In this document: positions 1 to 64,000 of the stretch, piece after piece
Layout: the number at the start of each line of letters is the position of its first letter
How positions within the stretch are numbered: the stretch's first letter is position 1
Source of the DNA: a virus
IMG/VR virus record: IMGVR_UViG_3300019888_000107
Span: 46,391 to 110,390 of that record
Length of the DNA stretch: 64,000 bases
Direction: 5' to 3' (one strand)
Notes under the pieces: generated by a model
Seen by the model: only the letters and a program-made list of their open reading frames with translations
Databases searched by the model: none
Told to the model about the DNA's origin: nothing
Program-made: the position numbers and the translations under genes

Positions 1-1
1 C

Positions 2-562
2 ATCGTCGCCGAGCTGGAAATTGGCATCGGCACCGTGCAAAACCACGTCACGTCGGTCTGTCGCAAGCTCGGGGTCACCGACCGCTTCGCCGCGGCAGCG
101 ACGGCCCGTACCCGCCCCACCGCCGTCGCGGGCTCGGGACCTCAACGCCGCGCCTGCGCCCGCGACGGCTGCGACGTCGAATTCGCCCTCGACCATCGGG
201 GCACCCGCTACTGCTCGCCACACTGCCGCGAGCTGGCCCGCTACGCCGCACAACACAGCCAGGTCCCGTGCCCGATCTGCGGCACACTGTTCGACCAGCG
301 CACAGACCTGCACACCCCGGAGACGTGTGGCAACAGCTGCGGCCAACAACTACGGATGCGACGTAAGGGGAACACCCTCACCCCGCGCCAGGAAGAAGTG
401 TTCAGCCTCATCGCGCACGGGCTGTCCACCGAGGAGATCGCCGCCCACCTGCACATCAGCCGGGGCACCGCGAAAAACCTAGCCACCACGCTCTACCGCC
501 GACTCGGGGTCAGCGGCCGGGCCGACGTGGCGGCAGCCTGGGAAGCGCGCACACGCACCTGA
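2..562 (+). CDS. LuxR-type HTH regulator, two HTHs flanking a Cys-rich region (5' partial)
   Basis: Frame is open from the window edge (IVAELEIGIGTVQNHV..KLGV); C-terminal LTPRQEEVFSLIAHGLSTEEIAAHLHISRGTAK is a LuxR HTH; CxxC motifs in between. Confidence 0.75.
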   Translation: MVAELEIGIGTVQNHVTSVCRKLGVTDRFAAAATARTRPTAVAGSGPQRRACARDGCDVEFALDHRGTRYCSPHCRELARYAAQHSQVPCPICGTLFDQRTDLHTPETCGNSCGQQLRMRRKGNTLTPRQEEVFSLIAHGLSTEEIAAHLHISRGTAKNLATTLYRRLGVSGRADVAAAWEARTRT

Positions 563-622
563 TCACAAGCAATCGACGGGCCGACTAACCACACGACCAA
601 CTAGCGAAACAGGCCAACGATC

Positions 623-979
623 ATGGGACTCTTCTTTACGCCCTACTACCTCGTGCGCTCCCTGACCCGCGGCGGCCGACGGGGGCTCCCGCGCGCCACC
701 AACCCGGTCCCCACCCGCAAGTTGCTCCCCGTCGGGCGCCCACTCGCGGTATCCGTAGGCAGTTTCGCCGTGGCAGCCACCCTACCGCCATCCGTACTGA
801 CCGCCATATGCGTATTCGTCACGATGATCAGTGGGGTCTGGGCGTTCGCACGGTTCTGCCGGATCTGTTTGGACCACAAGACTGCGGGGCCACCACCGAC
901 GCCCACCCGCGAGCCACCCATTCCACCGAAGCACCAGGGCCCGAACGACCGGCCTTTTCCGTGGCGCCCGTATAGCTAA
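623..979 (+). CDS. Small membrane protein
   Basis: Two hydrophobic segments, Pro-rich tail. Confidence 0.45.
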   Translation: MGLFFTPYYLVRSLTRGGRRGLPRATNPVPTRKLLPVGRPLAVSVGSFAVAATLPPSVLTAICVFVTMISGVWAFARFCRICLDHKTAGPPPTPTREPPIPPKHQGPNDRPFPWRPYS

Positions 980-1301
980 ACACAGGGCCCGCCGCAGTTC
1001 GAGGATAGTAAGAGGGCTTTCAACCGCAACACGCTACTAGCCGTGCGTCCGCGACACGGCCAATACGTTCAGAAATGGCAGCCACATACCGGGAAAAAGC
1101 GACCCAAAAATATAGCAAAAAATTTAATTCGAAGCGACTCAAAAAACGCCGCTGGTGATGAACCCGTGCCCCTAATGGAGTAGTTGGGCCATGTGGGTGG
1201 GGGGTCTTCACCCGTTTGCGTCACCCGTTTGCCCTAGTGGACCACCCATCTGCCACATGATCGTTCCGCTGTTGATCTTGAACGGGGTGTAGGCTTGGGC
1301 T

Positions 1302-1571
1302 ATGCCCAACGAGATGAACGCCAGCCCCGCGGCCGCCCCGCGCGCGCCCGCGAGGCCCCCGACCCAGTCCAACGGCACCGCCCTGCCCGAGTACACCCAG
1401 CGACACCTCGCGGACTTGATCAACTACTTCGATCTTGATCTTGACAAGTTGATCTACGAGGACGAGGTGATCAACTTCGCAGAGATGATCATCCGCGAGC
1501 ACGCGGCTCGGGCGCGACGGCTGGCCTCGGTGTTCGCCGACGCGCCTGCGGATGATCTTGACCGGTTCTGA
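1302..1571 (+). CDS. Hypothetical protein
   Basis: ORF with protein-like acidic/helical composition. Confidence 0.45.
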   Translation: MPNEMNASPAAAPRAPARPPTQSNGTALPEYTQRHLADLINYFDLDLDKLIYEDEVINFAEMIIREHAARARRLASVFADAPADDLDRF

Positions 1572-1947
1572 CAGCACGTGGTGCGCCCGAGTGACACGGG
1601 CGTAGCGCGAGCCGCCCGAACGTGAGGCGACGACTCCGGAAAGCCCCCGATGATCTTGTCGGGATGTCGCTACCGGCCCCGCAATGACACCGCCGCTAAG
1701 GCGATCGCACCGCCGAACTAGGAACCACCCGTGTGTCCCGTCGTGCCGGAATGCCGGTACGTGAGCACGGTGCAGGCCAGGACTAGGTATGTAGTCCACT
1801 CGGGTGTAGGTGATCACGGTCGATTCTGAGACGCCGCGGGCACATGCCGGAGCAAGATCATCATCACTGCGAGAGCAGTCCGACACCCGCGAGTTGATCA
1901 TGACGCGCGGGTAGTCGGTCGTTACTCAGAGTGAGAGGAAAACGATC

Positions 1948-2208
1948 ATGATCCAAACACGTGCGAGCCGTGCCCTGCACACTCTCACCGACGCACCGCC
2001 TGCCCAGCCGTGGATCACCTGCGCCATGATCCATTGTCGTTCGCTCGCCACGCACACCGTGTATTGGTCCGATGGCGACACCTCACACGAATGTTTCGGG
2101 TGCGCGTGGGAGTCCTATCACGAGCGGCCCGACCAGCGTGGCGTACGCGCAACCAGCATGACAACCGGAATCGTCAACCCAGATGTGCTAGTTGGCGTCG
2201 CCCGATGA
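1948..2208 (+). CDS. Small Cys-rich phage protein
   Basis: RBS GAGAGG; CxxxxC/CxxC motifs. Confidence 0.55.
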   Translation: MIQTRASRALHTLTDAPPAQPWITCAMIHCRSLATHTVYWSDGDTSHECFGCAWESYHERPDQRGVRATSMTTGIVNPDVLVGVAR

Positions 2209-2469
2209 TCACCACCTGGCTCACGAGCATGATCACGGAGCGCACCGAGCAAGCCCGACGGGTCCGCCGCGCGGCGTACCGCTTCGCTGCCCTGCAGTCA
2301 GCCGGTTACACAGCGGACATTCCGTGCGAGGGATGCGGAATGTTCATTGTGTGCTGGTGCGATAAGCGATAGCTCTCTTGTATAAAAACTTCCCTGCCGC
2401 TTGCTTCGATGCCGGGCTAGTTCCGGCGCCGTTGCAAGTCACACGGAACACAACCGAAGGATAATAGTC

Positions 2470-2691
2470 ATGACCACACCGTATAACCCGCGCGCCGACT
2501 GGGCCGCGGAAGCCTACCTCGCCGCGAAAGAAGCATTCTGTACCACGTGCTGCACGTCCTACCCGCTCAAAACGTGGCCGCCGAGCAGCGAGGATCTCGA
2601 ATCGGCTGAACTGATTCACCGGAAAATCGACGGCGCGCACTACGCGATATGGGCCGATGACGTGCGCACGTACTCATGCAATTGGCTCTGA
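2470..2691 (+). CDS. Hypothetical phage protein
   Basis: RBS GAAGGA before ATG 2470. Confidence 0.5.
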   Translation: MTTPYNPRADWAAEAYLAAKEAFCTTCCTSYPLKTWPPSSEDLESAELIHRKIDGAHYAIWADDVRTYSCNWL

Positions 2692-2798
2692 GCATCCCAG
2701 GTACCCGTACGGGTGTGTTCGACCGTGTCACTTCCGGACCGAACGCACCCGCCTAGCTATCTGGTTAGGAATGCGCCAGCACACAGGAGTAGAGCACC

Positions 2799-3854
2799 AT
2801 GTCCAAGGAAACAATCGAGTGGTTGAACACGCATGTGCTCGTTGGGATGACTGACCAGCGGGGCAACGCATGGCATTACAGCACCGATGACCAGGGCAGT
2901 GAGTCCAACCACTACCCCGGCGCGATTCCGGTCGAGGATGTTCGCCGACGGTTGTTCGGCTTTGAGATTGTCGGGCGCCGCGTGGCGATCGAGGTCCCAG
3001 CTGACATCGAAACCATGACTCACATGTCCGACGACGGTACGCCGATGCGATGGGACGTGCAGATGGAACGTCAGGCAATGGTCACCGACGACACTCACGA
3101 GACCCTCGGACTGTTCAAATCCGGTTACCGCGGTCACGGTTTCAATGAGTGGCTACTTGACGGGCCGGCCAACCTGATTGATGACGAGATCGCTATCTCA
3201 TCGGCCGGCCTGTTGAAGAATCGCGCGGTTGCGTGGGTCGAGGTGTCCATGCCGGAGACGATGGTTGCGTGTGGTTTCACGTACCGCCCGAACATCCTGG
3301 CGTGCACGTCATTCGACGGGACGCTAGCCACAACCTACAAGGGCACCGTCGGCGCCACCGTGTGCGACAACACGCTAACCGCGGCACTCGGCGAGTCCGG
3401 ACACGTGTTCAAAGCCAAGCACTCTCGCAACAGCGGATTCAAAATCGCCGCAGCACGTGACGCACTGGGAATCGTGCACACGATGGGTGAGGCATTCGCT
3501 GCTGACATCGAGCGGCTGACCGCGCAAAAGGTCACCCCTTCACAGTGGGCAGCCGTGCTCGACGCGCTGGTTCCGAATGAGAAGGACGAGAAGGGTAAGG
3601 ATCTCAGTAAGCGTGGCGTGACCATTGCCAACGGCAAGCGTGACCGGCTGCAGACCATGTGGGTATCGGACGCGCGCGTTGCCCCATGGACCAGTACGGC
3701 GCTCGGCGTGCTCCAGGCGTTCAACACCTGGGAGCACTGGGAGAAGCCAGTCCACCGCGCCACCATTCGGGAGGAGCGCAACAGGATGGACGCGCTCACT
3801 GGAGACACCGACAAAGCCGATGCGAAGGTACTGCAGGTACTGGCAGCACTCTAG
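2799..3854 (+). CDS. DUF932 (TIGR03299-like phage/plasmid) protein
   Basis: AWH, SSAGLL, TSFDGTLAT, TVCDNT, KHSRNS motifs; RBS AGGAG. Confidence 0.85.
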   Translation: MSKETIEWLNTHVLVGMTDQRGNAWHYSTDDQGSESNHYPGAIPVEDVRRRLFGFEIVGRRVAIEVPADIETMTHMSDDGTPMRWDVQMERQAMVTDDTHETLGLFKSGYRGHGFNEWLLDGPANLIDDEIAISSAGLLKNRAVAWVEVSMPETMVACGFTYRPNILACTSFDGTLATTYKGTVGATVCDNTLTAALGESGHVFKAKHSRNSGFKIAAARDALGIVHTMGEAFAADIERLTAQKVTPSQWAAVLDALVPNEKDEKGKDLSKRGVTIANGKRDRLQTMWVSDARVAPWTSTALGVLQAFNTWEHWEKPVHRATIREERNRMDALTGDTDKADAKVLQVLAAL

Positions 3855-3936
3855 TCGCTTCCGTTCGGCATAGCGGGTACGTAACCGCTGTGCCGTCCGG
3901 TAGACATTAGAGAGCAACCACAGAAGGGAAACCGTC

Positions 3937-4182
3937 ATGCGTATGCGATTCACTAAGAGTGAAAAGGCAGCATTCGTCAAGGATGCCGCGATCGAATGGC
4001 GCAACGGCCGGTACTGGTATCCCGGTCGGATAGTGGACGGTGTGATCCACAACGACCCGTACGGATCCGGGTTCCAACACATGTTGATCAAATCCACTCA
4101 CAGCGGCAAGGGTGGCGGAATCGTCCGCAACGGAGAAATCACCTACGGCTCGCCTACCTCCGTTCGGGTCCGCAATGTCTGA
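3937..4182 (+). CDS. Hypothetical phage protein
   Basis: RBS GAAGGG; in operon. Confidence 0.55.
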   Translation: MRMRFTKSEKAAFVKDAAIEWRNGRYWYPGRIVDGVIHNDPYGSGFQHMLIKSTHSGKGGGIVRNGEITYGSPTSVRVRNV

Positions 4183-4516
4183 CACCCGGATCATCGTTCG
4201 CCAATTCGATAACACCCGCTGGCACTCGAATGGCGTTGCGGGCGACACGGTGTGTGTTGATCGGGCTGCGGCAGAGTTGCATCTTGCCCGGATCCTGCCG
4301 CATCTGGCACCGGGACAGCGTGCTCTCATCCTGTCGCGTCAAGCGTCGGCCGATGCGCTGGTCTACGGACGGGCCGCAGCCGGCAACAACCGTCGGGTGC
4401 ATGTACTCCGCCGTGACGCGGGTACTTACAACGTCGCTATGTGCGGCGCCCGGATCCCTAAGCAACCGCAGACGACACAGGAACGGCTGCCTAAGTGCCA
4501 CCGTTGTTTCAACTAG
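4175..4516 (+). CDS. Hypothetical protein with C-terminal H/C zinc-binding motif
   Basis: VH..AMCG..KCHRC; overlaps the upstream stop. Confidence 0.5.
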   Translation: MSDTRIIVRQFDNTRWHSNGVAGDTVCVDRAAAELHLARILPHLAPGQRALILSRQASADALVYGRAAAGNNRRVHVLRRDAGTYNVAMCGARIPKQPQTTQERLPKCHRCFN

Positions 4517-4530
4517 AGAGGAAAACGATC

Positions 4531-4941
4531 ATGAACGAGACCAAAATTGCGTTCGCGCAAGGGCTGGCCTACGCGTGGGGCCGACAGGATGCGGAACGTG
4601 ACTTCGGAATGCTCAACTCGCACGGGCGCTGTGATGAGTACGCGTTCGCACTCATCCGCGAGCGTCTGGCGGAGATGTACCGCGCCGAGCAAGTGAGCAC
4701 CACCCTGACGGTTCAGGGGTCATTCATCGAATTCCGGATGACCGGCCGCGTCATGTTCCGGCGCAATGGTGCCATGTGGGCGCTCATAACCGAAGCACCG
4801 CAGGGCAGCACCACGCTCGTTGAGTTCCCAGTGCCGTGGTCAGATAACACCTTGCCATATTGGCACCAAGTGGCTGACGGGTCTGTCGTCGGCGCGCGTC
4901 CAGTGCACATATCGGTACTTCCCAGTGGACAGCCATCATGA
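4531..4941 (+). CDS. Hypothetical phage protein
   Basis: GAGAGGAAAACGATC-ATG start motif. Confidence 0.55.
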   Translation: MNETKIAFAQGLAYAWGRQDAERDFGMLNSHGRCDEYAFALIRERLAEMYRAEQVSTTLTVQGSFIEFRMTGRVMFRRNGAMWALITEAPQGSTTLVEFPVPWSDNTLPYWHQVADGSVVGARPVHISVLPSGQPS

Positions 4942-5201
4942 GCAGGCGAAAGACGATCAGCGTCGCGCTAATACTTAAACGGGTAAATCACTTGCTCGCC
5001 TACCCGAACACGCGCGGCGACTCGATCGCCAGGCTCACTCCAGAGCAGGCTTACCGCAGAGGCGCCGCCAGCGTACTGGAAGGAATCCTTCACGAAACGG
5101 GTAACTATCAGGGATTCAGCTTTCACAACGTGGATCACACGACGGACCCGCCGACCATTCCGGACGAGTCACGGCGCACGTACGGCGGGCCGACGGCATG
5201 A
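4938..5201 (+). CDS. Hypothetical phage protein
   Basis: ATGA coupling; LEGILHETGNYQGF resembles a recurrent small phage protein. Confidence 0.55.
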   Translation: MSRRKTISVALILKRVNHLLAYPNTRGDSIARLTPEQAYRRGAASVLEGILHETGNYQGFSFHNVDHTTDPPTIPDESRRTYGGPTA

Positions 5202-5476
5202 GCACACCGACGCTGATCACGGTCGAGTGCTCAGATCGACGCTGCACCGATGGTGTGACGTGGTGCGCCGCGTGCAATGGGTTCGGGGTGCTTACCAGCC
5301 GCGGCCGGAAATATCAGGTTCGGGCGGCACTGCGGAACACGATCAGCCCGAAGGGCAAACAGCACGTCGACTGTGACGGAACGGGTTTGCAGCCCTGCGG
5401 GTGTCGCGTGCTGGACGCGGAAGGGCTCGCATCGCTGAGTGTGCCCTCTGAGTACTCCCGAACGGTCGACAAGTGA
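5198..5476 (+). CDS. DnaJ-like CxxCxGxG zinc-finger small protein
   Basis: CAACNGFG, CDGTG. Confidence 0.55.
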   Translation: MSTPTLITVECSDRRCTDGVTWCAACNGFGVLTSRGRKYQVRAALRNTISPKGKQHVDCDGTGLQPCGCRVLDAEGLASLSVPSEYSRTVDK

Positions 5477-5566
5477 GCCAATCCGGGCAGCAATCGAGTG
5501 GGCTAGGGCTATCGCATTGTCCTAGTCCAGTCATGGCCGTCCGGCCGCACAGGAGAGGAAACGATC

Positions 5567-5893
5567 ATGACAGCTAAAAACGTTCGAACCTGGCTCCCGC
5601 AACCAAACCCTCCGAATGACGAAGGTTACGGCGGAGAGTTGGAAGCGATCGACGCCATATACGCGGCATACATGGCGCTCAATGCCGCTGACAGCCGCGG
5701 ACGCCGCACCATGATGGCATCGGACAGCACACCGACTAGCCCAATGAAACTCACCAGTCGAGCGGCCATATCGGCGCTAATGTGCATTCCGGGTATCGAA
5801 TCCCGCGACGCAAAGATCATTTGGGACGGAATGCGCACCGGAGGCTCTGACGCCCGCTACGTATATGACCTATGGCGAAAGGGTGAGATCTGA
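5567..5893 (+). CDS. Hypothetical phage protein
   Basis: Strong RBS AGGAGAGG. Confidence 0.55.
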   Translation: MTAKNVRTWLPQPNPPNDEGYGGELEAIDAIYAAYMALNAADSRGRRTMMASDSTPTSPMKLTSRAAISALMCIPGIESRDAKIIWDGMRTGGSDARYVYDLWRKGEI

Positions 5894-5899
5894 CAGCAC

Positions 5900-5968
5900 A
5901 CCATCCGGGCATTACCGGGTGAGCTGGGCCGAACCTTATCCCAGCTCTACCCGCAGCCGCCCGGCTGA
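5900..5968 (+). repeat. ~68 bp structured intergenic element, copy 1 (copy 2 at 6631-6698)
   Basis: ACCATCCGGGYATTACCGGGTGAGCTGGGCCGAACCTTATCCCAGCTC(T)ACCCGCAGCCGCCCGGCTGA, near-identical in both copies. Confidence 0.9.
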
Positions 5969-5991
5969 ACAGCGCTAGCAACCGAGAGGTA

Positions 5992-6630
5992 ATGATCGTG
6001 AGTGAAGTTCTGGAAACCCGCGAGGTAAACGGTGTTGAGTACCGGGTCCGGCTGGAGCAAGATCAAGACTGTGAGAGCCCGCGCGAGGATGACGTCCCGG
6101 CTGGCGTGATCTGCGCATGGTCCCTTGACTACACCTGGCCAGCAGAGGACAGCGATCAGGTCACTGCGGACCGCGTCCGGAAAGCGGTCGGGCATTACGG
6201 CCAGTTCGGCATGTACCACGAGGGTCGTTCGTTCGCGGCCGTATCTCGGTGGCTTCGGATGTTCTATGGAGCCACCATCGTGCTACCGCTGTACTCGTCC
6301 AACGCCGGTCTGTCCACCGGTACGCAGGATGAGACCCCGGAGGCTGGCAACTACGTCGGGGTGACGTTCGACCAGCCCTCTACGCGGAAGACCACCGGTA
6401 TCCCCACGGAGCGCATGGCCGACGCACTGCGTATCGACGTCGAGCAGTATGCGCAGTGGGCCGAGGGCGATTGCTATGGCTACGTGATCGAGCGCAAAGC
6501 TGAGAACCCGCACCCCGATTGCCACGCGTCGCACGATGACGAGGACTGGCAGTACGTTGACTCGTGTTGGGGAATGGTCGGGAGTAAGTGGGCCGAGGAG
6601 TCTGCCCGCGAGGCACTCGCCAGTATCTGA
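5992..6630 (+). CDS. Conserved phage/MGE hypothetical protein
   Basis: C-terminal YAQWAEGDCYGYVIE...DSCWG motif typical of phage/plasmid early-region proteins. Confidence 0.65.
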   Translation: MIVSEVLETREVNGVEYRVRLEQDQDCESPREDDVPAGVICAWSLDYTWPAEDSDQVTADRVRKAVGHYGQFGMYHEGRSFAAVSRWLRMFYGATIVLPLYSSNAGLSTGTQDETPEAGNYVGVTFDQPSTRKTTGIPTERMADALRIDVEQYAQWAEGDCYGYVIERKAENPHPDCHASHDDEDWQYVDSCWGMVGSKWAEESAREALASI

Positions 6631-6698
6631 ACCATCCGGGTATTACCGGGTGAGCTGGGCCGAACCTTATCCCAGCTCACCCGCAGCCGCCCGGCTGA
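6631..6698 (+). repeat. ~68 bp structured intergenic element, copy 2
   Basis: Direct repeat of 5900-5968. Confidence 0.9.
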
Positions 6699-6723
6699 CA
6701 AGTGGACGGCCCAGGAGGAAGCA

Positions 6724-7884
6724 GTGAAGGAGTACACGCAAGACCAGTTACTAGCGATCGACGTCGAACAAGTCTATCGGCAGTTCATGTTCATGCCGAA
6801 TGATCACTCGTTCGCGGTGTCGACGCTATGGGTTATGCACACCCACCTGCGCAACTCTGACGGCCGGTTCCTGCCCTACATCACACCGCGACTGTACTTC
6901 GGTAGCAAGATCGCTGGTTGTGGTAAGAGCCTGGCCACCGAGCTCACCACCAAGATGAGTCACAACGGTGAGATGGTGCTGGAGCCGACACCGCCCAGCG
7001 TGACCACCATGATGAACCAAGACCTAGCAACCCTAGGGTTCGACGAGATTGACACGTACTTCGGGCGTGGTACTGGTCGGGGTTCGATGCGCGCCATTCT
7101 CAACGGCGGATACAAGCGCGGATCATGCGTCACTCGGGAGCGCCTCGGTGAGTCAGAGCGGATGAACTGTCACGGTCCCATCGTGCTCAATGGGAAGAAC
7201 GCGAATTTGTTTCTGACATCCGAGAGGTTTGAGACACTTCGCACCCGGTCGATTCCGATCATCCTGGAGCAGAAGCCCGTAGGGTATGACGTCGCCCGCT
7301 GGAACCCAGAGGTGAACGACGCCAGACTCCACGCGCTCATGCGCCGGCTACGCAAGTGGGGCATGATCAACGCACCCACGATCATCGCCATCCCGGTCGA
7401 CGGACTCATGCCCGCCAAAATCGCCAACCGAGCCGAAGAAATCTGGACCGTGTTGTTTCGGATCGCGGCCCACCTGGGAGGCGACTGGCCGGCACGATGC
7501 GAAGCCGCGGCGCGCGCGTTCGTTCTCGGCGAATGGGAAGAAGACGAGACACCCAATGTCAGCCCGTCCGAGGAGCTACTCACCAGCGTTCGCACGGTGT
7601 TCGATGCCGCTGACGAGTTCCTCTCCACCACCACAATCCTTGACAGATTTGAGGAGCTACCGCAACCACCGTCCCTCATGGACGAGTGGGACACCGAGCG
7701 CGCAGCCGAGATGGGGCTCGCCCGGTGCATGGCCCTGTTCGACATCGAGCGGGAGCGGCGCCAGGCCGATGGGGTGCAAGAGCGGGGTTACAGCCGAGTA
7801 TCCGTAGGGCTGGAGCCCATACCTAACCTACCCCCGGCGACGATGGTAGACGACGACGCAGCATCGGCTCGATGGTGTGCGTGA
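6724..7884 (+). CDS. DUF3631-type P-loop ATPase, Rep-like replication protein
   Basis: LWVMHTH, TPRL, Walker A GCGKS, Walker B FDEID, ILNGGYKRG, HLGGDWP; RBS AGGAGG. Confidence 0.75.
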   Translation: MKEYTQDQLLAIDVEQVYRQFMFMPNDHSFAVSTLWVMHTHLRNSDGRFLPYITPRLYFGSKIAGCGKSLATELTTKMSHNGEMVLEPTPPSVTTMMNQDLATLGFDEIDTYFGRGTGRGSMRAILNGGYKRGSCVTRERLGESERMNCHGPIVLNGKNANLFLTSERFETLRTRSIPIILEQKPVGYDVARWNPEVNDARLHALMRRLRKWGMINAPTIIAIPVDGLMPAKIANRAEEIWTVLFRIAAHLGGDWPARCEAAARAFVLGEWEEDETPNVSPSEELLTSVRTVFDAADEFLSTTTILDRFEELPQPPSLMDEWDTERAAEMGLARCMALFDIERERRQADGVQERGYSRVSVGLEPIPNLPPATMVDDDAASARWCA

Positions 7885-7885
7885 G

Positions 7886-7960
7886 GGTTGCCAACCTCGT
7901 GCACGGTTGCCAACCTATTGCACGCTTGCCAACCTTTTGCACGTTGCCAACCTACTGCAC
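7886..7960. repeat. Four tandem 18-19 bp iteron-like repeats (putative origin)
   Basis: G(G/C)TTGCCAACCTnnTGCAC at 7886, 7905, 7924, 7943, directly after the Rep-like stop. Confidence 0.85.
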
Positions 7961-8289
7961 GCGAATGAGCATAACCCGCACAGAAGGGCTCGACCATGAC
8001 CCCTGAACAAGATCAACCGTGGGGAACCTGTCAAGTCCTACTGAACGTGTGCGTAACGCAGTGAATGGCCCGTCTGGTCACCTGGCTAGGCGGGTCGTTT
8101 GCCCTGTGCACACGGGCTGTCAGAGCCTCGGTTCGGCGTAACACAAACGGTCGGTTTAGGACGATCATGGGAGCCATTGAAAAGCCCCGGTCAGCCCTGT
8201 CACACAATCCGTGAACTAAATCTCTGTAACGCCTTACCTGCACTTGTGGAATACGTTACACTCAAGCCAGTCAACAAAGGAGAACGATC

Positions 8290-8565
8290 ATGGCCCGGCA
8301 TTGCTGGATCTTGAAAGGCCCACCCGGCCGCGCAGTCCTGACCTGCGACAGCTGCGAAGCCCGTGCCGTCGGCGTGCGGGATAGCCGGAACCTACCCGAC
8401 GAGGGCTGTCCCGGCAGTCTGTTCGAACAAACACAGCGTGGCCCGAACCGCATCATCCCGACTGCGGCATACATCGAGCAGGCCCACGCTGCCGGGTTCA
8501 CCACAAAGCAGATCGCCGACGCATGGTGCTTGACTCCCAGCGACATTGACGGAAAACAATCATGA
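8290..8565 (+). CDS. Hypothetical protein
   Basis: RBS AAGGAG; coupled to the resolvase. Confidence 0.5.
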   Translation: MARHCWILKGPPGRAVLTCDSCEARAVGVRDSRNLPDEGCPGSLFEQTQRGPNRIIPTAAYIEQAHAAGFTTKQIADAWCLTPSDIDGKQS

Positions 8566-9131
8566 CTCTCATCGGATACGCCCGGTGCAGCACACTCGAC
8601 CAGAACACAGATGATCAAGTGCGTCGGCTCATCGCGGCCGGCTGCACTAAGGTGTTTAGCGAAGCGGGAGTGTCAGGCAAGCTGGCGCACCGGCCGGAGT
8701 GGGACGCGTGTCTTACCTACCTGCGCGACGGTGAAGACGTCCTGGTCATCACGAAGCTGGACCGTGCCGGCCGCTCGATCGCGCACCTTATCGAATTAGG
8801 TAACAACCTGCGCACCCGCAACATTGGGTTTCGAGCGATCGACCAGGGCATCGACACCACCACGGCAACCGGCCGGCTGTTCTACAACATGATCGCCAGC
8901 TTCGCCGAATTCGAGCGCGACCTAATCGTCGAACGGACTCACGAGGGATTACGGACGGCCCGGCTGAACGGCAAAGTCCCTGGTCGCAAGCCCAAGCTGT
9001 CAGCCAAGCAGCAGTTCGAAGTACTCCGAATGCACGCCGCCGGCCGGACCATCGTGGACATTGCCGAGATATTCCACGTGAGCCGGCCAGTGATCTACCG
9101 GACCCTCGGTGCCGACCTGGCGAAAGTCTGA
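8562..9131 (+). CDS. Serine recombinase (resolvase/invertase family)
   Basis: GYARCSTLDQ, VITKLDRAGRS, FAEFERDLIVERT, GRKPKL, C-terminal HTH. Confidence 0.95.
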   Translation: MTLIGYARCSTLDQNTDDQVRRLIAAGCTKVFSEAGVSGKLAHRPEWDACLTYLRDGEDVLVITKLDRAGRSIAHLIELGNNLRTRNIGFRAIDQGIDTTTATGRLFYNMIASFAEFERDLIVERTHEGLRTARLNGKVPGRKPKLSAKQQFEVLRMHAAGRTIVDIAEIFHVSRPVIYRTLGADLAKV

Positions 9132-9132
9132 G

Positions 9133-9690
9133 CTACGCGTCGGTCGGGATCTTCACCCCGGCCGCGCGGGCTTGGGCCTCCATGGTCGCCTGCAGCTCAC
9201 GGATCGCCGCGTCCACAGTGGACTCGCTGAGCACGGAGATCTCCTGGCGGACCGGCCGATTCCAGCCCATGAGCCGAGCCCGCTGGTCGAGCAGCTTCGC
9301 CACGCGATCAATCGCCCAATGCTGCTTCGAGCCGACCTCTAGGCACTGTGGCCACAACACCTCTAGCAGTTGATCATAGCGCTGAGCCTCTACCTCGCGG
9401 GCATCGTCTACGTCTTCACGAGGGTAACTCTTCATGAAGCTCATGAATTGCTTGTAGGCGTGGCCAGGATCGCAGTAGCCCAATTGCTTAGCGATCGCAT
9501 CCCAGCCCACATTTGCGCGGCGCAAGCGCACGCACTCCATATCCCGTTCGAGCCGCGCGATGGCCTCTGGCGTGGTCGGCGAGTGACGCTTCTTACGCGG
9601 GCGGGTTTGAACCACCTTGGTTTGACGCGGCGCGGACTCTGAAGCAGCTGCGATATCAACTGCCTGTTGATCTTGCTTACGGGGTGCCAT
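9133..9690 (-). CDS. HTH protein, probable terminase small subunit
   Basis: VRLRRANVGWDAIAKQLGY and AIDRVAKLLDQRARLMG pattern seen in actinophage small terminases. Confidence 0.55.
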   Translation of the reverse strand: MAPRKQDQQAVDIAAASESAPRQTKVVQTRPRKKRHSPTTPEAIARLERDMECVRLRRANVGWDAIAKQLGYCDPGHAYKQFMSFMKSYPREDVDDAREVEAQRYDQLLEVLWPQCLEVGSKQHWAIDRVAKLLDQRARLMGWNRPVRQEISVLSESTVDAAIRELQATMEAQARAAGVKIPTDA

Positions 9691-9751
9691 AACAGATCAA
9701 AGGCTCCCTTCACGACAATAGTTATCGGAACACACAACAAAAGGAGTAGAT

Positions 9752-9907
9752 ATGTACGAACAAGGAACCCACCAGCACGAGTGCACTGACTGTGACGAGA
9801 TCGAAGAGTGCAACGACACTGGCACCGATGACGAGTGCACCAAGCCTGGCGCTGGTTGGATTCGCGGGAGGTTTTACTGCAAGGACTGCGCCGAGACCCG
9901 CTGCTGA
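9752..9907 (+). CDS. 51-aa Cys-rich protein (not in the ORF track)
   Basis: AAGGAG RBS; MYEQGTHQHECTDC...FYCKDCAETRC*. Confidence 0.55.
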   Translation: MYEQGTHQHECTDCDEIEECNDTGTDDECTKPGAGWIRGRFYCKDCAETRC

Positions 9908-10149
9908 TGCGGGTCAGAGCAATCGAGATACATGACGTGACGAGTTAGCCACATGCCGAACGCGGCGAATAGGAACGGCCCGAGCCGGCCCCACGGTTTG
10001 CGCGGGTGGTGCCCGGTCCAACACTGCAGCTCACGGGACAGCGTCGGATGTTTGTGTTGGTGATAGGCCGCCCACTCAAGTGTGGCAAATGTTCCGGCGG
10101 CGCCGACGAGGTAAATCCTCCACGCCCAGGGCCACAATCTCTTGGCCAT
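9874..10149 (-). CDS. Small membrane protein
   Basis: MAKRLWPWAW..., two hydrophobic stretches. Confidence 0.5.
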   Translation of the reverse strand: MAKRLWPWAWRIYLVGAAGTFATLEWAAYHQHKHPTLSRELQCWTGHHPRKPWGRLGPFLFAAFGMWLTRHVMYLDCSDPHQQRVSAQSLQ

Positions 10150-10738
10150 CAGTATCTCCCATGATTCGCAGATACGCCTCATTGGCCGCACACACCCAAT
10201 CGAACTGGCGGCCCTGGCGCTCAGCCTTGTAACGGCGAGTGTAAGCGTTATGGCACGATCGACAGAGAATCGCCGGGCTACTCCGAACCAGGTTGGGTGC
10301 GATAAGACGATGGCCAAGCCGACAACGCTCACCCGGTGGTTTCGGATTCAGCATCGCGTGCCGTCGTGCATCATCGGCGTTCTGAAGAGGTGTTCCCCAC
10401 CGTAGATTTGAGAGGGTGTTGTTCATCTTATTACCATCACCATGTAGCACATCCGGCATGTCAGGCGGGTTGGGACCCATGAAAGCCGTGAGAACCATCC
10501 GGTGAACGCGACGAAAATACCGCTTTCGATCGACGCCCAAGCCTAAGGTTACACGGGGATAGCCCACCGAATCGGGTGTACAGCGAAGAAGCTTAGACGG
10601 ATACGTTCGAGTTGCGCCGTTTCTCCATGTCACCGTGCGCTCTAAGCTACGCACCCGACCGGCATTGCTAACCTCATAAAATCCCTCGAACCCTACAACG
10701 GGTAACCAACGCTCCGTATTACAGCTAACATCAGTCAT
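10076..10738 (-). CDS. NUMOD4-HNH homing endonuclease
   Basis: ERWLPVVGFEGFYEVSNAGRVRS; VHRMVLTAF..VLHGDGNKMNNTLSNLRWGT. Confidence 0.9.
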   Translation of the reverse strand: MTDVSCNTERWLPVVGFEGFYEVSNAGRVRSLERTVTWRNGATRTYPSKLLRCTPDSVGYPRVTLGLGVDRKRYFRRVHRMVLTAFMGPNPPDMPDVLHGDGNKMNNTLSNLRWGTPLQNADDARRHAMLNPKPPGERCRLGHRLIAPNLVRSSPAILCRSCHNAYTRRYKAERQGRQFDWVCAANEAYLRIMGDTDGQEIVALGVEDLPRRRRRNICHT

Positions 10739-10842
10739 GTCGACTCCAAACCAGTCGGCCACAACCCAATGGTGTTTAGCGCACCCGCCGTCGGATGTGC
10801 ACCGAGCGTTCGGGATGGCGGAACAGCACAGGACAAATTCGC

Positions 10843-11031
10843 TCAACTATCGAAATCGAACTCGCCCGCCTTCACCCCGGCCACAAACGCCGACCACTCA
10901 CTACGGGAGAACGTCAGCGCCTCACCGGTTGCCCGAGAATGCCGAACAACGATCTGGCCGTCCAGCACAGCGGCTTCCACACACTGCAATGTCGAAAAGC
11001 TACTCTTCCGGAACACCACCGTATGAGACAT
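10843..11031 (-). CDS. DUF397 protein
   Basis: FRKSSFS..CVEAA..VRHSR..LTFSRSEWSAFVAGVKAGEFD. Confidence 0.9.
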   Translation of the reverse strand: MSHTVVFRKSSFSTLQCVEAAVLDGQIVVRHSRATGEALTFSRSEWSAFVAGVKAGEFDFDS

Positions 11032-11106
11032 CCGACTAGAGCCCTTCCATCGTGCGGCCCAATAATTCCACACCCGTTGACAGCGACTGATGTGCAACTC
11101 GGAGAC

Positions 11107-11139
11107 TTGCCCTTCATCGGCAGTGCGAGTAAGCTGACT
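11107..11139 (+). promoter_or_regulatory. Sigma-A-like promoter containing the repeated GTAAGCTGACT motif
   Basis: TTGCCC-17-TAAGCT; same motif at 11682 and 14684. Confidence 0.55.
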
Positions 11140-11173
11140 AACAGTTCACCTACGAGAGCTAAAGGAGAAGACC

Positions 11174-11536
11174 GTGGCGTATTACACGGCAACGATCTGC
11201 AAAGACGGTTCCGGTTGTCAGGTTGTTGTCCACTGGGACGACAACGACCCGAACCGATTTATCACCACACCGACTCTGGTTGACCACCCAATCACCGACG
11301 GAACCGAGCTGGAGTCCGTCCTAGAGGCTCAAGGGTGGATCATGGTGTCGCGCGACTCTAACAACATCGGCCGTGGGTGGGCCATCGTCAAGCGGAAGCG
11401 GGACTCTGCGACTCACTACCGCCCATTCTTTAACCCGCTCGATCGAGGCTGGTACGGGTCACTGTCCGACGAGGTCAAGTGGCAGATCCGAGCTACGTTC
11501 CCGGAGGCCACAGTTCCGGGAGTGCCCGCAGCGTGA
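11174..11536 (+). CDS. Hypothetical protein (moron-like)
   Basis: RBS AAAGGAG, own promoter. Confidence 0.55.
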   Translation: MAYYTATICKDGSGCQVVVHWDDNDPNRFITTPTLVDHPITDGTELESVLEAQGWIMVSRDSNNIGRGWAIVKRKRDSATHYRPFFNPLDRGWYGSLSDEVKWQIRATFPEATVPGVPAA

Positions 11537-11737
11537 TCAGCGGCGAAACAACGCACAGACACGGCGCCAGAGTGAGCGCTCACGCCTCAACGCGGCGAGC
11601 ACCCGGCGGCGTGCCCGGCAGCCCTCACAGGAACACCGGCGCAACCGCATCATCCGGGCTTACCCCGATCGTGTAACGCTGGTAAGCTGACTTTCGATGT
11701 AGCGCGTCGTCCACGGAACGAGGGGACCCGCCCGACC

Positions 11738-12022
11738 ATGGCTCAGACAACAGGCACGAACACCACGTCCACCACCGCCGAGGAGAAGAAGGCCCGGAAC
11801 GCCGCCGACAGTGCGTACCAAGCGGTGATGGCGGCCGTCGAGCTGTCTCACGACCGTCCCGGCCGAGCCGCGCGGATGGCGGCGTACCGGAGATCCGCGA
11901 AGGCGTGGCGGGGTCTGGCCGAGGTGTTGCCGTACGACGAGCACATCACGAGGGCGCTGACCTGGGCCGAAGCCGCCGACACCAAACGCGCCGACGAGTA
12001 CCAGCGCATGCTAGGCGAGTAA
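11738..12022 (+). CDS. Hypothetical protein
   Basis: RBS GAGGGG; promoter motif at 11660-11692. Confidence 0.55.
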   Translation: MAQTTGTNTTSTTAEEKKARNAADSAYQAVMAAVELSHDRPGRAARMAAYRRSAKAWRGLAEVLPYDEHITRALTWAEAADTKRADEYQRMLGE

Positions 12023-12151
12023 GCAAGCCTTTCGGGGAGCGTAGGTGATCGACCTCGCCAGCCAAGGAAAGTTAGCCAAGGCTCCCTAGACTCACCGCGC
12101 CGGCACCCTGCACACTGGCGCGTCAGCGAGAGATATGCGAGGGGTGCCACC

Positions 12152-12427
12152 GTGGCCAACAAGCCGGCCAACAGAGCCCGGATCGCCCAGCTCCAGAACG
12201 AGCTAGCGAACGAGTTCCGCAACGATCGAGACCTACTCACCGCGATCAGCGCGGCGGTTGATGACGTCGAGGAGGCCCGAGCGAAGCAGATCGCGTTAAT
12301 CCGCATCGCGCTCAGCCGTATCAAGACTCACGGACTAACCCGCGGACTAACCCGTGGCGCCATCGCACAAGCGGCCGGCGTATCAGGTCCCGCGCTCCAC
12401 CAGCCACCGTACCTAGAGGATAGCTAA
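12152..12427 (+). CDS. Small HTH-like protein
   Basis: TRGAIAQAAGVSGPAL. Confidence 0.5.
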   Translation: MANKPANRARIAQLQNELANEFRNDRDLLTAISAAVDDVEEARAKQIALIRIALSRIKTHGLTRGLTRGAIAQAAGVSGPALHQPPYLEDS

Positions 12428-12441
12428 AGGAAGCCCACGCG

Positions 12442-12654
12442 ATGACCGCTCCCGATATCCGCACCCTGGCCCGCCGAATCAGCGTACTCGAACAGCGACT
12501 TAACGAAATCGAGCAGGGTTACGGTGAGAGTATCTGCCGCTTATCCCGTCGTGCGATCCGCACCGACATACGCCTCGGTCGGATGGCCAAACAAATGGGC
12601 GTACCCTCAGCCACAGAGGCTGAGGTAGACGCTGTACTCGAATCAGAAGGCTAA
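12442..12654 (+). CDS. Small coiled-coil protein
   Basis: LARRISVLEQRLNEIE. Confidence 0.5.
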   Translation: MTAPDIRTLARRISVLEQRLNEIEQGYGESICRLSRRAIRTDIRLGRMAKQMGVPSATEAEVDAVLESEG

Positions 12655-12669
12655 AGGGGCAATAACGAC

Positions 12670-13068
12670 ATGGCGGCCCGTGATGTTGAGACCCGTCTCC
12701 GCCTGCTCGAAACAGCTATCGGTGAACTCCGTGAAGAGGTAGCCCTCAGTCGGACCGATGCAATCGCCGCGCGGGAGTTAGCCGCCGGGGCCGACCGGGA
12801 CGTATCCGAGGTGCGCGCCGAGCTCAGAGCGCACACCCAAACGCTGAACGCCCTACGCGAAAACCAACTCGACCTGCAAGCCGAGGTCCGCGAGGGGTTC
12901 GCTGACGTACGAACCGAGATGCGCACAGGATTCGCCGAAATGCGCACCGGGATGGCTCACATCATCGAACTAACTCGGTGGCGAATCCGCACCCGAACGT
13001 CAATGAATTGCGCCAGACCCGATCAGCAGTGCTACGGACAGCAGCACCACAGCGAGCGGAGTCAATAG
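12670..13068 (+). CDS. Coiled-coil protein with EMRTGFA repeats
   Basis: EVREGFADVRTEMRTGFAEMRTG. Confidence 0.6.
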   Translation: MAARDVETRLRLLETAIGELREEVALSRTDAIAARELAAGADRDVSEVRAELRAHTQTLNALRENQLDLQAEVREGFADVRTEMRTGFAEMRTGMAHIIELTRWRIRTRTSMNCARPDQQCYGQQHHSERSQ

Positions 13069-13161
13069 CACCCGCCGGTAGGTCGCCATCGCATTCCACA
13101 ACACAACGTCAAGGAACGCGAGCACCAGAGCCACAATAATCAGCACCACACTCAGCGACAC
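13000..13161 (-). CDS. Two-TM small membrane protein (holin-like)
   Basis: AGGAGG RBS before GTG; two TM helices. Confidence 0.55.
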   Translation of the reverse strand: MSLSVVLIIVALVLAFLDVVLWNAMATYRRVLLTPLAVVLLSVALLIGSGAIH

Positions 13162-13357
13162 GACAGTCCTCCTAGAGCCACCAACCACACCACAGATCAG
13201 AGAGGGCACTGAATGAACGCGCCAGCAATCCAAACCCACCCCGGAATGGAACGTGGACTAGATGACGGCGAATAAGGATCTGGCCCTGACATCGCCCCTA
13301 CGCACATGATGATCGCCTGTCTTGGCCTCGCGTGTTACGCGCTCGCGTGGGTGGTGT

Positions 13358-14254
13358 TCACAGGCCCTTAGCCGCCAACCACGCCCGCACCGACGCCGCC
13401 ATCGTGACGTCCGCGCTGGCCGGCGTGGGAACGGGGGGAACGGGAGGCACGGGCGGAACGGGAATGGGTGACACAGGGAACGGCGCGGCGGTACTACCAG
13501 TCAATTGCTGGAAATCAGCGTTAGCCGTTGCGCCGTCGAGACCGGACGGGGTCTTACCCGACTTCGCTAGCCACGCAGTGGAGATCGGGACCCACCACTC
13601 ATCGAAGTAGCGTGAGTGAAACGCGGCCGTCATCTTCTGAAACGCGCTCCACGTAATACACGTCAACGAGCTGGGATCATAAGCGACCAGCGGAACACAG
13701 TGCCCACCCTGGATCTGGGACCGCCCCGCCACGGACCACGGCTGACCAGCATCGAACTGTGTCATGGCGCTGGCCGGGAAATTCAACCCGGCGTACACCA
13801 CCCCGAACAGATCAATACAGTTCTGCAGCAGCGCGGTATTAGTTCCGTCGATCTGGGCGAACGCGGCAATCTTGTACCCACCGAAGCCCGTCGTCCGCCA
13901 AAACTCCAGCCCCGATTGCAGAGTCGCGCCCTGATCAGTGGATGGATTGCCCGAAATGTAGCCCGTGATGGTGGAATAGTCGGCAATGGCCTGAGCAGAA
14001 GTGAAACTAGTGGTCACGCCCTGGCCCTGAAACTCAAAAATGTCAACCGCATGATATCCAGCGGCAATAACACAATCCCCCACAGTGTCGTTACCTAGCA
14101 TTCCCAGCTCGGAACGCGGAACGCCGACAGACCAATCAGCCGAAGCCGGCGGAACCAGCGCCGCGCCGGGCAGAGCTCGCAAGTGCACCCTAGGACGGGA
14201 CGGATCGTTGGGGAGCCTACCCAGCGCCTTAGGACTCTTCTTACGCGCAAACAT
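13358..14254 (-). CDS. Papain-like (C1-type) cysteine peptidase
   Basis: GNDTVGDCVIA (Cys), GGHCVPLVAYD (His), ITW. Confidence 0.75.
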   Translation of the reverse strand: MFARKKSPKALGRLPNDPSRPRVHLRALPGAALVPPASADWSVGVPRSELGMLGNDTVGDCVIAAGYHAVDIFEFQGQGVTTSFTSAQAIADYSTITGYISGNPSTDQGATLQSGLEFWRTTGFGGYKIAAFAQIDGTNTALLQNCIDLFGVVYAGLNFPASAMTQFDAGQPWSVAGRSQIQGGHCVPLVAYDPSSLTCITWSAFQKMTAAFHSRYFDEWWVPISTAWLAKSGKTPSGLDGATANADFQQLTGSTAAPFPVSPIPVPPVPPVPPVPTPASADVTMAASVRAWLAAKGL

Positions 14255-14255
14255 T

Positions 14256-14405
14256 CTAGTACCAGCGCCTTCCGGAGTAATGCCCGGTATTGCCAAGGAT
14301 GAAGAGGACGGCGCCAATCACCAGAAGAATCACGCCGAGGGTGTACAGAATGGAGATACCGAGAACCCAACCCAGAATGAGCAGGATGACACCCAGAACG
14401 ATCAT
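14256..14405 (-). CDS. DUF6131-like 49-aa membrane protein (not in the ORF track)
   Basis: MIVLGVILLILGWVLGISILYTLGVILLVIGAVLFILGNTGHYSGRRWY*. Confidence 0.7.
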   Translation of the reverse strand: MIVLGVILLILGWVLGISILYTLGVILLVIGAVLFILGNTGHYSGRRWY

Positions 14406-14641
14406 GACCGTTTCTCCTGGCAGAGGCTCAGATAGGCTCGGCGATCAAGCAGCTTGTCGATGTCATCGCGGTACCGTACGGCAAGATCAGGGGACACAGC
14501 CTTGAGTCGGGCGTGCACGTGAGCGATATGGGTATCAATAGCCGCCACGGTGTCGCACTGGTAGGTGCGCCCGTCCGAGCCGATCACGGTATCAATCGTG
14601 ATCCTGTGAGTACGCGGCGAAGCGGGTGCGGACACGGGCAA
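14402..14641 (-). CDS. Hypothetical protein
   Basis: Coupled to the downstream gene. Confidence 0.5.
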   Translation of the reverse strand: MPVSAPASPRTHRITIDTVIGSDGRTYQCDTVAAIDTHIAHVHARLKAVSPDLAVRYRDDIDKLLDRRAYLSLCQEKRS

Positions 14642-14697
14642 TCACCTCCCGAATATTGGGGGTTGACCTCCAGCGCATGCTGAGTAAGCTGACTTAC

Positions 14698-15048
14698 ATG
14701 GACACGCCCATCACCTACACGGCGGAACAAATCGAGGCCATTGGGGGTACGACCTGGCGAAGCCGTAGGGGAGTGGTGCGTGTTTATCTCAACAACTGGC
14801 CCAAGCTGATTGGCTTCGACATCGAGCGCTATGGCACCGGCAACATCAAGGGTGCCATGCTCGACGGCCACGAAATTTCCAACGGCAAGGCAGGCAGATT
14901 GCTGGTCGCGCGGGTGTACTGGGAAGGTGGCACGATCCGTACCGACCTAGCCCAGGTAGCGAACAGCATCGGCGTCGCCGTCCCGGGCGCTGCGCTCGTC
15001 GAAACACTGCTGGCCGAGATCGCCCGTCGAGTGACCGAGGTGGGCTGA
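14698..15048 (+). CDS. Hypothetical phage protein, probably leaderless
   Basis: ATG 7 nt after -10 TAAGCT; RVYLN..YGTGNI..ISNGKA motif. Confidence 0.6.
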   Translation: MDTPITYTAEQIEAIGGTTWRSRRGVVRVYLNNWPKLIGFDIERYGTGNIKGAMLDGHEISNGKAGRLLVARVYWEGGTIRTDLAQVANSIGVAVPGAALVETLLAEIARRVTEVG

Positions 15049-15453
15049 ACCGAAAATGTCTGAGTTCAAGATCGGCGACATCGTGATACCGCGGGAGGGA
15101 CTGACCTGGGGCCACGCGCCGCGGCGTCCGATCCCCCCAGTACCGCACGTGGTGCGAGCAATACGCGATCTGCGTCGGCGGGGGATGGGGGTGTACCTGA
15201 CAATTGGGCTAGACCCGGACAGCGCCACCGCGCGGGCGATCGAGCACCCGACCGTGCGGGAAATGGTGACCCGGTGGGGTTACGCGGTACGCGCGGGGGA
15301 TGTGGAACGGAAGGAGCCCTCGGTCATGAGGGGGACCGAGGGCTCCTCACTCCAGCTTCGCGCCAGCAAAGCACCACCGAGTGAATGACAGAGAACGAAC
15401 ATAGTTCTTCCCGTCGCGGCGAAACGTTACACCATCGCGGGCCGATGCGCTAC

Positions 15454-15640
15454 TCACCGGATCAACCCGCGTGTCCTTAAGTATTCCTCGATGTCCCACA
15501 GATCAAAATGGTATCGGGTGCCTGTGTGCCTCTGAATGTGCCCACGGGCTGCCCAGAGGCGAATAGTGCCCGGTTTGACCACCACGCCGTAGGCCCGTCG
15601 GACGTGTAATGCCGCCGCGACTGAGTCGACCAGCACCGGG
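15454..15640 (-). CDS. MerR/Xis-like HTH protein (start uncertain)
   Basis: PGTIRLWAARGHI..FDLWDI. Confidence 0.55.
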
Positions 15641-15662
15641 CGTCGTTCCGGCAGCGTGGTCC

Positions 15663-16391
15663 CTACGCGACGTCGCACTGGACTTTCAGCATCGCACCCA
15701 ACCGCAACCAGTAGTCGCCATCCCAGGACGTATCGCACGCCCGGCAGCGCACGGTGTCCCCGTCGGCCGGGGCGTACAGCCGCACCCCGCACACCCGGCC
15801 CTCATCGAGCGGGGTGGGGCAGTGCCCGATCAGCCGGCGCGCGTCCCCTGTGACCGGTTTGAGCTGAGCCAGCAGCTGACGCACAACGCTAGCGAATTCA
15901 ACAACGCTATCCTGGCGGGTGAGCCAATCGAGTTGGTTGTCGAGCCAGCGCACCAGATCCGCTACGTCGGTGTCGGCGTCCGGGGTGGTGAATTCCCGTC
16001 GTTCGGCCACGTCCACAGCCTCAATCATCAGCACACTCCACACGCTCAACGGTGGCCGTTCGTCCTCGGAATGCACCCGCCTGTCAGCGCCCATCCACAC
16101 ATGCGCGTCCGGACTGGACCGCGAATCACGCATCGCCATGATGTGCACGCTGCCCGGTGGCCTACTCCCGAACCCGGGCACACCGCGCGAGCCCACCTGC
16201 ACACCCCCGACCGGCATCGGACTCAACTTCTGGTAGCGGGCCGAAACAGATTTCAGATCTTCCCGCAGCCGATCGCAGCAATCCCAGCAAGTGCGATAGC
16301 CAGGGTCGGCGCGGCGCCAACGGCGGATCCCCAACGGGGGCGGACACAGGAGGCAGCTCCCATCGGGCCGGCTCAACATCGGCTCAGTCAT
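15663..16391 (-). CDS. Zn-finger actinophage protein (possible late regulator)
   Basis: CLLC, CWDC, GFGSRPP, IGHCP..CGVRL..CRAC. Confidence 0.65.
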   Translation of the reverse strand: MTEPMLSRPDGSCLLCPPPLGIRRWRRADPGYRTCWDCCDRLREDLKSVSARYQKLSPMPVGGVQVGSRGVPGFGSRPPGSVHIMAMRDSRSSPDAHVWMGADRRVHSEDERPPLSVWSVLMIEAVDVAERREFTTPDADTDVADLVRWLDNQLDWLTRQDSVVEFASVVRQLLAQLKPVTGDARRLIGHCPTPLDEGRVCGVRLYAPADGDTVRCRACDTSWDGDYWLRLGAMLKVQCDVA

Positions 16392-16524
16392 GGCGACGAC
16401 ACACCGCGCTCACGATCACCACGACCAGCACCACAGCGGCTAAGAGCAACACGATGCCTCCCGTCAAACGCCTATTCGGTATTCCACGACCCACCGTCAA
16501 TCGCATAATCGTTCTCCCTACCAA

Positions 16525-19500
16525 CTAGGCGGCATCGGCCCAAGCGAATGCTGGCGCGGACGGTTCGGCAATGATCGAGATCCCGTTCATCTGCGTCTCC
16601 ATCGCGGCAACCAGCGCGGAGGTAGCCTCGACCGCATCCTCCGCCGGCACGAATACGTCCAACTCGTCGTGCACCGGCAACAATACGCACCGACCCCACC
16701 GCGTGTCGCCCCAGCGGATCAGGGCGTCGACCAGGAGTTCACGGGCACTGCCCTGAATCGCGGCGTTCGGACCCTTATGCGGGAGCCGCGGATCGAAATG
16801 GATGATCCGCCCTGAATAGCTGGGATACGCAACATGCCCGGCCTTGATGGCGTTGCGGATGTCAGCCGACCAGGCGGTCAGACCGGGTGTCATCGCGTCC
16901 AACGTATCAACGGCGGCTTGCGCAACCGCATGAGTGGTGCCACCCTGGGCGGCAAGGGTCGGGATACCCCCGCCGTATAAGCGTCCGAATACAATTCGTT
17001 TGGCCACATAGCGATGTTCTTTCTTCGGTGTGGGCTCGCCCGTCGGGTTTTTCTCGGATACCTCGGACGCTTTCGGACATGCCCCAAACACCTGCAACGC
17101 GATCTCAGCGTGCAAGTCACGACCCTCAGCGAGAAATTGCCGTAGCGTCGTATCCCCGGACAACGCGGCGGCCACTCGCAACTCCACACCACTAAAGTCC
17201 GCGCCAATCATCAACTGCCCCGGATCGGCGGTGATACACGCGCGAACTCCACCTTGCCTACTAAGTTGTTGAAGATTCAACCTTACACAAGACATGCGTC
17301 CCGTCACGGTGCCCAAGGTATAAACCGTCGGACGCACCCGACCATCACCACGCTCACACAGTTGCGTCATAGGCTCCAGGAACGTACCGATAACCGTCGA
17401 ATGATGCCGATAATCAAGTACCGCGCGAGCCACGTCCCCGACTGCACCCTGATCGAGTTCCGCAAGGGGTTCAAGGACTTCTTTGGCTACCGAGGGTGCA
17501 CCGGTTTTTTTCGATAGCGGCAACGTCGCGCCGAGCTCAACCATCACGGCGGCCACCTGCTTGCTCGACCCCGCGTTCTCAATCCCGAACGTTGCAACCC
17601 GTTCGCGGGCGGCGGCTTGGGCGGGTCGGTGTTCGGCCAGCTTCGCGGCTATGTGCTCGGCGTCCAGGCGTACCCCGTGATGAGCCACCCGAGCTGTCAT
17701 GCGTTGAGCGAGCCGTTCCCGATAGACAATCTTAGGGTCGGCGATAGGAAGTTCGCGTGCGACAGCGTGGGTGTCGAGGACATCAGACGCGGCGTAACGG
17801 ATCATCGTCGAGCGGGTGTAGTCGCATTGTGCCCAACCGGACCGTTCCACCGGAGTTTCAATCTTGGTATCGGTCAACCAACCGGCGGCCTTGAACAGTG
17901 CGGCACGTCCCTCACCAGCCCCCGGTGCGACCGAGCGGGTACCAAGCACAGCATCCGCCAACTTCTTCAAACCGGGATCGCTGCCGGTGGACTGCGGGTC
18001 GCCGAGCTTCGCGGGGATGACGGTGTCGTGCATCCGATCCCACGCCGATTCCAGCTCGATCAGCTCAGCGGCCACCAGAGGCACCAGATCAGCCGTGGCG
18101 GAGTGGGCGTGCAGGAACGTCGCTTCGGCCAGCAGCGTGGCAACCAGAGCCGTCTGAGCGGGGTCCTGCGCATCGAGCACCACCGCGGCTTCGTCGTCGC
18201 CGAGCTGGATGGTGCGCAGCGCGTACAGCGCATGGCCGACGGGGTAGCCGGTGTTCTCGATATCGACGGTGAGCGCGCCACCGGTTCGCGCCAGGCAATC
18301 CCGCACGACCTTGAGCACCTGGACCTCAGTGAGCTGCACCGCGTGACCACCGCGATCAACTCCAGCGGGCAGACCGATGTACTCGCCAGCGGCGGCGTCG
18401 ATACCAGCCCGGCACATGGCCAGCTTCTCCGCGACCTTGACTTTCGCCTTGAGCGTTTTCAGTTCCGCTCGCGCGTCGACCTTGCTGATGCCACGCGTAT
18501 TTGCCCACACCGTGACCTGATGGGGCGTCACGTTCCGTAGCGGCGAGTAGCCCTCGGGGAGCCCATCGGGCAGCGCTGCACCCGCGTCGGCGCATTTTCG
18601 CAGGTCAACGGCAGTATTTTCAGCCAAATCCGCCTCGGTGTGGAGGGTTTCGGCAGGTGTGGAGGGTTCCGAAATCCTTGTTTTTGCTGGTGAAGCCGCG
18701 TTTTTGTGATCAACTGTGGAGGGTGGAGGGTCGTCACATATAGGGGCCATATATGGCGCATGTGGTATACGTACTTCTTCTTCTTCTACTTCTTGTGTAT
18801 TTGTTGTCTGTAAACCCTCCACACCCTCCACAGAAGAAGAAAAAACGGGGGGTGAGCTGGGGTTTTCGGGTGTGGAGGGTTGAGCGCTAGACCCTCCACC
18901 AACCCTCCACGGACCCTCCACATTTGGAGTGATTCCAGTTTGGCGAGCCTGGTGAGCAGCGACCTCAGCCGAGATCGGTGCTCCCGGCGAACTCGCCGTC
19001 CCGGGACCCCCCGGAACAGAATCGAAAAATCCGTGCCCCCCGTCGACCCGGATCCGCAGTGCCCGGTACCGCCCATCCCTACGGTCGGTAGCGGGATAGT
19101 TCAGCTCGTTGAGGCGAACACCCCATTTTGTGATCTCCAGATGGAGGTTTTTGGCGACGTTGTGGTTGCGGCACCAGCCGATGAACGCGTCGTGCAGCGT
19201 CCCGGATCGGGTGCCGGCCTCCCACGGTTCGCAGGCGTCGTCCACCCACTGCTTGACGGGGTCCTGCTCCTCGGCGATCTCCTCAGCCTGGAAGCGGATG
19301 CCCGGCGGCGCGGCCGAGGTGAGTGCGGAGTTGGGGTCGGCTAACCAGGCGGCGGCTTCAGCCATCAGGAACGCCAGCACCCCCGGAGCCTCGCCGGCCC
19401 ACACCGCTGGGGTGAGCGCGCGCCGGACGGTTTCCACCACCTGGGGAGCACCCTCACACGGGATCAACCGGGCCCGCCGTCGGACGGCCGCATCGACCAG

Positions 19501-21570
19501 CGAAGGCTTGTGGTTGGCCGTGAGGATCAGCGTGTGGGTGGGCCGGAACGTGATGGGGTTTTGGTTCATCGCGTTCCCGGTCAGCTCGCCCCCACCGGAG
19601 TACCTCTTCAAGCGCTCCTGAGGGCCCTTGGCGTCTGACGGGGCCTCGTCGATGAAGGACAACCGCCGCCCTTTGAGCGCGAAAATAATCGAGTCATGGG
19701 AGTTGTCCCCACTGAGTAGTTTGGGGTTGGCGGCGTGCCCGTAGGTTCCCAAACACGACATGATGAGCGTGATGACCGACGTTTTCCCGGTTCCGGCTGG
19801 GCCTAGCAGAATCGGTAGCGCCGCGTCGGGATACCCGGTCACCGAAATGGACAGCACCCGCAGCACCCACGCTCGGATGGCGGCGTCCGGCCACACCGCG
19901 ACCAGCAGCGCGTCCCAATGCGGGGTGGGCATGATCTCGGGCATGACCCCGGCCGAGGATAGGTGCACGATTTTGTCGCCGACGTCGGTCAGCGCCGGAC
20001 CGTCCCCGCTGGCGCGCAAGTCATAGGGCATCCCTCCGGCCCACAAAATCTCCGGATCCGAGTCCAGATCGGCCAGTTTTACCGCGCTGGGATGGATACC
20101 ACCAGCAACAGTCCGCCGCATGGAAGCCGCAACAGCGTTGGCGCCCGCATTGTTTTCCATCCGTGTCCGTCGCGCGAACTGCCGGTGAGCGACGGTGTAC
20201 TCAGTTTTCTTTGTGGGTAGTTCGGGATCCCCAGCGGGCATCAGTTCGACAATTTCCTCCACGGCGCGCCCTGGCAGTGCGTCTCCGTGTAGTTCCCAGC
20301 ACAGCGGGCCCCGTTGCAGCCACCCGTTTCTGGTGTCGCTGGCATGGCGAATCATGGGCCGGCACCGATACAGCACAGCCTTGGCAATTTTGTGGTCGGT
20401 GTCGCATTGCGGATCGAACAGCTCAGCACCGATGACCTGCCGCCAGCCGTAGTCGATCGGGGCTGTGATCGGACCGGGCAACGGCTCGTAACGCTCCCCG
20501 GACGGGTCAAATTCACCACGGTCGTCAATGGGTGCAGGCGCCTGTACGGTGTCGTAGCCGCCGAGGGTCAGACACGGATCCCGATCAACCGGCGAACTCG
20601 CCCCGACGGCGGTGACGGCTTTGCGAGCGGAACTGAGTAGCATAGATTCGAACTCGTGGGCCCGGCCCTCACCCGACGTTAGTTCTTCCCACAACTCACG
20701 CAGGATCTCCAGCGCAACACCCACGCCCGGGTGCCCGCTGGCGCCGAGTTGCACCACGTTGTGGGTGCGGGCGGTCATGACGTCGTGACGAGAGCCGCTT
20801 TCGGCTTTACCCAGCTCAAGGACCGCCACCTGCGTCGCCCCGGCAACGTCGGAACACGCCACCCGCTCATCAGCCCGCAACGCGCACAGCAACTGCCAGC
20901 CGCTACCCGGGTCGGCCGCCGCCGCGCTCGCCTCGGTAGCCAACGCACCCAACTCCGCCACCCAACGAGCGGGCAATTCAGTCAGACCCGCCGGCCCCGG
21001 CACTACCCCATCACCCGCTAACCCACCGCCGGGGTCATACCAGCGATACCGCGCACCCTCGGCCAGATCGCGGTGAATCGACGGGGCCACCACGACGTAG
21101 CGGTGATGACGCTGGATGACCTCGATCGAGCCCCCCAAATGCGTGCCATACCGCCCGGCCGGAACGCGAAACAGCCGAATACCCGACGGCCCTGGTCCGG
21201 TCTCACTGCCCCGGGCGGTGGAGATCCAGGTAGCCGGCAGCACACCCCAGCTCGCCTCATACCCCGCGAGCACGTCGGCACCATTTTTGACTACCTCCCG
21301 GTCGGCCGCACCCGATTCCCCCGGCACGACCTTGGTGTAGTGGTCGACGTCAAGCCCGATCACCCCGGCGGGTAGCCGCAGCGCGATGGAGTAATCGGCG
21401 TACACACCCTCCGACCACGCGGTGAGCTGTTCGGGCGACGTGTCGATCCCGTCGGCGCCGGTGAACCCGGTGGGTGGTGGAAACTTCTCGGCGGGCGGAA
21501 CAGGCAGGATCCCGCGCCAGCCGGCGGTGTAGTACGCGCTCAGAGCGGATGCGAACACAGGGGAATTCAT
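16525..21570 (-). CDS. Fusion: Prim-Pol primase + D5/SF3 helicase + family A DNA polymerase with 3'-5' exonuclease
   Basis: GLDVD and YVVVAPSIH (Prim-Pol); GPAGTGKT, FIDE, LTANHKP (SF3); DIENTG (ExoI); ADFSGVELR, KRIVFGRLYG, VHDEL (PolA motifs A/B/C). Confidence 0.9.
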   Translation of the reverse strand: MNSPVFASALSAYYTAGWRGILPVPPAEKFPPPTGFTGADGIDTSPEQLTAWSEGVYADYSIALRLPAGVIGLDVDHYTKVVPGESGAADREVVKNGADVLAGYEASWGVLPATWISTARGSETGPGPSGIRLFRVPAGRYGTHLGGSIEVIQRHHRYVVVAPSIHRDLAEGARYRWYDPGGGLAGDGVVPGPAGLTELPARWVAELGALATEASAAAADPGSGWQLLCALRADERVACSDVAGATQVAVLELGKAESGSRHDVMTARTHNVVQLGASGHPGVGVALEILRELWEELTSGEGRAHEFESMLLSSARKAVTAVGASSPVDRDPCLTLGGYDTVQAPAPIDDRGEFDPSGERYEPLPGPITAPIDYGWRQVIGAELFDPQCDTDHKIAKAVLYRCRPMIRHASDTRNGWLQRGPLCWELHGDALPGRAVEEIVELMPAGDPELPTKKTEYTVAHRQFARRTRMENNAGANAVAASMRRTVAGGIHPSAVKLADLDSDPEILWAGGMPYDLRASGDGPALTDVGDKIVHLSSAGVMPEIMPTPHWDALLVAVWPDAAIRAWVLRVLSISVTGYPDAALPILLGPAGTGKTSVITLIMSCLGTYGHAANPKLLSGDNSHDSIIFALKGRRLSFIDEAPSDAKGPQERLKRYSGGGELTGNAMNQNPITFRPTHTLILTANHKPSLVDAAVRRRARLIPCEGAPQVVETVRRALTPAVWAGEAPGVLAFLMAEAAAWLADPNSALTSAAPPGIRFQAEEIAEEQDPVKQWVDDACEPWEAGTRSGTLHDAFIGWCRNHNVAKNLHLEITKWGVRLNELNYPATDRRDGRYRALRIRVDGGHGFFDSVPGGPGTASSPGAPISAEVAAHQARQTGITPNVEGPWRVGGGSSAQPSTPENPSSPPVFSSSVEGVEGLQTTNTQEVEEEEVRIPHAPYMAPICDDPPPSTVDHKNAASPAKTRISEPSTPAETLHTEADLAENTAVDLRKCADAGAALPDGLPEGYSPLRNVTPHQVTVWANTRGISKVDARAELKTLKAKVKVAEKLAMCRAGIDAAAGEYIGLPAGVDRGGHAVQLTEVQVLKVVRDCLARTGGALTVDIENTGYPVGHALYALRTIQLGDDEAAVVLDAQDPAQTALVATLLAEATFLHAHSATADLVPLVAAELIELESAWDRMHDTVIPAKLGDPQSTGSDPGLKKLADAVLGTRSVAPGAGEGRAALFKAAGWLTDTKIETPVERSGWAQCDYTRSTMIRYAASDVLDTHAVARELPIADPKIVYRERLAQRMTARVAHHGVRLDAEHIAAKLAEHRPAQAAARERVATFGIENAGSSKQVAAVMVELGATLPLSKKTGAPSVAKEVLEPLAELDQGAVGDVARAVLDYRHHSTVIGTFLEPMTQLCERGDGRVRPTVYTLGTVTGRMSCVRLNLQQLSRQGGVRACITADPGQLMIGADFSGVELRVAAALSGDTTLRQFLAEGRDLHAEIALQVFGACPKASEVSEKNPTGEPTPKKEHRYVAKRIVFGRLYGGGIPTLAAQGGTTHAVAQAAVDTLDAMTPGLTAWSADIRNAIKAGHVAYPSYSGRIIHFDPRLPHKGPNAAIQGSARELLVDALIRWGDTRWGRCVLLPVHDELDVFVPAEDAVEATSALVAAMETQMNGISIIAEPSAPAFAWADAA
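18640..18921. repeat. Ten GTGGAGGGT/ACCCTCCAC 9-mers around an AT-rich core; putative intragenic origin
   Basis: Forward at 18640, 18659, 18716, 18723, 18872; reverse at 18814, 18823, 18891, 18902, 18913. Confidence 0.8.
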
Positions 21571-21758
21571 TGCATCACCACACCGGATTGGCCGAACTCG
21601 AATCGAGCGGACCGGGCCGTAGTGAAACCCTCAGGCTCGTATACCCAGTCGATCCGCATGTGGTCAAAGAATACCGCCCATCGAGCTTCCAAACGGGAGC
21701 GGAAATGACAGCCGGCGTAACGGGTCGGAATCGCTGCGATTGCTGGCCTGGTGCTCAT
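21567..21758 (-). pseudogene. Truncated PD-(D/E)XK-like phage nuclease
   Basis: YAGCHFRSRLEARWAVFFD..WVYEPEGF; ends before the expected PDF/EVK motifs. Confidence 0.55.
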
Positions 21759-22477
21759 TCCGCCGTCACTCCGTCAATCAGCCCGGACCGTCGCAGATGC
21801 CCCATGAGCTGTGCCCCAATAAATTCCGTATAGCGCGGTGGGATCGACTCGCACACTTCTCGAATGGTGGTCATCCACGGCACACCCATCACCTCAGCCG
21901 CCCGCAGCCGCCACACCCGAGAATGCTTTCCCCCTGAGATTGTCATGTACTGGTCAGGCTCAGGTAGATACCCGTTTCGGGCGCATCTGGCCTGGTGAGC
22001 GGGGTGTTCGGGTTCGATCGACGGGAACGATGTCTCAAATCCGCGGTGTCTATATACCCGTAATCCGAACATGGATCCGCACAGTATGGTCGGCCGAATC
22101 AGCGGGGCCTGTACCACGTTTTCGATGACAAAGGGCATACCCACGGCCTCCAGAATGTCACGTACCGGCCCCACCAGATCGGGGTAAGTCTTTTTGTTGT
22201 ACGCATTCAGCGGCGAATACGCCTGGCACGGAGGGCTTGCCGCAATTGCAACCGCGCCCCACCGATGCGCTAATTCCTGAACTCCCGTGACGCCCAATTC
22301 CATGACGTCGGCGACTAGGCACGGCCCCGGGTAACGCGGTTGCTCGACCCAATCCACCCCGACCGTTGCGAACCCGGCGCGTTGATAACCGGCCCCCGCG
22401 CCGCCGCCGCCCGCAAATAGATCAAGTACGACGGGACGCCCACCAGTTCCCGGCCACACCGTCAGCGCCGCCATCAC
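21755..22477 (-). CDS. C5-cytosine DNA methyltransferase (compact)
   Basis: LDLFAGGGG, ASPPCQ, IENV, RHRGF. Confidence 0.85.
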   Translation of the reverse strand: MMAALTVWPGTGGRPVVLDLFAGGGGAGAGYQRAGFATVGVDWVEQPRYPGPCLVADVMELGVTGVQELAHRWGAVAIAASPPCQAYSPLNAYNKKTYPDLVGPVRDILEAVGMPFVIENVVQAPLIRPTILCGSMFGLRVYRHRGFETSFPSIEPEHPAHQARCARNGYLPEPDQYMTISGGKHSRVWRLRAAEVMGVPWMTTIREVCESIPPRYTEFIGAQLMGHLRRSGLIDGVTAE

Positions 22478-22974
22478 GGGCCCCCACGCCGGCTTAACGG
22501 GTCAGGGACGCCTCGGTCGTGCACCGCGCAATAGATGGCTTGCCTCGCTGCATCTCTAGCGTGCGGCATCCCGGCCAGCGACGAGAGCAGCCCCGCGGCA
22601 TCGAGGCGGGAGTTCGATGCCCAGGGCTTAACTTCGGCGGCTGAGCGCTGCACGACCGGAATCCCGTCTCGCCCGGTGTAGGTGCTGGCGATGGTCTCAA
22701 TGAGTCGACGGGTGATCTGCCCAGCTGCCGGCGTAGACGAACGAGCTGCTCGCGGGCCCACGACGAAACGCTCTACCGCGATGATCAGGTCACCAGGGGT
22801 GAGGGTGCTCGCGGCGTCGTCGGTGAGCGTGTCCAGCACCATCTCCACCCAGTTGTGCGAGACCTGCGCAAACCCGTGCCTGACCAGCGCGCCGGCCCGG
22901 TAGTGCAGGGCACAGATGCCGGTGGTGGGTCCCGGATCGCAGCCAATGACCGTGAGTTCGGCGGTATCGGTCAT
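22474..22974 (-). CDS. ruvC: RuvC-like Holliday junction resolvase
   Basis: VIGCDPGPTTG, AVERF, HARDAARQA. Confidence 0.75.
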   Translation of the reverse strand: MTDTAELTVIGCDPGPTTGICALHYRAGALVRHGFAQVSHNWVEMVLDTLTDDAASTLTPGDLIIAVERFVVGPRAARSSTPAAGQITRRLIETIASTYTGRDGIPVVQRSAAEVKPWASNSRLDAAGLLSSLAGMPHARDAARQAIYCAVHDRGVPDPLSRRGGP

Positions 22975-23176
22975 GACTCGCCACCGTTCGAGCGCCGCGT
23001 GGATGTGATCTCCCGACGGACCACGAACACGGCGTTGACCAGAACGGCGATCGACGGGGCGCCGACAATGGCCGTGACGGCGGCGGTGACCCCGGCGGGT
23101 AGAGCGATGAGGGAGAACGCCACCAGCAGCGACCACGTCAGCGCCGCCCCGAGGTAGACGTGAACGAGCATCCGAG

Positions 23177-23719
23177 TCATGACAGGCGCCGAGCCAGCTC
23201 GCGGAAACACAAACCGGTGGCCTGAACGTCCCCCGCCGCTGTGTGATCCCCCGGTTCAACCCCGAGAAGTTCGCAGATTCGGGTCAGTCCCGGCCGACGG
23301 CTCATGTCCAGCCCGAACAGCCGCCCCACCTCAACCGAGAGATCCCATAGCGCACCCCACGGATCCCCACACAACCCCGCTCGACCGAATAGCGGTGCCA
23401 GGAAGCGGGCGTCGAACTTGGGGTTGGAGCCAACCATCACCGCCCGGTAATAGAGGCTGTCACCCGAGAGCCGGGAATGGAGCCTGGCTAATTCGCTACC
23501 GTCGAAGTCTTGCGGCGCCGTGGCGATGCGATCGATGTAGCGGTTGACCTTGAGCGCTTCCGGGTGCGCGACGGCAATGACGTTGGTAGGGTCATGTACG
23601 GGGATGAAACAGCCACGCTCGTCGGTATTGAGATTCCACCACGCGACCTCGATTACCTGGTGCACGCGCGGGTCAAAGCCACTACATTCACAATCGACCA
23701 CAATCACTGGCGCCGCCAT
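23177..23719 (-). CDS. DnaQ-like DEDDh exonuclease
   Basis: VDCECSG, NPKFD, HTAAGD. Confidence 0.85.
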   Translation of the reverse strand: MAAPVIVVDCECSGFDPRVHQVIEVAWWNLNTDERGCFIPVHDPTNVIAVAHPEALKVNRYIDRIATAPQDFDGSELARLHSRLSGDSLYYRAVMVGSNPKFDARFLAPLFGRAGLCGDPWGALWDLSVEVGRLFGLDMSRRPGLTRICELLGVEPGDHTAAGDVQATGLCFRELARRLS

Positions 23720-23960
23720 GGCTACTCCCGCCCTTCCGGATCAATGACGTGCATGACCTGTTTGGCGGCGGCGAGTAACCCGTGCATTTGAATCCAATCC
23801 AGATCGTTCGAGACGGTGTACAGACTCGGCATTCCGTCGTCGAGGTTCATGACCTTGGCCAGCACCATCACTTCCACCAGCCGGTCTTGCGGCGCCAGGT
23901 CAATGGTGATGCCCAGCTGGTCGAGCACCGGCCCGATCGGCACAGGCCCTTCCGAATCGC

Positions 23961-24341
23961 TCATGTCGTGTCCTCGGCGGTGTGTTCGAGCCATTCCGAC
24001 AACGCGTCCCGCAGCGCCAGCACCTGAGACCGGTCCAATACGCAGGTGTCTTCATCGGGAATAGGGGACGACAGTGTGACGCGAAGATAGGGCCAGTAGT
24101 TGTGACCGTCGTAGTTTTCGCAACAGACACCCTCATCGAATGCCGCTGGGCTACACTCTTTCCCGGCGAGACACTTCCCGTCCCGGGTGATCCAGGGTGG
24201 AATGGACGCCAGATGGAAATGCCCACCCCGGTCGTCGCCCATCGACGGGAGCACGTGAGAGCGCTGATACACCAGGGGCGCCGGCCAGTCGGGTTCTTCC
24301 CCATCGAAGATGCAAAAGCTGCAGTAAATTGAGATTGTCAA
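23961..24341 (-). CDS. Hypothetical phage protein
   Basis: In operon; C-terminal LALRDALSEWL resembles the end of 24467-25021. Confidence 0.5.
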   Translation of the reverse strand: MTISIYCSFCIFDGEEPDWPAPLVYQRSHVLPSMGDDRGGHFHLASIPPWITRDGKCLAGKECSPAAFDEGVCCENYDGHNYWPYLRVTLSSPIPDEDTCVLDRSQVLALRDALSEWLEHTAEDTT

Positions 24342-24466
24342 CCCCTCCTCGGTGCCAGCGCCCTTGGGTGTTTACGTCAGTCGTCGTCTTCCGGATCTAT
24401 GTGCGTCTGTCCGCATTCGCAGTCAGTCTCATCGTCATCACCCATTCGGCTCACCCCCTTCCGCGC

Positions 24467-25021
24467 TCATGAGGCACCGTCCAGCCAGCGGGTGAGCCAA
24501 TCCCGTAGCGCGAGGGCGTTGTCCCGGTTCAGCCAGGTTTCACGCGCTTCGTAATCGGCGGAGTATCCATCCCGGGCTACTTCAATGCAGACCCCATCGA
24601 CGGCATCCGGTGCCCGCGGGTAGGCTTTACCGCGTTCGTGGGGGATGTTGCGGGTATCTGGTTCGATCCAGGCGTATAGCCAGCAGTCCTTGTCGAGTTG
24701 CAGCGGGTCCGCCGACGGAGGTATACGGGCTGGTGCGTCAGGAAACGGGCTTATGGGCGCGGCCACGTGATACTCAACCCTGGGGCACGAACCATCAGGG
24801 CGCGGCTTGTACGGACAAGGGGCGGGCTCCCAGATGTCCCGCTCGGCGTCCCGATAGTTCTTGACGTGATGCGGGCAGCGGATACTCGCGTCCCCTGGGG
24901 TGGGGCAGCCTCTCATTCGTTCTAAGAGGTCCAGCTGTTCGGCGGACAGTCGTGGTACGGGCTCACCCTTCGGTGTGGGGAACGGTCCGCTGGGCATCCA
25001 CGGGTCGCGTTGTGCGCTCAT
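24467..25021 (-). CDS. Hypothetical phage protein
   Basis: RBS GGAGAG. Confidence 0.5.
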   Translation of the reverse strand: MSAQRDPWMPSGPFPTPKGEPVPRLSAEQLDLLERMRGCPTPGDASIRCPHHVKNYRDAERDIWEPAPCPYKPRPDGSCPRVEYHVAAPISPFPDAPARIPPSADPLQLDKDCWLYAWIEPDTRNIPHERGKAYPRAPDAVDGVCIEVARDGYSADYEARETWLNRDNALALRDWLTRWLDGAS

Positions 25022-25718
25022 TGCTCTCTCCTGTGTGTGTGTACGCTGTTCCTCGGCGAACCGCTTCTCCGCGCATTTCCAGTGCTCAAAGTCCGGTATC
25101 CAGGCGTCGGCTTTCGCTTCGAGGGCGGCTTTGACTTCGGCGTAGCTTTTGACCGAACCGTCAGGGTTTTTGTTGTGCGTTACTGGTCACCATTGCGACC
25201 AGAACTGCCCGGTCAGGAGCGGCGCCGTGCACAGCCAAGACCAGCACTGGCCGCTTCTTGTACGGCTCATCCTCGCTCCTGCTGAAAGGAAACCAGACGG
25301 ACCGGAGATCGCCAGGAGTGATCACTCTTAGAGATCGTCGTAGATCGCGTCGTCCTCGCAGTCCCAGTCCTCAGCCCAGAGGCGGGAGACGTAGGCACGG
25401 ACGTCACCGTCGGCCTCGTCGTCGTCTGGCACGTACACGGCCGACGATCCAACGCTGTAGCTCAGGGAACTGCGGGGACTGCCGGCTGAGTTGGGAGCAA
25501 GCGGGACCATGCGACTTGGCGCGGATGTCAGGTCCGGGAAGTACGCAAGTGTCATTTCCGTTCCTCCCGAGGCCTATTTGCGTCCTCGACACGAGACAGG
25601 GTCGCCTCTAGGACGTCGAGCCACTCTCTCAACCTGGTGCGCACGCTCCGCTTCCCGCAGGTCGGGCACCTACCCGATTGCTGTCGACGGGCGACTACTT
25701 GGTCAAACCTGTAGGTCG

Positions 25719-26036
25719 TCATGCTGTACCTTCCATCCGCTTTCGTTCGGCGATCTCGTCGGCTAAATACCAAGCGCTTTTCTCCAGATCCTGAATCGAC
25801 GTGCCTTTGAGTCCTTCGCGCCATAGGTACTTAATAACGTTGCCCAACGCGAATGGAAAATGCCGGGTAATGTCGATGCATTCGATGGGATGCCCGCACG
25901 ACGAACAACGGAACGGCCCGGACGTATAGTGCGGCGGGTGATTGACCAGGTCGGGTGGTTCAGATACCGGTTTTGTCGGGGGTATACGTGTGGGTGCGTA
26001 GGTGGGTGGCGTCGGGAGACTCCCCATGACGCTCAT
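25719..26036 (-). CDS. DUF3310 protein
   Basis: VNHPPHY..IECID..GNVIKYLWR..KG..DLEKSAWYL. Confidence 0.9.
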   Translation of the reverse strand: MSVMGSLPTPPTYAPTRIPPTKPVSEPPDLVNHPPHYTSGPFRCSSCGHPIECIDITRHFPFALGNVIKYLWREGLKGTSIQDLEKSAWYLADEIAERKRMEGTA

Positions 26037-26620
26037 TCGCCCATCACCTTGTCCCAGATCTTCTGGGCAAACTGGGCATCACCCAGCGCGGTGTGTCTCT
26101 TGTCCTCGGGGATTGGGTCGAGCTTTAACGCTTCCGATAGGTCGTCGGAGTTCCACGGGGGCAGGAGCGGGCTACCTTGACCCGCGAGATACCCCACGGC
26201 GAGGTTTTCCACATCGCAAAGGTGATAATGCCACGACGGCGCCAGCCCGTGATCACGCAGCAGCCGGTCGAATATCTCGGTGTCGAAATGGGGTACCGCC
26301 CCAACCAGATGCGCGCCGTGGGTGAGCTGGGCAACCCGCAACGCGGCCGATCGACGGGTGACGTACTGGTGTTGGCCGTTCGGTGCGGGAGGTACGCCAC
26401 CGTTGCCGAACTTGATGAACTGCCCGAGCGGGTGCCGGCCATAGAAGCGCCCCACGTTGAGCCCGAACAGATCGGCGGTGGACAGGTCAATCTCGACGAA
26501 CGCCGACCAGGTGATCTCAGGCTTACCGGGGCGACGCAGAATGAGGGCGATCTCCCAGGGTTTGCGGGTGGGATGTATACCATCAGATTCTGTGTCGATA
26601 AAACAAATGGGGACGTTCAC
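26033..26620 (-). CDS. DnaQ-like exonuclease (second copy)
   Basis: FIDTESDG, PHFD, HTALGDA. Confidence 0.85.
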   Translation of the reverse strand: MNVPICFIDTESDGIHPTRKPWEIALILRRPGKPEITWSAFVEIDLSTADLFGLNVGRFYGRHPLGQFIKFGNGGVPPAPNGQHQYVTRRSAALRVAQLTHGAHLVGAVPHFDTEIFDRLLRDHGLAPSWHYHLCDVENLAVGYLAGQGSPLLPPWNSDDLSEALKLDPIPEDKRHTALGDAQFAQKIWDKVMGE

Positions 26621-26813
26621 GCTTACTGCTCTCCTGTTTGTTTGACGTGCCGTCGGTGGTGTGTGGTGGCGGTCTTTTCGAACGGGCTGCCTTTGTGATC
26701 GCGGTTGATGCGCCACTGCCCGCACGTGCAATACCAGTGGGGTCTGGTGTTGTTGGGGATACCGAGATGTGCAAGCCCCGTAAAGCCAGGTCGATAGCGA
26801 AGTTCGTGGTCCA

Positions 26814-27782
26814 TTACGACGCTTTCCCCGATTCGCTAGCTTTTGCCAACTGCCCTGGATTGCGTGCCCGCCATTGGGCTAGCCGGATGTAGTCGGGGGA
26901 AAGCTCGACGCCAATACCCATCCGACCAAGGGCTACCGCAACGATGGCTGTGGTGCCGGTACCAGAGAACGGATCGAGCACGACACCGCCGACGGGGGAC
27001 CAGCCTTTGATGAGCCGCCTAGGCCACTCCATCGGAAACGCAGCGAAGTGCTTGATCCCGAGGTCGGCGGGGACCGTCAGCGGCTGTGCTGTGATGGACC
27101 AGACCGAGCCGGGTAGTTTGCCGCGGGGATTCTGGGTGCTAGTGCGACCGCCGCCGGCCAGGTCGAGCCGGGCGTCTGGCCGATCGCGTCGGTTCCGCGC
27201 GTGTGCCGAGTTGTCGGTGTGCGGCTCCCGGATAGCGTCGATCGAGCTGTAGTAGCGCGGTCGCAGGGTGAGGTGGATCCAGTCCTCATGCGAGCGACGG
27301 ACCCGATCAGTGACGGACTCGGGAATGGGGTTGGGCTTGGACCAGATCACCACTGCCCTGGCGATCAGCCCCAGTTCGTCCACCGCGCGGATCCGGAAGC
27401 GCTCGGGCAACAGCAGCAGAGACTTCGGTGGGACTCCGGCGACCCGGCCTGAGCGACGTTTGGCGTGCTGATCACTGAGACCCCCACCCCGATGCCGCGC
27501 GCCGAGCTTGGCCAGGCCGGACTGTCCGCTGTTGCCGGTGGAGTACTTGTCGCCGAGGTTGATGAAGATTGACCCCGTGGGCTTGAGTACCCGGACCATC
27601 TCGGCAGTGCAGACGATCAGCGCGTCCAGGAACTCGGCCGGCGTGGGCTCACCACCGATCTGCCCCTCGATCCCGTAGTCACGCAGCCCGAAGTACGGCG
27701 GGGAGGTAACGATCAGATCAACCGACTCGTCGGCTAATGGCAGATTGCGGGCGTCGCCTTGAATGAATGTCGGGATCGTCAC
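26814..27782 (-). CDS. N4-C/N6-A DNA methyltransferase (beta class)
   Basis: VTSPPY, HFAAFP, VLDPFSGTGTT. Confidence 0.92.
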   Translation of the reverse strand: MTIPTFIQGDARNLPLADESVDLIVTSPPYFGLRDYGIEGQIGGEPTPAEFLDALIVCTAEMVRVLKPTGSIFINLGDKYSTGNSGQSGLAKLGARHRGGGLSDQHAKRRSGRVAGVPPKSLLLLPERFRIRAVDELGLIARAVVIWSKPNPIPESVTDRVRRSHEDWIHLTLRPRYYSSIDAIREPHTDNSAHARNRRDRPDARLDLAGGGRTSTQNPRGKLPGSVWSITAQPLTVPADLGIKHFAAFPMEWPRRLIKGWSPVGGVVLDPFSGTGTTAIVAVALGRMGIGVELSPDYIRLAQWRARNPGQLAKASESGKAS

Positions 27783-30643
27783 GATGCCTTCCTCAATTTG
27801 CGAACAGACGCGCCACCCAGCAGCTCAGCCACAATGCGCGGATCCTGAACTAGGTCCCCAAGTTGCCCGGCTTTCTCTCGCAATACCGATCTCACACGGG
27901 TATCAATCGTGTTTTTGGCCAGCACATCTATGATTTCAATACATTCGTGCCCCTCACTCCCTATCCGATGCAGCCGATCTTCACTCTGGAGCGCTTCCAC
28001 CAGCGACCAGGGACGTTGCAAAAACACGCAACACGACGCCGCTGTGAGTGTGATTCCAACCCCGCCGGCCCCCGTGGTGGCGCAAATCAGATCCAGCTCA
28101 CCCGATTGGAACGCCGCAATTGTCTTAGTCCGTTCAGTCATGGATTGCCCACCGACGATGTAGCCCACCCGACGCCCAGCCCCAGCCGCGGCCTCCCCGG
28201 CCAACATCACCAACTGACGGGAGGGTGCGAATGCCACCACCGACGTTTCGGGGCGCTCGGCGCAGATTTCGAGGAGGGCGTCGACTTTCCAGCTGGGCGC
28301 TTTCAGGGTGACCGACTGGTGAATCTGCTCTACGTCGAGCCCGTTAACGGTAATGATTTCCGTTGTCGTGTGCACGTCTGTTGCGGCGGAAGCTAATTGC
28401 GACAGCCGGGTCAGCTGCGCCAGGATTCCCATGACGGACATTTCGGTGCCGTCGGGCAGCTCGGCGAGCATGTCGGCTTCCATCGCGTCATAGGTACGCC
28501 GGTATTCGGCCGGGAGTTCGACGGTGCGGACGCTGTACACCTTCGGGGGTAGCTCGGTGAGCACATCGGCTTTCGCCACCCGCCGGTACTGCCCGAGCAG
28601 CGCGGTGCGGAATTCCTCTTGAGTGGCCGGGTGCAGTCCCAGGACGGTTTCGGAGTAGTCGCCGGGGATGGACAGCAGGTAGCGGTTGCACCAGCGTTCT
28701 TTCGACGGCCACGCGGTCGGTGCCAGGGCGTCGAGGGTGGTCCAGAGGTTGCCAGGATGGTGTGTGATCGGGGTTCCGGATAGCGCGACGAAGTTGCTGG
28801 CACGACGGGCTAATTGACGCGATGCTCTAGACCGATTCGCGCCTACGGATTTGAGCAAATGTGACTCATCCGCCACAACAGACACAGGACGCATCCGCAG
28901 TAACGGGCCCGGTTTCGACGCACTACCGGTGTCGCGCCAGGCGGTGTCATAGCTGGACACATAGACATCAGCGATGCCGGACAAGGCATGTCGACGCGCC
29001 GGTATTCCACGCCAGGCGACGGTGCGCCACTGCGGTGCCCAGTTCTGGAAGGTTTCGACCCAGGGATCCACCACCGACGCCGGGCACACCACCACCACCG
29101 GCAGCACAGGAGCGACTTCCGCACGTTCGACCAAGCCCAAGATGGTGGTTGGGGTTTTCCCGGTGTTGTGGGTAGGAATCAGTGCGGTGTCGGTGAGGTA
29201 GACGTGCTCGTCGTCCGAGTCCAACTCGATGCAGCACACCTCGGCGTAGCCGGCACGTTCGATCGACTCGATCGTTCGAGGCGGGTTTCGTCGCTGCACC
29301 CGTTGCGCGGCAGCTGCCCAGATGTCGCCCTTGCGGGGTAGCGCGAAGGGATTCGGCCCGTCCGCGGGAAAGCGGATTAGCACGCGGTGCTTCGGGAGAC
29401 ACTCGACCCGCTCGCCGCTCGCATTACGGTAGCCGGCGGGCTGGGGGTCCGATTCGGTGACAACGGCTCCCAGTGAGCGCGCGAGCCAGGCGACATCCGC
29501 GGCAAGCTGGGGTGAGGCCGACGAGAACTCCACCCCGGCGCCAACCTTGTTAACCGTCCCGTCGGTGTCGAGGAGTCCGGCCAGGACGCTACGACGAACA
29601 CCTTCTGACGCGAGTCGATAACACGAATGCACGAATTTGGCGGCCGCCCCCTCCCGGGCACCGAGGTCAGCCAACTGGGATGGAAGCTCGCCATTGCGAT
29701 GGAAATGCACACTCGGACAACGGTCGCCAGTTGGTCGCCGTGAGGAGGTGCCGAGTTGAGCTGCTGCTTTCTCAACCCGATCTAGGATGAAAGCGTCCGG
29801 GCACGTAATCGACAGATCAGCCCCACCGAGGGCGCCGTCGCCCAGGAGCGCGCCGTAGACGTACGAATCTAGCGGCAGCTCGGCGGAGGCGTTACCGAGA
29901 TCTCGCAGAACCGGCTGCTGGGGAAGGAAGAACTTCGCAGCTCGGCCTTGCCTGCCGTTCGGACCGTGTAACCCGGCTAGCGCGAGTAGGGACGTGGTCA
30001 GTACGCGGCCGCCTCCACGATTCCCGTGACGCTCGTTATGTGTGTAGACGTGCCAGCGGTGCTCAGCAGTGGCCAGCGTGCTGGTTCGATCGTTGAGGGT
30101 TACGCGGTAGACGGCGTGCCCGTCGGAGAACCTCTTGACCTGCCGGACGCGCTGTTGACACCCATTCGCGCCGTACACGGTGTCGCCCGGTGCGAGATCA
30201 CCAAGCCGGGTCCAGCCCTCCGGTGTGAGGATCGGCGTTGTCACCGGCTGCGGACCTGCCTCGTCGAAAAGTAAAGCCCGCCCAAGCGCGGAAATCATCT
30301 GAGCGCCCGACACTTGATACGAGCGCGGCACCATCCCCGGCGGTGGCGTAACCGACAGCCCAGCCGGCGACGAATCGGGTAACCGGGCCGCTACCTGGGA
30401 CGTAATCCACTCGGTCAGCCGGGGACCCGGCGCCCACCCCGTTCCGAATGTGGAGGCGAGTTGCACGACGCCCGGCCAACTCGCGGCCATGACCAGCGCA
30501 CCGGGCGGTTTCGATTGCTTGACCAGGGGCGTGCACAACGCGATCTGCCGGGATGCGTGGATGACGTCGTGCTCCGCGCCGGCCGCCATCAACACGATGC
30601 TGGATTCGTCCGCGGATAGCTCACCGACGATCGTGGCTGGCAT
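27779..30643 (-). CDS. SNF2-type helicase interrupted by an intein
   Basis: Spliced Walker A FDEAG|TGKT, DESH, LSGTP, GITLT, QSEDRLHRIG. Confidence 0.9.
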   Translation of the reverse strand: MPATIVGELSADESSIVLMAAGAEHDVIHASRQIALCTPLVKQSKPPGALVMAASWPGVVQLASTFGTGWAPGPRLTEWITSQVAARLPDSSPAGLSVTPPPGMVPRSYQVSGAQMISALGRALLFDEAGPQPVTTPILTPEGWTRLGDLAPGDTVYGANGCQQRVRQVKRFSDGHAVYRVTLNDRTSTLATAEHRWHVYTHNERHGNRGGGRVLTTSLLALAGLHGPNGRQGRAAKFFLPQQPVLRDLGNASAELPLDSYVYGALLGDGALGGADLSITCPDAFILDRVEKAAAQLGTSSRRPTGDRCPSVHFHRNGELPSQLADLGAREGAAAKFVHSCYRLASEGVRRSVLAGLLDTDGTVNKVGAGVEFSSASPQLAADVAWLARSLGAVVTESDPQPAGYRNASGERVECLPKHRVLIRFPADGPNPFALPRKGDIWAAAAQRVQRRNPPRTIESIERAGYAEVCCIELDSDDEHVYLTDTALIPTHNTGKTPTTILGLVERAEVAPVLPVVVVCPASVVDPWVETFQNWAPQWRTVAWRGIPARRHALSGIADVYVSSYDTAWRDTGSASKPGPLLRMRPVSVVADESHLLKSVGANRSRASRQLARRASNFVALSGTPITHHPGNLWTTLDALAPTAWPSKERWCNRYLLSIPGDYSETVLGLHPATQEEFRTALLGQYRRVAKADVLTELPPKVYSVRTVELPAEYRRTYDAMEADMLAELPDGTEMSVMGILAQLTRLSQLASAATDVHTTTEIITVNGLDVEQIHQSVTLKAPSWKVDALLEICAERPETSVVAFAPSRQLVMLAGEAAAGAGRRVGYIVGGQSMTERTKTIAAFQSGELDLICATTGAGGVGITLTAASCCVFLQRPWSLVEALQSEDRLHRIGSEGHECIEIIDVLAKNTIDTRVRSVLREKAGQLGDLVQDPRIVAELLGGASVRKLRKAS
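29165..30253 (-). mobile_element. 363-aa intein with LAGLIDADG endonuclease, class 3-type (Pro1)
   Basis: Starts PQPVTTPILTPEGW; block B TAEHRW; LLGDG / LAGLLDTDG; block F VCC; ends THN before +1 Thr. Confidence 0.88.
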
Positions 30644-30928
30644 TAGGCACCCCTCTTGACACGACGCGTCCGGTGCACAAAAATGGAATTGCCCTAGTCG
30701 TGCGGGGCAGGTCGGGAAACGGCGCCACCTGTGGTTTTTGCGGGGTGGCGCCGTTTCTTTATGGCCAGGAGAGCAGCAGGTACAGCGCCACCCCGCCGGC
30801 CACACATCCGTAAATGGTTAACCACCAGATCCCGCTCACCACCGCCAACACCACCCCCACCACGAGAAGCAGGGTGGACAGGAATGCGGCGATAGCGGCG
30901 GCGAGCGGACTCCGGTCAAACAACTGAC

Positions 30929-31759
30929 TCAGCCACTGACCTGACTGGTGAGCCGGGCGAGCAGAGCCTGCTGCTCAGGGCTGAGCCCACCCGGCGGATC
31001 TGACACCGGGGGGATGACGCCTGGGACCGGCGGGTGGATATCGAGGGGTGGCGGCATGTGCGGAGCGATCGGTGGGGCCACCGGCGGCGGGGTGGGCAGC
31101 GGAATCGACTCCGGAAGCGCCGCTGATTGCGTGTTGCCGCCGCCACCGTTCCGCACAGCCCCACCCTCGGGACGCCAGTACCGCACCGAATAGACCGCCG
31201 CCGGGTTCATCCCCGCACCACTCGGACGTTCCCCGGTCTTGGTCACCTGGATGGTGGCGCCGGCCTCGGGAGGACCCGCCGGAGCGCCCCCCTCCGCCAT
31301 CGCCCGGGTCAACTCGTCACGCGCCGCACCCGCGCACCACCACTGAGCCTGCCCGTCGGGGTGATCCTGTGACGGTTGGATCAGGCACGGCACCCGCAGC
31401 ACGAACTTGGGACGCCCGTCGCGGAACGTAGCCGGCTGGTTGGTGCCGCGCTGGGTTTGCTGCTGCACGTCGGCGTCGGTGATCGGGCGCGAGACAATCA
31501 CCGTGTGCGTGGTGCCGACCGTGGCGAACTTGAGCGCCGCCCCACCGCCGGTCGAGGGCTGGCTGAAATAGGCGTCGAGCGAGCCGGCCATCAACTCCTG
31601 CTGCGGCGGTTGGGGCTGCTGCGGGTACTGCTGAGTGGGGGGCTGGTATTGCGGCTGCTGATACTGCGGGGCGTAGGGCGGCTGTGGGTATTGCGGTTGC
31701 CCTGGGGGAAAGCCGGTCCCTGTACCGGGGAAGTTCGGGTTGTATTGCGGTGCATTCAC
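30929..31759 (-). CDS. Probable ssDNA-binding protein with Q/P-rich termini
   Basis: Position between nuclease and helicase; ALKF..GTTH..QQT..DGRPK core as in actinophage SSBs. Confidence 0.55.
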   Translation of the reverse strand: MNAPQYNPNFPGTGTGFPPGQPQYPQPPYAPQYQQPQYQPPTQQYPQQPQPPQQELMAGSLDAYFSQPSTGGGAALKFATVGTTHTVIVSRPITDADVQQQTQRGTNQPATFRDGRPKFVLRVPCLIQPSQDHPDGQAQWWCAGAARDELTRAMAEGGAPAGPPEAGATIQVTKTGERPSGAGMNPAAVYSVRYWRPEGGAVRNGGGGNTQSAALPESIPLPTPPPVAPPIAPHMPPPLDIHPPVPGVIPPVSDPPGGLSPEQQALLARLTSQVSG

Positions 31760-31851
31760 GTGCGTGTCCTCTCCCTGAATGATGTGCGGCGCGCGTGTCG
31801 GTGGTTTCCAGGCCCGAGTGACGACGCGTGCCGTTCCTGTCGTGTATTCCT

Positions 31852-32118
31852 CTATCCTTTATCCGATGCGCTCTCGACCGGCGTATCCACTTTCTTCCGC
31901 CGATCCGCGTGCGCCGCCCGACAAGGCCCACAGGACCCCTCGGGACGTTGATGGCAGCGCAGGTAGCCGTAGAGGGTGCCGTGCGGAATGTCGGTCGTCA
32001 GCGTCGCAACGTATTCCCTCGCCGCTGTCCGACAGTCGACACACGAACCTTCATCCCGCTTCACGCACTGCTGATAACCATTGCGGGTGCCGTGCGCGAT
32101 CTCCACGATTTTCCTCAT
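31852..32118 (-). CDS. Small protein with two HGT-x-GY..C..C..C repeats
   Basis: HGTRNGYQQC..CVDC; HGTLYGYLRC..CGPC. Confidence 0.65.
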   Translation of the reverse strand: MRKIVEIAHGTRNGYQQCVKRDEGSCVDCRTAAREYVATLTTDIPHGTLYGYLRCHQRPEGSCGPCRAAHADRRKKVDTPVESASDKG

Positions 32119-32927
32119 GCCGCTTTCCCTACGTGACCAGGGCATCCCGCGCCACCGTCATGTGCGGACTGCGGGCGGAATTGCGAGCAGAAGTAGCACG
32201 ACGCGTCCTCTGGGGTTGCTGGTACATCCATCAGCGTCGCTTCTCCGGTGAGCAATTTAATGGCCCACTGTTTACGAGCCTTGGTCTGCGCGAATACTTC
32301 TGCCAGTAAGACGTCGTCGGCTGCGGAGTACTCACGCTCCCACACCCACAGTCCATCGAGCGAGCCAGCAGCGGCCGGGTACGCGGCCAGCACCACCCGT
32401 TTGACAGGCAGGCCCATTAATCGATAACCATGCGCGTAGAGCAATAGCTGAACCACGTAATGGCGGGGAGGCCCGTCAGCGGCGCGGATTTTACCCATGC
32501 TCGTTGGCGATAGGAATTTGTGGTCTACACAAGCTTGCTCCCGAGCGTCATACAAATCAGCTGTACCCGGGTGATCGGGATGGGGCGTGACGCGCTGCTC
32601 GACTACCCAACGAATCTCTCCCGACCGTTCGTTGTCTCCGGCAAACGCATCGGCTGCCGCGACGTGTAGGGCTTGGCCTCGCCACGACGGAAAGGGATCC
32701 GCGACGTGATTAGTCGACGGGAGCCCCGCGAGTTTGGCGGCTACCTGGCGGCAACATACCGCCCCAAGCTCTGAGGGCCCGAGGTGGGCCTGCAGCGACC
32801 TGGGGGCTTGGGCGGCGTGCTCGTGGATAACTCGACGCAATTCAACCGCGTACCGACTAGCCCATGCCGATGATCCGTTGAGGGGGGCTGGGGCCGTCAT
32901 GAATTCCGCAGCCGTGGGTGCCGTCAT
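32115..32927 (-). CDS. Cas4-like/RecB PD-(D/E)XK exonuclease
   Basis: GPSELG..CCR, GQALH, GTADL, DHK, QLLLY, CYFC..C. Confidence 0.85.
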   Translation of the reverse strand: MTAPTAAEFMTAPAPLNGSSAWASRYAVELRRVIHEHAAQAPRSLQAHLGPSELGAVCCRQVAAKLAGLPSTNHVADPFPSWRGQALHVAAADAFAGDNERSGEIRWVVEQRVTPHPDHPGTADLYDAREQACVDHKFLSPTSMGKIRAADGPPRHYVVQLLLYAHGYRLMGLPVKRVVLAAYPAAAGSLDGLWVWEREYSAADDVLLAEVFAQTKARKQWAIKLLTGEATLMDVPATPEDASCYFCSQFRPQSAHDGGAGCPGHVGKAA

Positions 32928-33671
32928 TCCCACCACCCATTCCGTTCGTGGTGGATCGCGGCGGACAGCACCCGCACACCGATGTAGAGCTGTACCGACG
33001 TCCAGAAATCGGGTGCTGGTACGACGGACCACATCGAATGTGCGGCGGAGAACCCCAGCATGAGCAGGGCGCCGGCCGCTGGGAGCCACGCGAGTCCGAC
33101 GAACAGGCTGAGCCAGATGTCCTCACGCGACTTCGGTGCCGGCTTCACCATCTGAATACGCAGGATGCTGCCGGTCATTGTCGCGTTCGTGGCCTTGCGA
33201 CGCAAGGATTCAGCAGTGGTCATCCATCACCACCCTCTCCACCCTTCTCTCCGTTCTTAGCCAGGTGTGCGCGGATCGCGGAATGGCTGGGCAGGAATGT
33301 TTTTTGCGAGACGGAGAACACGTAGGCGTATGCCTCGGCCGCGCTGGCCAACCGACGGACGTCCTGCAGGGTGAGCGTTTTAGGGCTGTGTGCCGCTTTC
33401 CAACAGGCTTCCTTCGAGGCGCGGGGATCCGGCCAGGTCCGTCGGTGGGTCGAGTTTTCAGGGTCGATCTCGAAGAAACCGCCGGGGACTTGCTTAATCG
33501 GCTCGGGCATCCATCACCGTTTCGTCGCCACCATCTCCACCATCCCCATCAATGTCGTCACGCACCTCCGAGCGAGCGTCCGGGGGTGACTCGAACCACG
33601 CCCCCAGCCCAGCGCCCAATCCGTATGCCTGGTACTCGCCGGCCACGGGCCATTCCTTGCGTGGTTGCTGG

Positions 33672-33869
33672 TCAGTCATGAGGTATACCCCCGAAATCGA
33701 ATTCGTTGTTTTTTACGCCAGCGATGAACGCAATCCACTCGTTTCGGGTGAACCACAATGCGTCAGCGTCGTCAGTTGTGGAGCGCTTAAGAGCGATCAT
33801 GCCGTTGTCCAGTACAGCCACGAGCACGCAATCGCCTCGGGTGCATCGGCTGCTGGCTTTGAAGTTCAT
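33672..33869 (-). CDS. DUF397 protein
   Basis: FKASS..DCVLVA..LWFTRNEWIAFIAGVKNNEFD. Confidence 0.85.
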   Translation of the reverse strand: MNFKASSRCTRGDCVLVAVLDNGMIALKRSTTDDADALWFTRNEWIAFIAGVKNNEFDFGGIPHD

Positions 33870-34309
33870 GACACACGCTCCGGCCAGTGCCAGGTACCGC
33901 CGGCTTTAGTGCGCTCGTCTTGTTCAACGCCGCGGTTGAAGAACTGCCCAGTCGGGTTGAGGACACACAAACCAACTACAGGGCCGAATCCCGCGTTGTC
34001 GCTCACTTCCGTGACGATGGCCGCGCGGCATACGGAGGTGTATGTCTGGCTGCCGTCTGGCTGTACCGGGGTTCCATGGCTGACGTAGTGACAAATTCGC
34101 CCCACGGATGGTGTCTGAGTCATATTCGATGTACCGAAATCGAACTCGTTGTTTTTCACGCCGGCCACAAACGCTGCCCATTCATCCGCAGTGAAACTGA
34201 GCATCGGCCCGTCGGCGACCTTCGAATCCCTCACACCAATCGTGCCGTCCCCTAGCTGGGCTACAGTGACGCAGGTGATGGCGCTGTAACTGCTTTTCTT
34301 GAAGTTCAT
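33866..34309 (-). CDS. DUF397 fused in frame to a PSVGRIxHY phage domain
   Basis: FKKSSYS..VRDSK..EWAAFVAGVKNNEFD, then MTQTPSVGRICHYVSHG..GTWHWPERV with no stop between. Confidence 0.75.
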   Translation of the reverse strand: MNFKKSSYSAITCVTVAQLGDGTIGVRDSKVADGPMLSFTADEWAAFVAGVKNNEFDFGTSNMTQTPSVGRICHYVSHGTPVQPDGSQTYTSVCRAAIVTEVSDNAGFGPVVGLCVLNPTGQFFNRGVEQDERTKAGGTWHWPERVS

Positions 34310-34620
34310 GACGCGACTCGCAGACTCCAGATGGTGGTTTGCTTCGCGTATTTCACGTATGTCTCGGGTAGGTCCGCGCGCAAGCTTTTGCTGTCCAGCC
34401 GCCATTGCACGCTCGCCGAGAGCCGTAGTGGGGTGTGTAGGTCGGCGCTTTTGAGCAGGACGGACTTCTCACCGGGGGCGGCGGCGACCAGCTCGGCCTT
34501 GATCCCGTCTTTGATCTCGTTCAGTCGCTCCGTTGCCTCGTCGGCTGTGGCTTTGGCGGCGTCGTAGGCCGCGGCGAGCTGGTGGAGTCGGGTGTCGGGG
34601 GTGGGCTCGATGGTGGTCAT
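34306..34620 (-). CDS. Phage coiled-coil protein
   Basis: AAYDAAKATADEATERLNEIK..RLDSKSLRADLPETY. Confidence 0.6.
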   Translation of the reverse strand: MTTIEPTPDTRLHQLAAAYDAAKATADEATERLNEIKDGIKAELVAAAPGEKSVLLKSADLHTPLRLSASVQWRLDSKSLRADLPETYVKYAKQTTIWSLRVAS

Positions 34621-35015
34621 GACGGGTCCGAGCCGGCGCGCGGGATCGGGGTCAGTAGGTCCACCCGCTTGTAGCCGCGGCCGATGTGCCGGTCGGAGCG
34701 TCGGGTGCGGTAGGCCCCACCCCACAGCCCCACCAGGTAGTGGTTGGCATCGGCCTCGTCGCGGCACTGGGCGAGTACGGGGCAGTTGGCGCAGTACCGC
34801 AACGCCGCCGCCGCGATCGCCGCTGGGAGTACTCGGTTGCCGTGCGCCGCCAGCGGGTCGAACACGTGGGGATCAGCTCCCAGGCAGGCGGCGCGCTTGC
34901 GCCATTCCAGTTGGGCCGCCGTCAACGGTTGCGTATAGGACGCGGCAGAGTGACCGCGCGATTGGTGGGTGGGGATGGGTAGCGGTGACCCCCTAAGGGG
35001 CGCTATGGTGGACAT
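34617..35015 (-). CDS. whiB: WhiB-family transcription factor
   Basis: WRKRAAC..DP..F, CANCPVLAQC, GLWGG. Confidence 0.9.
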   Translation of the reverse strand: MSTIAPLRGSPLPIPTHQSRGHSAASYTQPLTAAQLEWRKRAACLGADPHVFDPLAAHGNRVLPAAIAAAALRYCANCPVLAQCRDEADANHYLVGLWGGAYRTRRSDRHIGRGYKRVDLLTPIPRAGSDPS

Positions 35016-35189
35016 GCGACGGGTACCTCTCCCTGAATTGGCCGTGTCGCCGGCCCTGCACACCCGGTGGTTTCCAGGCCCGAGTGGGTGTGCGGGGTCG
35101 TCCTATAACGTCAGATGTGCGTGTGTGTCTCCCCATCGGAAAAACCGAAGGCGACAGCTGCGCCCCCGGCTCCCGGTCGAACCCCCATC

Positions 35190-35540
35190 CTATTTACCGC
35201 GGACCCTCCCGTCGAGAGGGGAATACCTCCCAGGTTCGGGAAGTTCGGCCCGCATTGTTGTGTAGTCAAACGTCAGCTGTTCGCCCTGGTCACGCGGTGG
35301 ATCGTCGCGTACACCCTCGGAACCGTATCTGTATCCCACAGTTCCGTGCAGGATGTTCATCACTTCGGTAAGCGTCACCTCACGTGTGATCAGCCTATGC
35401 AAATTGATGTCGCGGGTCGAACCCGGTAACGGCGCCGGCCACCGACGAGCCGCATCTAGTATCCGACGGGTGCGGTTCAGTTCAGTGACCAGCGCCGCGA
35501 CATCGGGCGGTGGAATATTCAGTTGGGGGTACTCAGCCAT
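35190..35540 (-). CDS. Hypothetical protein
   Basis: RBS GGAGGG. Confidence 0.5.
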   Translation of the reverse strand: MAEYPQLNIPPPDVAALVTELNRTRRILDAARRWPAPLPGSTRDINLHRLITREVTLTEVMNILHGTVGYRYGSEGVRDDPPRDQGEQLTFDYTTMRAELPEPGRYSPLDGRVRGK

Positions 35541-35628
35541 AGCCCTCCCTATCCGCGTTAGGTGCGGTCGCGATAAGGTACAGAAGGTGTGTGACGAGCG
35601 GGTTGCTGGTATCCGTCGTCGGGAGCGT

Positions 35629-35997
35629 TCATGCCGGCGGTCGGGTGATTGCCCCGTGGGAATATTCTTCGATCAGGTCCCACACAGCGTCGATATCGGC
35701 GGTGGCGAAGAACAGGTCGGAGGCTTGGCTATCGGTGAGACCTAGTTCTCGCTGAGCGACAGCTTTGACACGTTCTCCTGTCGTGAGATACCCGGTATGA
35801 ACGCTGTCGTACGGGCCGAAGTGCGGTTCGTAACCGCTCAGCAGGACGGTCCACCCCGCAATACACCCGCGTGTGCCGCAGGTTCGGTGGGCGATCCACA
35901 CGTCCAGATCTAATTCTTCTGGGTGCGCGGTGACGTGCTCCATGACCTTCCGGAACAACGGTACATTCAGCTCGGGCTCGGTCGTGATCTCAGTCAT
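35629..35997 (-). CDS. Conserved phage protein (CGTxxCxAGW motif)
   Basis: CGTRGCIAGW..LGLT..LF. Confidence 0.7.
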   Translation of the reverse strand: MTEITTEPELNVPLFRKVMEHVTAHPEELDLDVWIAHRTCGTRGCIAGWTVLLSGYEPHFGPYDSVHTGYLTTGERVKAVAQRELGLTDSQASDLFFATADIDAVWDLIEEYSHGAITRPPA

Positions 35998-36184
35998 GAT
36001 TTACTCCTTGTCCCAGTCGTCAGCATCTTCGTAGTAGACCAGCCCGCCGTCAGCCCACTCCTCGGGGCCCTCGCCGTACACATCGGGGTGTATGACACGC
36101 AGGTGATCGAGCATTTCCGCCAGACTGCGGGAGATCTCATCCCCACAGAGGTGGCAGCCAGGTCGGTCGGGAGCGCTCATGGGA

Positions 36185-36421
36185 TCACCGTCTCGCCGGT
36201 GGTGGTTGGCCGTTGAGTGCGGCGTTGACGGCGATGTGCCGGGGGACCAGCCAGTCTTCCCACCGACGGAATTCCTCGACACCCACCAACGCCTCACACA
36301 CGGCTCTTGCTGCGGCTATCTCTTGCATTATCTCGATATTGCCGTTGGAGGCTTTTTGGCGAACCATGCTGCCCAGGATGGCGATCGAGGCCCTGAGTTC
36401 GCGTGAGACCTCAGCTGTCAT
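36185..36421 (-). CDS. Hypothetical protein
   Basis: ATGA-coupled in the operon below the RAMP gene. Confidence 0.5.
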   Translation of the reverse strand: MTAEVSRELRASIAILGSMVRQKASNGNIEIMQEIAAARAVCEALVGVEEFRRWEDWLVPRHIAVNAALNGQPPPARR

Positions 36422-36723
36422 GCGCGTTCCCTTTCCGGATGTGTACGCATTTCGTTTTGGGCGGCTACGAGGTACATGAGGTGCGCTACGAGCGATGCCC
36501 AGTCGTGCGCTGTGGCGAGTTCGTGCTCTTCGAAAGCCGTTACCATGCGAGAGATGACCTCACCGGGATCCATACCCCTGGCCAACCACCGACGCATGAT
36601 TACGATAGGCCCGTTGGGGCGGAACAGAATATCGTGATAATCGCTGCGGTGTTGGTCCATCGCCGCCAGCGCGAGGGTGCGTTGGGGTCCGTTGGTGGGT
36701 GACCACCAGTCGAGGTCAGCCAT
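36418..36723 (-). CDS. Hypothetical protein directly downstream of the RAMP gene
   Basis: ATG abuts the RAMP stop codon. Confidence 0.55.
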   Translation of the reverse strand: MADLDWWSPTNGPQRTLALAAMDQHRSDYHDILFRPNGPIVIMRRWLARGMDPGEVISRMVTAFEEHELATAHDWASLVAHLMYLVAAQNEMRTHPERERA

Positions 36724-37398
36724 TTAGACCTTGTCCCACTTCGTTACGGTGTAGGTCCCGTAGCCCTGTGAACGCGTCCCACCGATGCCTTGCTTCGCAC
36801 CGGTGAGCCAGATCAGCGCCCACTGTTCGTCGGTGATGAGGAAGTCCGTGACCACGGTGAAGTGCAGTTCCACGTTGTCGCAGTACTCGTCGTAGCGGAT
36901 CCCGTTACCGGTGTGGACGTGCACGAAACGCTGCTCGATTCCCGTCGCCTCGGTGCGGTCGAAATGCAGTTTGTTGTCCACCACCATGACGTGCTCGGCG
37001 ATAAAACCCGTGGACCCCTTATTGGTCGCACCCCACCCCCGTGACTTGAGCTTGCCGGCCGCAACACACACGTTGCACGCCTCCTTGATAGCTGATTTCA
37101 GACAACGGCCTTCCAGGTATAGGCCCCGGTCGTCACGCTTAAAACCGAGAAGGTGCCTATTGGTGTTGACCTCTTCCACGGCTGCCTCGGGACTGACGCC
37201 CCGCTCCAGCATGGTCGTGGCCACCATCTCCCGAATGGCCTGGTCGGACTGCTCGCCCATATGACGGCGGATCCACCCCTCGGCCACCTTCGGATCGGTC
37301 GGGGTACCGCCGGCAATGCGGTCCACCAAAAGCGTCCCCTTGTAGGTAAAGGGCCATGCTTGCTTGTGGTAGGCGGCGAATACATCAGTTGAGCTCAT
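36724..37398 (-). CDS. Stand-alone Cas7-group RAMP protein (Csm3/Csf2-like)
   Basis: beta1 FTYKGTLLVDRIAGG; LYLEGRCLKSAIKEA (cf. IPGSSLKGALR); thumb ..RYDEY; C-terminal G-rich loop GIGGTRSQGYGTYTV; RBS AAAGGAG. Confidence 0.8.
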   Translation of the reverse strand: MSSTDVFAAYHKQAWPFTYKGTLLVDRIAGGTPTDPKVAEGWIRRHMGEQSDQAIREMVATTMLERGVSPEAAVEEVNTNRHLLGFKRDDRGLYLEGRCLKSAIKEACNVCVAAGKLKSRGWGATNKGSTGFIAEHVMVVDNKLHFDRTEATGIEQRFVHVHTGNGIRYDEYCDNVELHFTVVTDFLITDEQWALIWLTGAKQGIGGTRSQGYGTYTVTKWDKV

Positions 37399-37414
37399 TT
37401 CGGGTTCTCCTTTG

Positions 37415-38525
37415 TTGGGTTGGTGAGGATAGTCGGACGGGAGGGGATTGGGGCGGGGCGGGGCGGCCCGTCGGAACGGGTTGGTGGGGCGGAGGGCGGG
37501 GGGTGGGGCAGGCGCGGCGCGGCTTGTCGTACGGGACTGGTTCGGGATGGCGCGGTTTGTCGGATGGGGCAGGCGTTGAGTCGGGTAGTCGGAGCGAATT
37601 GGTCACGGTCTCGGGCAGGCGCGGCTTGTCGGAGGGGGTACGGCCTGATGTGGCCTGGAAACGGGACGGCTCGTCGGGATGGGCAGGAAACAGGTTTGGT
37701 GCGGATAGTCGGGTGTGGGCAGACACGATCGGGGCTTGGCATGGGGTGGTTTTGTCGGAGCGGACCGGCGTGGCGCGGCGTGGCATGTCGGGTTAGGGCG
37801 GGAGCGGGACCGGATCGGGTAGTCGGAGGGGGCTGGTTTGGGCTGCCTCTGGGATGTCGGATGGGATTGGGATGGGTGGGCTTGTCGGTATGGGCCGGGA
37901 CGGCTCGGTACGGCATGGCTCGTCGGATAGGAGCGGTCCGGTGCGGCGCGGTAGGGCACGGCTGGTCGGAATGGTGCGGGGTTGATGTGGTTGGGGTCGG
38001 CCAGTCGGATGGGAGGGGAGGGGGTCGGGGCGGAACGGGGTCGGCCCGTCGGATGGGAGGGGGTCGGGGCGGTAGGGCCTGGGGTGGCTTGTCGGAGGGG
38101 GTCGTCTTGGGATGGCTTGTCGGAGTGGGTCGGTTAGTCGGATTGGATCGGTCTGGGGCGTGGCGGGTTGGCTAGTCGGGATGGGTCTGATCAGGGTTCG
38201 GTTTGTCGAATGGCTTGGGGGGATATGAGCGGGCTCGTCGGTTAACGGGGTTGGGCGGACGCGGGTCGGCTCGTCGGTGCGGGTAGGTAGGGATTGGCTC
38301 GTCGGAGGGGGTCGGGACGGCGCTGGCTGGTTAGGCTCGTCGGCGTGGTTCGGGTTGGATAGTCGGATTGGGTGGGATCTTGGCGTGGCTTGTCGGAAGG
38401 GCATGGTGCCGGGATGGCTTGTCGGAGTGGATCGGGGCTGGATGGGATGGCTTGTCGGAAGGGCATGGTGTGGTTACGGGATGGTCAGTCGGACAGAGCT
38501 GACGGGGATGGGGACGGAGTGTCGA
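37415..38525 (-). repeat. Non-coding array 1: 32 CGAC-anchored units with ~5-nt CC periodicity (putative guide RNA array)
   Basis: GTCG anchors on + from 37432 to 38521, typically GGCTTGTCGGA, separated by GGNNN pentamers; fills the intergenic space up to the RAMP RBS. Confidence 0.9.
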
Positions 38526-38534
38526 GCCGGAATG

Positions 38535-38753
38535 TCATTTCTTATCGGAGTTCTTCAACAGCATCACGATCCACCAGCCCGGCAGATAAAATGGCCACAA
38601 CCACACGCAGCACAGGGACATGACCGCTGCACCCACGTAGTCTTCGGTTTCAATGGGGTCGCCCATGGAGTTGAGAAACCATCGTGCGGTGGGTACCAGG
38701 AACCCCAGCACGCCCGCTAGGTACACCATCAGCACAATCGTTCCGGGGTCCAT
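38535..38753 (-). CDS. 72-aa two-TM membrane protein between the arrays
   Basis: Two hydrophobic helices, LWPFYL. Confidence 0.6.
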   Translation of the reverse strand: MDPGTIVLMVYLAGVLGFLVPTARWFLNSMGDPIETEDYVGAAVMSLCCVWLWPFYLPGWWIVMLLKNSDKK

Positions 38754-38867
38754 CAGCGGCGGGTTGCCTGGTTGTAGGCCGCCGCCCGCATGGAAGCCGC
38801 TACCTCAGCGTTGATCCGAGTGACGTCGTCCACATCGGGTGGCAGGGTGCTCATGGGGATCGACTCG

Positions 38868-39120
38868 AATCGTGTCGAATGGCATGGGTCGGGTAGGCGC
38901 GGCTTGTCGAACGACATGGGTCGGGTAGGGGCGGCTTGTCGACCGGCTAGGCAGTGTTGGCCGGTCGGGGCGGCGTGGGTAGGGATGGTCACGGCTTGGC
39001 CTGTCGGATGGGGTTGGGGCGGCAGGGAGTAGCTTGTCGAAGGGGGTAGGGAGGGGATGTATCGGCATGTCGAAAGGCCTGGGTCGGGGATGGCGCGGCT
39101 CGTCGAAACGGGAGTGTCGT
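38868..39120 (-). repeat. Non-coding array 2: ~9 units with the same grammar (anchor mostly TTCGAC)
   Basis: GTCG anchors at 38874, 38906, 38938, 38964, 39003, 39036, 39069, 39102, 39116. Confidence 0.85.
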
Positions 39121-39660
39121 TTACCGCCCGTACTTGCGCAGAGAATCAAACATCGTGGTGAGTTCGTGATCGGCGTAATGCTCGCTGACGGTTCGGGTGC
39201 CAACCTTTTTGGCCAGGGCAGTCATAAACGCGTCCATGAGTCGGTTGTCTTCGGTCCGTCGTGCGTAAGTGCCCGCGACGTAGAGCAGGTCATCCCGTCG
39301 CAGTTTCCCGAGTGGTTTGCGGGAGCCGTCTTCCAACGTGAAGGGCACGTCCAGCCACCCTCGCAATTGCGTACTGTCGCCGGCCTGGTGTGTCGTGACC
39401 GCTTCGGCGAATGCGGCGGGTCGTGCTCGGTGCCGGGCGGCGGTGCGGATCGAACGGTCCCGGTCATTGATCGCCATTCGAATGAACTGCGTCGCCTGAG
39501 CCCGCAGCCACCCGTCGACCAGCTCGGGATCCTCAACCCGCAGTCGCTCTACTATCTCAGTGGCCACCACACAGGACGTATAGGCGCCGGAGCTGGTGGC
39601 GCTGTCAATCACCCGACGCATTTCGGTGCCGTAGTCGCGCACGGCGACGGACGTCGTCAT
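39121..39660 (-). CDS. Hypothetical alpha-helical protein abutting array 2
   Basis: 179-aa ORF with RBS AGAGG; its stop is immediately followed by the array. Confidence 0.65.
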   Translation of the reverse strand: MTTSVAVRDYGTEMRRVIDSATSSGAYTSCVVATEIVERLRVEDPELVDGWLRAQATQFIRMAINDRDRSIRTAARHRARPAAFAEAVTTHQAGDSTQLRGWLDVPFTLEDGSRKPLGKLRRDDLLYVAGTYARRTEDNRLMDAFMTALAKKVGTRTVSEHYADHELTTMFDSLRKYGR

Positions 39661-39759
39661 ACCTGGTCATACCTCTCTGTGCGCGCTAGGATGCGCCCTT
39701 GAGAGGGGCCACGCATCCGCTGCCAAGCTGCCGTGGCCCCTCCCCTGACTGTGATTCCC

Positions 39760-40581
39760 CTATGCGGCGGCCTTGCGCCGGCTGTTCTCGCGGAACCAGT
39801 TGCCCAGGCGAATACCCTTCGCACCGTTCAGGATCTCTACGCCGGCCGCGGCCACGGCGAACCGACGCGAGCAGTGCGTCTTTTGCTTGGTCTTCTCGGC
39901 CAGGGCCAGCAGCGCGTTGAGGCCACCGGGGATGGTGGCGAACCGGGCGATGACGTCGGTGTCGTGGAGCTGGCCTTCGTAGCGATGCAGCAGGATCCCG
40001 ATCCCGTCGATGACCGCCGAGGCCAACCCGAAGTCGCCATAAGCGGTGTGCACGATCCGCAAGGTGCGGCTCAGGTTGTCGCCGCCGGTCTGCTGGTAGA
40101 TACGCCGCAGGGTGCCGATGCAGTGCACCGAGCCCTCCGTCCTGTCCATCGACACGTGCAGGCCCAGCTCGTCGAGGATGTCGCTGAGGGCGCAGTCTTC
40201 CTCGCGGCCCGCCTGGACACCGACCCGATACCTATCGAAGCCGTTGACAGCCAACACATTGTTGAGACGCAGGAACATTTCGGCTTCCTGCTGATCGGTG
40301 AGGCCGCTGAACACGGCGCAATCGAGCTTCGTCTCACCGAGCCCCATTCCACGCATCGCCTCAATACGGTGCTGTCCGTCGATCACGTAGTGGTGACCGT
40401 CGCGGTAGTTCAGGGTGGGCACACCCACCTGCTCGATGTCGAACTGCGCGATCAGGTGGTTGACGTGGTAGGGCTTGAGTTCGCGCTGCACGAGCGGTGA
40501 GACGCGCATGACGGCGAGGGCGACGCTCTGAATTTCAGCGTGTCGCTGAACGTCTCCGTCGGTGTTAGGCTGCTTGGGCAC
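39760..40581 (-). CDS. ParB/Srx-like (DGQHR, DUF6551-like) protein
   Basis: VQREL..HYVIDGQHRIEA..QQEAEMFLRLN. Confidence 0.75.
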   Translation of the reverse strand: MPKQPNTDGDVQRHAEIQSVALAVMRVSPLVQRELKPYHVNHLIAQFDIEQVGVPTLNYRDGHHYVIDGQHRIEAMRGMGLGETKLDCAVFSGLTDQQEAEMFLRLNNVLAVNGFDRYRVGVQAGREEDCALSDILDELGLHVSMDRTEGSVHCIGTLRRIYQQTGGDNLSRTLRIVHTAYGDFGLASAVIDGIGILLHRYEGQLHDTDVIARFATIPGGLNALLALAEKTKQKTHCSRRFAVAAAGVEILNGAKGIRLGNWFRENSRRKAAA

Positions 40582-41536
40582 GGTGGTTCAGTTCCTTCCG
40601 GAGTTTGCGCAAGTAGCGCATGGATTCATCAAGGGATTGCACCCATTTTGTCGCTTCGGCCGCATAGACTTGGTCGAAGTCGTCAAGATTGAGAAGGCTT
40701 TCGGTGGCCCTCACGGTGTTTGCGATGTCATCCACGGTGGACCCGATCACTGCGATGGGGTCCACCGTGTTTCGCGCTTTACCGATGATGCGGTCAGCAC
40801 GAATCTCAATGCCGCTTCGGGCGGCGAGTCTGCGAACGTAGAGGGGAAGTAACCCAAGTTGGTCGGCGATCTCGTGCGAGGTATGACGCTGCGCCAATAC
40901 ACGGATTTGTTCGATGCGTTCGGTCACAGGTCGCTTGAGCCGTTCATCAGCGGCGTTCTGGACCTTGCGCGCGATGTTGGCCCGTGTCAGGTTGTTTTCT
41001 GTACGACCTTCCGCGAGCGCTGCGTCGAACTCGTCGTTGGTCACATCGTCGGTCAATCGGTAGATCCCAGGCTTACTGGGACCAGACCCGAGTAGCGCGC
41101 TCTTGCGGGCGAAATCCGTCGGGCCGGGTTTGGTGGGGGCCACCAGGTGACCTGAACCAGTTTGGTGTTGGTTGCCACGGAAGTTGCCGCTCTCATTCCG
41201 TCCGCGGATTTCGCCGGCTTCCTGGCCGTTGCGGATCGCCTGGCCAATGCCACGTTCGGCCCTTCTGACCATTTCAAGGGCGTCGAGCTGGATCTCCTGT
41301 GCGAGGCCCTTCTGCCGGGTCATTTCGTGCACGGTGGCCGCCCACACCCGGAACGCGGCGATGGGCGTCGGGTCGCTGCCCTTGGTGGCGACCGCGAGCC
41401 AGGCTCGTGACTCGACCAGCGCCTGAGTGATGACCACGCCTCGTTGAGCATCTGACATGGCCTCAATCTCGGCTGTGGTGATCGGGACGGGGACCAGCTC
41501 GCTGGGGGTGCTGGCGCTGCGTGGGGTGTCGGTCAT
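40565..41536 (-). CDS. Phage protein with HTH
   Basis: RRAERGIGQ motif; HTSHEIADQLGLLPLYVRRLA. Confidence 0.6.
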   Translation of the reverse strand: MTDTPRSASTPSELVPVPITTAEIEAMSDAQRGVVITQALVESRAWLAVATKGSDPTPIAAFRVWAATVHEMTRQKGLAQEIQLDALEMVRRAERGIGQAIRNGQEAGEIRGRNESGNFRGNQHQTGSGHLVAPTKPGPTDFARKSALLGSGPSKPGIYRLTDDVTNDEFDAALAEGRTENNLTRANIARKVQNAADERLKRPVTERIEQIRVLAQRHTSHEIADQLGLLPLYVRRLAARSGIEIRADRIIGKARNTVDPIAVIGSTVDDIANTVRATESLLNLDDFDQVYAAEATKWVQSLDESMRYLRKLRKELNHRAQAA

Positions 41537-41754
41537 GCGGAGACCTGGCTGTCATCGTCGCGGCGATCTCCGCGCAAGTACCTGGTCACATCGGCGGCGT
41601 CGACCCGCCAGACCCGGTCGATCTGTACGCCGCGGACCTTGCCGGTGTGGAGCAGACGGAGAGCCTTCTTGTAGGGAATCCGCAGCCTGCGGGCCATCTC
41701 AGCCACCGTCAGCGCTTCTGGCTGCTCCGGCGGGGTGCCTCGTGGACTGCTCAT
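41533..41754 (-). CDS. Excisionase-family HTH (Cro-like first early gene)
   Basis: LTVAEMARRLRI..GKVRGVQIDRVWRV. Confidence 0.8.
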   Translation of the reverse strand: MSSPRGTPPEQPEALTVAEMARRLRIPYKKALRLLHTGKVRGVQIDRVWRVDAADVTRYLRGDRRDDDSQVSA

Positions 41755-41977
41755 AGATGCTGCTCTCATCGGGTAGGGATGGTTGGGGGTGCGGCGCCTA
41801 GGGGGCGGGGGAAGCCCGGTGGGGGCGTCCAGGTGCCGGCGAAGGCCACGTTAAGCCCCGAACACCCCACAACGCCACCACGCACCGCTATCTGATTACC
41901 CAAGGTTGCAAGGATCTACCCGAATGGACCAGCAGGGGGTGTTGTGTCCCTATGGCCCCCTAAGGGATCCTGTGGGC

Positions 41978-42457
41978 ATGGTCGGTGGTCAGAGCGCGAT
42001 GGATACAGACGGCGGTCAGGTCCCCATCGGGGCGATCCTCCGCGCGGCGCGGCAGTCACTGGGGTTGACGCATGCCGAGGTAGCGGAGCGCGTCGGTGTT
42101 GATCGCAAGACCGTAAGTAACTGGGAGAACGGCCGCCAGCAGCCGACCCGCCATCTAGTGCAGCTGGAAAACGTGCTGGGTGTCCGGTTGACCAATCGCC
42201 CTCGGGTCGAGACGCAACCGACCGAGTTTGGTCAGCTGGACAACGAGGCCCTGGCCGCCCTGATCACCCGTGCCACCGCCGAGATCCTGCGCCGGCTACG
42301 TGTGGACGGAGCCCTCAGCGGCCGGGTTGCCAAGATCAAGCCCAACGCCACGCCCGTCGTGGGCCTGCCTGAGGTGATGGCCAACGGATGGTCCGCGACC
42401 CGGACGAGCGATCTCAGCTCCGGTAACACTCGGCCACGACCTGACTTCGCAGGGTGA
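41978..42457 (+). CDS. XRE-family HTH immunity repressor
   Basis: LRAARQSLGLTHAEVAERVGVDRKTVSNWENG; divergent from the Cro-like gene. Confidence 0.8.
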   Translation: MVGGQSAMDTDGGQVPIGAILRAARQSLGLTHAEVAERVGVDRKTVSNWENGRQQPTRHLVQLENVLGVRLTNRPRVETQPTEFGQLDNEALAALITRATAEILRRLRVDGALSGRVAKIKPNATPVVGLPEVMANGWSATRTSDLSSGNTRPRPDFAG

Positions 42458-43134
42458 GGTCTACCTCACACGGGTGAACCTATTCTCAGTTGTTATCAGC
42501 ATTGATCTTGAGGGTTTTCCACTGCTCATTTTGGGTGTCCAATGCCCCCTATGGTCACATCATTCCCACCAGGACAGCGCGATTCGCTGCCGTCGTCAGA
42601 TGGGTCTCTCCCCGCGCAAGTGCGCCTCGAGTTCGTACCTATGACCGATGGGTTACTGGCGGTGTCCGACGTCAACTCCTGGGTTATCAAGATCAATTCA
42701 GCGATCCAGTGCCCGCGGCTTTTAGGGGAGGCTATCTTCCGCGAGGCGCGACGTTTAGCGGCCACCCTTCCGGACTGATTCGATCACCGATGCCTCAGTA
42801 CTTAGGGGAGCCTCCCTTACGGAATCGAGACCTTCATTTCCTTGACGGTCACGCAGTCCGCTCAATCGGCACCCCCGCCTACCATTCCCCGATCGCGCCC
42901 GTTATATTGCTGCGACATGAGACCATCGATGCCTCTAGGGGCACATGGCGACACACGAGCCGGCCGGGGTGATTGATTGCTCGGTGAAGCACTAAGCAGG
43001 AGAGAGTGTCACATCTGTAGCTCACGGACCGGCACCTACGCCGGCCCGCGCTAGACCCTGATTGCAACCATGGGGTTTTTTGGCATGCGCGTTTTCAGGC
43101 GTTCTGGCGAAACGACTAGGAACGAAGACAAACC

Positions 43135-43788
43135 ATGACTGACACCGACATATCGGACGACACACAGATGTTACAACTGTGCGCCGACGATCCCCAACTC
43201 GAAGCCATACATCAGCTTCTTCTCAGGGTCGACGCCGACGCCGACACACGCGGGTTTGGACACCCACTGAACGAGGACCGGCTGTTTGAGGTGTTGCGCA
43301 ATCCCTCCGATGCTGACGCCGACATGCGCTGGGATGATGTGGTGCAAGCTCTGTTCGACGCCAAGTACTACAAGTGCGAAGGTCACGTCGGGCGTGCCCT
43401 GTACGACCTGGCGACCACCATGGAACACGCCGCCCGCAACGTGACCTCCGATCACCCCGGCGCCGACCTCTACATACCGAGGGGCATGGACGGCTACCAG
43501 ATTTACGGCTGGGCGATGCTTACCGAGACGATGGTTGTGGTCTGCGCTGACACCGCACCCACCACCGTTCCGGTCCGCTCGATTCAGCTCGCCGGCCGCG
43601 ACGGCATCCTCTGGCGGCTCCACCACGAGCGCGGCACCGGTCCGGTGGTGGCAGCCCTGCTCCCCGAGGCGCGAGGTGTGAACTCCGGCGTTGTCGCGCA
43701 CTCCCTCACCCGACTGACCAACGCCGTTGTCGGGAATCCGGTGCACGTCCGCGGGCGGGGCGATGAACGGACGGGACGACCGTCATGA
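43135..43788 (+). CDS. Hypothetical protein
   Basis: 217-aa ORF coupled to the next gene. Confidence 0.55.
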   Translation: MTDTDISDDTQMLQLCADDPQLEAIHQLLLRVDADADTRGFGHPLNEDRLFEVLRNPSDADADMRWDDVVQALFDAKYYKCEGHVGRALYDLATTMEHAARNVTSDHPGADLYIPRGMDGYQIYGWAMLTETMVVVCADTAPTTVPVRSIQLAGRDGILWRLHHERGTGPVVAALLPEARGVNSGVVAHSLTRLTNAVVGNPVHVRGRGDERTGRPS

Positions 43789-44183
43789 CGAGCTACGCCC
43801 TGGTGATCCCGCCTGCTGGGGAGATGTGCACCATCGAGTGGGACGCCACAGACCCTCATCAGTTCGTCCCGCTCTACCGCGAGATCGGCTGCACGCAGGT
43901 TGAGCCACTGGAGATCCACGACTACGACATCACACTGTGGACTGACGAGGAAGCGCTCATCGTCGAGCCTGTGCCAGCGTGGAACCCCCGAACTACCGGG
44001 CTGGTCCTGCTGGCGTGCGGGCGTCCGCTGCGGCAGAGCTATCTCGGTACCGCGGTGGTGACCGGGACAGCCAACGAGGACGGCCAGACGCTCGGTTTGA
44101 GCGCGGAGACGGTGGCCGATCTGGTGCGCATAGCCGAGCGCGGAGGCAACCACGTCGTGGACGTGTTTAGCCGCGCGACGTGA
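43785..44183 (+). CDS. DUF3846-like protein
   Basis: IGC..VE..LWTDEE..NPRTT..GTAVVTG..GL. Confidence 0.7.
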   Translation: MTSYALVIPPAGEMCTIEWDATDPHQFVPLYREIGCTQVEPLEIHDYDITLWTDEEALIVEPVPAWNPRTTGLVLLACGRPLRQSYLGTAVVTGTANEDGQTLGLSAETVADLVRIAERGGNHVVDVFSRAT

Positions 44184-44759
44184 GGGATAACGCATCGCTC
44201 ATGTCTATGTGCCTGAAGGTTTCTAAGGGTCCGTTGTGTGCACCTGCGGGCCGTTCACCGTTACCCTCGATCGAGTGATATTCCTGTGGGTCTGGGCGGG
44301 TCCCGTTGTGCCCCTGACGCACCCTAAGGCACCCTGATACCACGCGTTTCGTCCTTCACCACCGAGAAAGGTCCACATGACCACGTCTTCCATGCCGACT
44401 CACACCGTCCGCGCCCATGAGGTCCGATTGGGTGATCACGTCAACGGCCAGCTCGTGATCCAAATCCGCGTGGTCGGTGACATGGTGAAGTTGTTTCACA
44501 ACGGGCTGCACACCTCACACACCACGCTGCCAGCGAACGCGCTAGTGCGGATCCGTCAGCGGCCCGACTCGCGGGTTGAGGGCGGCATGTATGCCCCGGA
44601 GCGTTGCCCTGGCGGTGTTGCCCACGTGCGGGCGCCCCGTCGTGAGGTTGCGCCGCCGGTCCGTTTTTCCCACCCATCGCCCCAGTACTGAACGCCCGCA
44701 CCACGCTAAGGAGCCATGTGAGTGCTCCAGATCACCGGTACTTACACACAGGAGACGCA

Positions 44760-45335
44760 ATGAGCCAGTTAGTAACGACCCGCACGATCGACGACCTGGA
44801 CGGCCGAGACGGAGCGCGATCCGTAGAGTTCGGCCTGGAAGGCGTTGGCTTTAAAGTCGATCTACATCCCGACAATGCGGACACTCTCTACGGGGTTCTC
44901 GCACCTTTCATAAGAGCAGCCGAGCGCACCAACCGCGTGAGCGCCGCACGGATTCCCGAAGCTCTGCGCGCCATCATGGGTACAAAGGCCCCGGCGCTGC
45001 CATCCGCCACCCGGACTCCGCCGCAGACCCGCAACGGTTCCCTGGCCTCACCGCCGGCCCCAGCACATGACGACTCGACCCCACCGGCGCCGGCACACGA
45101 TGACGCCTCACGGCTACCGGCCACCCGTACATACATCGACTCGGGCAGGCACACGTCCGAAGAGGTCACCGCGTGTAAGGCATGGCACGACGAGCACGGC
45201 AACACCTATCCCCCCGCCAGGCTTACTCTGGGCCATTGGGCGGCGTTCCGCGCACAGGATCCTAAGCTCGTCGGGGAGAAGTGGCGCACGACGGTGACAG
45301 CCAAGGTGAGGCGCCCCAAGGCGATCGAAAAGTAA
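44760..45335 (+). CDS. Lsr2-like protein with divergent C-terminus
   Basis: IDDLDG..VEFGLEGVGFKVDLHPDNA..LAPFIRAA; no RGR AT-hook. Confidence 0.75.
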   Translation: MSQLVTTRTIDDLDGRDGARSVEFGLEGVGFKVDLHPDNADTLYGVLAPFIRAAERTNRVSAARIPEALRAIMGTKAPALPSATRTPPQTRNGSLASPPAPAHDDSTPPAPAHDDASRLPATRTYIDSGRHTSEEVTACKAWHDEHGNTYPPARLTLGHWAAFRAQDPKLVGEKWRTTVTAKVRRPKAIEK

Positions 45336-45342
45336 TCTGGAC

Positions 45343-45540
45343 ATGGACTGCAATGGCAGTGAGTTTTTCACCGTTGCCGAGGTGGCTGCCCGGCTGCGGG
45401 TGTCCAAAATGACGGTCTACCGGCTGGTCGAGGCCGGCACCCTCACCTCCTGCCTGGTGGGCCGCCGTTCAATCCGTATTCCGGTGGCGGCGGTCATTGA
45501 CTACATTGAGAAAGTCAAAACGACAGCCGGCGCCTCGTGA
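45343..45540 (+). CDS. Excisionase-family HTH protein
   Basis: FTVAEVAARLRVSKMTVYRLV..SIRIP. Confidence 0.9.
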   Translation: MDCNGSEFFTVAEVAARLRVSKMTVYRLVEAGTLTSCLVGRRSIRIPVAAVIDYIEKVKTTAGAS

Positions 45541-46999
45541 GTGACCCCGACGAACCTGACGAGAGCACCGCCGACGAGCCGCCGATCCGGACCCAAGATG
45601 AATTCGACCGTGCCTGGGTCAAGATGGAAGACGAGTGGGGGCCCGATGAGTGCCCCTGAGCCTGACGGTGGAGAGGGTGTGAAAGCCGGGGGTATGTGAT
45701 GACATCCAAGCGGGATCAGTCGGCGTCGAACCCGTGCACGTCCATCCCACCGCTCATACCGATCACAAGTACGCATCACGTGTCCATTCAGGGCGGGTAC
45801 GTATACCTTTGGCGCGGAACGGAGCGGGGATGGCAACCGGCGGCTTCCGTCTATGCCGTGCGTACCGCGCTAGCCCGCGATGAAGCCACCGAACGGACAG
45901 CATGGAAAGAGATAGGGATCGCCGATGAGATTTAGATGGATCCGTCCGCGGCACATACTTCACATCGCCGGGCCCGGCCTGTGTCTGTACGGCTGGATCC
46001 TGCTCAACTTCTTCTCCCCGACGCCGTGGGACCATTGGCTGATGCTGATCGCTGCGCCGATGTTCTGGTTCGCTGGCTACGGTGCGTTCCACACGGTGGC
46101 ACATCGTCACGGTATCCCTGTCCAGTGGAACGGCGCTATTGCTCTTGTCCCGACCACGCTCGTGTGTGGTCACTGCGGGCAAGGACAACGGATCGACGAC
46201 GAATCCCAGATCGGGCCAGCTATGGCGCACCACACGGAGTACGAATGCCCGGAGAGGGATCAACCATGAAAGTGTGTTTCACCATCGTTGACGACTCCGG
46301 CACGGGGTATATGTGGGTCAACCTTACCGTGATCCCACATCAGGGTGAGCCGGTGTACCTGGCCGATGGGGTTCGCCGCATTGTGCGGTCTATCGAGCAC
46401 CATCCGTTCCCGCGTAATGGGCAGTCGTGGGTGGATATCAAGCTAGGATCCGGCCCTACCGGCGGCTGAGAGGAGAACCGCTATGACTATTAGCTCCGGA
46501 AGAAAGGGTCGATATGGCTGAGATGCATCACGTTGCCGATGACGAAGAAACCCTCGCCGAGTACGTCACCCGGACACGTCGCGCTCAAGGCCTTCCGGAC
46601 CGCATTGAAGACCCGGCAGTCATAGCCCAGGCCGTCGCGCTACTACGGGATGCGTGGGGTGCGAACCAGGATGGCCACTGAGACGATGAGCGGGCCGACG
46701 CAGCGGGTGGGAGTAGTGGTGTTCGGGGAGGTCGACGGCTATGACTACCGTGACGCTGAATCCGGGCTGATGCTCGCTACCCGACAATTGGTATGCGCAG
46801 GCGACCGTCAGATGGGTCTGCCTGTGACGATCCCCGGTCGGGGCGCGAGTGGTGAGTTCAAGGCAAAGATCGCCGATGTGATCGGGTTGAGTTGGGCCGC
46901 CAGCGACGGGTACCTCCAGCTCACGTTCCGGGGGTGATCTCGCCGGAGTCCGGGCCTGCCATGTTGGGGGCGGCAGGCCCGGACCCCGCGCTGGGCTAG

Positions 47000-47335
47000 C
47001 TATCCGGCGTGATAGGCGTTGAGGATCTCGTTGGGGATCCGGCCCTTGTCTCTCACCGTGAAACCACGCTCCCTGGCCCACGTGCGGATGTCCGCCAGTT
47101 TCTCCTTGTCCGTGGCCCCGGGCCGGACGCGCTTTGGCCCGCCACGGGAACTGGCGGATGGTCGCCGCGCTGCCCCTACAAACGGGGCGAGGCCGGCGCG
47201 CAACTTCTCGGCGTTCTCGCTGGACAGGTCGATCTCGTAGGTCCGTCCGTCGAGGGCGAACTCCACGAGTGCTACGTCGTCCCCGGTGCTGCCGTCCATG
47301 TCATCTTGCAGGACGACGGTTACTTCTTGAGCCAT
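47000..47335 (-). CDS. lsr2: Lsr2 nucleoid-associated protein
   Basis: MAQEVTVVLQDDMDG..YEIDLS..IRTWARERG..KGRIP. Confidence 0.95.
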   Translation of the reverse strand: MAQEVTVVLQDDMDGSTGDDVALVEFALDGRTYEIDLSSENAEKLRAGLAPFVGAARRPSASSRGGPKRVRPGATDKEKLADIRTWARERGFTVRDKGRIPNEILNAYHAG

Positions 47336-48327
47336 TCGTTCTCCTAGTCGAGGGGGTAATGCCACCAGACTATAGCGGTTATTGCGTGATAGCGTCGCGG
47401 CTATGGACACCGAGTGGAATACTACGCCCAAGCGGGATGAGGTTCGTATTACCTCACCAGAGGTCCACCCGCATCGCAGCCGGAAGAACACCCGCCGTTG
47501 GTGCCGGGGCGTTCCCGGCCGGGAGCACGTCATTGGGGTGACGCCAGGGAAAAACGGCCTTTACATGCTGGCCCGTTACGGCGCCGACAACCCGCACGCA
47601 CTCTGCCGCTGGCATGAAAAGCATGCGTGGACCTGGGTCGATGGTGTGCGCCGATGGGTCGGTAAGGGCGACTGGTACTGGTCGTGCCAGCACGTATACA
47701 CCTGCGGCGAGTGTGGCAAGGTGATGGGTGACGTACCCGGGCGGGAGTGCCCTGATTGGAAGCCGAGGACACCGTGAATGATCTTGAGTTCCTCACTTTC
47801 GAGACCGTCGTCGAGGTCACCCGGAAATTCCAACCGGAGTGGCGCCATGGCCAGACGGTGTATAACGTCCTGCGGGTGCTGCGGCCCGACCTTGAAGCCC
47901 AGATCGCGCACACCGAGCTGGACTGCTTTCAACACGACGAGCGGGTGCCGCGGCTGCTGAACTGGTTGCGTACTGGTGTCCCCGCTGTACCGGCCCGGAG
48001 GCCATGATGAAGCACTTCAGCTTCCGCTACCGAGACGACGGTCAGGTTCTGCTGGACATCAGTGAATGCCGCTGGTGGTGGGATGCGCTCGTCCATGCCG
48101 CCGATGGCGTCTGCGCGTTGAGTCGGCACCGGCTGTGCGGCAGTCTTGTTGCGTGGGCTTACGGCGTGAATGAGCGGCACATCAGGTATCAGCTGAGCAT
48201 CCCCGTTGACCGGGAGCAGTGGGTTGCGTGGGCCACGATGATGGGCGACGACGATCCGTCCTGGCCGTGGTGGGAGGACGAGCCTCTCGCTGATCGTGGC
48301 GAACTCCATGACGGGGAAAACGAGGCC

Positions 48328-48357
48328 TTGACAGACGATCTCCGTCGGGGTGAGGAT
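48328..48357 (+). promoter_or_regulatory. Putative promoter for the tRNA cluster
   Basis: Perfect TTGACA at 48328; weak -10 GAGGAT at 48352. Confidence 0.45.
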
Positions 48358-48364
48358 GGATAGC

Positions 48365-48439
48365 GCCGGGGCCAGTGACCCCGTACCAGGTCAGTTCGAG
48401 TCCGGAGTGCACGCCGGCCGGCGCTGGTTCCCGGCTCCA
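48365..48439 (+). ncRNA. tRNA-like small RNA (long terminal stem + T-CCA)
   Basis: GCCGGGGCCAGTG pairs with CGCTGGTTCCCGGC, followed by TCCA; internal GTTCGAGTCC. Confidence 0.4.
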
Positions 48440-48440
48440 C

Positions 48441-48513
48441 AGCGGGATGGTGCAGCTGGTAGCATACTGGGCTCATAACCCGGAGATCGTGGGTTCGAAT
48501 CCCACTCCCGCAA
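48441..48513 (+). tRNA. tRNA-fMet (CAT)
   Basis: Cloverleaf; 1:72 mismatch; GGG/CCC anticodon stem. Confidence 0.92.
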
Positions 48514-48517
48514 CTAC

Positions 48518-48590
48518 GGTGAGATAGCTCAGCTGGTAGAGCGCCGATCTGAAGAGTCGGAGGCCGCTGGTTCGACACCAGCTCTTACCA
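48518..48590 (+). tRNA. tRNA-Phe (GAA)
   Basis: Cloverleaf; CCGAT-CTGAAGA-GTCGG. Confidence 0.92.
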
Positions 48591-48618
48591 CGTGGGTCTA
48601 GGCCAGCCGATGCACGAA

Positions 48619-48693
48619 CGGGATGTAGCTCAGTTGGTTCAGAGTGTCGGTTTTGGGAACCGAAAGTCGTGGGTTCGAGTCCCGCCATCCCGA
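48619..48693 (+). tRNA. tRNA-Pro (TGG)
   Basis: Cloverleaf; TCGGT-TTTGGGA-ACCGA. Confidence 0.93.
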
Positions 48694-48717
48694 CTAAAGG
48701 TTCTACTGAGACACTAT

Positions 48718-48805
48718 GGCGAGTTGACCGAGTGGTATGGTAGCCGTTTCGAAAACGGTAGTCGGGGGCAACCCCGCGCAGGTTCGAATCCTGCACTCGC
48801 CGCCA
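48718..48805 (+). tRNA. tRNA-Ser (CGA)
   Basis: Long variable arm, G73, encoded CCA. Confidence 0.93.
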
Positions 48806-48806
48806 A

Positions 48807-48888
48807 CCAGGGCCGCCACCGATGGCGAGGTGGGACGGGTTGTAGCCCCGTTGCTTCGGCTTAGGGAGTTCGAATCTCTCGCCCTGGA
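48807..48888 (+). tRNA. tRNA-Tyr (GTA)
   Basis: ACGGG-TTGTAGC-CCCGT; variable arm; C1:G72. Confidence 0.82.
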
Positions 48889-48896
48889 CTACACAA

Positions 48897-48970
48897 GCCC
48901 CCGTCGCTCAACTGGGAGAAGCAACGGCCTTAAGCACCGTACAGTGAGTGTTCGAATCACTCCGGGGGTA
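48897..48970 (+). tRNA. tRNA-Leu (TAA), short variable arm
   Basis: ACGGC-CTTAAGC-ACCGT; T-arm GAGTG-TTCGAAT-CACTC. Confidence 0.82.
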
Positions 48971-48980
48971 CGTGGTAGAT

Positions 48981-49054
48981 CTCGGTGTATCCCAACTGGT
49001 AGAGGACGCCGGCTCAAACCCGGTGGGTTGCGAGTTCGACTCTCGCCACCGAGA
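48981..49054 (+). tRNA. tRNA-Leu (CAA), short variable arm
   Basis: GCCGG-CTCAAAC-CCGGT. Confidence 0.88.
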
Positions 49055-49071
49055 CGTAGTATTCTAGCAAC

Positions 49072-49145
49072 GCCCGGGTATCCCAACTGGAAGAGGACCA
49101 TGGCTTAGACCCATGTGGTTGAGAGTTCGAATCTCTCCTCGGGCA
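49072..49145 (+). tRNA. tRNA-Leu (TAG), short variable arm
   Basis: CATGG-CTTAGAC-CCATG. Confidence 0.88.
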
Positions 49146-49257
49146 CGAGAGAGGGGTAGACCGGGTGATGACTCCCGCGTGACGCTCAACGTCGGGACGC
49201 CGATACCGAGCTAATGGTGTAGACAGCACGCCCCTCGTAAATTCACCCATTTCACAA

Positions 49258-49329
49258 TTCCCTGTAGTGTAACTGGCAGCACGCCGTCTTTTGGTGTCGG
49301 TAGTCCAGGTCCGACTCCTGGTGGGGAAG
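49258..49329 (+). tRNA. tRNA-Gln (TTG)
   Basis: CCGTC-TTTTGGT-GTCGG; T-loop TCCGACT; G73. Confidence 0.82.
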
Positions 49330-49331
49330 CT

Positions 49332-49410
49332 GTGAGCGAAGCCAAAGTGGCCGAGGCGCCAGGTTGTGGACCTGGAAATTTAGCGGGTTCAAGTCCCGTC
49401 GCTCACCCCA
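49332..49410 (+). tRNA. tRNA-His (GTG)
   Basis: CCAGG-TTGTGGA-CCTGG; C73-CCA. Confidence 0.88.
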
Positions 49411-49436
49411 ACGTAACAGACCGCACACGAAAGAGG

Positions 49437-50090
49437 ATGACGTTGACCGATCCGAACTACACCGCGATCATGCTACTGGTCGACCGCAGTGGCTCTATGC
49501 AGTCCATCCGCGAGTCCGCCGAAGCAGGTATCCACGAGTTCATCGTCAGTCAGGCCGCGCAGACCACCGGCCGACGCACCATCCGGCTGGCTCAGTTCGA
49601 CATGGAATACGAACTTGTGCACCCGTCCGTGCTGGCGAAAGACGCTCCGACATTCACCCTTCAGCCCCGGGGCAGTACCGCGCTGCTCGACGCTATGGGG
49701 CGCTCGATTGGGGAGTTCGGTGCTGAGCTGGCCGCGCTGCCGGAGGACCAGCGCCCGGGAACGGTGATCTATGCCGTGATGACTGACGGCGCGGAGAACA
49801 GTTCCCGTGAGTTTACCTGGGACACCATCAAGGCCGTGGTCGAGCACCAAGAAAGCCACTACGGCTGGGAGATCCTGTACCTGGGTGCCAATCAGGACGC
49901 CATCGCCACCGGCGCCAATCTCGGGATCCGGGTGAGCCGCTCCATGACGTACAGCGCGTCGGGCGTCGGTACCAAAGCCGCATACAACTCGATGCATACG
50001 TACGTGGCGACCGCGGCCACGGGAGCGCCGGCCACCTTCACCGACGAAGATCGGCAAGCGGCCATGGCCACCGACGATGATGATGAGTGA
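49437..50090 (+). CDS. von Willebrand factor A domain protein
   Basis: MIDAS DRSGSM, GSTALLDA, TDGAENSS. Confidence 0.9.
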   Translation: MTLTDPNYTAIMLLVDRSGSMQSIRESAEAGIHEFIVSQAAQTTGRRTIRLAQFDMEYELVHPSVLAKDAPTFTLQPRGSTALLDAMGRSIGEFGAELAALPEDQRPGTVIYAVMTDGAENSSREFTWDTIKAVVEHQESHYGWEILYLGANQDAIATGANLGIRVSRSMTYSASGVGTKAAYNSMHTYVATAATGAPATFTDEDRQAAMATDDDDE

Positions 50091-50203
50091 CAGCTATTGA
50101 CGCGGCTGCACATTATGGCCGCTGTTCGATCTTTACGGCCACGGCCAAGATCAACGGCCATGAAGATCACGCAGCGGCCAAACCTGAGAATGGGGGTGGC
50201 CAT

Positions 50204-50959
50204 GTGATCATTGCTGTTGTGGGAGATACCCACGGGAATATGGCCTGGGTGTGCAACAGCGTGATCCCGTACGCGGTGGAGCAAGGCGCGGAGAAGCTCG
50301 TGCAAGTCGGCGACTTCGGCTTCGTCGGGATGGGCCCCCATCAGGACATGCGGTTGCAACGACTGACGGATGCCCTGGACGCTGCGGGGATCGACCTACA
50401 CTTCCTGCCCGGCAACCACGAGGATCATGCCCAGCTCGCGCTCATGGCCGAGGCCGCCCCGCTCAGCCCCGACGGGCACTACCAGCTGACACCGCGGATC
50501 TTCTACACCGGCCGGGTCGCGTCGTGGGAGTGGGACGGTGTTCCGATGGCGGCGGTCGGGGGAGCGGTGTCGATCGACCGGGAGTGGTGCCAGCAGCAAG
50601 AGCGCGAGTACGGGCTCAAGAGCTGGTGGCCCGAGGAGATCCTGAGCCTGGTCGAGATCGACGACGCCAAAGCCATCGGGCCGGTCGACATCCTGTTCAG
50701 CCACGACGCCCCGGCGGACTTCCCCATCGACGGGCTGATCCCCGACCTGGACTCCGCAGCGAACCGCCAGGTGATGACTGATATCGGCCGGGCGCTAACC
50801 CCACGAATCTGGCGGCACGGGCACTACCACCGCCGGCTGACCTATCAGTTCCATCATGATCGGGGTGACTGTAAGGTGATCGCTTTGGACTGTGATGGGT
50901 CAACGCCCGAGGGCAACGTCTCCATTCTCGATCTAGCTACCGTCGGAGCCGCCGCGTGA
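50204..50959 (+). CDS. Calcineurin-like metallophosphoesterase
   Basis: GDTHG, GDFG, GNHED, SHDAP, HGHYH. Confidence 0.9.
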   Translation: MIIAVVGDTHGNMAWVCNSVIPYAVEQGAEKLVQVGDFGFVGMGPHQDMRLQRLTDALDAAGIDLHFLPGNHEDHAQLALMAEAAPLSPDGHYQLTPRIFYTGRVASWEWDGVPMAAVGGAVSIDREWCQQQEREYGLKSWWPEEILSLVEIDDAKAIGPVDILFSHDAPADFPIDGLIPDLDSAANRQVMTDIGRALTPRIWRHGHYHRRLTYQFHHDRGDCKVIALDCDGSTPEGNVSILDLATVGAAA

Positions 50960-52235
50960 TACCAATCGAACAGGTCCGCCAGCACGCAGCACGCTACCCG
51001 TCGGCTGTCGTCGGCAAGGTCATCAACGCCGATCTACTCCTCGCGTATCTGGCCCTCGCGCACGATCACCATGACGACGACGCATCGTGCCCCGAGGCGG
51101 ATGAGCCATATGTGGCCAGCATGACACTTGCCCGGTTCATCGAGGCCCATGCCGCATAGGTGGGGCACCCCCGGCCCGTCTGGCGATTGCTATGGACGCG
51201 AGGGTGCCCCGTGCTCGGCGCTTACTCCGGCCCCATGCGCGCGCTATAGACCGGCCGCCCAGCTCATCACAGTGTATACCCGGGCGGCCGAGCCATCTGA
51301 TCTACCCGTTGCGGTGGCAGTACCAGCAGGCCCGATGATCGCCGCGCCCTTGAGACCACGCGTCGCACATGCGGTGTTTCCCGAGCCTGCACAGCGTTTC
51401 GGCGTGCAGCTCGCGCTTCCACCGGTACTCCCACGCGAGGCTGAGATGGTTGCGCGGGCCACCGGGTAGATCGCGGCAGCGCCGACTACCGGGAAGGTGA
51501 TCGAGCGGGTGGAACTGGGAGAAATCGAGACTCTGAAACGTAGGTCGTGGCATCTAAGGGGCCCGCTGACGGGGGCTAGCCGGTGTGTGGGTGGACGGGG
51601 CCATCGGCGGCGTTACCCGTCCGGAGCGCATCTTTGGCCGCCCGCTCGATCTCCACGTTACCCGATTCCGCGAACAGGACGCACCCGCACCGGGTATCGC
51701 ACTCACCGAAGTAGCGCGTCGTCCGGCCCTCGACACGGTGCACGTAGGCCAGGTGCCCGCACCGGCACGGCATGGCCAGGTAGCCCGTCGGCTCAGTCAT
51801 GACAGCGGCCATACTCGACGCAGCTCTCCCAGCTCGGCCTCAGTTACCGGCCCATGCTCGGCCTCTAGCTCGGCGACGAGTTCGAGCGCCCCTGCGAGAT
51901 CGGGTGGCAGGGGTGGTGTCGCCGCGACGATCGCTCGCCAGCAGGACATACAGAACGTGTTGATCAGTTCGTTGCGCCCGACCTTCGTGGAGTCCGGCGT
52001 CCAGCGGAGCACCGTCACGATCTCAACTTCGAACGGGTCCACCGCCGTGCCGCAACGTCCGCAGTGCGTGTCGTCAACCTCGGTCATGAAATGATCAACA
52101 GCGCCCAAGCTCGGAGGGAGGGGTTCGGTCATATCTTCGGCGTGGCGTCGTCGTTGGGCGGGTACTCAGCGCCCAGCTTCTCCAGCAGCTCCGCCTCGTC
52201 GTAATCCGCGGTCTGGTCCGGTTCAGGCTCGGTCA

Positions 52236-52814
52236 TCAGGAACCTTCCTTGATCAACGTGTGAACTTCGTGTAGTCCGATCGGGCGCCAGTCGCAGACGT
52301 CCACCCCCACGTTGATTTGCCGGCCGTCCACCGCCCATGCGTCGTGGACGTGCCCGTGGAGTAGCCACAGACCCTTGTCGCGCAGCCGGTACTGCGGGTA
52401 GCGCTCGGGTTCGCCGCGGTCGCCCTCATAAGGAAAATGGGACAGCACCACCTCAAGATTCTTAGCGACCCGGCGGCGGGCGAACGCCTGGACCGAATCG
52501 AACACCTCCAACCACGTTCGTTGGCGCCGGTGGGCGTGGCGATGGCCGGGCCACGGGGCGTCGTGGTTGCCGGCGATGAGGTGCTTGTGTCCGTTGCACC
52601 GGGCAACGCAGGCGAGGGCATGATCATCCGACCGGGGTCCGCCGACGTCGCCGAGGTGCCACACGTGATCGTCCGGGCGTACTACCGCGTTCCATCGCTC
52701 GATGAGGTGCTCGTCGTGTTCCTCGACGGTCGCGAACGGGCGCCAGCCTTTCCCGGTGGCCGCCATCGCGTTGTGCCCGAAGTGGGTGTCGGACGTGAAC
52801 CAGATTCCACTCAC
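52236..52814 (-). CDS. Calcineurin-like metallophosphoesterase (second)
   Basis: SDTHFGH, HLGD, GNHD, HGHVH, NVGVD. Confidence 0.9.
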   Translation of the reverse strand: MSGIWFTSDTHFGHNAMAATGKGWRPFATVEEHDEHLIERWNAVVRPDDHVWHLGDVGGPRSDDHALACVARCNGHKHLIAGNHDAPWPGHRHAHRRQRTWLEVFDSVQAFARRRVAKNLEVVLSHFPYEGDRGEPERYPQYRLRDKGLWLLHGHVHDAWAVDGRQINVGVDVCDWRPIGLHEVHTLIKEGS

Positions 52815-52883
52815 GTAAGCCAGGTTACCGAAGATCGGTACCGCCTGCGCTCTTGCCCCGTGATACAGATCCGCCTCATTTGT

Positions 52884-53134
52884 ATCTGGCACGAATCTGG
52901 CACGAAACCATGTGAATCTTGCCCGATATGGGCTTGACCAGCATGTATACTGAACTACGAAACAGATGCTGCCGCAGCTCTCAGGGTGGTCGTTAGGCAC
53001 CCAAACAATACCCATAGACGTCCTTAGAAGCCCATCTACCTGCACAAATGAGACTCGATCCCGCTGGACTCAGAAGTCAGAGACGGCCATAGAAGTACAC
53101 TCGATCTGGCACGATCTGGCACGAATCTGGCATA
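52884..53134. other. Probable attP with arm-type integrase sites
   Basis: ATCTGGCAC(G) at 52884, 52895, 53104, 53114 and ATCTGGCAT at 53125, flanking a non-coding gap upstream of int. Confidence 0.75.
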
Positions 53135-53149
53135 TTGAAAGGTTTGATC

Positions 53150-54373
53150 ATGGGCCAGGCCCCCCGCAAGGCCACCTTCGGCAGCGTCCGCAAACTCCCC
53201 TCCGGGCGCTTCCAAGCCCGCTACACCGGCCCGGACGGAATCACCTATACCGCGCGCCGCGAGGAGGACGGCGGCCCGCTCACCTTCGGTACCAAGACCG
53301 CCGCCAACGCGTGGTTGTCGATACGGCAGTCGGAGATCGTGCGCGACGCATGGCTACCGCCGGCCAAGCCCGAGGCACCCCCAGTCACCTTGCGGGAGTA
53401 CGCCAATCCGTGGCTCGTCGACCGCGAGCTGGCGGTGCGCACCCGCGAGCTGTACGCGCGGTTACTGCGCAACCACATCTACCCGCCGCTCGGCGACATC
53501 CCGATTCCAGACATCACGCCGGCCATGGTGCGCGCCTGGCACGCAAAGCTCGCCCGCGCCGGGGAGGTGACCCGCAACGGCAAGAAGATCAAAACCAAAG
53601 ATCGACCGACCTGCCGTGCGCACGCCTACCGCCTGCTGTCCTCGATCATGCACACAGCGGTGACTGACGAGATCATCCCCGCCAACCCGTGCCGGATCCG
53701 GGGGGCTGGTGAAGTGAAACGTGCGAAGGAGATCGAGCCGGCGAGCCTGGCTGAGCTGGAGACTATCGTCAAGGCGATGCCTAACCAATATCAGCTGATG
53801 ATCTTGCTGGGCGCGTGGTGCGCGCTGCGGTTCGGGGAGCTTGCGGAACTACGTCGGTCCGACATCGACCTGACCAAACAGGTGGTGCGTATCCGTCGGG
53901 GTGTCGTCACCACGAGTCACGGTCGCCTGGTCAAGGGGCCCAAGAGCGAGGCGGCGCGGCGCCCGGTGGCCATCCCGCCGCACCTGATGCCTGCAATCAA
54001 GGCGCATCTACGCGATCACGCTGAGGGTGGCCCGGACGGACTGCTATTCCGCGCCTACAGCGGCGACCACCTCGCGGTATCCACCAACCACAGGATGTTC
54101 GCCTACGCCCGCGAGGCCGCCGGCCGCCCCGACCTACGCTTCCACGATCTGCGCCATACCGGTGCCGTGCTGGCCGCGTCGACCGGCGCCACCCTCGCGG
54201 AGCTGATGAACCGACTGGGACACACCACTCCCACCATGGCCCTGCGCTACCAGCACGCGTCGCAAGCCCGGGACCGGGTGATCGCCGACGCGCTGTCCGA
54301 GCTGGTCGCTGGCAACGTGACCCCGATCGGGGAGGCCAAGTCGGTGCGGGAGCCGGGGCGCAAGTCGGGCTGA
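53150..54373 (+). CDS. int: Tyrosine integrase (L5-like)
   Basis: GSVRKLPSGRFQARY; LRFGE; FHDLRH; LGH; RY. Confidence 0.95.
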   Translation: MGQAPRKATFGSVRKLPSGRFQARYTGPDGITYTARREEDGGPLTFGTKTAANAWLSIRQSEIVRDAWLPPAKPEAPPVTLREYANPWLVDRELAVRTRELYARLLRNHIYPPLGDIPIPDITPAMVRAWHAKLARAGEVTRNGKKIKTKDRPTCRAHAYRLLSSIMHTAVTDEIIPANPCRIRGAGEVKRAKEIEPASLAELETIVKAMPNQYQLMILLGAWCALRFGELAELRRSDIDLTKQVVRIRRGVVTTSHGRLVKGPKSEAARRPVAIPPHLMPAIKAHLRDHAEGGPDGLLFRAYSGDHLAVSTNHRMFAYAREAAGRPDLRFHDLRHTGAVLAASTGATLAELMNRLGHTTPTMALRYQHASQARDRVIADALSELVAGNVTPIGEAKSVREPGRKSG

Positions 54374-54403
54374 GTGTCCTGCTGTGGTTGGTAGAATGGC
54401 GCC

Positions 54404-54592
54404 ATGGCCGTCGAGTACCTGACTGTCGCGGAGGCGGCGGAGAAGTTGAGCATTTCGGCGCGCACGCTGCACCGGTGGATCAACGAGGGGGAGATCCCCG
54501 GTTACACCGTCGGCCAGGCCAAGCGCCTGATCAGGATCAAGGTCAGCGACGTCGAGGCCCTGGTGAAGCCCATCCCCAACGCGAGAAGCTGA
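54404..54592 (+). CDS. xis: Excisionase-like HTH
   Basis: YLTVAEAAEKLSISARTLHRWINEG, adjacent to int. Confidence 0.75.
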   Translation: MAVEYLTVAEAAEKLSISARTLHRWINEGEIPGYTVGQAKRLIRIKVSDVEALVKPIPNARS

Positions 54593-55939
54593 CTGAGAAC
54601 TGACCCTAGCCACTTTGCAACACCGTGTGCTAAGGTTCCTACATGATCACATTCACGTGCACGCGCTGCCACCGTACGAGCGCCAACCCCAACGACGTCC
54701 GCGAGGGCTACTGCGGGGCGTGTCACGACTGGACAGGGTACGCCATCGGGTTCGATGGCGTACTTCCGTGCGGCTGCGAACTCAGCGCCCGCGACCACTC
54801 CTGCGGACCCTCAGCCCATACCGACGCACCCGAAAACGAGGCGTGATCATGACCCACTTCGGTGGCAACGTCGATGATCCGATCGATAGATACGAGGATT
54901 CTGACAGGCGGGTCGATGCACTGCTGAGCCCCGAGGTAATCCGTAAAGCCCGGGATGCCTGGGAGGCCCTAAAGTCTGAGCGCGGCCGGTTAGTCGATAT
55001 CGGGGCCCAGACCGAGGACCATGACGCAGACTTCCGAGAGTCTATTCAAACCCAGATCGAGCTGATCGAAACCGCGCTAGACAGCCTTAACAACGCGCTA
55101 CCCCTCGTGGTCAAGGCGGGAAACGCCGACGCACCCGATAAGGAGATGTGATCATGAGCACCCCCAGTGAACGCACGCACACCAAGCGCGCCATGAAGAC
55201 ACCCAAGTTCGAGCTGTCCGACGACGTCATGAAGGCCGTGTATGCCCTGGGTAGCGAGCTGAACGAGGCGCTCGGCGTGCTGCGTGCGCGGTATGACCGG
55301 CAGCCCCAGTGGTGGACGGACATCGACGAGGCGGTCACGATCTCTGCCTGGCTAGAAGAGCTTGATGACCTGGCCGGAACGTTGGAGGACTTTGACCAAC
55401 GCCCACGGATCACGGAGGAGGAGTCGTGAGCGCACCCAGTACTGGCAGTCATATCGAGCCGAACACCGACAACGCGACATGGCAGGCGGCGCGGCTATCC
55501 CGGCTCGCGGAGCGCCTGTCGGGGTACCCCGAGGTCACGCTGCACTACCAATCCATCGGAGGTGGCCGGTGGAGGGCGCAGGTTCGAGTACGGAGGTATC
55601 GCCAACGAGCGCCTTGGCTGATCAGCTATGGCCTGACGCCTGACCTTGCTCTTCGCCGCCTTTACGCGCAGACACAGCGGTACGCGCTCGACAATGCGCC
55701 GGAGGCCCTTGGGATGACCCGAAACATCCACGGCCGAGAAGGCACACCAGGCACGCCGGAGATCCAGTGAGTTGGCTGGAGTGGACCCGGATCAACCTCG
55801 GCCACTACGTCACCACCGGCCACCCGGGCGACCGCTTCGAGATCATCCACATCGAAGCCGGGTGGGAACTCACCGATCGCTACACCAGCAACGTCGCCAT
55901 CACCTCCACCTTGAAAGCACCGCCGAGGAGAGCTGACCA

Positions 55940-56527
55940 ATGACCACTACCGTGCTGCCCACCCGCCCGCACAGCCACGCCACCACCCTGACCGCTACCG
56001 ACCCGTATCAGACCGAGCTGCGGGAGACCGTGGTGTGGGTGGATCGCGCCTACAACGACTGCCCCCGTTGCCACCAGCCTGGTCAGCGCGTTGTCGATCA
56101 GTGCCCGGTGCAGATCAACGGCGGCGCATGCGTCGGAGGAGAGATCGAGGAATGGGACCAGAGGCACGGCTGCGGTGAGTGGCTGTCGGTGGATTGGGAG
56201 GTTGTCGAGCCGGCCGGCGACGAGCCCACCGACGAAGAGATCCGCGTGGTAGCCACCCGCCTGCTGATCGCTCGTGACCAGGAGCTCGCCAAGACCAACG
56301 CCGAGATCAAGACTCGTCTGGTCACCGAGCTGCGGGAGGCCCTAGGGCGCCTGGCCGAGCCCCTGGAAGCCGACGAGACCGACGAGGATCGCTGCGAGGA
56401 AGTTCGTACCGGCTCCGACACCGAGCCAGGAGTCTGCCGCGATGGGCACCTATGGCTGGCGTGGGACTACACCTCAGCGGCTGAGGTCGGCGACGACACG
56501 ATCACTGTGACCGAGCGGGAGGTCTGA
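55940..56527 (+). CDS. Hypothetical Cys-containing protein
   Basis: RBS GAGGAG; CPRC, HGCG. Confidence 0.55.
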   Translation: MTTTVLPTRPHSHATTLTATDPYQTELRETVVWVDRAYNDCPRCHQPGQRVVDQCPVQINGGACVGGEIEEWDQRHGCGEWLSVDWEVVEPAGDEPTDEEIRVVATRLLIARDQELAKTNAEIKTRLVTELREALGRLAEPLEADETDEDRCEEVRTGSDTEPGVCRDGHLWLAWDYTSAAEVGDDTITVTEREV

Positions 56528-56528
56528 G

Positions 56529-56861
56529 GTGGCGGACGATGCCGACGACCAGGTCAAGGCCGCGCTCACCGAGATCTTCCACCCCGACGAGCCCGATCCC
56601 GAGTTCGACGTGGACAACCTGCTGAACCGTGCAATGACGGCGGCTGGCGTGCCCGAGACCTGGACCGTGGACGAGTGCGCGGCGGAATGGAGCATCGTCC
56701 CTTCGACGTGGCGGAGTTACGTGCGTGCTGGTCGGGCGCCGCAACCGCTGCTGGGCTACGACGAGAAACGGCGTCGGCTGTGGGACGCGGAGGCGGTGCG
56801 CAACTGGCCACGACCTGGGCAAGGGGCCCGTAGCGATCTGAGTAAGAAGGGGGAGAGCTGA
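56529..56861 (+). CDS. HTH DNA-binding protein
   Basis: STWRSYVRAGRAPQP..W..RPGQGARSDL. Confidence 0.7.
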   Translation: MADDADDQVKAALTEIFHPDEPDPEFDVDNLLNRAMTAAGVPETWTVDECAAEWSIVPSTWRSYVRAGRAPQPLLGYDEKRRRLWDAEAVRNWPRPGQGARSDLSKKGES

Positions 56862-56863
56862 GC

Positions 56864-57682
56864 ATGACGTTCGTGCCCACGAGCTACACCGCGTTCATCG
56901 ACGGCTTGGTCGACGCGGGCCGGTGGCGGGAACGTGGGATCACACACTGGCATCTACTCAAGTATGAAGACGCCATTTTTCTCCCCAACGGCAAACTAAA
57001 CGAGCGCCGGTTCCGCAATGCGGACATTTTGCCGGTGGTGGGATCGTGCCAGGTGGTGGCGACCAACCCGCGTGAGGCTCTCACGTGGCTCGCCCGGGAG
57101 TGGACCGAGACGATGGCCAACCCGACGCAATGCCCGGAGGCTGTCCGGCGAGCGGCGCAACGGGGATGGCGCACCGTCGCTGACTGGCATCTCCAGCTGG
57201 AGTCGTCGTGGGATACGCTGGCAGGTGGGTCACTGCTCACCCCGGCTGGTGGAGGTATGGAGATCCGTCAGAACTGGTCACTGGATCTGCACTGCTACCC
57301 GATGACCTCGTCGCGGTGTCGACGCCACCCGTCCGTGAGCAACGCGAGCGCGACCGCCCGGCATCCTGGCCCCCCAGCGAACCATCCCGCCTTGACGACC
57401 TCGAAGCCGCACTTGCTGCCCTCCGCACCCCGCATCGCACACGAACGGATGACCCCCATGGCACAAGACTCGAATCCCAGCCACGAGTTCCTCGATGAGA
57501 TTGGTGTCATCGCGGCCGGCGCGCGCAAGGTGACCTGGCCCGCCTGGCCCGACCGCCCCGTCGCGGGCACGGTATACATCACCCCGGAGCCGAAGTCAGA
57601 CCAGAAATGCCCGGGGTGCGGGGTGTGGGCCTCGCCGTACTCTGGTAGCCCACCCCACAGCAAAAACTGCCCCTACCGCTAA
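56864..57682 (+). CDS. Hypothetical protein (3' part may be a separate gene)
   Basis: RBS GGAGAG; low-complexity middle. Confidence 0.4.
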   Translation: MTFVPTSYTAFIDGLVDAGRWRERGITHWHLLKYEDAIFLPNGKLNERRFRNADILPVVGSCQVVATNPREALTWLAREWTETMANPTQCPEAVRRAAQRGWRTVADWHLQLESSWDTLAGGSLLTPAGGGMEIRQNWSLDLHCYPMTSSRCRRHPSVSNASATARHPGPPANHPALTTSKPHLLPSAPRIAHERMTPMAQDSNPSHEFLDEIGVIAAGARKVTWPAWPDRPVAGTVYITPEPKSDQKCPGCGVWASPYSGSPPHSKNCPYR

Positions 57683-57939
57683 AGGACGCCACCATGGCGA
57701 ACCCCATCAACAAGTCCGACTACCCCCGCGTCGGCGGGATGTTCGGTGAGCCCTACGACTTCCTGATCATCCTGACCGGGCACCTCGGGTTCCTCGGGTT
57801 CGTGGCTTGGTGGGCGATGACCTATCCCGTGTGACCAACCTGGCCTCAGGCGAGCACGACGATCAGTAGCGAGTCACGGTGATGCGGCAGCTTGCGCCAA
57901 AGGTTGGGACTGACGCCGAGGACGAATGGGGATTACGTC

Positions 57940-58131
57940 ATGACGATCGAGCGGCAAGTGACCGGGATTATCTGCGATCACCCCGGCTGTGAGGTGCGGT
58001 TGGTGGTGCCTGCCGAGTGCACCCTCATGTCCACGAGGGGCTTGCGAGAACTAGCGGCGGCGTGGTGTGGCTGGAAAAAGCCCAGCTCCGACGGAGACTT
58101 CTGCCCAACCCACGCAACGGAGCATCCCTAG
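57940..58131 (+). CDS. Small Zn-finger protein (paralog of 58886-59080)
   Basis: CDHPGC..AAAWC.W..DFCPTH. Confidence 0.7.
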   Translation: MTIERQVTGIICDHPGCEVRLVVPAECTLMSTRGLRELAAAWCGWKKPSSDGDFCPTHATEHP

Positions 58132-58885
58132 CCAAGCCGTAGGCCGGTCGGACGGGGGTCAGATGACTGGCCGCATGAACTCACCCGCTGCAACCGCTGC
58201 TGCTGCCCGGCGAAGCTGGTACGTCAGCTCGACCTCCCGGTTGTACTGGGCTTCCGCGGCGGCCTTACGCGCCATCGCCTGCACCATCGGTGACGGGAGA
58301 GGCCGGGCCGGTTGGGGGTGCGCACAGTTCGGGCACAACCAATCAGTGACCACCACCCACGCCCTACGCTTGGTCTTCCGATTCCACGTGAGCACCTCGG
58401 TACGCCCACATATCATGCATGGGCCAGGGCAGCGCGCGCTCACGACGGGGTGTCCTCGGTCGCCGGCTCTGGTGCGGCCTCGACGGTCTCGGAACCTCCC
58501 TCGCCGTCGGCCGGCGGTGGAGGCGTGGCGGCGTCGGTGATCTCTTTGGCCAGCTCAGCCCCGATCGGTAGCTCCCCGGAGTACCACTCCCGACCCATGT
58601 GCAACACGGTGTACGGCGGTTCCTGCCGGGTGAAACGTCCATCCGAACCCCGCACGACGGCCGCGGGCTTGTCTGGCTTGCTCACCTGTGCTCCGTTCGT
58701 CGGTCTTCGGATCATCACGCGCCGATTGGTGGTCATCAGTCAGCTCCGGTAGTTACGGCGCGAGTTCCAGTTCTTGATCATCTCGTGGTGCGCCTTCCCG
58801 ACCTCCGCGCGCCACCGGCCGACGTAGTAGCCGACGTAGGCGCCCACCGCCATCCCGATGATCAGGAAGACCCACATGTCCTCGG

Positions 58886-59080
58886 TCACAGGTGCTCCGC
58901 TTTGTGGGTTGGGCAGAAGTCCCCGTTGGAGTTGGGTGGGCTCCAGCGACACCACGCCGCCGCGAGCGCACGCAGGGCCTTGCTCGGCAACAGGAATTTC
59001 TCGGCACCAGGCACGTCCAGCCGCGCGTAGCAGCCGGGGTGATCACAAGTCATTCCAGTGACTCGGTGTTCAATCGTCAT
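58886..59080 (-). CDS. Small Zn-finger protein (paralog of 57940-58131)
   Basis: CDHPGC..AAAWC.W..DFCPTH. Confidence 0.7.
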   Translation of the reverse strand: MTIEHRVTGMTCDHPGCYARLDVPGAEKFLLPSKALRALAAAWCRWSPPNSNGDFCPTHKAEHL

Positions 59081-59087
59081 AGCGTCC

Positions 59088-59531
59088 TCAATCCCACAAG
59101 GCCGGTAGGTTGTCCGCAACCCACAACAGGGCTGCTCGGGCAGGCTGGTAGAGCGTTTCCCACTCATCCAGGCTGTGATCGAATTGGGTGCTGTAGGCCA
59201 GCAGGGCATCGCCGTGGGTTTTGAGGTCGGCAACCCACCGCTCGTACGGGTACTCCGGGCCTGGGTAGCCGTGCGCGATCTCCGACATCGTCACCAGCTG
59301 CCGCCCGAGGACCAAGGTCAGATGGGTGTCCAGACCCCACACCGCCCGGTCATCCCAGCCACGCACAACACGCTGATGCGCCCACTTGACCCGGCGAGGC
59401 ACCTCGCGCACGCGCCTTCGCCAATCGCGGTAGGTGTCGACGGCACGATAGCGAACGCCGGCAAAACCCGTGGCGTTGCGTCTCTCCTCCCACGCGCGCA
59501 CGACGTCTTCAAAGTTGATCAAGCGTGTCAT
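59088..59531 (-). CDS. Conserved phage protein
   Basis: QRVVRGWDDRAVWGLD..HGYP..LWD. Confidence 0.65.
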   Translation of the reverse strand: MTRLINFEDVVRAWEERRNATGFAGVRYRAVDTYRDWRRRVREVPRRVKWAHQRVVRGWDDRAVWGLDTHLTLVLGRQLVTMSEIAHGYPGPEYPYERWVADLKTHGDALLAYSTQFDHSLDEWETLYQPARAALLWVADNLPALWD

Positions 59532-60786
59532 CGCGGGACCGCCATGTACTCGCTAGGGCTGTCCGCCGCGGGAGGTGTCGGCACGATCGCGGGGACCTCG
59601 GCGCCCCGGTGGCAGTCACACCGGCAGGGCTCACTACAAAACTTGCAATCCCGCCGACAATCTGAGTGCAGGGCGTGCTGACAGGCGGTGGAGAGGTAGG
59701 CGTGTGGCTCCCCAGCGCTCAACAGCCGATCCTGGCGACGCTGTTGGTCGATCGTGCGCAATCGTTCCAGCTCAGTGGTCAGTGCGCGTGCACACTCCGG
59801 CACCAGCCGCAATACCGCGAGCGCTTCGTCCACGGTGAGACCGTCGGGGGCCGTCATCGCGCCTCGCCTTGTTCTCTGGCCAGCCTCGCACGCAACCGCG
59901 CCAGTTCGGCGGTCACCACCATCACGTCTTCCGCCCACTCCGCCGCGCAGTCCGGGTGGTGGCGCCCGCTGGTGGTGTAGTTCAGCGCGCAATGACACTC
60001 GGTGTGCGCACGCAGCTCGGCGAGTGCCTCATCGGGGGTCATCGCGGTGACCGCACTCGGTGACCGTGGCCCGCATTGAACGGCCACTGTTGGACCTTCG
60101 TGGCCACCCGACGCTCATGGCCACCCGGTGATCGTGGCAGCGGGATCTTCATGGCCGCGGTTTGATCTTGGCCACAGCCCAACAGGTAGCCGGCCATCGC
60201 CGCGGTCAGCGTGGCCGCGAAGAAGAATATGGCCACGCCGAACAGCATCATTACCATCGCCGACCGTCCCGCCACACGCGCTGTTCCAGGCAACGAATCC
60301 GGCCCTCAAGGCGAATAACGATCCATATCAGCACCACATCCACCACACCCACAATGATGGAGACCACGGTGGAGCCCGCGATGTTTACAATGGCGGACAC
60401 GAGGAGTAGGAGCACCAGGGCGGTGGGCTGCCAGAACCGTATGCGATAGGGGGATCCCCTGCGCGGCGCCGGCTCGGGCTCACGTGTCATGCTCATCGTC
60501 TTCCTCTTCCCGAGGATAGGGGTCCTCCGCGGTCGCTATGTCGAGCAGCCATCCGCCAAGGCGACGGACCAGCAACACGCTCAGAACGCCCACAACAACC
60601 AGAGCCATCCTGCGCACTACGCTCACCGTCCTTCTCGGTAGGTTCTGGAACCGCATACACCCATGCAGGAATAACAGAATGCGGTGTTGCCTGGGCCCGC
60701 GATGGAGCGGTGATCGGCAAGAGGGTGTTTGCATCCGTACCAACACGGGCGCTTTTGCTCTTGTTGCCTGCGTTGTGCCTGCTGAC

Positions 60787-61290
60787 TCACTGCGTCCTCT
60801 CTCCGGTCGGGGTTGGCGGGATCACAAACGTCACCTCGTAGCGGCCGTTCCAGTCCCGGCAGTACGGACACCAGCGGGTGAGCCGGCGGTGTAGGGAAAA
60901 GACAACAACGCTGGCGCCTTGCATCAACACCGCAACGATGAGTGCTGGAGGCAGCCAGAACGAGAGCACAACGAATACGAGCTGCACGAACGCGGCGGGC
61001 ATATAGTGCTTGTGATAGCCCCGTAGTAGCGCCATCCGTCGCACCGCCTGGACAGCGCCGTCGAGAGGGAACTCCTCCGCACAGCGGGTGCACACGATCG
61101 ACAAGTGACGGAGATCGGCCAGTAGAGCAGCAACCACAACCAGCAGAAACACCATATAGATAGGTTCGAAAACAGGCCTGAAGGCGGAAACGAGCATGCG
61201 GTATCCAATGAGTCCAGCCCAGATGAAGGTGATGTGCGCTCGATAATGCGCCAGCCACATCGTGATCCTGCGCCGTCGGTAACTAGCCAT
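60787..61290 (-). CDS. Multi-pass membrane protein with Cys/His motifs
   Basis: ~4 TMs; CTRC, HRRLTRWCPYC. Confidence 0.6.
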   Translation of the reverse strand: MASYRRRRITMWLAHYRAHITFIWAGLIGYRMLVSAFRPVFEPIYMVFLLVVVAALLADLRHLSIVCTRCAEEFPLDGAVQAVRRMALLRGYHKHYMPAAFVQLVFVVLSFWLPPALIVAVLMQGASVVVFSLHRRLTRWCPYCRDWNGRYEVTFVIPPTPTGERTQ

Positions 61291-61321
61291 CACACGCCCG
61301 CCCTCACCCATCCTCGTTTTC

Positions 61322-62780
61322 TTAGAAGCTGCCGTTGCGCACGGGCTCGGCCGGCGGCGCAATCTTCGCCATCACACCCATCGGCTCGAACCCCGTGACA
61401 CGCATCCCGGCTACGGCGGCGGTGACACGCTTCTCGATAACCTTGTCCAGGGTGGGCAGCGGCTCCGGGTCGGCGGCGTCCTGGTGGAGCTTGAGCTGCG
61501 GGTGCAGGCTCCGAGCGGCACCGACCAGGTCTTCGGTGGTTAGTACGTAGTCGGTGCTGCCGTTCATCCGGTGAATAGCGAACGAACGGGCCCGGTCAGC
61601 GGTGGCCTTAATGAACGCCGGCAGGAACCCAGACATCTCCGCAAATACGGTGTCGAAATCAACATTGTCGGCGAGTTTGCCCGCGGCGACCACCACCCGG
61701 ATCAGCTTCTCGGTGGCGGCCCGGTCCAGCTCGGCAATCTCCAGTACGTAATCCAGCCGGCCCGGACGCAGCATTCCCGGCGGGACCTTCTTGATGTGAT
61801 TGCTCGACATAGCCACGATGATTTCGCCGGACTTAGTGTTGATTCCGTCGAACGCATCGAGCATTTCGGACACGGCCTTGGGGTTCGTGCTGCCGGTGTC
61901 GGTGTCGACGTCCTCTACCCACACCACAGCCGGGGCATACAGTCGGGCCGTGGTGAGTACGTCCTTGACCTGGTCCCGGCCGGGTCGGGCCATCACGAAC
62001 GTCCAGCCGGCCCGCACCGCTTCCTTGGCCGTCATCATTCCGATAGAACTTTTACCTGTTCCGTATGGCCCGTAGAGCAACACCGCCCTCTTGAGCGGGA
62101 TTTTCTCGTTGCGGTAGGACTGCGGGTGACGCAACGGAGCGAATAGTGCGGCGTCCAGGGAACTCTGAACCTTGGTGTCGAACACGATCTGGTTGGGGTC
62201 GAACTTGTCGAGATCCTCGATAAACGTGAGCTCGTCGGCCCCGCATACGGCCTGGCCGCGGTAGATCGACGCGTTCTTGAGCTGCTCGGCGACGTCGGCG
62301 AAAAACTCCTCGATCTCCTTGCCGTACATGCGCTTGGCCTCGACCGCGATGTGGAAGATCCGGCCGTAGTCGCGGTGGTTGGTGGTACCGAGGTAGACGT
62401 CGCCGCCTTCGATCGCCGGGATCTGAATCCGACCCCACGGCGCCTGCACCTTCTTGCCGCCGGGGCCGACCGGGACCTCTAGCACCTGGGGCGGCTCGTC
62501 GCCGAACATGGTGTGGGTGGCTTTGCCCATGGTCATGCCGTAGCGGGCCTTGAGCACGATGGACACCGCGACCGCACCGTCGTTCGGGCGGAAGTTGTAG
62601 TTGCGCGTGAAGTTGGCGACAGTTTCCTGTTCCCGCTTCTTCGCCTTGAGCATGTCGATGACGCCGGAGTACGTGGCGTTCTTCGGTAGGGTGATCAGCT
62701 TCTGATCGTCGTCGCGGAACTGAATCTCATCGCCGGTAATCAGGTCAGAGTTGACGAGTTTAATATGCATTTCAGGCATG
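61322..62780 (-). CDS. AAA+ ATPase (classical clade)
   Basis: GPYGTGKS, VWVEDVD, SRH SSNH..LRPGRLD. Confidence 0.92.
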
Positions 62781-62820
62781 GTTATCCCTCGGTGTGTGAT
62801 GGTTGGTTGGCGCGATTGTG

Positions 62821-63516
62821 TCAAGCGGCTAATTGCGTGGCGTGTACTTCGGGTTGGTGTGTGGGAGGCCAATTCCCGGCGTGTAGATTGGCATGCCCCA
62901 GCCACTTGGCCTCATCGACGGTGAGCGCGAAGAGCTGCCCCAGGTGCAGATCGGGTTCAGGTATCAAGTTGCCATCAGGGTCGCGCATACGTGGGTGTGC
63001 ACAGAGCTGACCCCGGCGTTGGTTGTCGGAATACCAGGTCACGTTGCCGTTGGTGCCGGGTCCGATGCGGTAGTGCGTACCGAGGTTGCCGACGAAATCA
63101 AACGTGCCGTCGTCCTCGTATTGGGCGCGCTGGGCATCGTTGAGGAACCTAAATAGCAGCTCTCGCGCCCGCTCCTCCGCACTTTCGCGTTCCCGCCGAC
63201 GCTGTGCGATTCGTTCCTGGTACTCCGCCTGTCGCCGGGTGTGGTCTGCCTCTTCTTCGGGTGTGAGTTGTTGAGTGGGCACGTTCATACGGGCTATCGA
63301 GCCGGGCTGCATGCGCACGGGACGGTTCCCTATGGGTGCGGTGCTGCTCGTAGTCGTTGCCCAGGTCGACACCGACACTGTGGTGCTGGAATAGCTGTAC
63401 GTGACGGGGTTGATCCAATACCCGCCGGTGCTGTTGAGAGACCCCGTAGAGCCGTTTAATGCCCACTGGCCAGCGCGAATGGTCGGGGCCGGCTCTACGG
63501 GGCTCTCATCAGGCAT
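62821..63516 (-). CDS. Hypothetical protein with C-terminal GNV..GQLCAHP domain
   Basis: Coiled coil followed by a compact domain with a single Cys. Confidence 0.65.
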   Translation of the reverse strand: MPDESPVEPAPTIRAGQWALNGSTGSLNSTGGYWINPVTYSYSSTTVSVSTWATTTSSTAPIGNRPVRMQPGSIARMNVPTQQLTPEEEADHTRRQAEYQERIAQRRRERESAEERARELLFRFLNDAQRAQYEDDGTFDFVGNLGTHYRIGPGTNGNVTWYSDNQRRGQLCAHPRMRDPDGNLIPEPDLHLGQLFALTVDEAKWLGHANLHAGNWPPTHQPEVHATQLAA

Positions 63517-63524
63517 GGCTAGTG

Positions 63525-63755
63525 TCAGCCACCCTGGGTCTGGGGCATCATCACGATTTCCGTGGCGGCCGGATCGAACTCGCGCAGAAGATCACGGGAC
63601 CTGTCGGCGTTCACCCGGTATGCCAGGTACTTGTGCTCACCCTTCATGCGCGTGAACGCGGCGCGGGCGTTCTCGACCTCGGCCGGAATGTTCGGGTCCC
63701 ACTTGATCTCGGTGTGGCCGCTGGTATCGGGCACACTCAGCAGGCTGGCAGTCAT
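63525..63755 (-). CDS. 76-aa protein ending in Gly-Gly (ubiquitin/MoaD-like candidate)
   Basis: EIVMMPQTQGG*; RBS AGGAG. Confidence 0.65.
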   Translation of the reverse strand: MTASLLSVPDTSGHTEIKWDPNIPAEVENARAAFTRMKGEHKYLAYRVNADRSRDLLREFDPAATEIVMMPQTQGG

Positions 63756-63944
63756 CGGTTGTGTGTCTCCTGTGTGTTGTTGGTTGTTACAGCCAGATGG
63801 CGGGCAGGTCGGGGATGCTAGCGAATCCGCAATCCGACACTGTGTTCCCTACCGCGAGTTGGGGATAACGGCCCTTATCGAAGTCACCAATAAAATTACT
63901 AACATGATGGCGACTAACAAGACTGCTGGAGGGCCCTAACCGCT

Positions 63945-64000
<56 letters not shown>

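What the first reader, a model, noticed from the sequence alone, without database searches (positions are those of the whole stretch)
36724..39120. Candidate phage RNA-guided system: stand-alone Cas7/RAMP gene coupled to a non-CRISPR periodic repeat array
Seen: a 224-aa ORF with RAMP hallmarks (beta1 ..RIAGG, LYLEGRCLKSAIKEA, thumb, G-rich loop GIGGTRSQGYG). Its RBS is directly preceded by 1.1 kb of non-coding patterned sequence, and a second 0.25 kb block lies further upstream. No cas1/2/5/6/8/10 and no classical repeat-spacer array occur in the window. Known: Cas7 subunits polymerise on RNA with a fixed nucleotide footprint and flip out bases periodically. Inference: the RAMP protein coats units of this array, each subunit gripping the constant dinucleotide and displaying the variable bases for gapped (non-contiguous) recognition of DNA or RNA. 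Possible uses are silencing competing phages or host defence genes, or decoying host CRISPR. The locus sits in the early operon after the Cro-like gene. I recall phage RAMP + GGY/NN-repeat systems being reported recently (VIPR); I cannot verify the relationship, and here the gene-sense strand is CC-periodic, not GG-periodic.
Basis: partly seen in the sequence, partly recalled or inferred. Interest (0 to 1): 0.96.

Follow-up and report, generated by a model that had tools for sequence, protein, structure and literature searches.

The report
Phage VIPR system with mirror-strand array
A temperate actinobacterial phage carries a small Cas7-like protein, a conserved partner gene and a 1.4-kb five-base-repeat array: a member of the phage VIPR RNA-guided DNA-silencing systems published in 2026, unusual because the array is C-rich, not G-rich, on the gene's strand.

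Summary
ORF 36724-37398 (-) folds as a single-domain RAMP: every one of the top 50 PDB matches is a CRISPR RAMP, Z up to 10. Its family aligns with the published Vipr of phage SUSP1 at profile level (hhalign 92.7%, E 4e-7). Blocks 37415-38525 and 38860-39120 are real arrays with 5-nt GG periodicity on the + strand (z 9.1 and 5.6). About 40 units of 28-46 nt are each closed by a GTCGG anchor reached by an 8-nt step.

The scan had already met VIPR loci on other DNA.

Three points are specific to this clade.
- A conserved 179-aa helical partner gene lies upstream in 22 of 24 related loci.
- The array fills the whole gap from the partner's stop codon to the vipr ribosome-binding site.
- Polarity is inverted. 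Arrays are CC-periodic on the gene strand in 19 of 30 related loci and never GG-periodic. In the SUSP1-type family they are GG-periodic in 63 of 80 and never CC-periodic.

SUSP1's guanine-contact residues are not conserved here. The guide is therefore either a C-rich sense RNA (my preference, about 0.55-0.6) or an antisense G-rich RNA. No RNA data were available. No targets were found.

The parts
36724..37398 (-). vipr-like gene: 224-aa single-domain RAMP with an RRM core, a long beta-hairpin thumb at about residues 153-184, and the G-loop GIGGTRSQGYG
   Evidence: AF2 model has pLDDT 72. Foldseek top hits are type VII Cas7 and Csm3, E 4e-6. VIA-align gives Z 10.0 and all top-50 hits are RAMPs. 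hhalign against the SUSP1 Vipr family gives 92.7%, E 4e-7. At least 630 homologs, all unnamed; 744 clusters at 50% identity.
37399..37414 (-). ribosome-binding site (AAGGAG) of vipr, directly abutted by the array; no room for a separate promoter
   Evidence: Sequence read. The last anchor lies 4-56 nt from the vipr start in 20 loci.
37415..38525 (.). array A: about 30 units of 28-46 nt. On the + strand each unit is GTCGG(A) + (NNNGG)x4-8 + NNN; on the gene strand it is (CCNNN)n punctuated by CCGAC
   Evidence: Lag-5 GG z = 9.1. Parse. Pentamer letter bias and anchor consensus. Internal unit duplications.
38535..38753 (-). 72-aa ORF with two hydrophobic stretches; not conserved in related loci. 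Together with the 33-aa ORF it splits the array
   Evidence: ORF; no tblastn hit in 30 related loci; no family match.
38753..38854 (-). 33-aa ORF whose TGA stop overlaps the ATG of the 72-aa ORF (TGATG)
   Evidence: Read from the sequence. Its status as a gene is inferred only.
38860..39120 (.). array B: about 8 units, mostly with a GTCGAA anchor variant. It includes a 32-nt tandem duplicate at 92% identity and starts 1 nt after the partner's stop codon
   Evidence: Lag-5 GG z = 5.6.
39121..39660 (-). 179-aa conserved partner gene (candidate vap), all-helical, no known fold
   Evidence: Present on the same strand, upstream of vipr, in 22 of 24 loci that have an upstream flank. Alignment A4. 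AF2 pLDDT 90.8. No PDB or BFVD match. A homolog precedes vipr in Microcystis phage Mae-JY09.

Best explanation
This is a VIPR-type (Viral Interference Programmable Repeat) system of a temperate actinobacterial phage, expressed in the early leftward operon. The module is: partner gene (179 aa), pentanucleotide array, vipr (RAMP).

**Proposed mechanism, by analogy with the published SUSP1 system.**
- Vipr protomers polymerise on the array RNA, one per 5-nt repeat.
- They sequester the constant dinucleotide and present the variable letters for gapped pairing with double-stranded DNA of competing phages or prophages.
- Binding represses transcription of the target.

**Specific to this clade.**
- The array is a run of short guides (4-8 repeats each) punctuated by a CCGAC/GTCGG anchor that breaks the 5-nt register with an 8-nt step.
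- I think it most likely that the array is made as part of the operon transcript, that is as C-rich RNA (CCNNN)n. The constant dinucleotide read by this Vipr clade would then be CC rather than GG.

**Shown versus inferred.** Shown: the fold, the remote homology, the array grammar, its conservation, its polarity and its fast turnover. Inferred: RNA binding, the strand, processing at the anchors, DNA silencing and the targets.

**Odds.** VIPR-type RNA-guided system of either strand: about 0.88. The full statement including the sense C-rich guide: about 0.5-0.55.
For: **Fold.** RAMP fold with G-loop and thumb.

**Homology.** The profile-profile match to the SUSP1 Vipr family covers helix 1 through the G-loop: 92.7%, E 4e-7, 134 columns.

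**Context.** Phage genome with an XRE repressor and an excisionase-type HTH switch, integrase and replication genes. No Cas1 or Cas2 and no CRISPR array.

**Array.** 5-nt periodicity and unit grammar. Anchor spacing is 3 mod 5 in 188 of 434 intervals across 20 loci, p = 3e-28.

**Conservation.** The partner-array-vipr module recurs in 19 of 21 related loci that hold both genes. It also occurs in a cyanophage, where the array lies downstream.

**Turnover.** In L014 versus L025, vipr is 89% and the partner 81% identical, while the arrays are no more alike than shuffles, 66% versus 63%. This is as expected of guides.

**For the sense strand.**
- The array runs from 0-67 nt after the partner's stop codon to 4-56 nt before the vipr start. 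The vipr mRNA leader must therefore contain it in sense.
- Polarity relative to vipr is absolute. It is CC on the gene strand in 19 of 30 loci and GG in 0. In the SUSP1-type family it is GG in 63 of 80 and CC in 0, including loci of 58-64% GC. It holds whether the array is upstream or downstream.
- In SUSP1 the vrRNAs lie on the vipr strand, and vrRNA1 and vipr were cloned together behind one inducible promoter.
- SUSP1's guanine-contact residues are replaced. D177 and W178 of the G-loop GDWRP correspond to GA(S/T)RS here. Thumb R138 aligns with an invariant Glu in IQYEEY.
- A later preprint reports VIPR arrays with other constant triplets: GAC, CAC, WGT, TGH.
Against: - No RNA evidence of any kind was available.
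- All experimentally characterised vrRNAs are G-based (GGY). The preprint lists an NNNGG class, which is what the antisense strand of this array would be.
- The hhalign link to SUSP1 Vipr covers only the C-terminal 60%. With a single SUSP1 sequence as target it is insignificant.
- No target was found by the 1-nt-skip rule.
- Many units contain 6-nt steps, so the register is imperfect.
- The partner has no recognisable DNA-binding fold and is unrelated to SUSP1 vap1.
Confidence: 0.52

Rival explanations
1. Same VIPR-type system, but the functional guides are G-rich RNAs transcribed from the + strand, antisense to the operon. These would be vrRNAs of the NNNGG class in a staggered array, as catalogued in the VIPR preprint. 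The clade would then differ only in array orientation.
For: - The published Vipr-RNA structure reads two guanines per repeat.
- The preprint lists NNNGG repeats and staggered arrays without spacers between vrRNAs.
- The + strand fits NNNGG with GTCGG punctuation.
Against: - The array is wedged between two co-directional genes, from stop codon to ribosome-binding site, in 20 loci. An antisense promoter would have to lie inside the vipr coding sequence, and its transcript would collide and pair with the obligatory sense leader.
- The simple promoter scan found none in 35500-42500, but it is a sigma-70 consensus scan and is weak evidence for Actinomycetota.
- The guanine-contact residues of SUSP1 Vipr are not conserved.
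- The semi-conserved pyrimidine lies 5' of GG, not 3' as in GGY.
Confidence: 0.33
2. The array is not a set of programmable guides. It is a cis-acting element of the operon. For example, it could be a long C-rich leader on which the RAMP protein or the partner assembles to autoregulate vipr translation or mRNA stability. Or it could be a DNA-level array of CGAC sites for the partner protein.
For: - The array abuts the vipr ribosome-binding site.
- The most conserved element is the anchor, not the variable letters.
- No target was found.
- The partner's function is unknown.
Against: - Array content turns over completely between phages whose flanking genes are 81-89% identical, while the grammar is kept. 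That suits guides, not a fixed cis element.
- Arrays can also lie downstream of vipr.
- The protein is homologous to a protein shown to use such arrays as guides.
- Array length varies from 0.2 to 1.9 kb.
Confidence: 0.1
3. Coincidence: a low-complexity G/C-skewed spacer next to an unrelated small protein.
For: None beyond the imperfect register of many units.
Against: - Periodicity z scores of 9.1 and 5.6.
- Spacing quantisation at p = 3e-28 across 20 loci.
- Absolute polarity.
- RAMP fold.
Confidence: 0.02

Closest known systems
VIPR type II: Escherichia phage SUSP1 and a Pseudomonas fulva prophage (bioRxiv 10.64898/2026.04.26.720920; structures in 10.64898/2026.04.26.720927)
   Same: - Phage-borne, minimal locus with a small single-RRM RAMP, one accessory gene and pentanucleotide-repeat arrays in the flanking intergenic DNA.
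- No cas genes.
- Profile-level homology of the RAMP.
- The array sits next to vipr, on either side.
   Different: - SUSP1 has about 100-nt vrRNAs of 9-16 GGY/NN repeats with a structured 3' tail, G-rich on the gene strand.
- Here the units have 4-8 repeats, have no tail, and are closed by a 5-nt anchor with an 8-nt step.
- Only two constant letters per repeat.
- C-rich on the gene strand.
- The residues that contact G are replaced.
- The partner is unrelated to vap1.
VIPR variants listed in the same preprint: staggered arrays with abutting vrRNAs, and NNNGG / YNNNG / NNNNG repeats
   Same: - Arrays with no spacer between successive guides.
- Only GG is constant.
- This is the closest description in words.
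   Different: - The text gives neither host range, strand relative to vipr, nor an anchor motif for these variants, and the figures and tables were not available.
- I cannot say whether this clade is one of the seven types.
- Per the text, staggered arrays were not confirmed by RNA sequencing.
Non-canonical VIPR arrays found with a genomic language model (bioRxiv 10.64898/2026.10.21.760802)
   Same: Vipr-like folds next to 5-nt arrays whose constant triplet is not GGY: GAC, CAC, WGT, TGH. This is a precedent for recoded constant letters.
   Different: - CC-based repeats and CCGAC punctuation are not mentioned.
- Those arrays are reported as 10 repeats long.
Cas7-family RAMPs of class 1 CRISPR-Cas: Csm3/Cmr4 of type III, type VII Cas7, Csf2 of type IV
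   Same: Fold is an RRM with G-loop and thumb. Best structural matches are 8yhd_A at Z 10.0 and 6ae2_B at Z 9.1. These proteins polymerise on RNA with a fixed footprint.
   Different: - No CRISPR array and no Cas1 or Cas2 here.
- 5-nt rather than 6-nt periodicity.
- No sequence-level match: phmmer and a profile search of the PDB found nothing.

Membership tests
VIPR system | Small single-domain RAMP (RRM core, G-loop, thumb) outside any CRISPR-Cas locus | tested here: met
   AF2 model plus Foldseek and VIA-align: all top hits are RAMPs, Z up to 10. No Cas1 or Cas2 in the genome and no CRISPR array in the window.
VIPR system | Sequence homology of the RAMP to published Vipr proteins | tested here: met
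   hhalign of family profile A2 against SUSP1-family profile A3: 92.7%, E 4e-7, 134 columns. Against the single SUSP1 sequence it is weak, E 0.057.
VIPR system | Tandem pentanucleotide repeats with constant and hypervariable letters in the DNA flanking vipr | tested here: met
   Conserved in related loci. Content turns over between close relatives.
VIPR system | Canonical GGY/NN consensus, G-rich on the vipr strand (as in type II) | tested here: not met
   GG lies on the strand opposite vipr. The letter after GG is not a pyrimidine (A 31%, G 31%). The letter before GG avoids A (6%). Polarity is 19 loci CC to 0 GG here, against 63 GG to 0 CC in the SUSP1-type family.
VIPR system | Conservation of the residues that read G1 and G2 in SUSP1 Vipr (H17, D177, W178, R138) | tested here: not met
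   In the hhalign alignment D177 and W178 correspond to A/G and S/T, and R138 to an invariant Glu. R179 is kept as R209. H17 lies outside the aligned part.
VIPR system | Encoded by a phage or prophage | tested here: met
   The IMG/VR virus record is 110 kb. It carries a repressor/HTH switch, integrase, replication genes and 10 tRNAs. Thirty homologous loci are in viral contigs.
VIPR system | Accessory vap gene with predicted DNA-interacting function | tested here: inconclusive
   A conserved 179-aa partner is present. It has no Pfam, PHROG, NCBIfam or PADLOC match, no fold match and no likeness to vap1.
VIPR system | Array is transcribed, processed to vrRNAs and bound by Vipr; the complex binds DNA by a gapped code | not testable with these tools
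No RNA-protein modelling tool was available.
Class 1 CRISPR-Cas effector (Cas7 subunit) | Association with a CRISPR repeat-spacer array and other cas genes | tested here: not met
   Neighbouring genes have no Cas family match.

The most novel reading that the evidence does not exclude
A mirror-coded VIPR clade. This Vipr lineage, widespread in phages of Actinomycetota and present in a cyanophage, would read CC instead of GG. Its guides would be made directly from the operon's own mRNA leader, as a self-punctuated string of about 30-45-nt mini-guides cut or phased at CCGAC anchors. The VIPR protein-RNA code would then be recodable at its constant letters. It would also supply a second, orthogonal scaffold and show a new way of delimiting guides without tails or ribozymes.
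Probability: 0.45. Interest if true: 0.7.

Novelty: new variant of a known kind. Interest (0 to 1): 0.5.

Why it matters
VIPR systems were first described in 2026, and only the G-based type II has been studied experimentally.

This locus belongs to a large, unnamed clade with a different array grammar. The clade holds 744 clusters at 50% identity, mostly from high-GC soil bacteria and their phages. Its guides are short, closed by an anchor, and of inverted strand polarity.

If the guides are the C-rich sense RNA, the constant letters of the VIPR code are evolvable. An orthogonal Vipr/guide pair would then exist for programmable DNA binding.

If the guides are antisense, this clade is a natural case of guide production against the direction of the operon.

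Either answer needs one strand-specific RNA experiment. The basic discovery, a phage RAMP plus pentanucleotide guides, is already published, which limits the interest.

Tried and rejected
**Family and sequence searches that found nothing.**
- Pfam, PHROGs, NCBIfam and PADLOC gave no match for vipr, the partner, the 72-aa ORF or the 101-aa ORF downstream of vipr.
- Sequence and profile searches of the PDB gave nothing meaningful. Vipr structures seem not to be in that copy.
- Rfam gave no hit in 36000-40000 on either strand, so no hammerhead or other ribozyme lies between units.

**Strand and structure tests that did not decide.**
- The promoter and terminator consensus scan was uninformative.
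- RNA folding of either strand is no more stable than shuffles. The C-rich strand is nearly unstructured: -12 and -29 kcal/mol per 131 nt, against -46 and -54 for the G-rich strand. This is suggestive at most.

**Target searches.**
- Ten perfect-register guides were searched with skip lengths 0-3 against the phage's own genome and 30 related loci. There was no excess over order-shuffled guides.
- One 14-letter gapped pattern scanned over IMG/VR gave 115 hits, 111 of them in contigs under 60% GC and none at 65% GC or above. I take these as chance.
- I compared the variable dinucleotides with codon-phase dinucleotide frequencies to test the wobble-skip idea. Differences were 0.2 bit or less, so this is inconclusive.

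**Partner protein.** No PDB match above Z 5.5. BFVD gave only weak matches to uncharacterised proteins, two of them from mycobacteriophages. The protein Atlas gave only unnamed clusters below 0.9.

**Near-identical sister phage for array comparison.** Exact-word scans of viral and metagenome contigs found none.

**Complex prediction.** No complex prediction was run, because I make no claim that Vipr binds the partner.
Full report
**Where the locus sits**

The window is part of a 110-kb IMG/VR virus record of 62.8% GC.

The finding lies in a leftward operon. The operon starts at a divergent switch formed by an XRE-type repressor (41906-42457, +) and an excisionase-family HTH gene (41533-41769, -). 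It runs on into replication genes: a 1681-aa PrimPol-helicase-PolA fusion, an SNF2 helicase and a DNA methylase. A tyrosine integrase lies at 53150-54373.

The gene order on the - strand is:
- a 323-aa protein;
- a ParB-like DUF6551 protein (39760-40581);
- a 179-aa ORF (39121-39660);
- array B (38860-39120);
- two small overlapping ORFs of 33 and 72 aa;
- array A (37415-38525);
- the 224-aa ORF (36724-37398);
- further small ORFs.

**The protein**

The 224-aa ORF matches no Pfam, PHROG, NCBIfam or PADLOC family. It has at least 630 homologs, all unnamed. The few with a taxon come from Pseudonocardia, Actinomadura and Nocardiopsis.

A profile search of 1.8 billion representatives found 744 clusters at E <= 1e-3.

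An AlphaFold model built on 30 homologs has pLDDT 72. The core is confident and a helical insertion at residues 32-83 is poorly predicted.
- Foldseek against the PDB puts type VII Cas7 and Csm3 on top, at E 4e-6.
- An independent all-against-all alignment gives Z 10.0 to 8yhd_A. All 50 listed chains are CRISPR RAMPs.

**The array**

On the + strand array A is 50% G. GG recurs at a lag of 5 nt far more often than in shuffles: z 9.1 for array A and 5.6 for array B.

A register-aware parse shows the grammar. GTCGG, usually followed by A, is followed by four to eight NNNGG pentamers, then three letters, then the next GTCGG. The anchor is therefore reached by an 8-nt step.

Array A gave 114 steps of 5 nt, 29 of 8 nt and 14 of 6 nt, so some units are imperfect.

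Within the pentamers the first two letters are variable. The letter before GG avoids A (6%) and is a pyrimidine in 71%.

Tandem near-duplicates of whole units occur at 38873-38936 (92% identical) and 38386-38470. This points to growth by unit duplication.

No other such block exists in the genome. No Rfam family matches. Neither strand folds better than shuffles.

**Related loci**

Thirty IMG/VR contigs encode relatives at 36-59% identity.

In 22 of the 24 that have upstream sequence, a homolog of the 179-aa ORF lies upstream on the same strand.

In 19 of the 21 with both genes, the gap between them has these properties on the gene strand:
- 41-56% C;
- 3-48 CCGAC anchors;
- at most one GTCGG.

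Across 20 loci, the window's own included, the spacing of anchors is 3 modulo 5 in 188 of 434 intervals, against 20% expected (p = 3e-28). The array begins 0-67 nt after the partner's stop codon in 19 of the 20 loci and 181 nt after it in L031. In this window it begins 1 nt after. It ends 4-56 nt before the vipr start.

Two loci carry arrays downstream of vipr, with the same polarity.

The only cultured phage in the phage collection with this protein is Microcystis phage Mae-JY09 (33% identity). It has a 179-aa partner homolog (hhalign 95%), then vipr, then a C-rich CCGAC-punctuated array and a hairpin at the genome end.

Between two related phages (L014 and L025), vipr is 89% and the partner 81% identical. 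The arrays between them are no more alike than shuffled sequence: 66% against 63% with the same aligner. The grammar is conserved while the content turns over, as expected of guides.

**What is known**

Two April 2026 preprints describe VIPR systems:
- a small phage-encoded RAMP (Vipr);
- usually one accessory gene (vap);
- vrRNAs made of GGY/NN pentamers.

One protomer binds per repeat. The GGY letters are flipped out and held by the protein. The NN letters pair with double-stranded DNA while skipping every third target base. The outcome is transcriptional silencing of competing phages, satellites and prophages.

Seven types are named. The variants include staggered arrays without spacers and NNNGG, YNNNG or NNNNG repeats.

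A later preprint reports Vipr-like folds next to arrays with other constant triplets.

Earlier follow-ups of this scan also met VIPR loci on other DNA. One noted a clade with C-rich arrays on the gene strand.

**Membership**

I fetched the SUSP1 locus. Its vipr is at 28474-29061 (-) and its vap1 at 28031-28471 (-).

Its GGT-based vrRNAs lie on the gene strand, both upstream and downstream.

A profile of my family against a profile of the SUSP1 family gives hhalign probability 92.7% and E 4e-7 over 134 columns, from helix 1 to the G-loop. The family is therefore a remote but real relative of published Vipr.

Two defining details of the characterised type are not met.

First, polarity. With the same detector, SUSP1-type loci carry GG-periodic arrays on the gene strand in 63 of 80 cases and never CC. 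This includes loci of 58-64% GC. My family carries CC-periodic arrays on the gene strand in 19 of 30 and never GG.

Second, the residues that read the two guanines in SUSP1 are replaced:
- D177 and W178 in the G-loop GDWRP are GA(S/T)RS here;
- R138 in the thumb aligns with an invariant Glu in IQYEEY;
- R179 is kept.

**Which strand is the guide?**

I could not obtain RNA data.

The anatomy favours the sense, C-rich RNA.
- The array occupies nearly the whole space between two co-directional genes and abuts the vipr ribosome-binding site. Any vipr mRNA must therefore carry it as leader.
- Polarity relative to vipr is kept wherever the array lies.
- In SUSP1 the guides are likewise on the vipr strand, and vrRNA1 and vipr were cloned together behind one inducible promoter.

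The chemistry known so far favours G-rich RNA, and the preprint's NNNGG class would describe the antisense strand.

I put the sense reading at about 0.55-0.6 given a VIPR system. A cis-regulatory or DNA-level role gets about 0.1.

**The partner**

The 179-aa protein gives a confident all-helical model with pLDDT 90.8. It has no convincing structural relative. It shows no likeness to vap1.

Its strict linkage makes it the candidate accessory gene of this clade. Its role is open: RNA processing at the anchors, DNA binding or filament loading.

**Targets**

Searches with the published 1-nt-skip rule and with other skip lengths gave nothing above controls. A codon-phase composition test was inconclusive.

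With only 10-16 specified letters per unit, and with strand and register unknown, this is not evidence against targeting.

**Verdict**

This locus adds a large actinophage clade with an anchor-punctuated array of short units, a new conserved partner and inverted strand polarity. I rate it a new variant of a known kind, of moderate interest.

Noticed in passing
window 38753-38854 and 38535-38753 (-): A 33-aa ORF and a 72-aa ORF with two hydrophobic stretches, joined by a TGATG stop-start overlap, split the array into blocks B and A. Neither is found in the 30 related loci, so they look like an inserted small-gene cassette.
   Followed up: partly
window 38873-38936 and 38386-38470: Near-identical tandem copies of whole array units: 32-nt period at 92% identity, and 33-nt period with 2.8 copies. 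This suggests arrays grow by unit duplication followed by divergence of the variable letters.
   Followed up: partly
window 48441-49410 (+): A cluster of 10 tRNA genes: Met, Phe, Pro, Ser, Tyr, three Leu, Gln, His.
   Followed up: no
window 16525-21570 (-): A 1681-aa fusion protein combining PrimPol, DUF5906 (D5-type helicase region), a 3'-5' exonuclease and family A DNA polymerase domains.
   Followed up: no
window 27779-30805 (-): An SNF2-family helicase of 1008 aa with a LAGLIDADG-like segment at residues 404-462. This may be an intein or an inserted homing endonuclease.
   Followed up: no
window 39760-40581 (-): A ParB-like DUF6551 protein lies directly upstream of the partner gene. Only 1 of 30 related loci has it, so it is probably not part of the module.
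   Followed up: partly
L148 (Microcystis phage Mae-JY09, PP395641) 3462-5200: A cultured cyanophage carries the same module: a 179-aa partner, a 248-aa Vipr homolog, and a downstream C-rich array with CCGAC anchors ending in a perfect hairpin near the genome end. All genes are annotated as hypothetical.
   Followed up: partly
L017 and L029: Two related loci have the vipr homolog but no array in the upstream gap. L017 keeps the partner gene. Their arrays may lie elsewhere or be lost.
   Followed up: no
window 61322-62905 (-): A 527-aa AAA/STAND-like NTPase lies beyond the integrase. It may belong to host flank or to a defence gene.
   Followed up: no

What the first reader, a model, noticed from the sequence alone, without database searches (positions are those of the whole stretch)
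37415..38525. Two-level grammar of array 1: CGAC anchor + (NNNCC)n, with unit lengths quantised by 5 nt
Seen (gene-sense strand): units such as CGAC-AAGCC-ATCCC-GGCACC-ATGCC-CTTC and CGAC-GAGCC-AATCC-CTACC-TACCC-GCAC. I counted 32 anchors by hand. Spacings are 18-56 nt, and 15 of 31 are exactly 5n+3 (18, 23, 28, 33, 38, 43); most others are 1-2 nt longer. The CC frame is conserved while the intervening bases differ between units, so this is neither a microsatellite nor a codon-period repeat. One local duplication (ACCATGCCCTTCCGACAAGCCA twice, ~38386-38469) suggests growth by unit duplication and then diversification. Inference: the anchor is a processing/handle site and the variable bases encode the target.
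Basis: partly seen in the sequence, partly recalled or inferred. Interest (0 to 1): 0.9.

Follow-up and report, generated by a model that had tools for sequence, protein, structure and literature searches.

The report
Phage VIPR guide-RNA array, C-rich type
The 1.1-kb five-base-step repeat is real and is the guide-RNA array of a VIPR system, a CRISPR-related, phage-borne RNA-guided DNA silencer first described in 2026 preprints, so it is a new member of a known kind, with an unusual C-rich orientation.

Summary
The gap 37399-38534 is non-coding, 51% G on the + strand, and has 33 GTCG/CGAC anchors. The period-5 signal has z about 8.7 against dinucleotide shuffles, and 16 of 32 anchor spacings equal 5n+3 (p = 1.4e-4).

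The downstream gene (36724-37398, - strand) folds as a Cas7-type RAMP (Z 10-10.8). With a conserved helical partner gene (39121-39660), it brackets the same kind of array in about 30 actinophage and prophage loci. This matches the VIPR systems of three 2026 bioRxiv preprints: Vipr RAMP, vap gene and pentamer guide RNAs.

In relatives, whole units bounded by CGAC spell rival-phage genes under the published 1-nt-skip rule, with skips at wobble positions: 16/16 on the vipr VAEGW codons and 18/18 on Walker-A codons. So the reading that variable bases encode the target is supported for the clade. No target was found for this window's own guides.

Two differences from the reference system:
- The fixed bases are CC on the gene-sense strand.
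- A 3-nt GAC replaces the structured tail.

This scan has already met VIPR loci in at least 325 genomes.

The parts
36724..37398 (-). vipr-like gene: 224-aa stand-alone Cas7-type RAMP protein, the presumed effector that coats the guides one protomer per pentamer
   Evidence: The AF2 model has pLDDT 76. Foldseek hits only Cas7-family chains (E 3e-6). VIA-align gives Z 10-10.8 over residues 12-224 against type VII Cas7, Csm3, Cmr4 and Cas7-11. BFVD hits are viral RAMP proteins. There is a weak collinear hhalign match to SUSP1 Vipr that includes the G-loop (E 0.058). The family has more than 630 members.
37399..38534 (-). Array 1: about 33 units of (NN-YCC)n separated by GAC (sense strand); on the + strand, (GGN-NN)n separated by GTC. 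It runs to within about 30 nt of the vipr start codon.
   Evidence: The sense RNA is almost unstructured (-168 kcal/mol over 1136 nt). No Rfam family matches.
38535..38753 (-). 72-aa predicted membrane protein gene lying between the two arrays. It is absent at this place in relatives and is probably an insertion that split one array.
   Evidence: ORF and translation. No Pfam hit. In relatives the array runs uninterrupted from the partner gene to vipr.
38860..39120 (-). Array 2: about 11 short units, mostly with the TTCGAC anchor variant, including a 32-nt tandem duplication. It starts directly after the stop codon of the partner gene with the same leader motif, CGACACTCC(C)GT, as array 1.
   Evidence: Period-5 z = 5.6.
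39121..39660 (-). vap-like partner gene: 179-aa all-helical protein, conserved immediately upstream of the array
   Evidence: A homologue sits upstream of the array in 21 of the 24 viral loci that reach far enough. The AF2 model has pLDDT 92 and no informative fold match.

Best explanation
The stretch is the guide-RNA (vrRNA) array of a VIPR system.

Proposed mechanism:
- The operon partner gene - array - vipr is transcribed.
- The Cas7-like Vipr protein polymerises on the RNA, one protomer per 5-nt step. It grips the fixed bases of each step and displays the two variable bases.
- The displayed dinucleotides read double-stranded DNA two bases out of every three (the 1-nt skip rule), and binding silences genes of competing phages.
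- Each unit between two GAC punctuation marks is one short guide of 3-8 steps here and about 7 in relatives. The 3-nt GAC breaks the register of the filament and marks where one guide ends and the next begins.

What is shown:
- The lattice.
- The RAMP fold of the neighbouring protein.
- The conserved cassette.
- Gapped, codon-phased matches of whole units in relatives.

What is inferred from the preprints:
- The filament.
- DNA binding and silencing.

Strand question (about 60:40). I think the guide here is the C-rich RNA of the gene-sense strand, a YCC/NN code. The alternative is the canonical G-rich RNA made from the opposite strand.
For: 1. Period-5 lattice with a 3-nt insert. In phase-exact units, positions 1-2 carry 1.98 bits of entropy each. 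Positions 3, 4 and 5 are C in 57, 67 and 94% of pentamers. This is a '2 variable + 3 fixed' pentamer.

2. The adjacent protein has a Cas7-type RAMP fold.

3. The cassette helical partner - array - RAMP is kept while other neighbours change. This holds in about 21 viral loci and 9 genome loci, 8 actinobacterial and one Caldilineaceae. Period 5, never 6, recurs in nearly all of their arrays.

4. The preprints describe exactly this: Vipr RAMP, vap gene and pentamer vrRNAs in phage intergenic regions, one protomer per repeat, a 1-nt skip rule, targets in rival phages including vipr itself, and skips on wobble positions (10.64898/2026.04.26.720920 and .720927; 10.64898/2026.10.15.759431).

5. The rule works in this clade: 44 perfect hits against 10 for shuffled guides, and 3-9 for other skips. 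It includes matches of 16/16 on 8 vipr genes and 18/18 on Walker-A codons, both bounded by anchors.

6. For the sense strand:
- CC lies on the gene-sense strand in every locus.
- The array starts at the partner gene's stop codon and ends 10-25 nt before the vipr ribosome-binding site, with no promoter-like site.
- In L148 it lies between other co-directional genes.
- In the SUSP1 control, the guides are co-oriented with vipr.
- The G-contacting D177/W178 of SUSP1 Vipr align with small residues here (a weak alignment).
Against: - No RNA evidence could be obtained, so expression, processing and strand are unproven.
- No target was found for this window's own guides: not in the local loci and own genome, not in three IMG/VR pattern scans, not in 401 Actinomycetes genomes, and not in Vipr/partner proteins.
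- About half of the units are out of phase or very short (3-5 steps), which gives little specificity.
- There is no sequence-level link to a proven Vipr beyond a weak hhalign (probability under 1%).
- All experimentally studied Vipr proteins read GG. On the antisense strand the array fits the preprint's 'NNNGG' variant. The C-code reading is therefore not the only one.
Confidence: 0.85

Rival explanations
1. It is the same VIPR system, but with canonical chemistry. The functional guides are the G-rich RNAs (GGN-NN steps ending in GTC), transcribed antisense to vipr and its partner gene. The C-rich sense RNA is only the operon's leader.
For: - Every Vipr studied so far grips GG.
- The preprint lists NNNGG-type repeats among its seven types.
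- Antisense pentamers read G(94%) G(67%) N N N (derived).
- The target matches are strand-symmetric, so they fit this reading equally well.
Against: - No promoter-like site for antisense transcription was found.
- The array is squeezed between co-directional genes in all loci.
- The base after GG is mostly a purine, which SUSP1 Vipr sterically excludes.
- Guides are co-oriented with vipr in SUSP1.
Confidence: 0.33
2. It is a decaying or non-guide relic: an array that once served VIPR but in this phage is only a C-rich untranslated leader. Such a leader could act as a Rho-loading or regulatory region for vipr expression.
For: - No targets were found for this window's units.
- Half of the units are irregular or very short.
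- A 1.1-kb C-rich, G-poor, unstructured RNA is what Rho prefers (Rho preference from general knowledge).
Against: - The lattice here is among the strongest of all arrays examined (z 9.4).
- A recent duplication implies ongoing turnover.
- vipr and its partner gene are intact.
- Targets of uncultured phages are expected to be missing from the small databases searched.
Confidence: 0.08
3. It is a set of DNA-level iterated binding sites (replication origin iterons, or a centromere for the nearby ParB-like DUF6551 protein), not an RNA.
For: - A ParB-like gene lies at 39760-40581.
- The locus sits in the replication gene block.
- There are many copies of an 11-bp site.
Against: - The ParB-like gene is not conserved next to the array in relatives: 1 of 30 loci.
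- The strict strand polarity and the 5-nt lattice are not iteron features.
- The codon-phased gapped matches are not explained.
Confidence: 0.03
4. It is a CRISPR-like or toxIN-like repeat array: fixed repeats with contiguous spacers, or an antitoxin RNA cut by the adjacent protein.
For: - The array lies directly upstream of an RNA-binding or RNase-fold protein.
- Anchors recur at intervals of 18-56 nt.
Against: - There is no long conserved repeat. Only 5-11 nt are fixed.
- Unit lengths vary in steps of 5.
- The only Cas-related gene in the conserved cassette is the lone Cas7-type RAMP; no other gene recurs with it.
- toxI-type units are identical copies, whereas these differ.
- Contiguous (skip 0) matching gives no excess of hits.
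Confidence: 0.02

Closest known systems
VIPR systems (Vipr RAMP + vap + vrRNA); reference: type II system of Escherichia phage SUSP1 (bioRxiv 10.64898/2026.04.26.720920, 10.64898/2026.04.26.720927, 10.64898/2026.10.15.759431)
   Same: - Phage-borne two-gene cassette with a lone minimal RAMP.
- Long flanking non-coding region built of 5-nt steps with 3 fixed and 2 hypervariable bases.
- Gapped 2-of-3 matching to coding DNA of rival phages with the skip on wobble positions, including guides aimed at other vipr genes.
   Different: - The fixed bases are CC on the gene-sense strand (GG only on the antisense strand). In SUSP1 the YNNGG tracts are co-oriented with vipr.
- The third fixed base does not fit GGY on the G strand.
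- There is no roughly 40-nt structured 3' tail. Units abut, separated by only GAC.
- Guides are shorter (3-8 steps here, against 9-16) and far more numerous (about 45, against 4).
- The partner protein has no recognisable DNA-binding fold.
Non-canonical and 'staggered' VIPR arrays (fig. S18 legend of 10.64898/2026.04.26.720920; 21 non-GGY clusters in 10.64898/2026.10.21.760802)
   Same: - Back-to-back guides in which the end of one marks the start of the next.
- Pentamer motifs other than GGY, next to Vipr-like folds.
   Different: The motifs named in the accessible text are NNNGG, YNNNG, NNNNG, GAC/NN, CAC/NN, WGT/NN and TGH/NN. A CC-based sense-strand motif with a GAC separator is not named there. 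I could not see the figures or tables.
Class 1 CRISPR crRNA-Cas7 backbones (Csm3, Cmr4, type VII Cas7)
   Same: - Same protein fold (Z about 10).
- A filament on single-stranded guide RNA with a fixed footprint per subunit.
   Different: - The footprint is 5 nt, not 6.
- The guide is read discontinuously.
- There is no repeat-spacer array, no Cas5, Cas6, Cas10 or Cas11, and no adaptation genes.

Membership tests
VIPR system | Vipr protein: a minimal stand-alone RAMP (single RRM core, glycine-rich loop, thumb) | tested here: met
   All top PDB matches are Cas7-family RAMPs (Foldseek E 3e-6; VIA Z 10-10.8 over residues 12-224). The invariant C-terminal glycine-rich loop G-I-G-x-x-R-S-Q-G-x-G is seen. 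BFVD matches are viral RAMP proteins.
VIPR system | Detectable relationship to an experimentally proven Vipr (SUSP1) | tested here: inconclusive
   hhalign of the family profile against the SUSP1 194-aa protein gives E 0.058 and probability under 1%. The alignment is collinear over 111 columns and includes helix 1 and the G-loop. An HMM search of the SUSP1 genome found nothing. No Vipr structure was in the PDB copy.
VIPR system | Minimal locus: vipr plus one accessory (vap) gene, carried by a phage or prophage | tested here: met
   The 179-aa helical partner is conserved next to the array and RAMP in 21 of 24 informative viral loci, and no other neighbour is conserved. The record is a 110-kb virus. 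Relatives lie in IMG/VR contigs and actinobacterial genomes.
VIPR system | Flanking non-coding tandem pentamers with fixed and hypervariable positions (at least 4 steps) | tested here: met
   Lag-5 z = 8.7. Runs of 5-8 NNNGG steps occur on the + strand. Entropy is 1.98 bits at two positions against 0.44 at the fixed C/G.
VIPR system | Canonical GGY/NN motif on the RNA strand, co-oriented with vipr as in SUSP1 | tested here: not met
   GG lies on the strand antisense to vipr in all loci. The base after GG is a purine in about 71% of steps. SUSP1 tracts are co-oriented with vipr. The preprints accept variant motifs, so this does not exclude membership.
VIPR system | Targets recognised by the variable dinucleotides with one skipped base; natural targets in rival mobile elements; skip on wobble positions | tested here: met
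   Met for the clade: 44 against 10 perfect hits, specific to skip 1, and two anchor-bounded units at 16/16 and 18/18. For this window's own units the test was inconclusive.
VIPR system | Structured invariant 3' tail after each repeat tract (type II) | tested here: not met
   Units abut with only a GAC/GTC trinucleotide and semi-fixed flanking pentamers. The sense RNA is nearly unstructured. No Rfam hit. The preprint describes tail-less 'staggered' arrays in other types.
VIPR system | vrRNAs expressed and bound by Vipr; DNA binding and silencing | not testable with these tools
No RNA-protein modelling tool was available.
CRISPR-Cas | Array of long identical direct repeats with contiguous spacers, plus a cas operon | tested here: not met
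   Only 5-11 nt recur. Contiguous matching gives no excess of hits. The only Cas-related gene in the conserved cassette is the lone Cas7-type RAMP; no other neighbour gene recurs with it.

The most novel reading that the evidence does not exclude
In this actinophage branch the VIPR code has been re-specified. The guide would be the C-rich sense RNA co-transcribed with vipr. The protein would grip YCC instead of GGY; its G-contacting Asp/Trp are replaced by small residues and two contact charges are swapped. A bare GAC trinucleotide would serve as the guide separator in place of a folded tail, allowing about 45 mini-guides in 1.4 kb.
Probability: 0.45. Interest if true: 0.7.

Novelty: new member of a known kind. 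Interest (0 to 1): 0.5.

Why it matters
VIPR is a very recent addition to RNA-guided biology, and only enterobacterial and Pseudomonas systems have been studied at the bench.

This locus and its roughly 30 relatives show three things:
- The same gapped code operates in phages of Actinomycetes.
- Arrays there hold tens of very short, tail-less guides.
- Some of these guides are aimed at the conserved cores of rival phages' vipr and ATPase genes.

If the guides prove to be C-based, the RAMP-RNA grip would be evolvable. That bears on how programmable such proteins are and on how CRISPR backbones arose. As a class, however, it is already in print and already common in this scan.

Tried and rejected
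Searches for relatives:
- Near-identical phage search found no match.
- A 14-base anchor pattern in IMG/VR gave only single chance hits.
- A single-protein locus search found nothing. The family alignment was needed.

Family and structure searches:
- Rfam: nothing.
- A PDB sequence profile search gave no meaningful hit.
- The partner protein gave no informative fold match. Foldseek found no match with E at or below 0.001; VIA-wide gave Z at or below 5.9 on a helical hairpin only. A Cas11-like role therefore could not be tested.

Targets of this window's own guides:
- Local loci plus own genome at K = 6-8 gave chance-level hits.
- Degenerate-peptide matching to 125 Vipr and partner proteins gave chance-level hits.
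- IMG/VR scan of the 8-step guide gave 6 unrelated contexts.
- 401 Actinomycetes genomes gave 0 hits against about 9 for the reversed control.

Other:
- Promoter and terminator scans around the arrays here and in L148 were uninformative.
- Target matches cannot decide the RNA strand, because the two hypotheses predict reverse-complement patterns.

Readings considered and rejected, for the reasons given under rivals:
- A Pro-rich coding repeat.
- A CsrA or TRAP-type sponge.
- A primase-site cluster.
- A Rho trap as the primary function.

Full report
**What is there**

The window is the last 64 kb of a 110,390-bp IMG/VR virus record. Positions 37399-38534 form a gap between two - strand genes. 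One is a 224-aa gene at 36724-37398. The other is a 72-aa membrane-protein gene at 38535-38753.

- The + strand of the gap is 51% G and 17% C.
- It holds 33 anchors of the form GG-CTT-GTCGGA, which read TCCGAC-AAG-CC on the gene-sense strand.
- Autocorrelation of G or GG peaks at lag 5 with z = 8.6-8.7 against 300 dinucleotide-preserving shuffles. It peaks again at lags 10, 23, 28, 33/34 and 38/39.
- 16 of 32 anchor spacings equal 5n+3 (p = 1.4e-4).
- The logo shows a lattice of GG every 5 nt into which the anchor inserts exactly 3 nt.
- A second, shorter array with a TTCGAC variant lies at 38860-39120. It starts with the same leader motif as array 1.
- Nothing else in the 110-kb genome has this skew.

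**Surroundings**

- The 224-aa protein has no Pfam or PHROG hit.
- Its AlphaFold model (pLDDT 76) matches only Cas7-family RAMPs in the PDB: type VII Cas7, Csm3, Cmr4, Cas7-11 and Csf2. Foldseek gives E 3e-6, and VIA-align gives Z 10-10.8 across residues 12-224. In BFVD it matches viral RAMP proteins.
- The family has more than 630 members at about 55-65% identity, some from Pseudonocardia, Actinomadura and Nocardiopsis.
- A profile search retrieved 30 viral loci and 9 genome loci, 8 of them actinobacterial.
- In nearly all loci that reach far enough, a strongly C-rich (on the gene strand) non-coding stretch of 0.1-2.2 kb adjoins the RAMP gene.
- A homologue of the 179-aa helical protein at 39121-39660 sits on the array's other side in 21 loci. 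No other neighbour is conserved.
- The related arrays carry the same anchor, YCCGAC-WA-CCC. They show period 5, never 6, and the commonest spacing class is 5n+3.

**Identification**

A literature search found three 2026 bioRxiv preprints on VIPR systems. They report:
- a lone ancestral RAMP (Vipr) and an accessory gene (vap);
- guide RNAs (vrRNAs) made of tandem pentamers, in which a fixed trinucleotide (GGY) alternates with two hypervariable bases;
- one Vipr protomer bound per pentamer;
- variable dinucleotides that read double-stranded DNA with one base skipped per step;
- natural targets in rival phages and satellites, often with the skipped base on codon wobble positions, and sometimes in other vipr genes.

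Variant motifs (NNNGG and others) and tail-less 'staggered' arrays are mentioned. A fourth preprint reports further non-GGY motifs.

As a control I located the reference system in phage SUSP1:
- vipr lies at 28474-29061 on the - strand.
- YNNGG tracts of 4-12 steps lie on the same strand.

**Testing the code in this clade**

In phase-exact units from all arrays, pentamer positions 1-2 carry 1.98 bits of entropy each. Positions 3, 4 and 5 are C in 57, 67 and 94% of pentamers. This is the '2 variable + 3 fixed' design.

I took the two variable bases, used skips of 0-3, and searched the related loci and this genome with the arrays masked.
- Windows of 7 pentamers gave 44 perfect hits at skip 1, against 10 for shuffled guides.
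- Skips 0, 2 and 3 gave 3, 6 and 9 hits.

Two units account for the signal.
- **L130 unit.** It has 8 pentamers lying exactly between two CGAC anchors. It matches 16/16 on the codons for K-V-A-E-G-W-L-K, the invariant core of Vipr, in 8 other loci. These loci differ at the skipped wobble bases. Its own vipr matches only 14/16.
- **L136 unit.** This first unit has 9 pentamers, again exactly between anchors. It matches 18/18 on V-R-G-P-H-G-L-G-K (Walker A) codons in L139, 16/16 in L155 and 14/14 in L165. The tenth pentamer, which is the next anchor, does not match.

The variable bases therefore do encode targets, and the anchor is the guide boundary.

**This window's own guides**

The longest clean units have 7-8 steps. 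None found a convincing target:
- local loci plus own genome;
- Vipr and partner proteins;
- three IMG/VR pattern scans, which gave chance-like, non-homologous contexts;
- 401 Actinomycetes genomes, with 0 hits against about 9 for the reversed control.

This is inconclusive, because the rivals of an uncultured phage are probably not in these sets. About half of the units are irregular or short. That fits the 'internal degeneracy' the preprint notes, but it leaves room for partial decay.

**Which strand is the guide?**

The gapped matches cannot tell, because the two hypotheses predict reverse-complement patterns.

For the C-rich sense RNA:
- The CC strand is the gene-sense strand in every locus.
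- The array begins at the stop codon of the partner gene and ends 10-25 nt before the vipr ribosome-binding site. No promoter-like site was found on either strand in this window, and in relatives the array reaches the ribosome-binding site directly. vipr mRNA must therefore carry the array.
- In L148 the array lies between other co-directional genes.
- SUSP1 guides are co-oriented with vipr.
- On the G strand, the base after GG is mostly a purine, which SUSP1 Vipr excludes.
- In a weak alignment, the G-contacting D177/W178 of SUSP1 align with small residues, R138 aligns with Glu and E71 with Arg.
- The sense RNA is almost unstructured.

For the G-rich antisense RNA:
- All studied Viprs read GG.
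- The preprint lists NNNGG variants.

I put this at about 60:40 for the sense strand. RNA data could not be obtained.

**Verdict**

The finding is real and is a VIPR guide array with its Vipr and partner genes. The kind is already described, and this scan has met it in at least 325 genomes. Another note on a related actinophage also proposes C-based guides. It is therefore a new member of a known kind.

The points worth following are the C-rich sense orientation, the bare GAC separator, and the very large number of very short guides.

Noticed in passing
L130:4426-4990 (array) and L130:5001-5651 (vipr): The L130 guide matches the vipr VAEGW codons of 8 rival loci at 16/16. It matches its own vipr at 14/16, differing only at the first dinucleotide, where its own codon is Arg instead of Lys. 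This may be a self-avoidance change, or autoregulation.
   Followed up: partly
window 48441-49410: A cluster of 10 tRNA genes on the + strand (Met, Phe, Pro, Ser, Tyr, Leu x3, Gln, His).
   Followed up: no
window 16525-21570 (-): A single 1681-aa ORF that joins a primase-like N-terminal part (residues 5-840) to a DNA polymerase part (residues 1036-1679), according to PHROG hits.
   Followed up: no
window 39760-40581 (-): A ParB-like DUF6551 protein just upstream of the VIPR cassette. It is found next to the cassette in only 1 of 30 related loci, so it is probably not part of the system.
   Followed up: partly
window 38535-38753 (-) and 38753-38854 (-): A 72-aa membrane-protein gene, and possibly a 33-aa ORF, sit between array 2 and array 1. 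Relatives have one uninterrupted array, so these look like an insertion into the array.
   Followed up: partly
G000:C1:41877-41906 (+), outside the window: An isolated run of 6 NNNGG pentamers elsewhere in the genome. It could be a solo guide or chance.
   Followed up: no
window 7886-7961: Four tandem copies of a 19-nt unit (GGTTGCCAACCT...) that contains a short palindrome. It is possibly an operator or binding-site cluster.
   Followed up: no
window 63949-64000: A (TC)26 dinucleotide run at the very end of the record. It may be an assembly end artefact.
   Followed up: no
L167:4001-5250: A 39%-identical RAMP homologue in a Caldilineaceae (Chloroflexota) MAG. It has the C-rich array downstream of the gene instead of upstream, so the cassette is not confined to Actinomycetes.
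   Followed up: no
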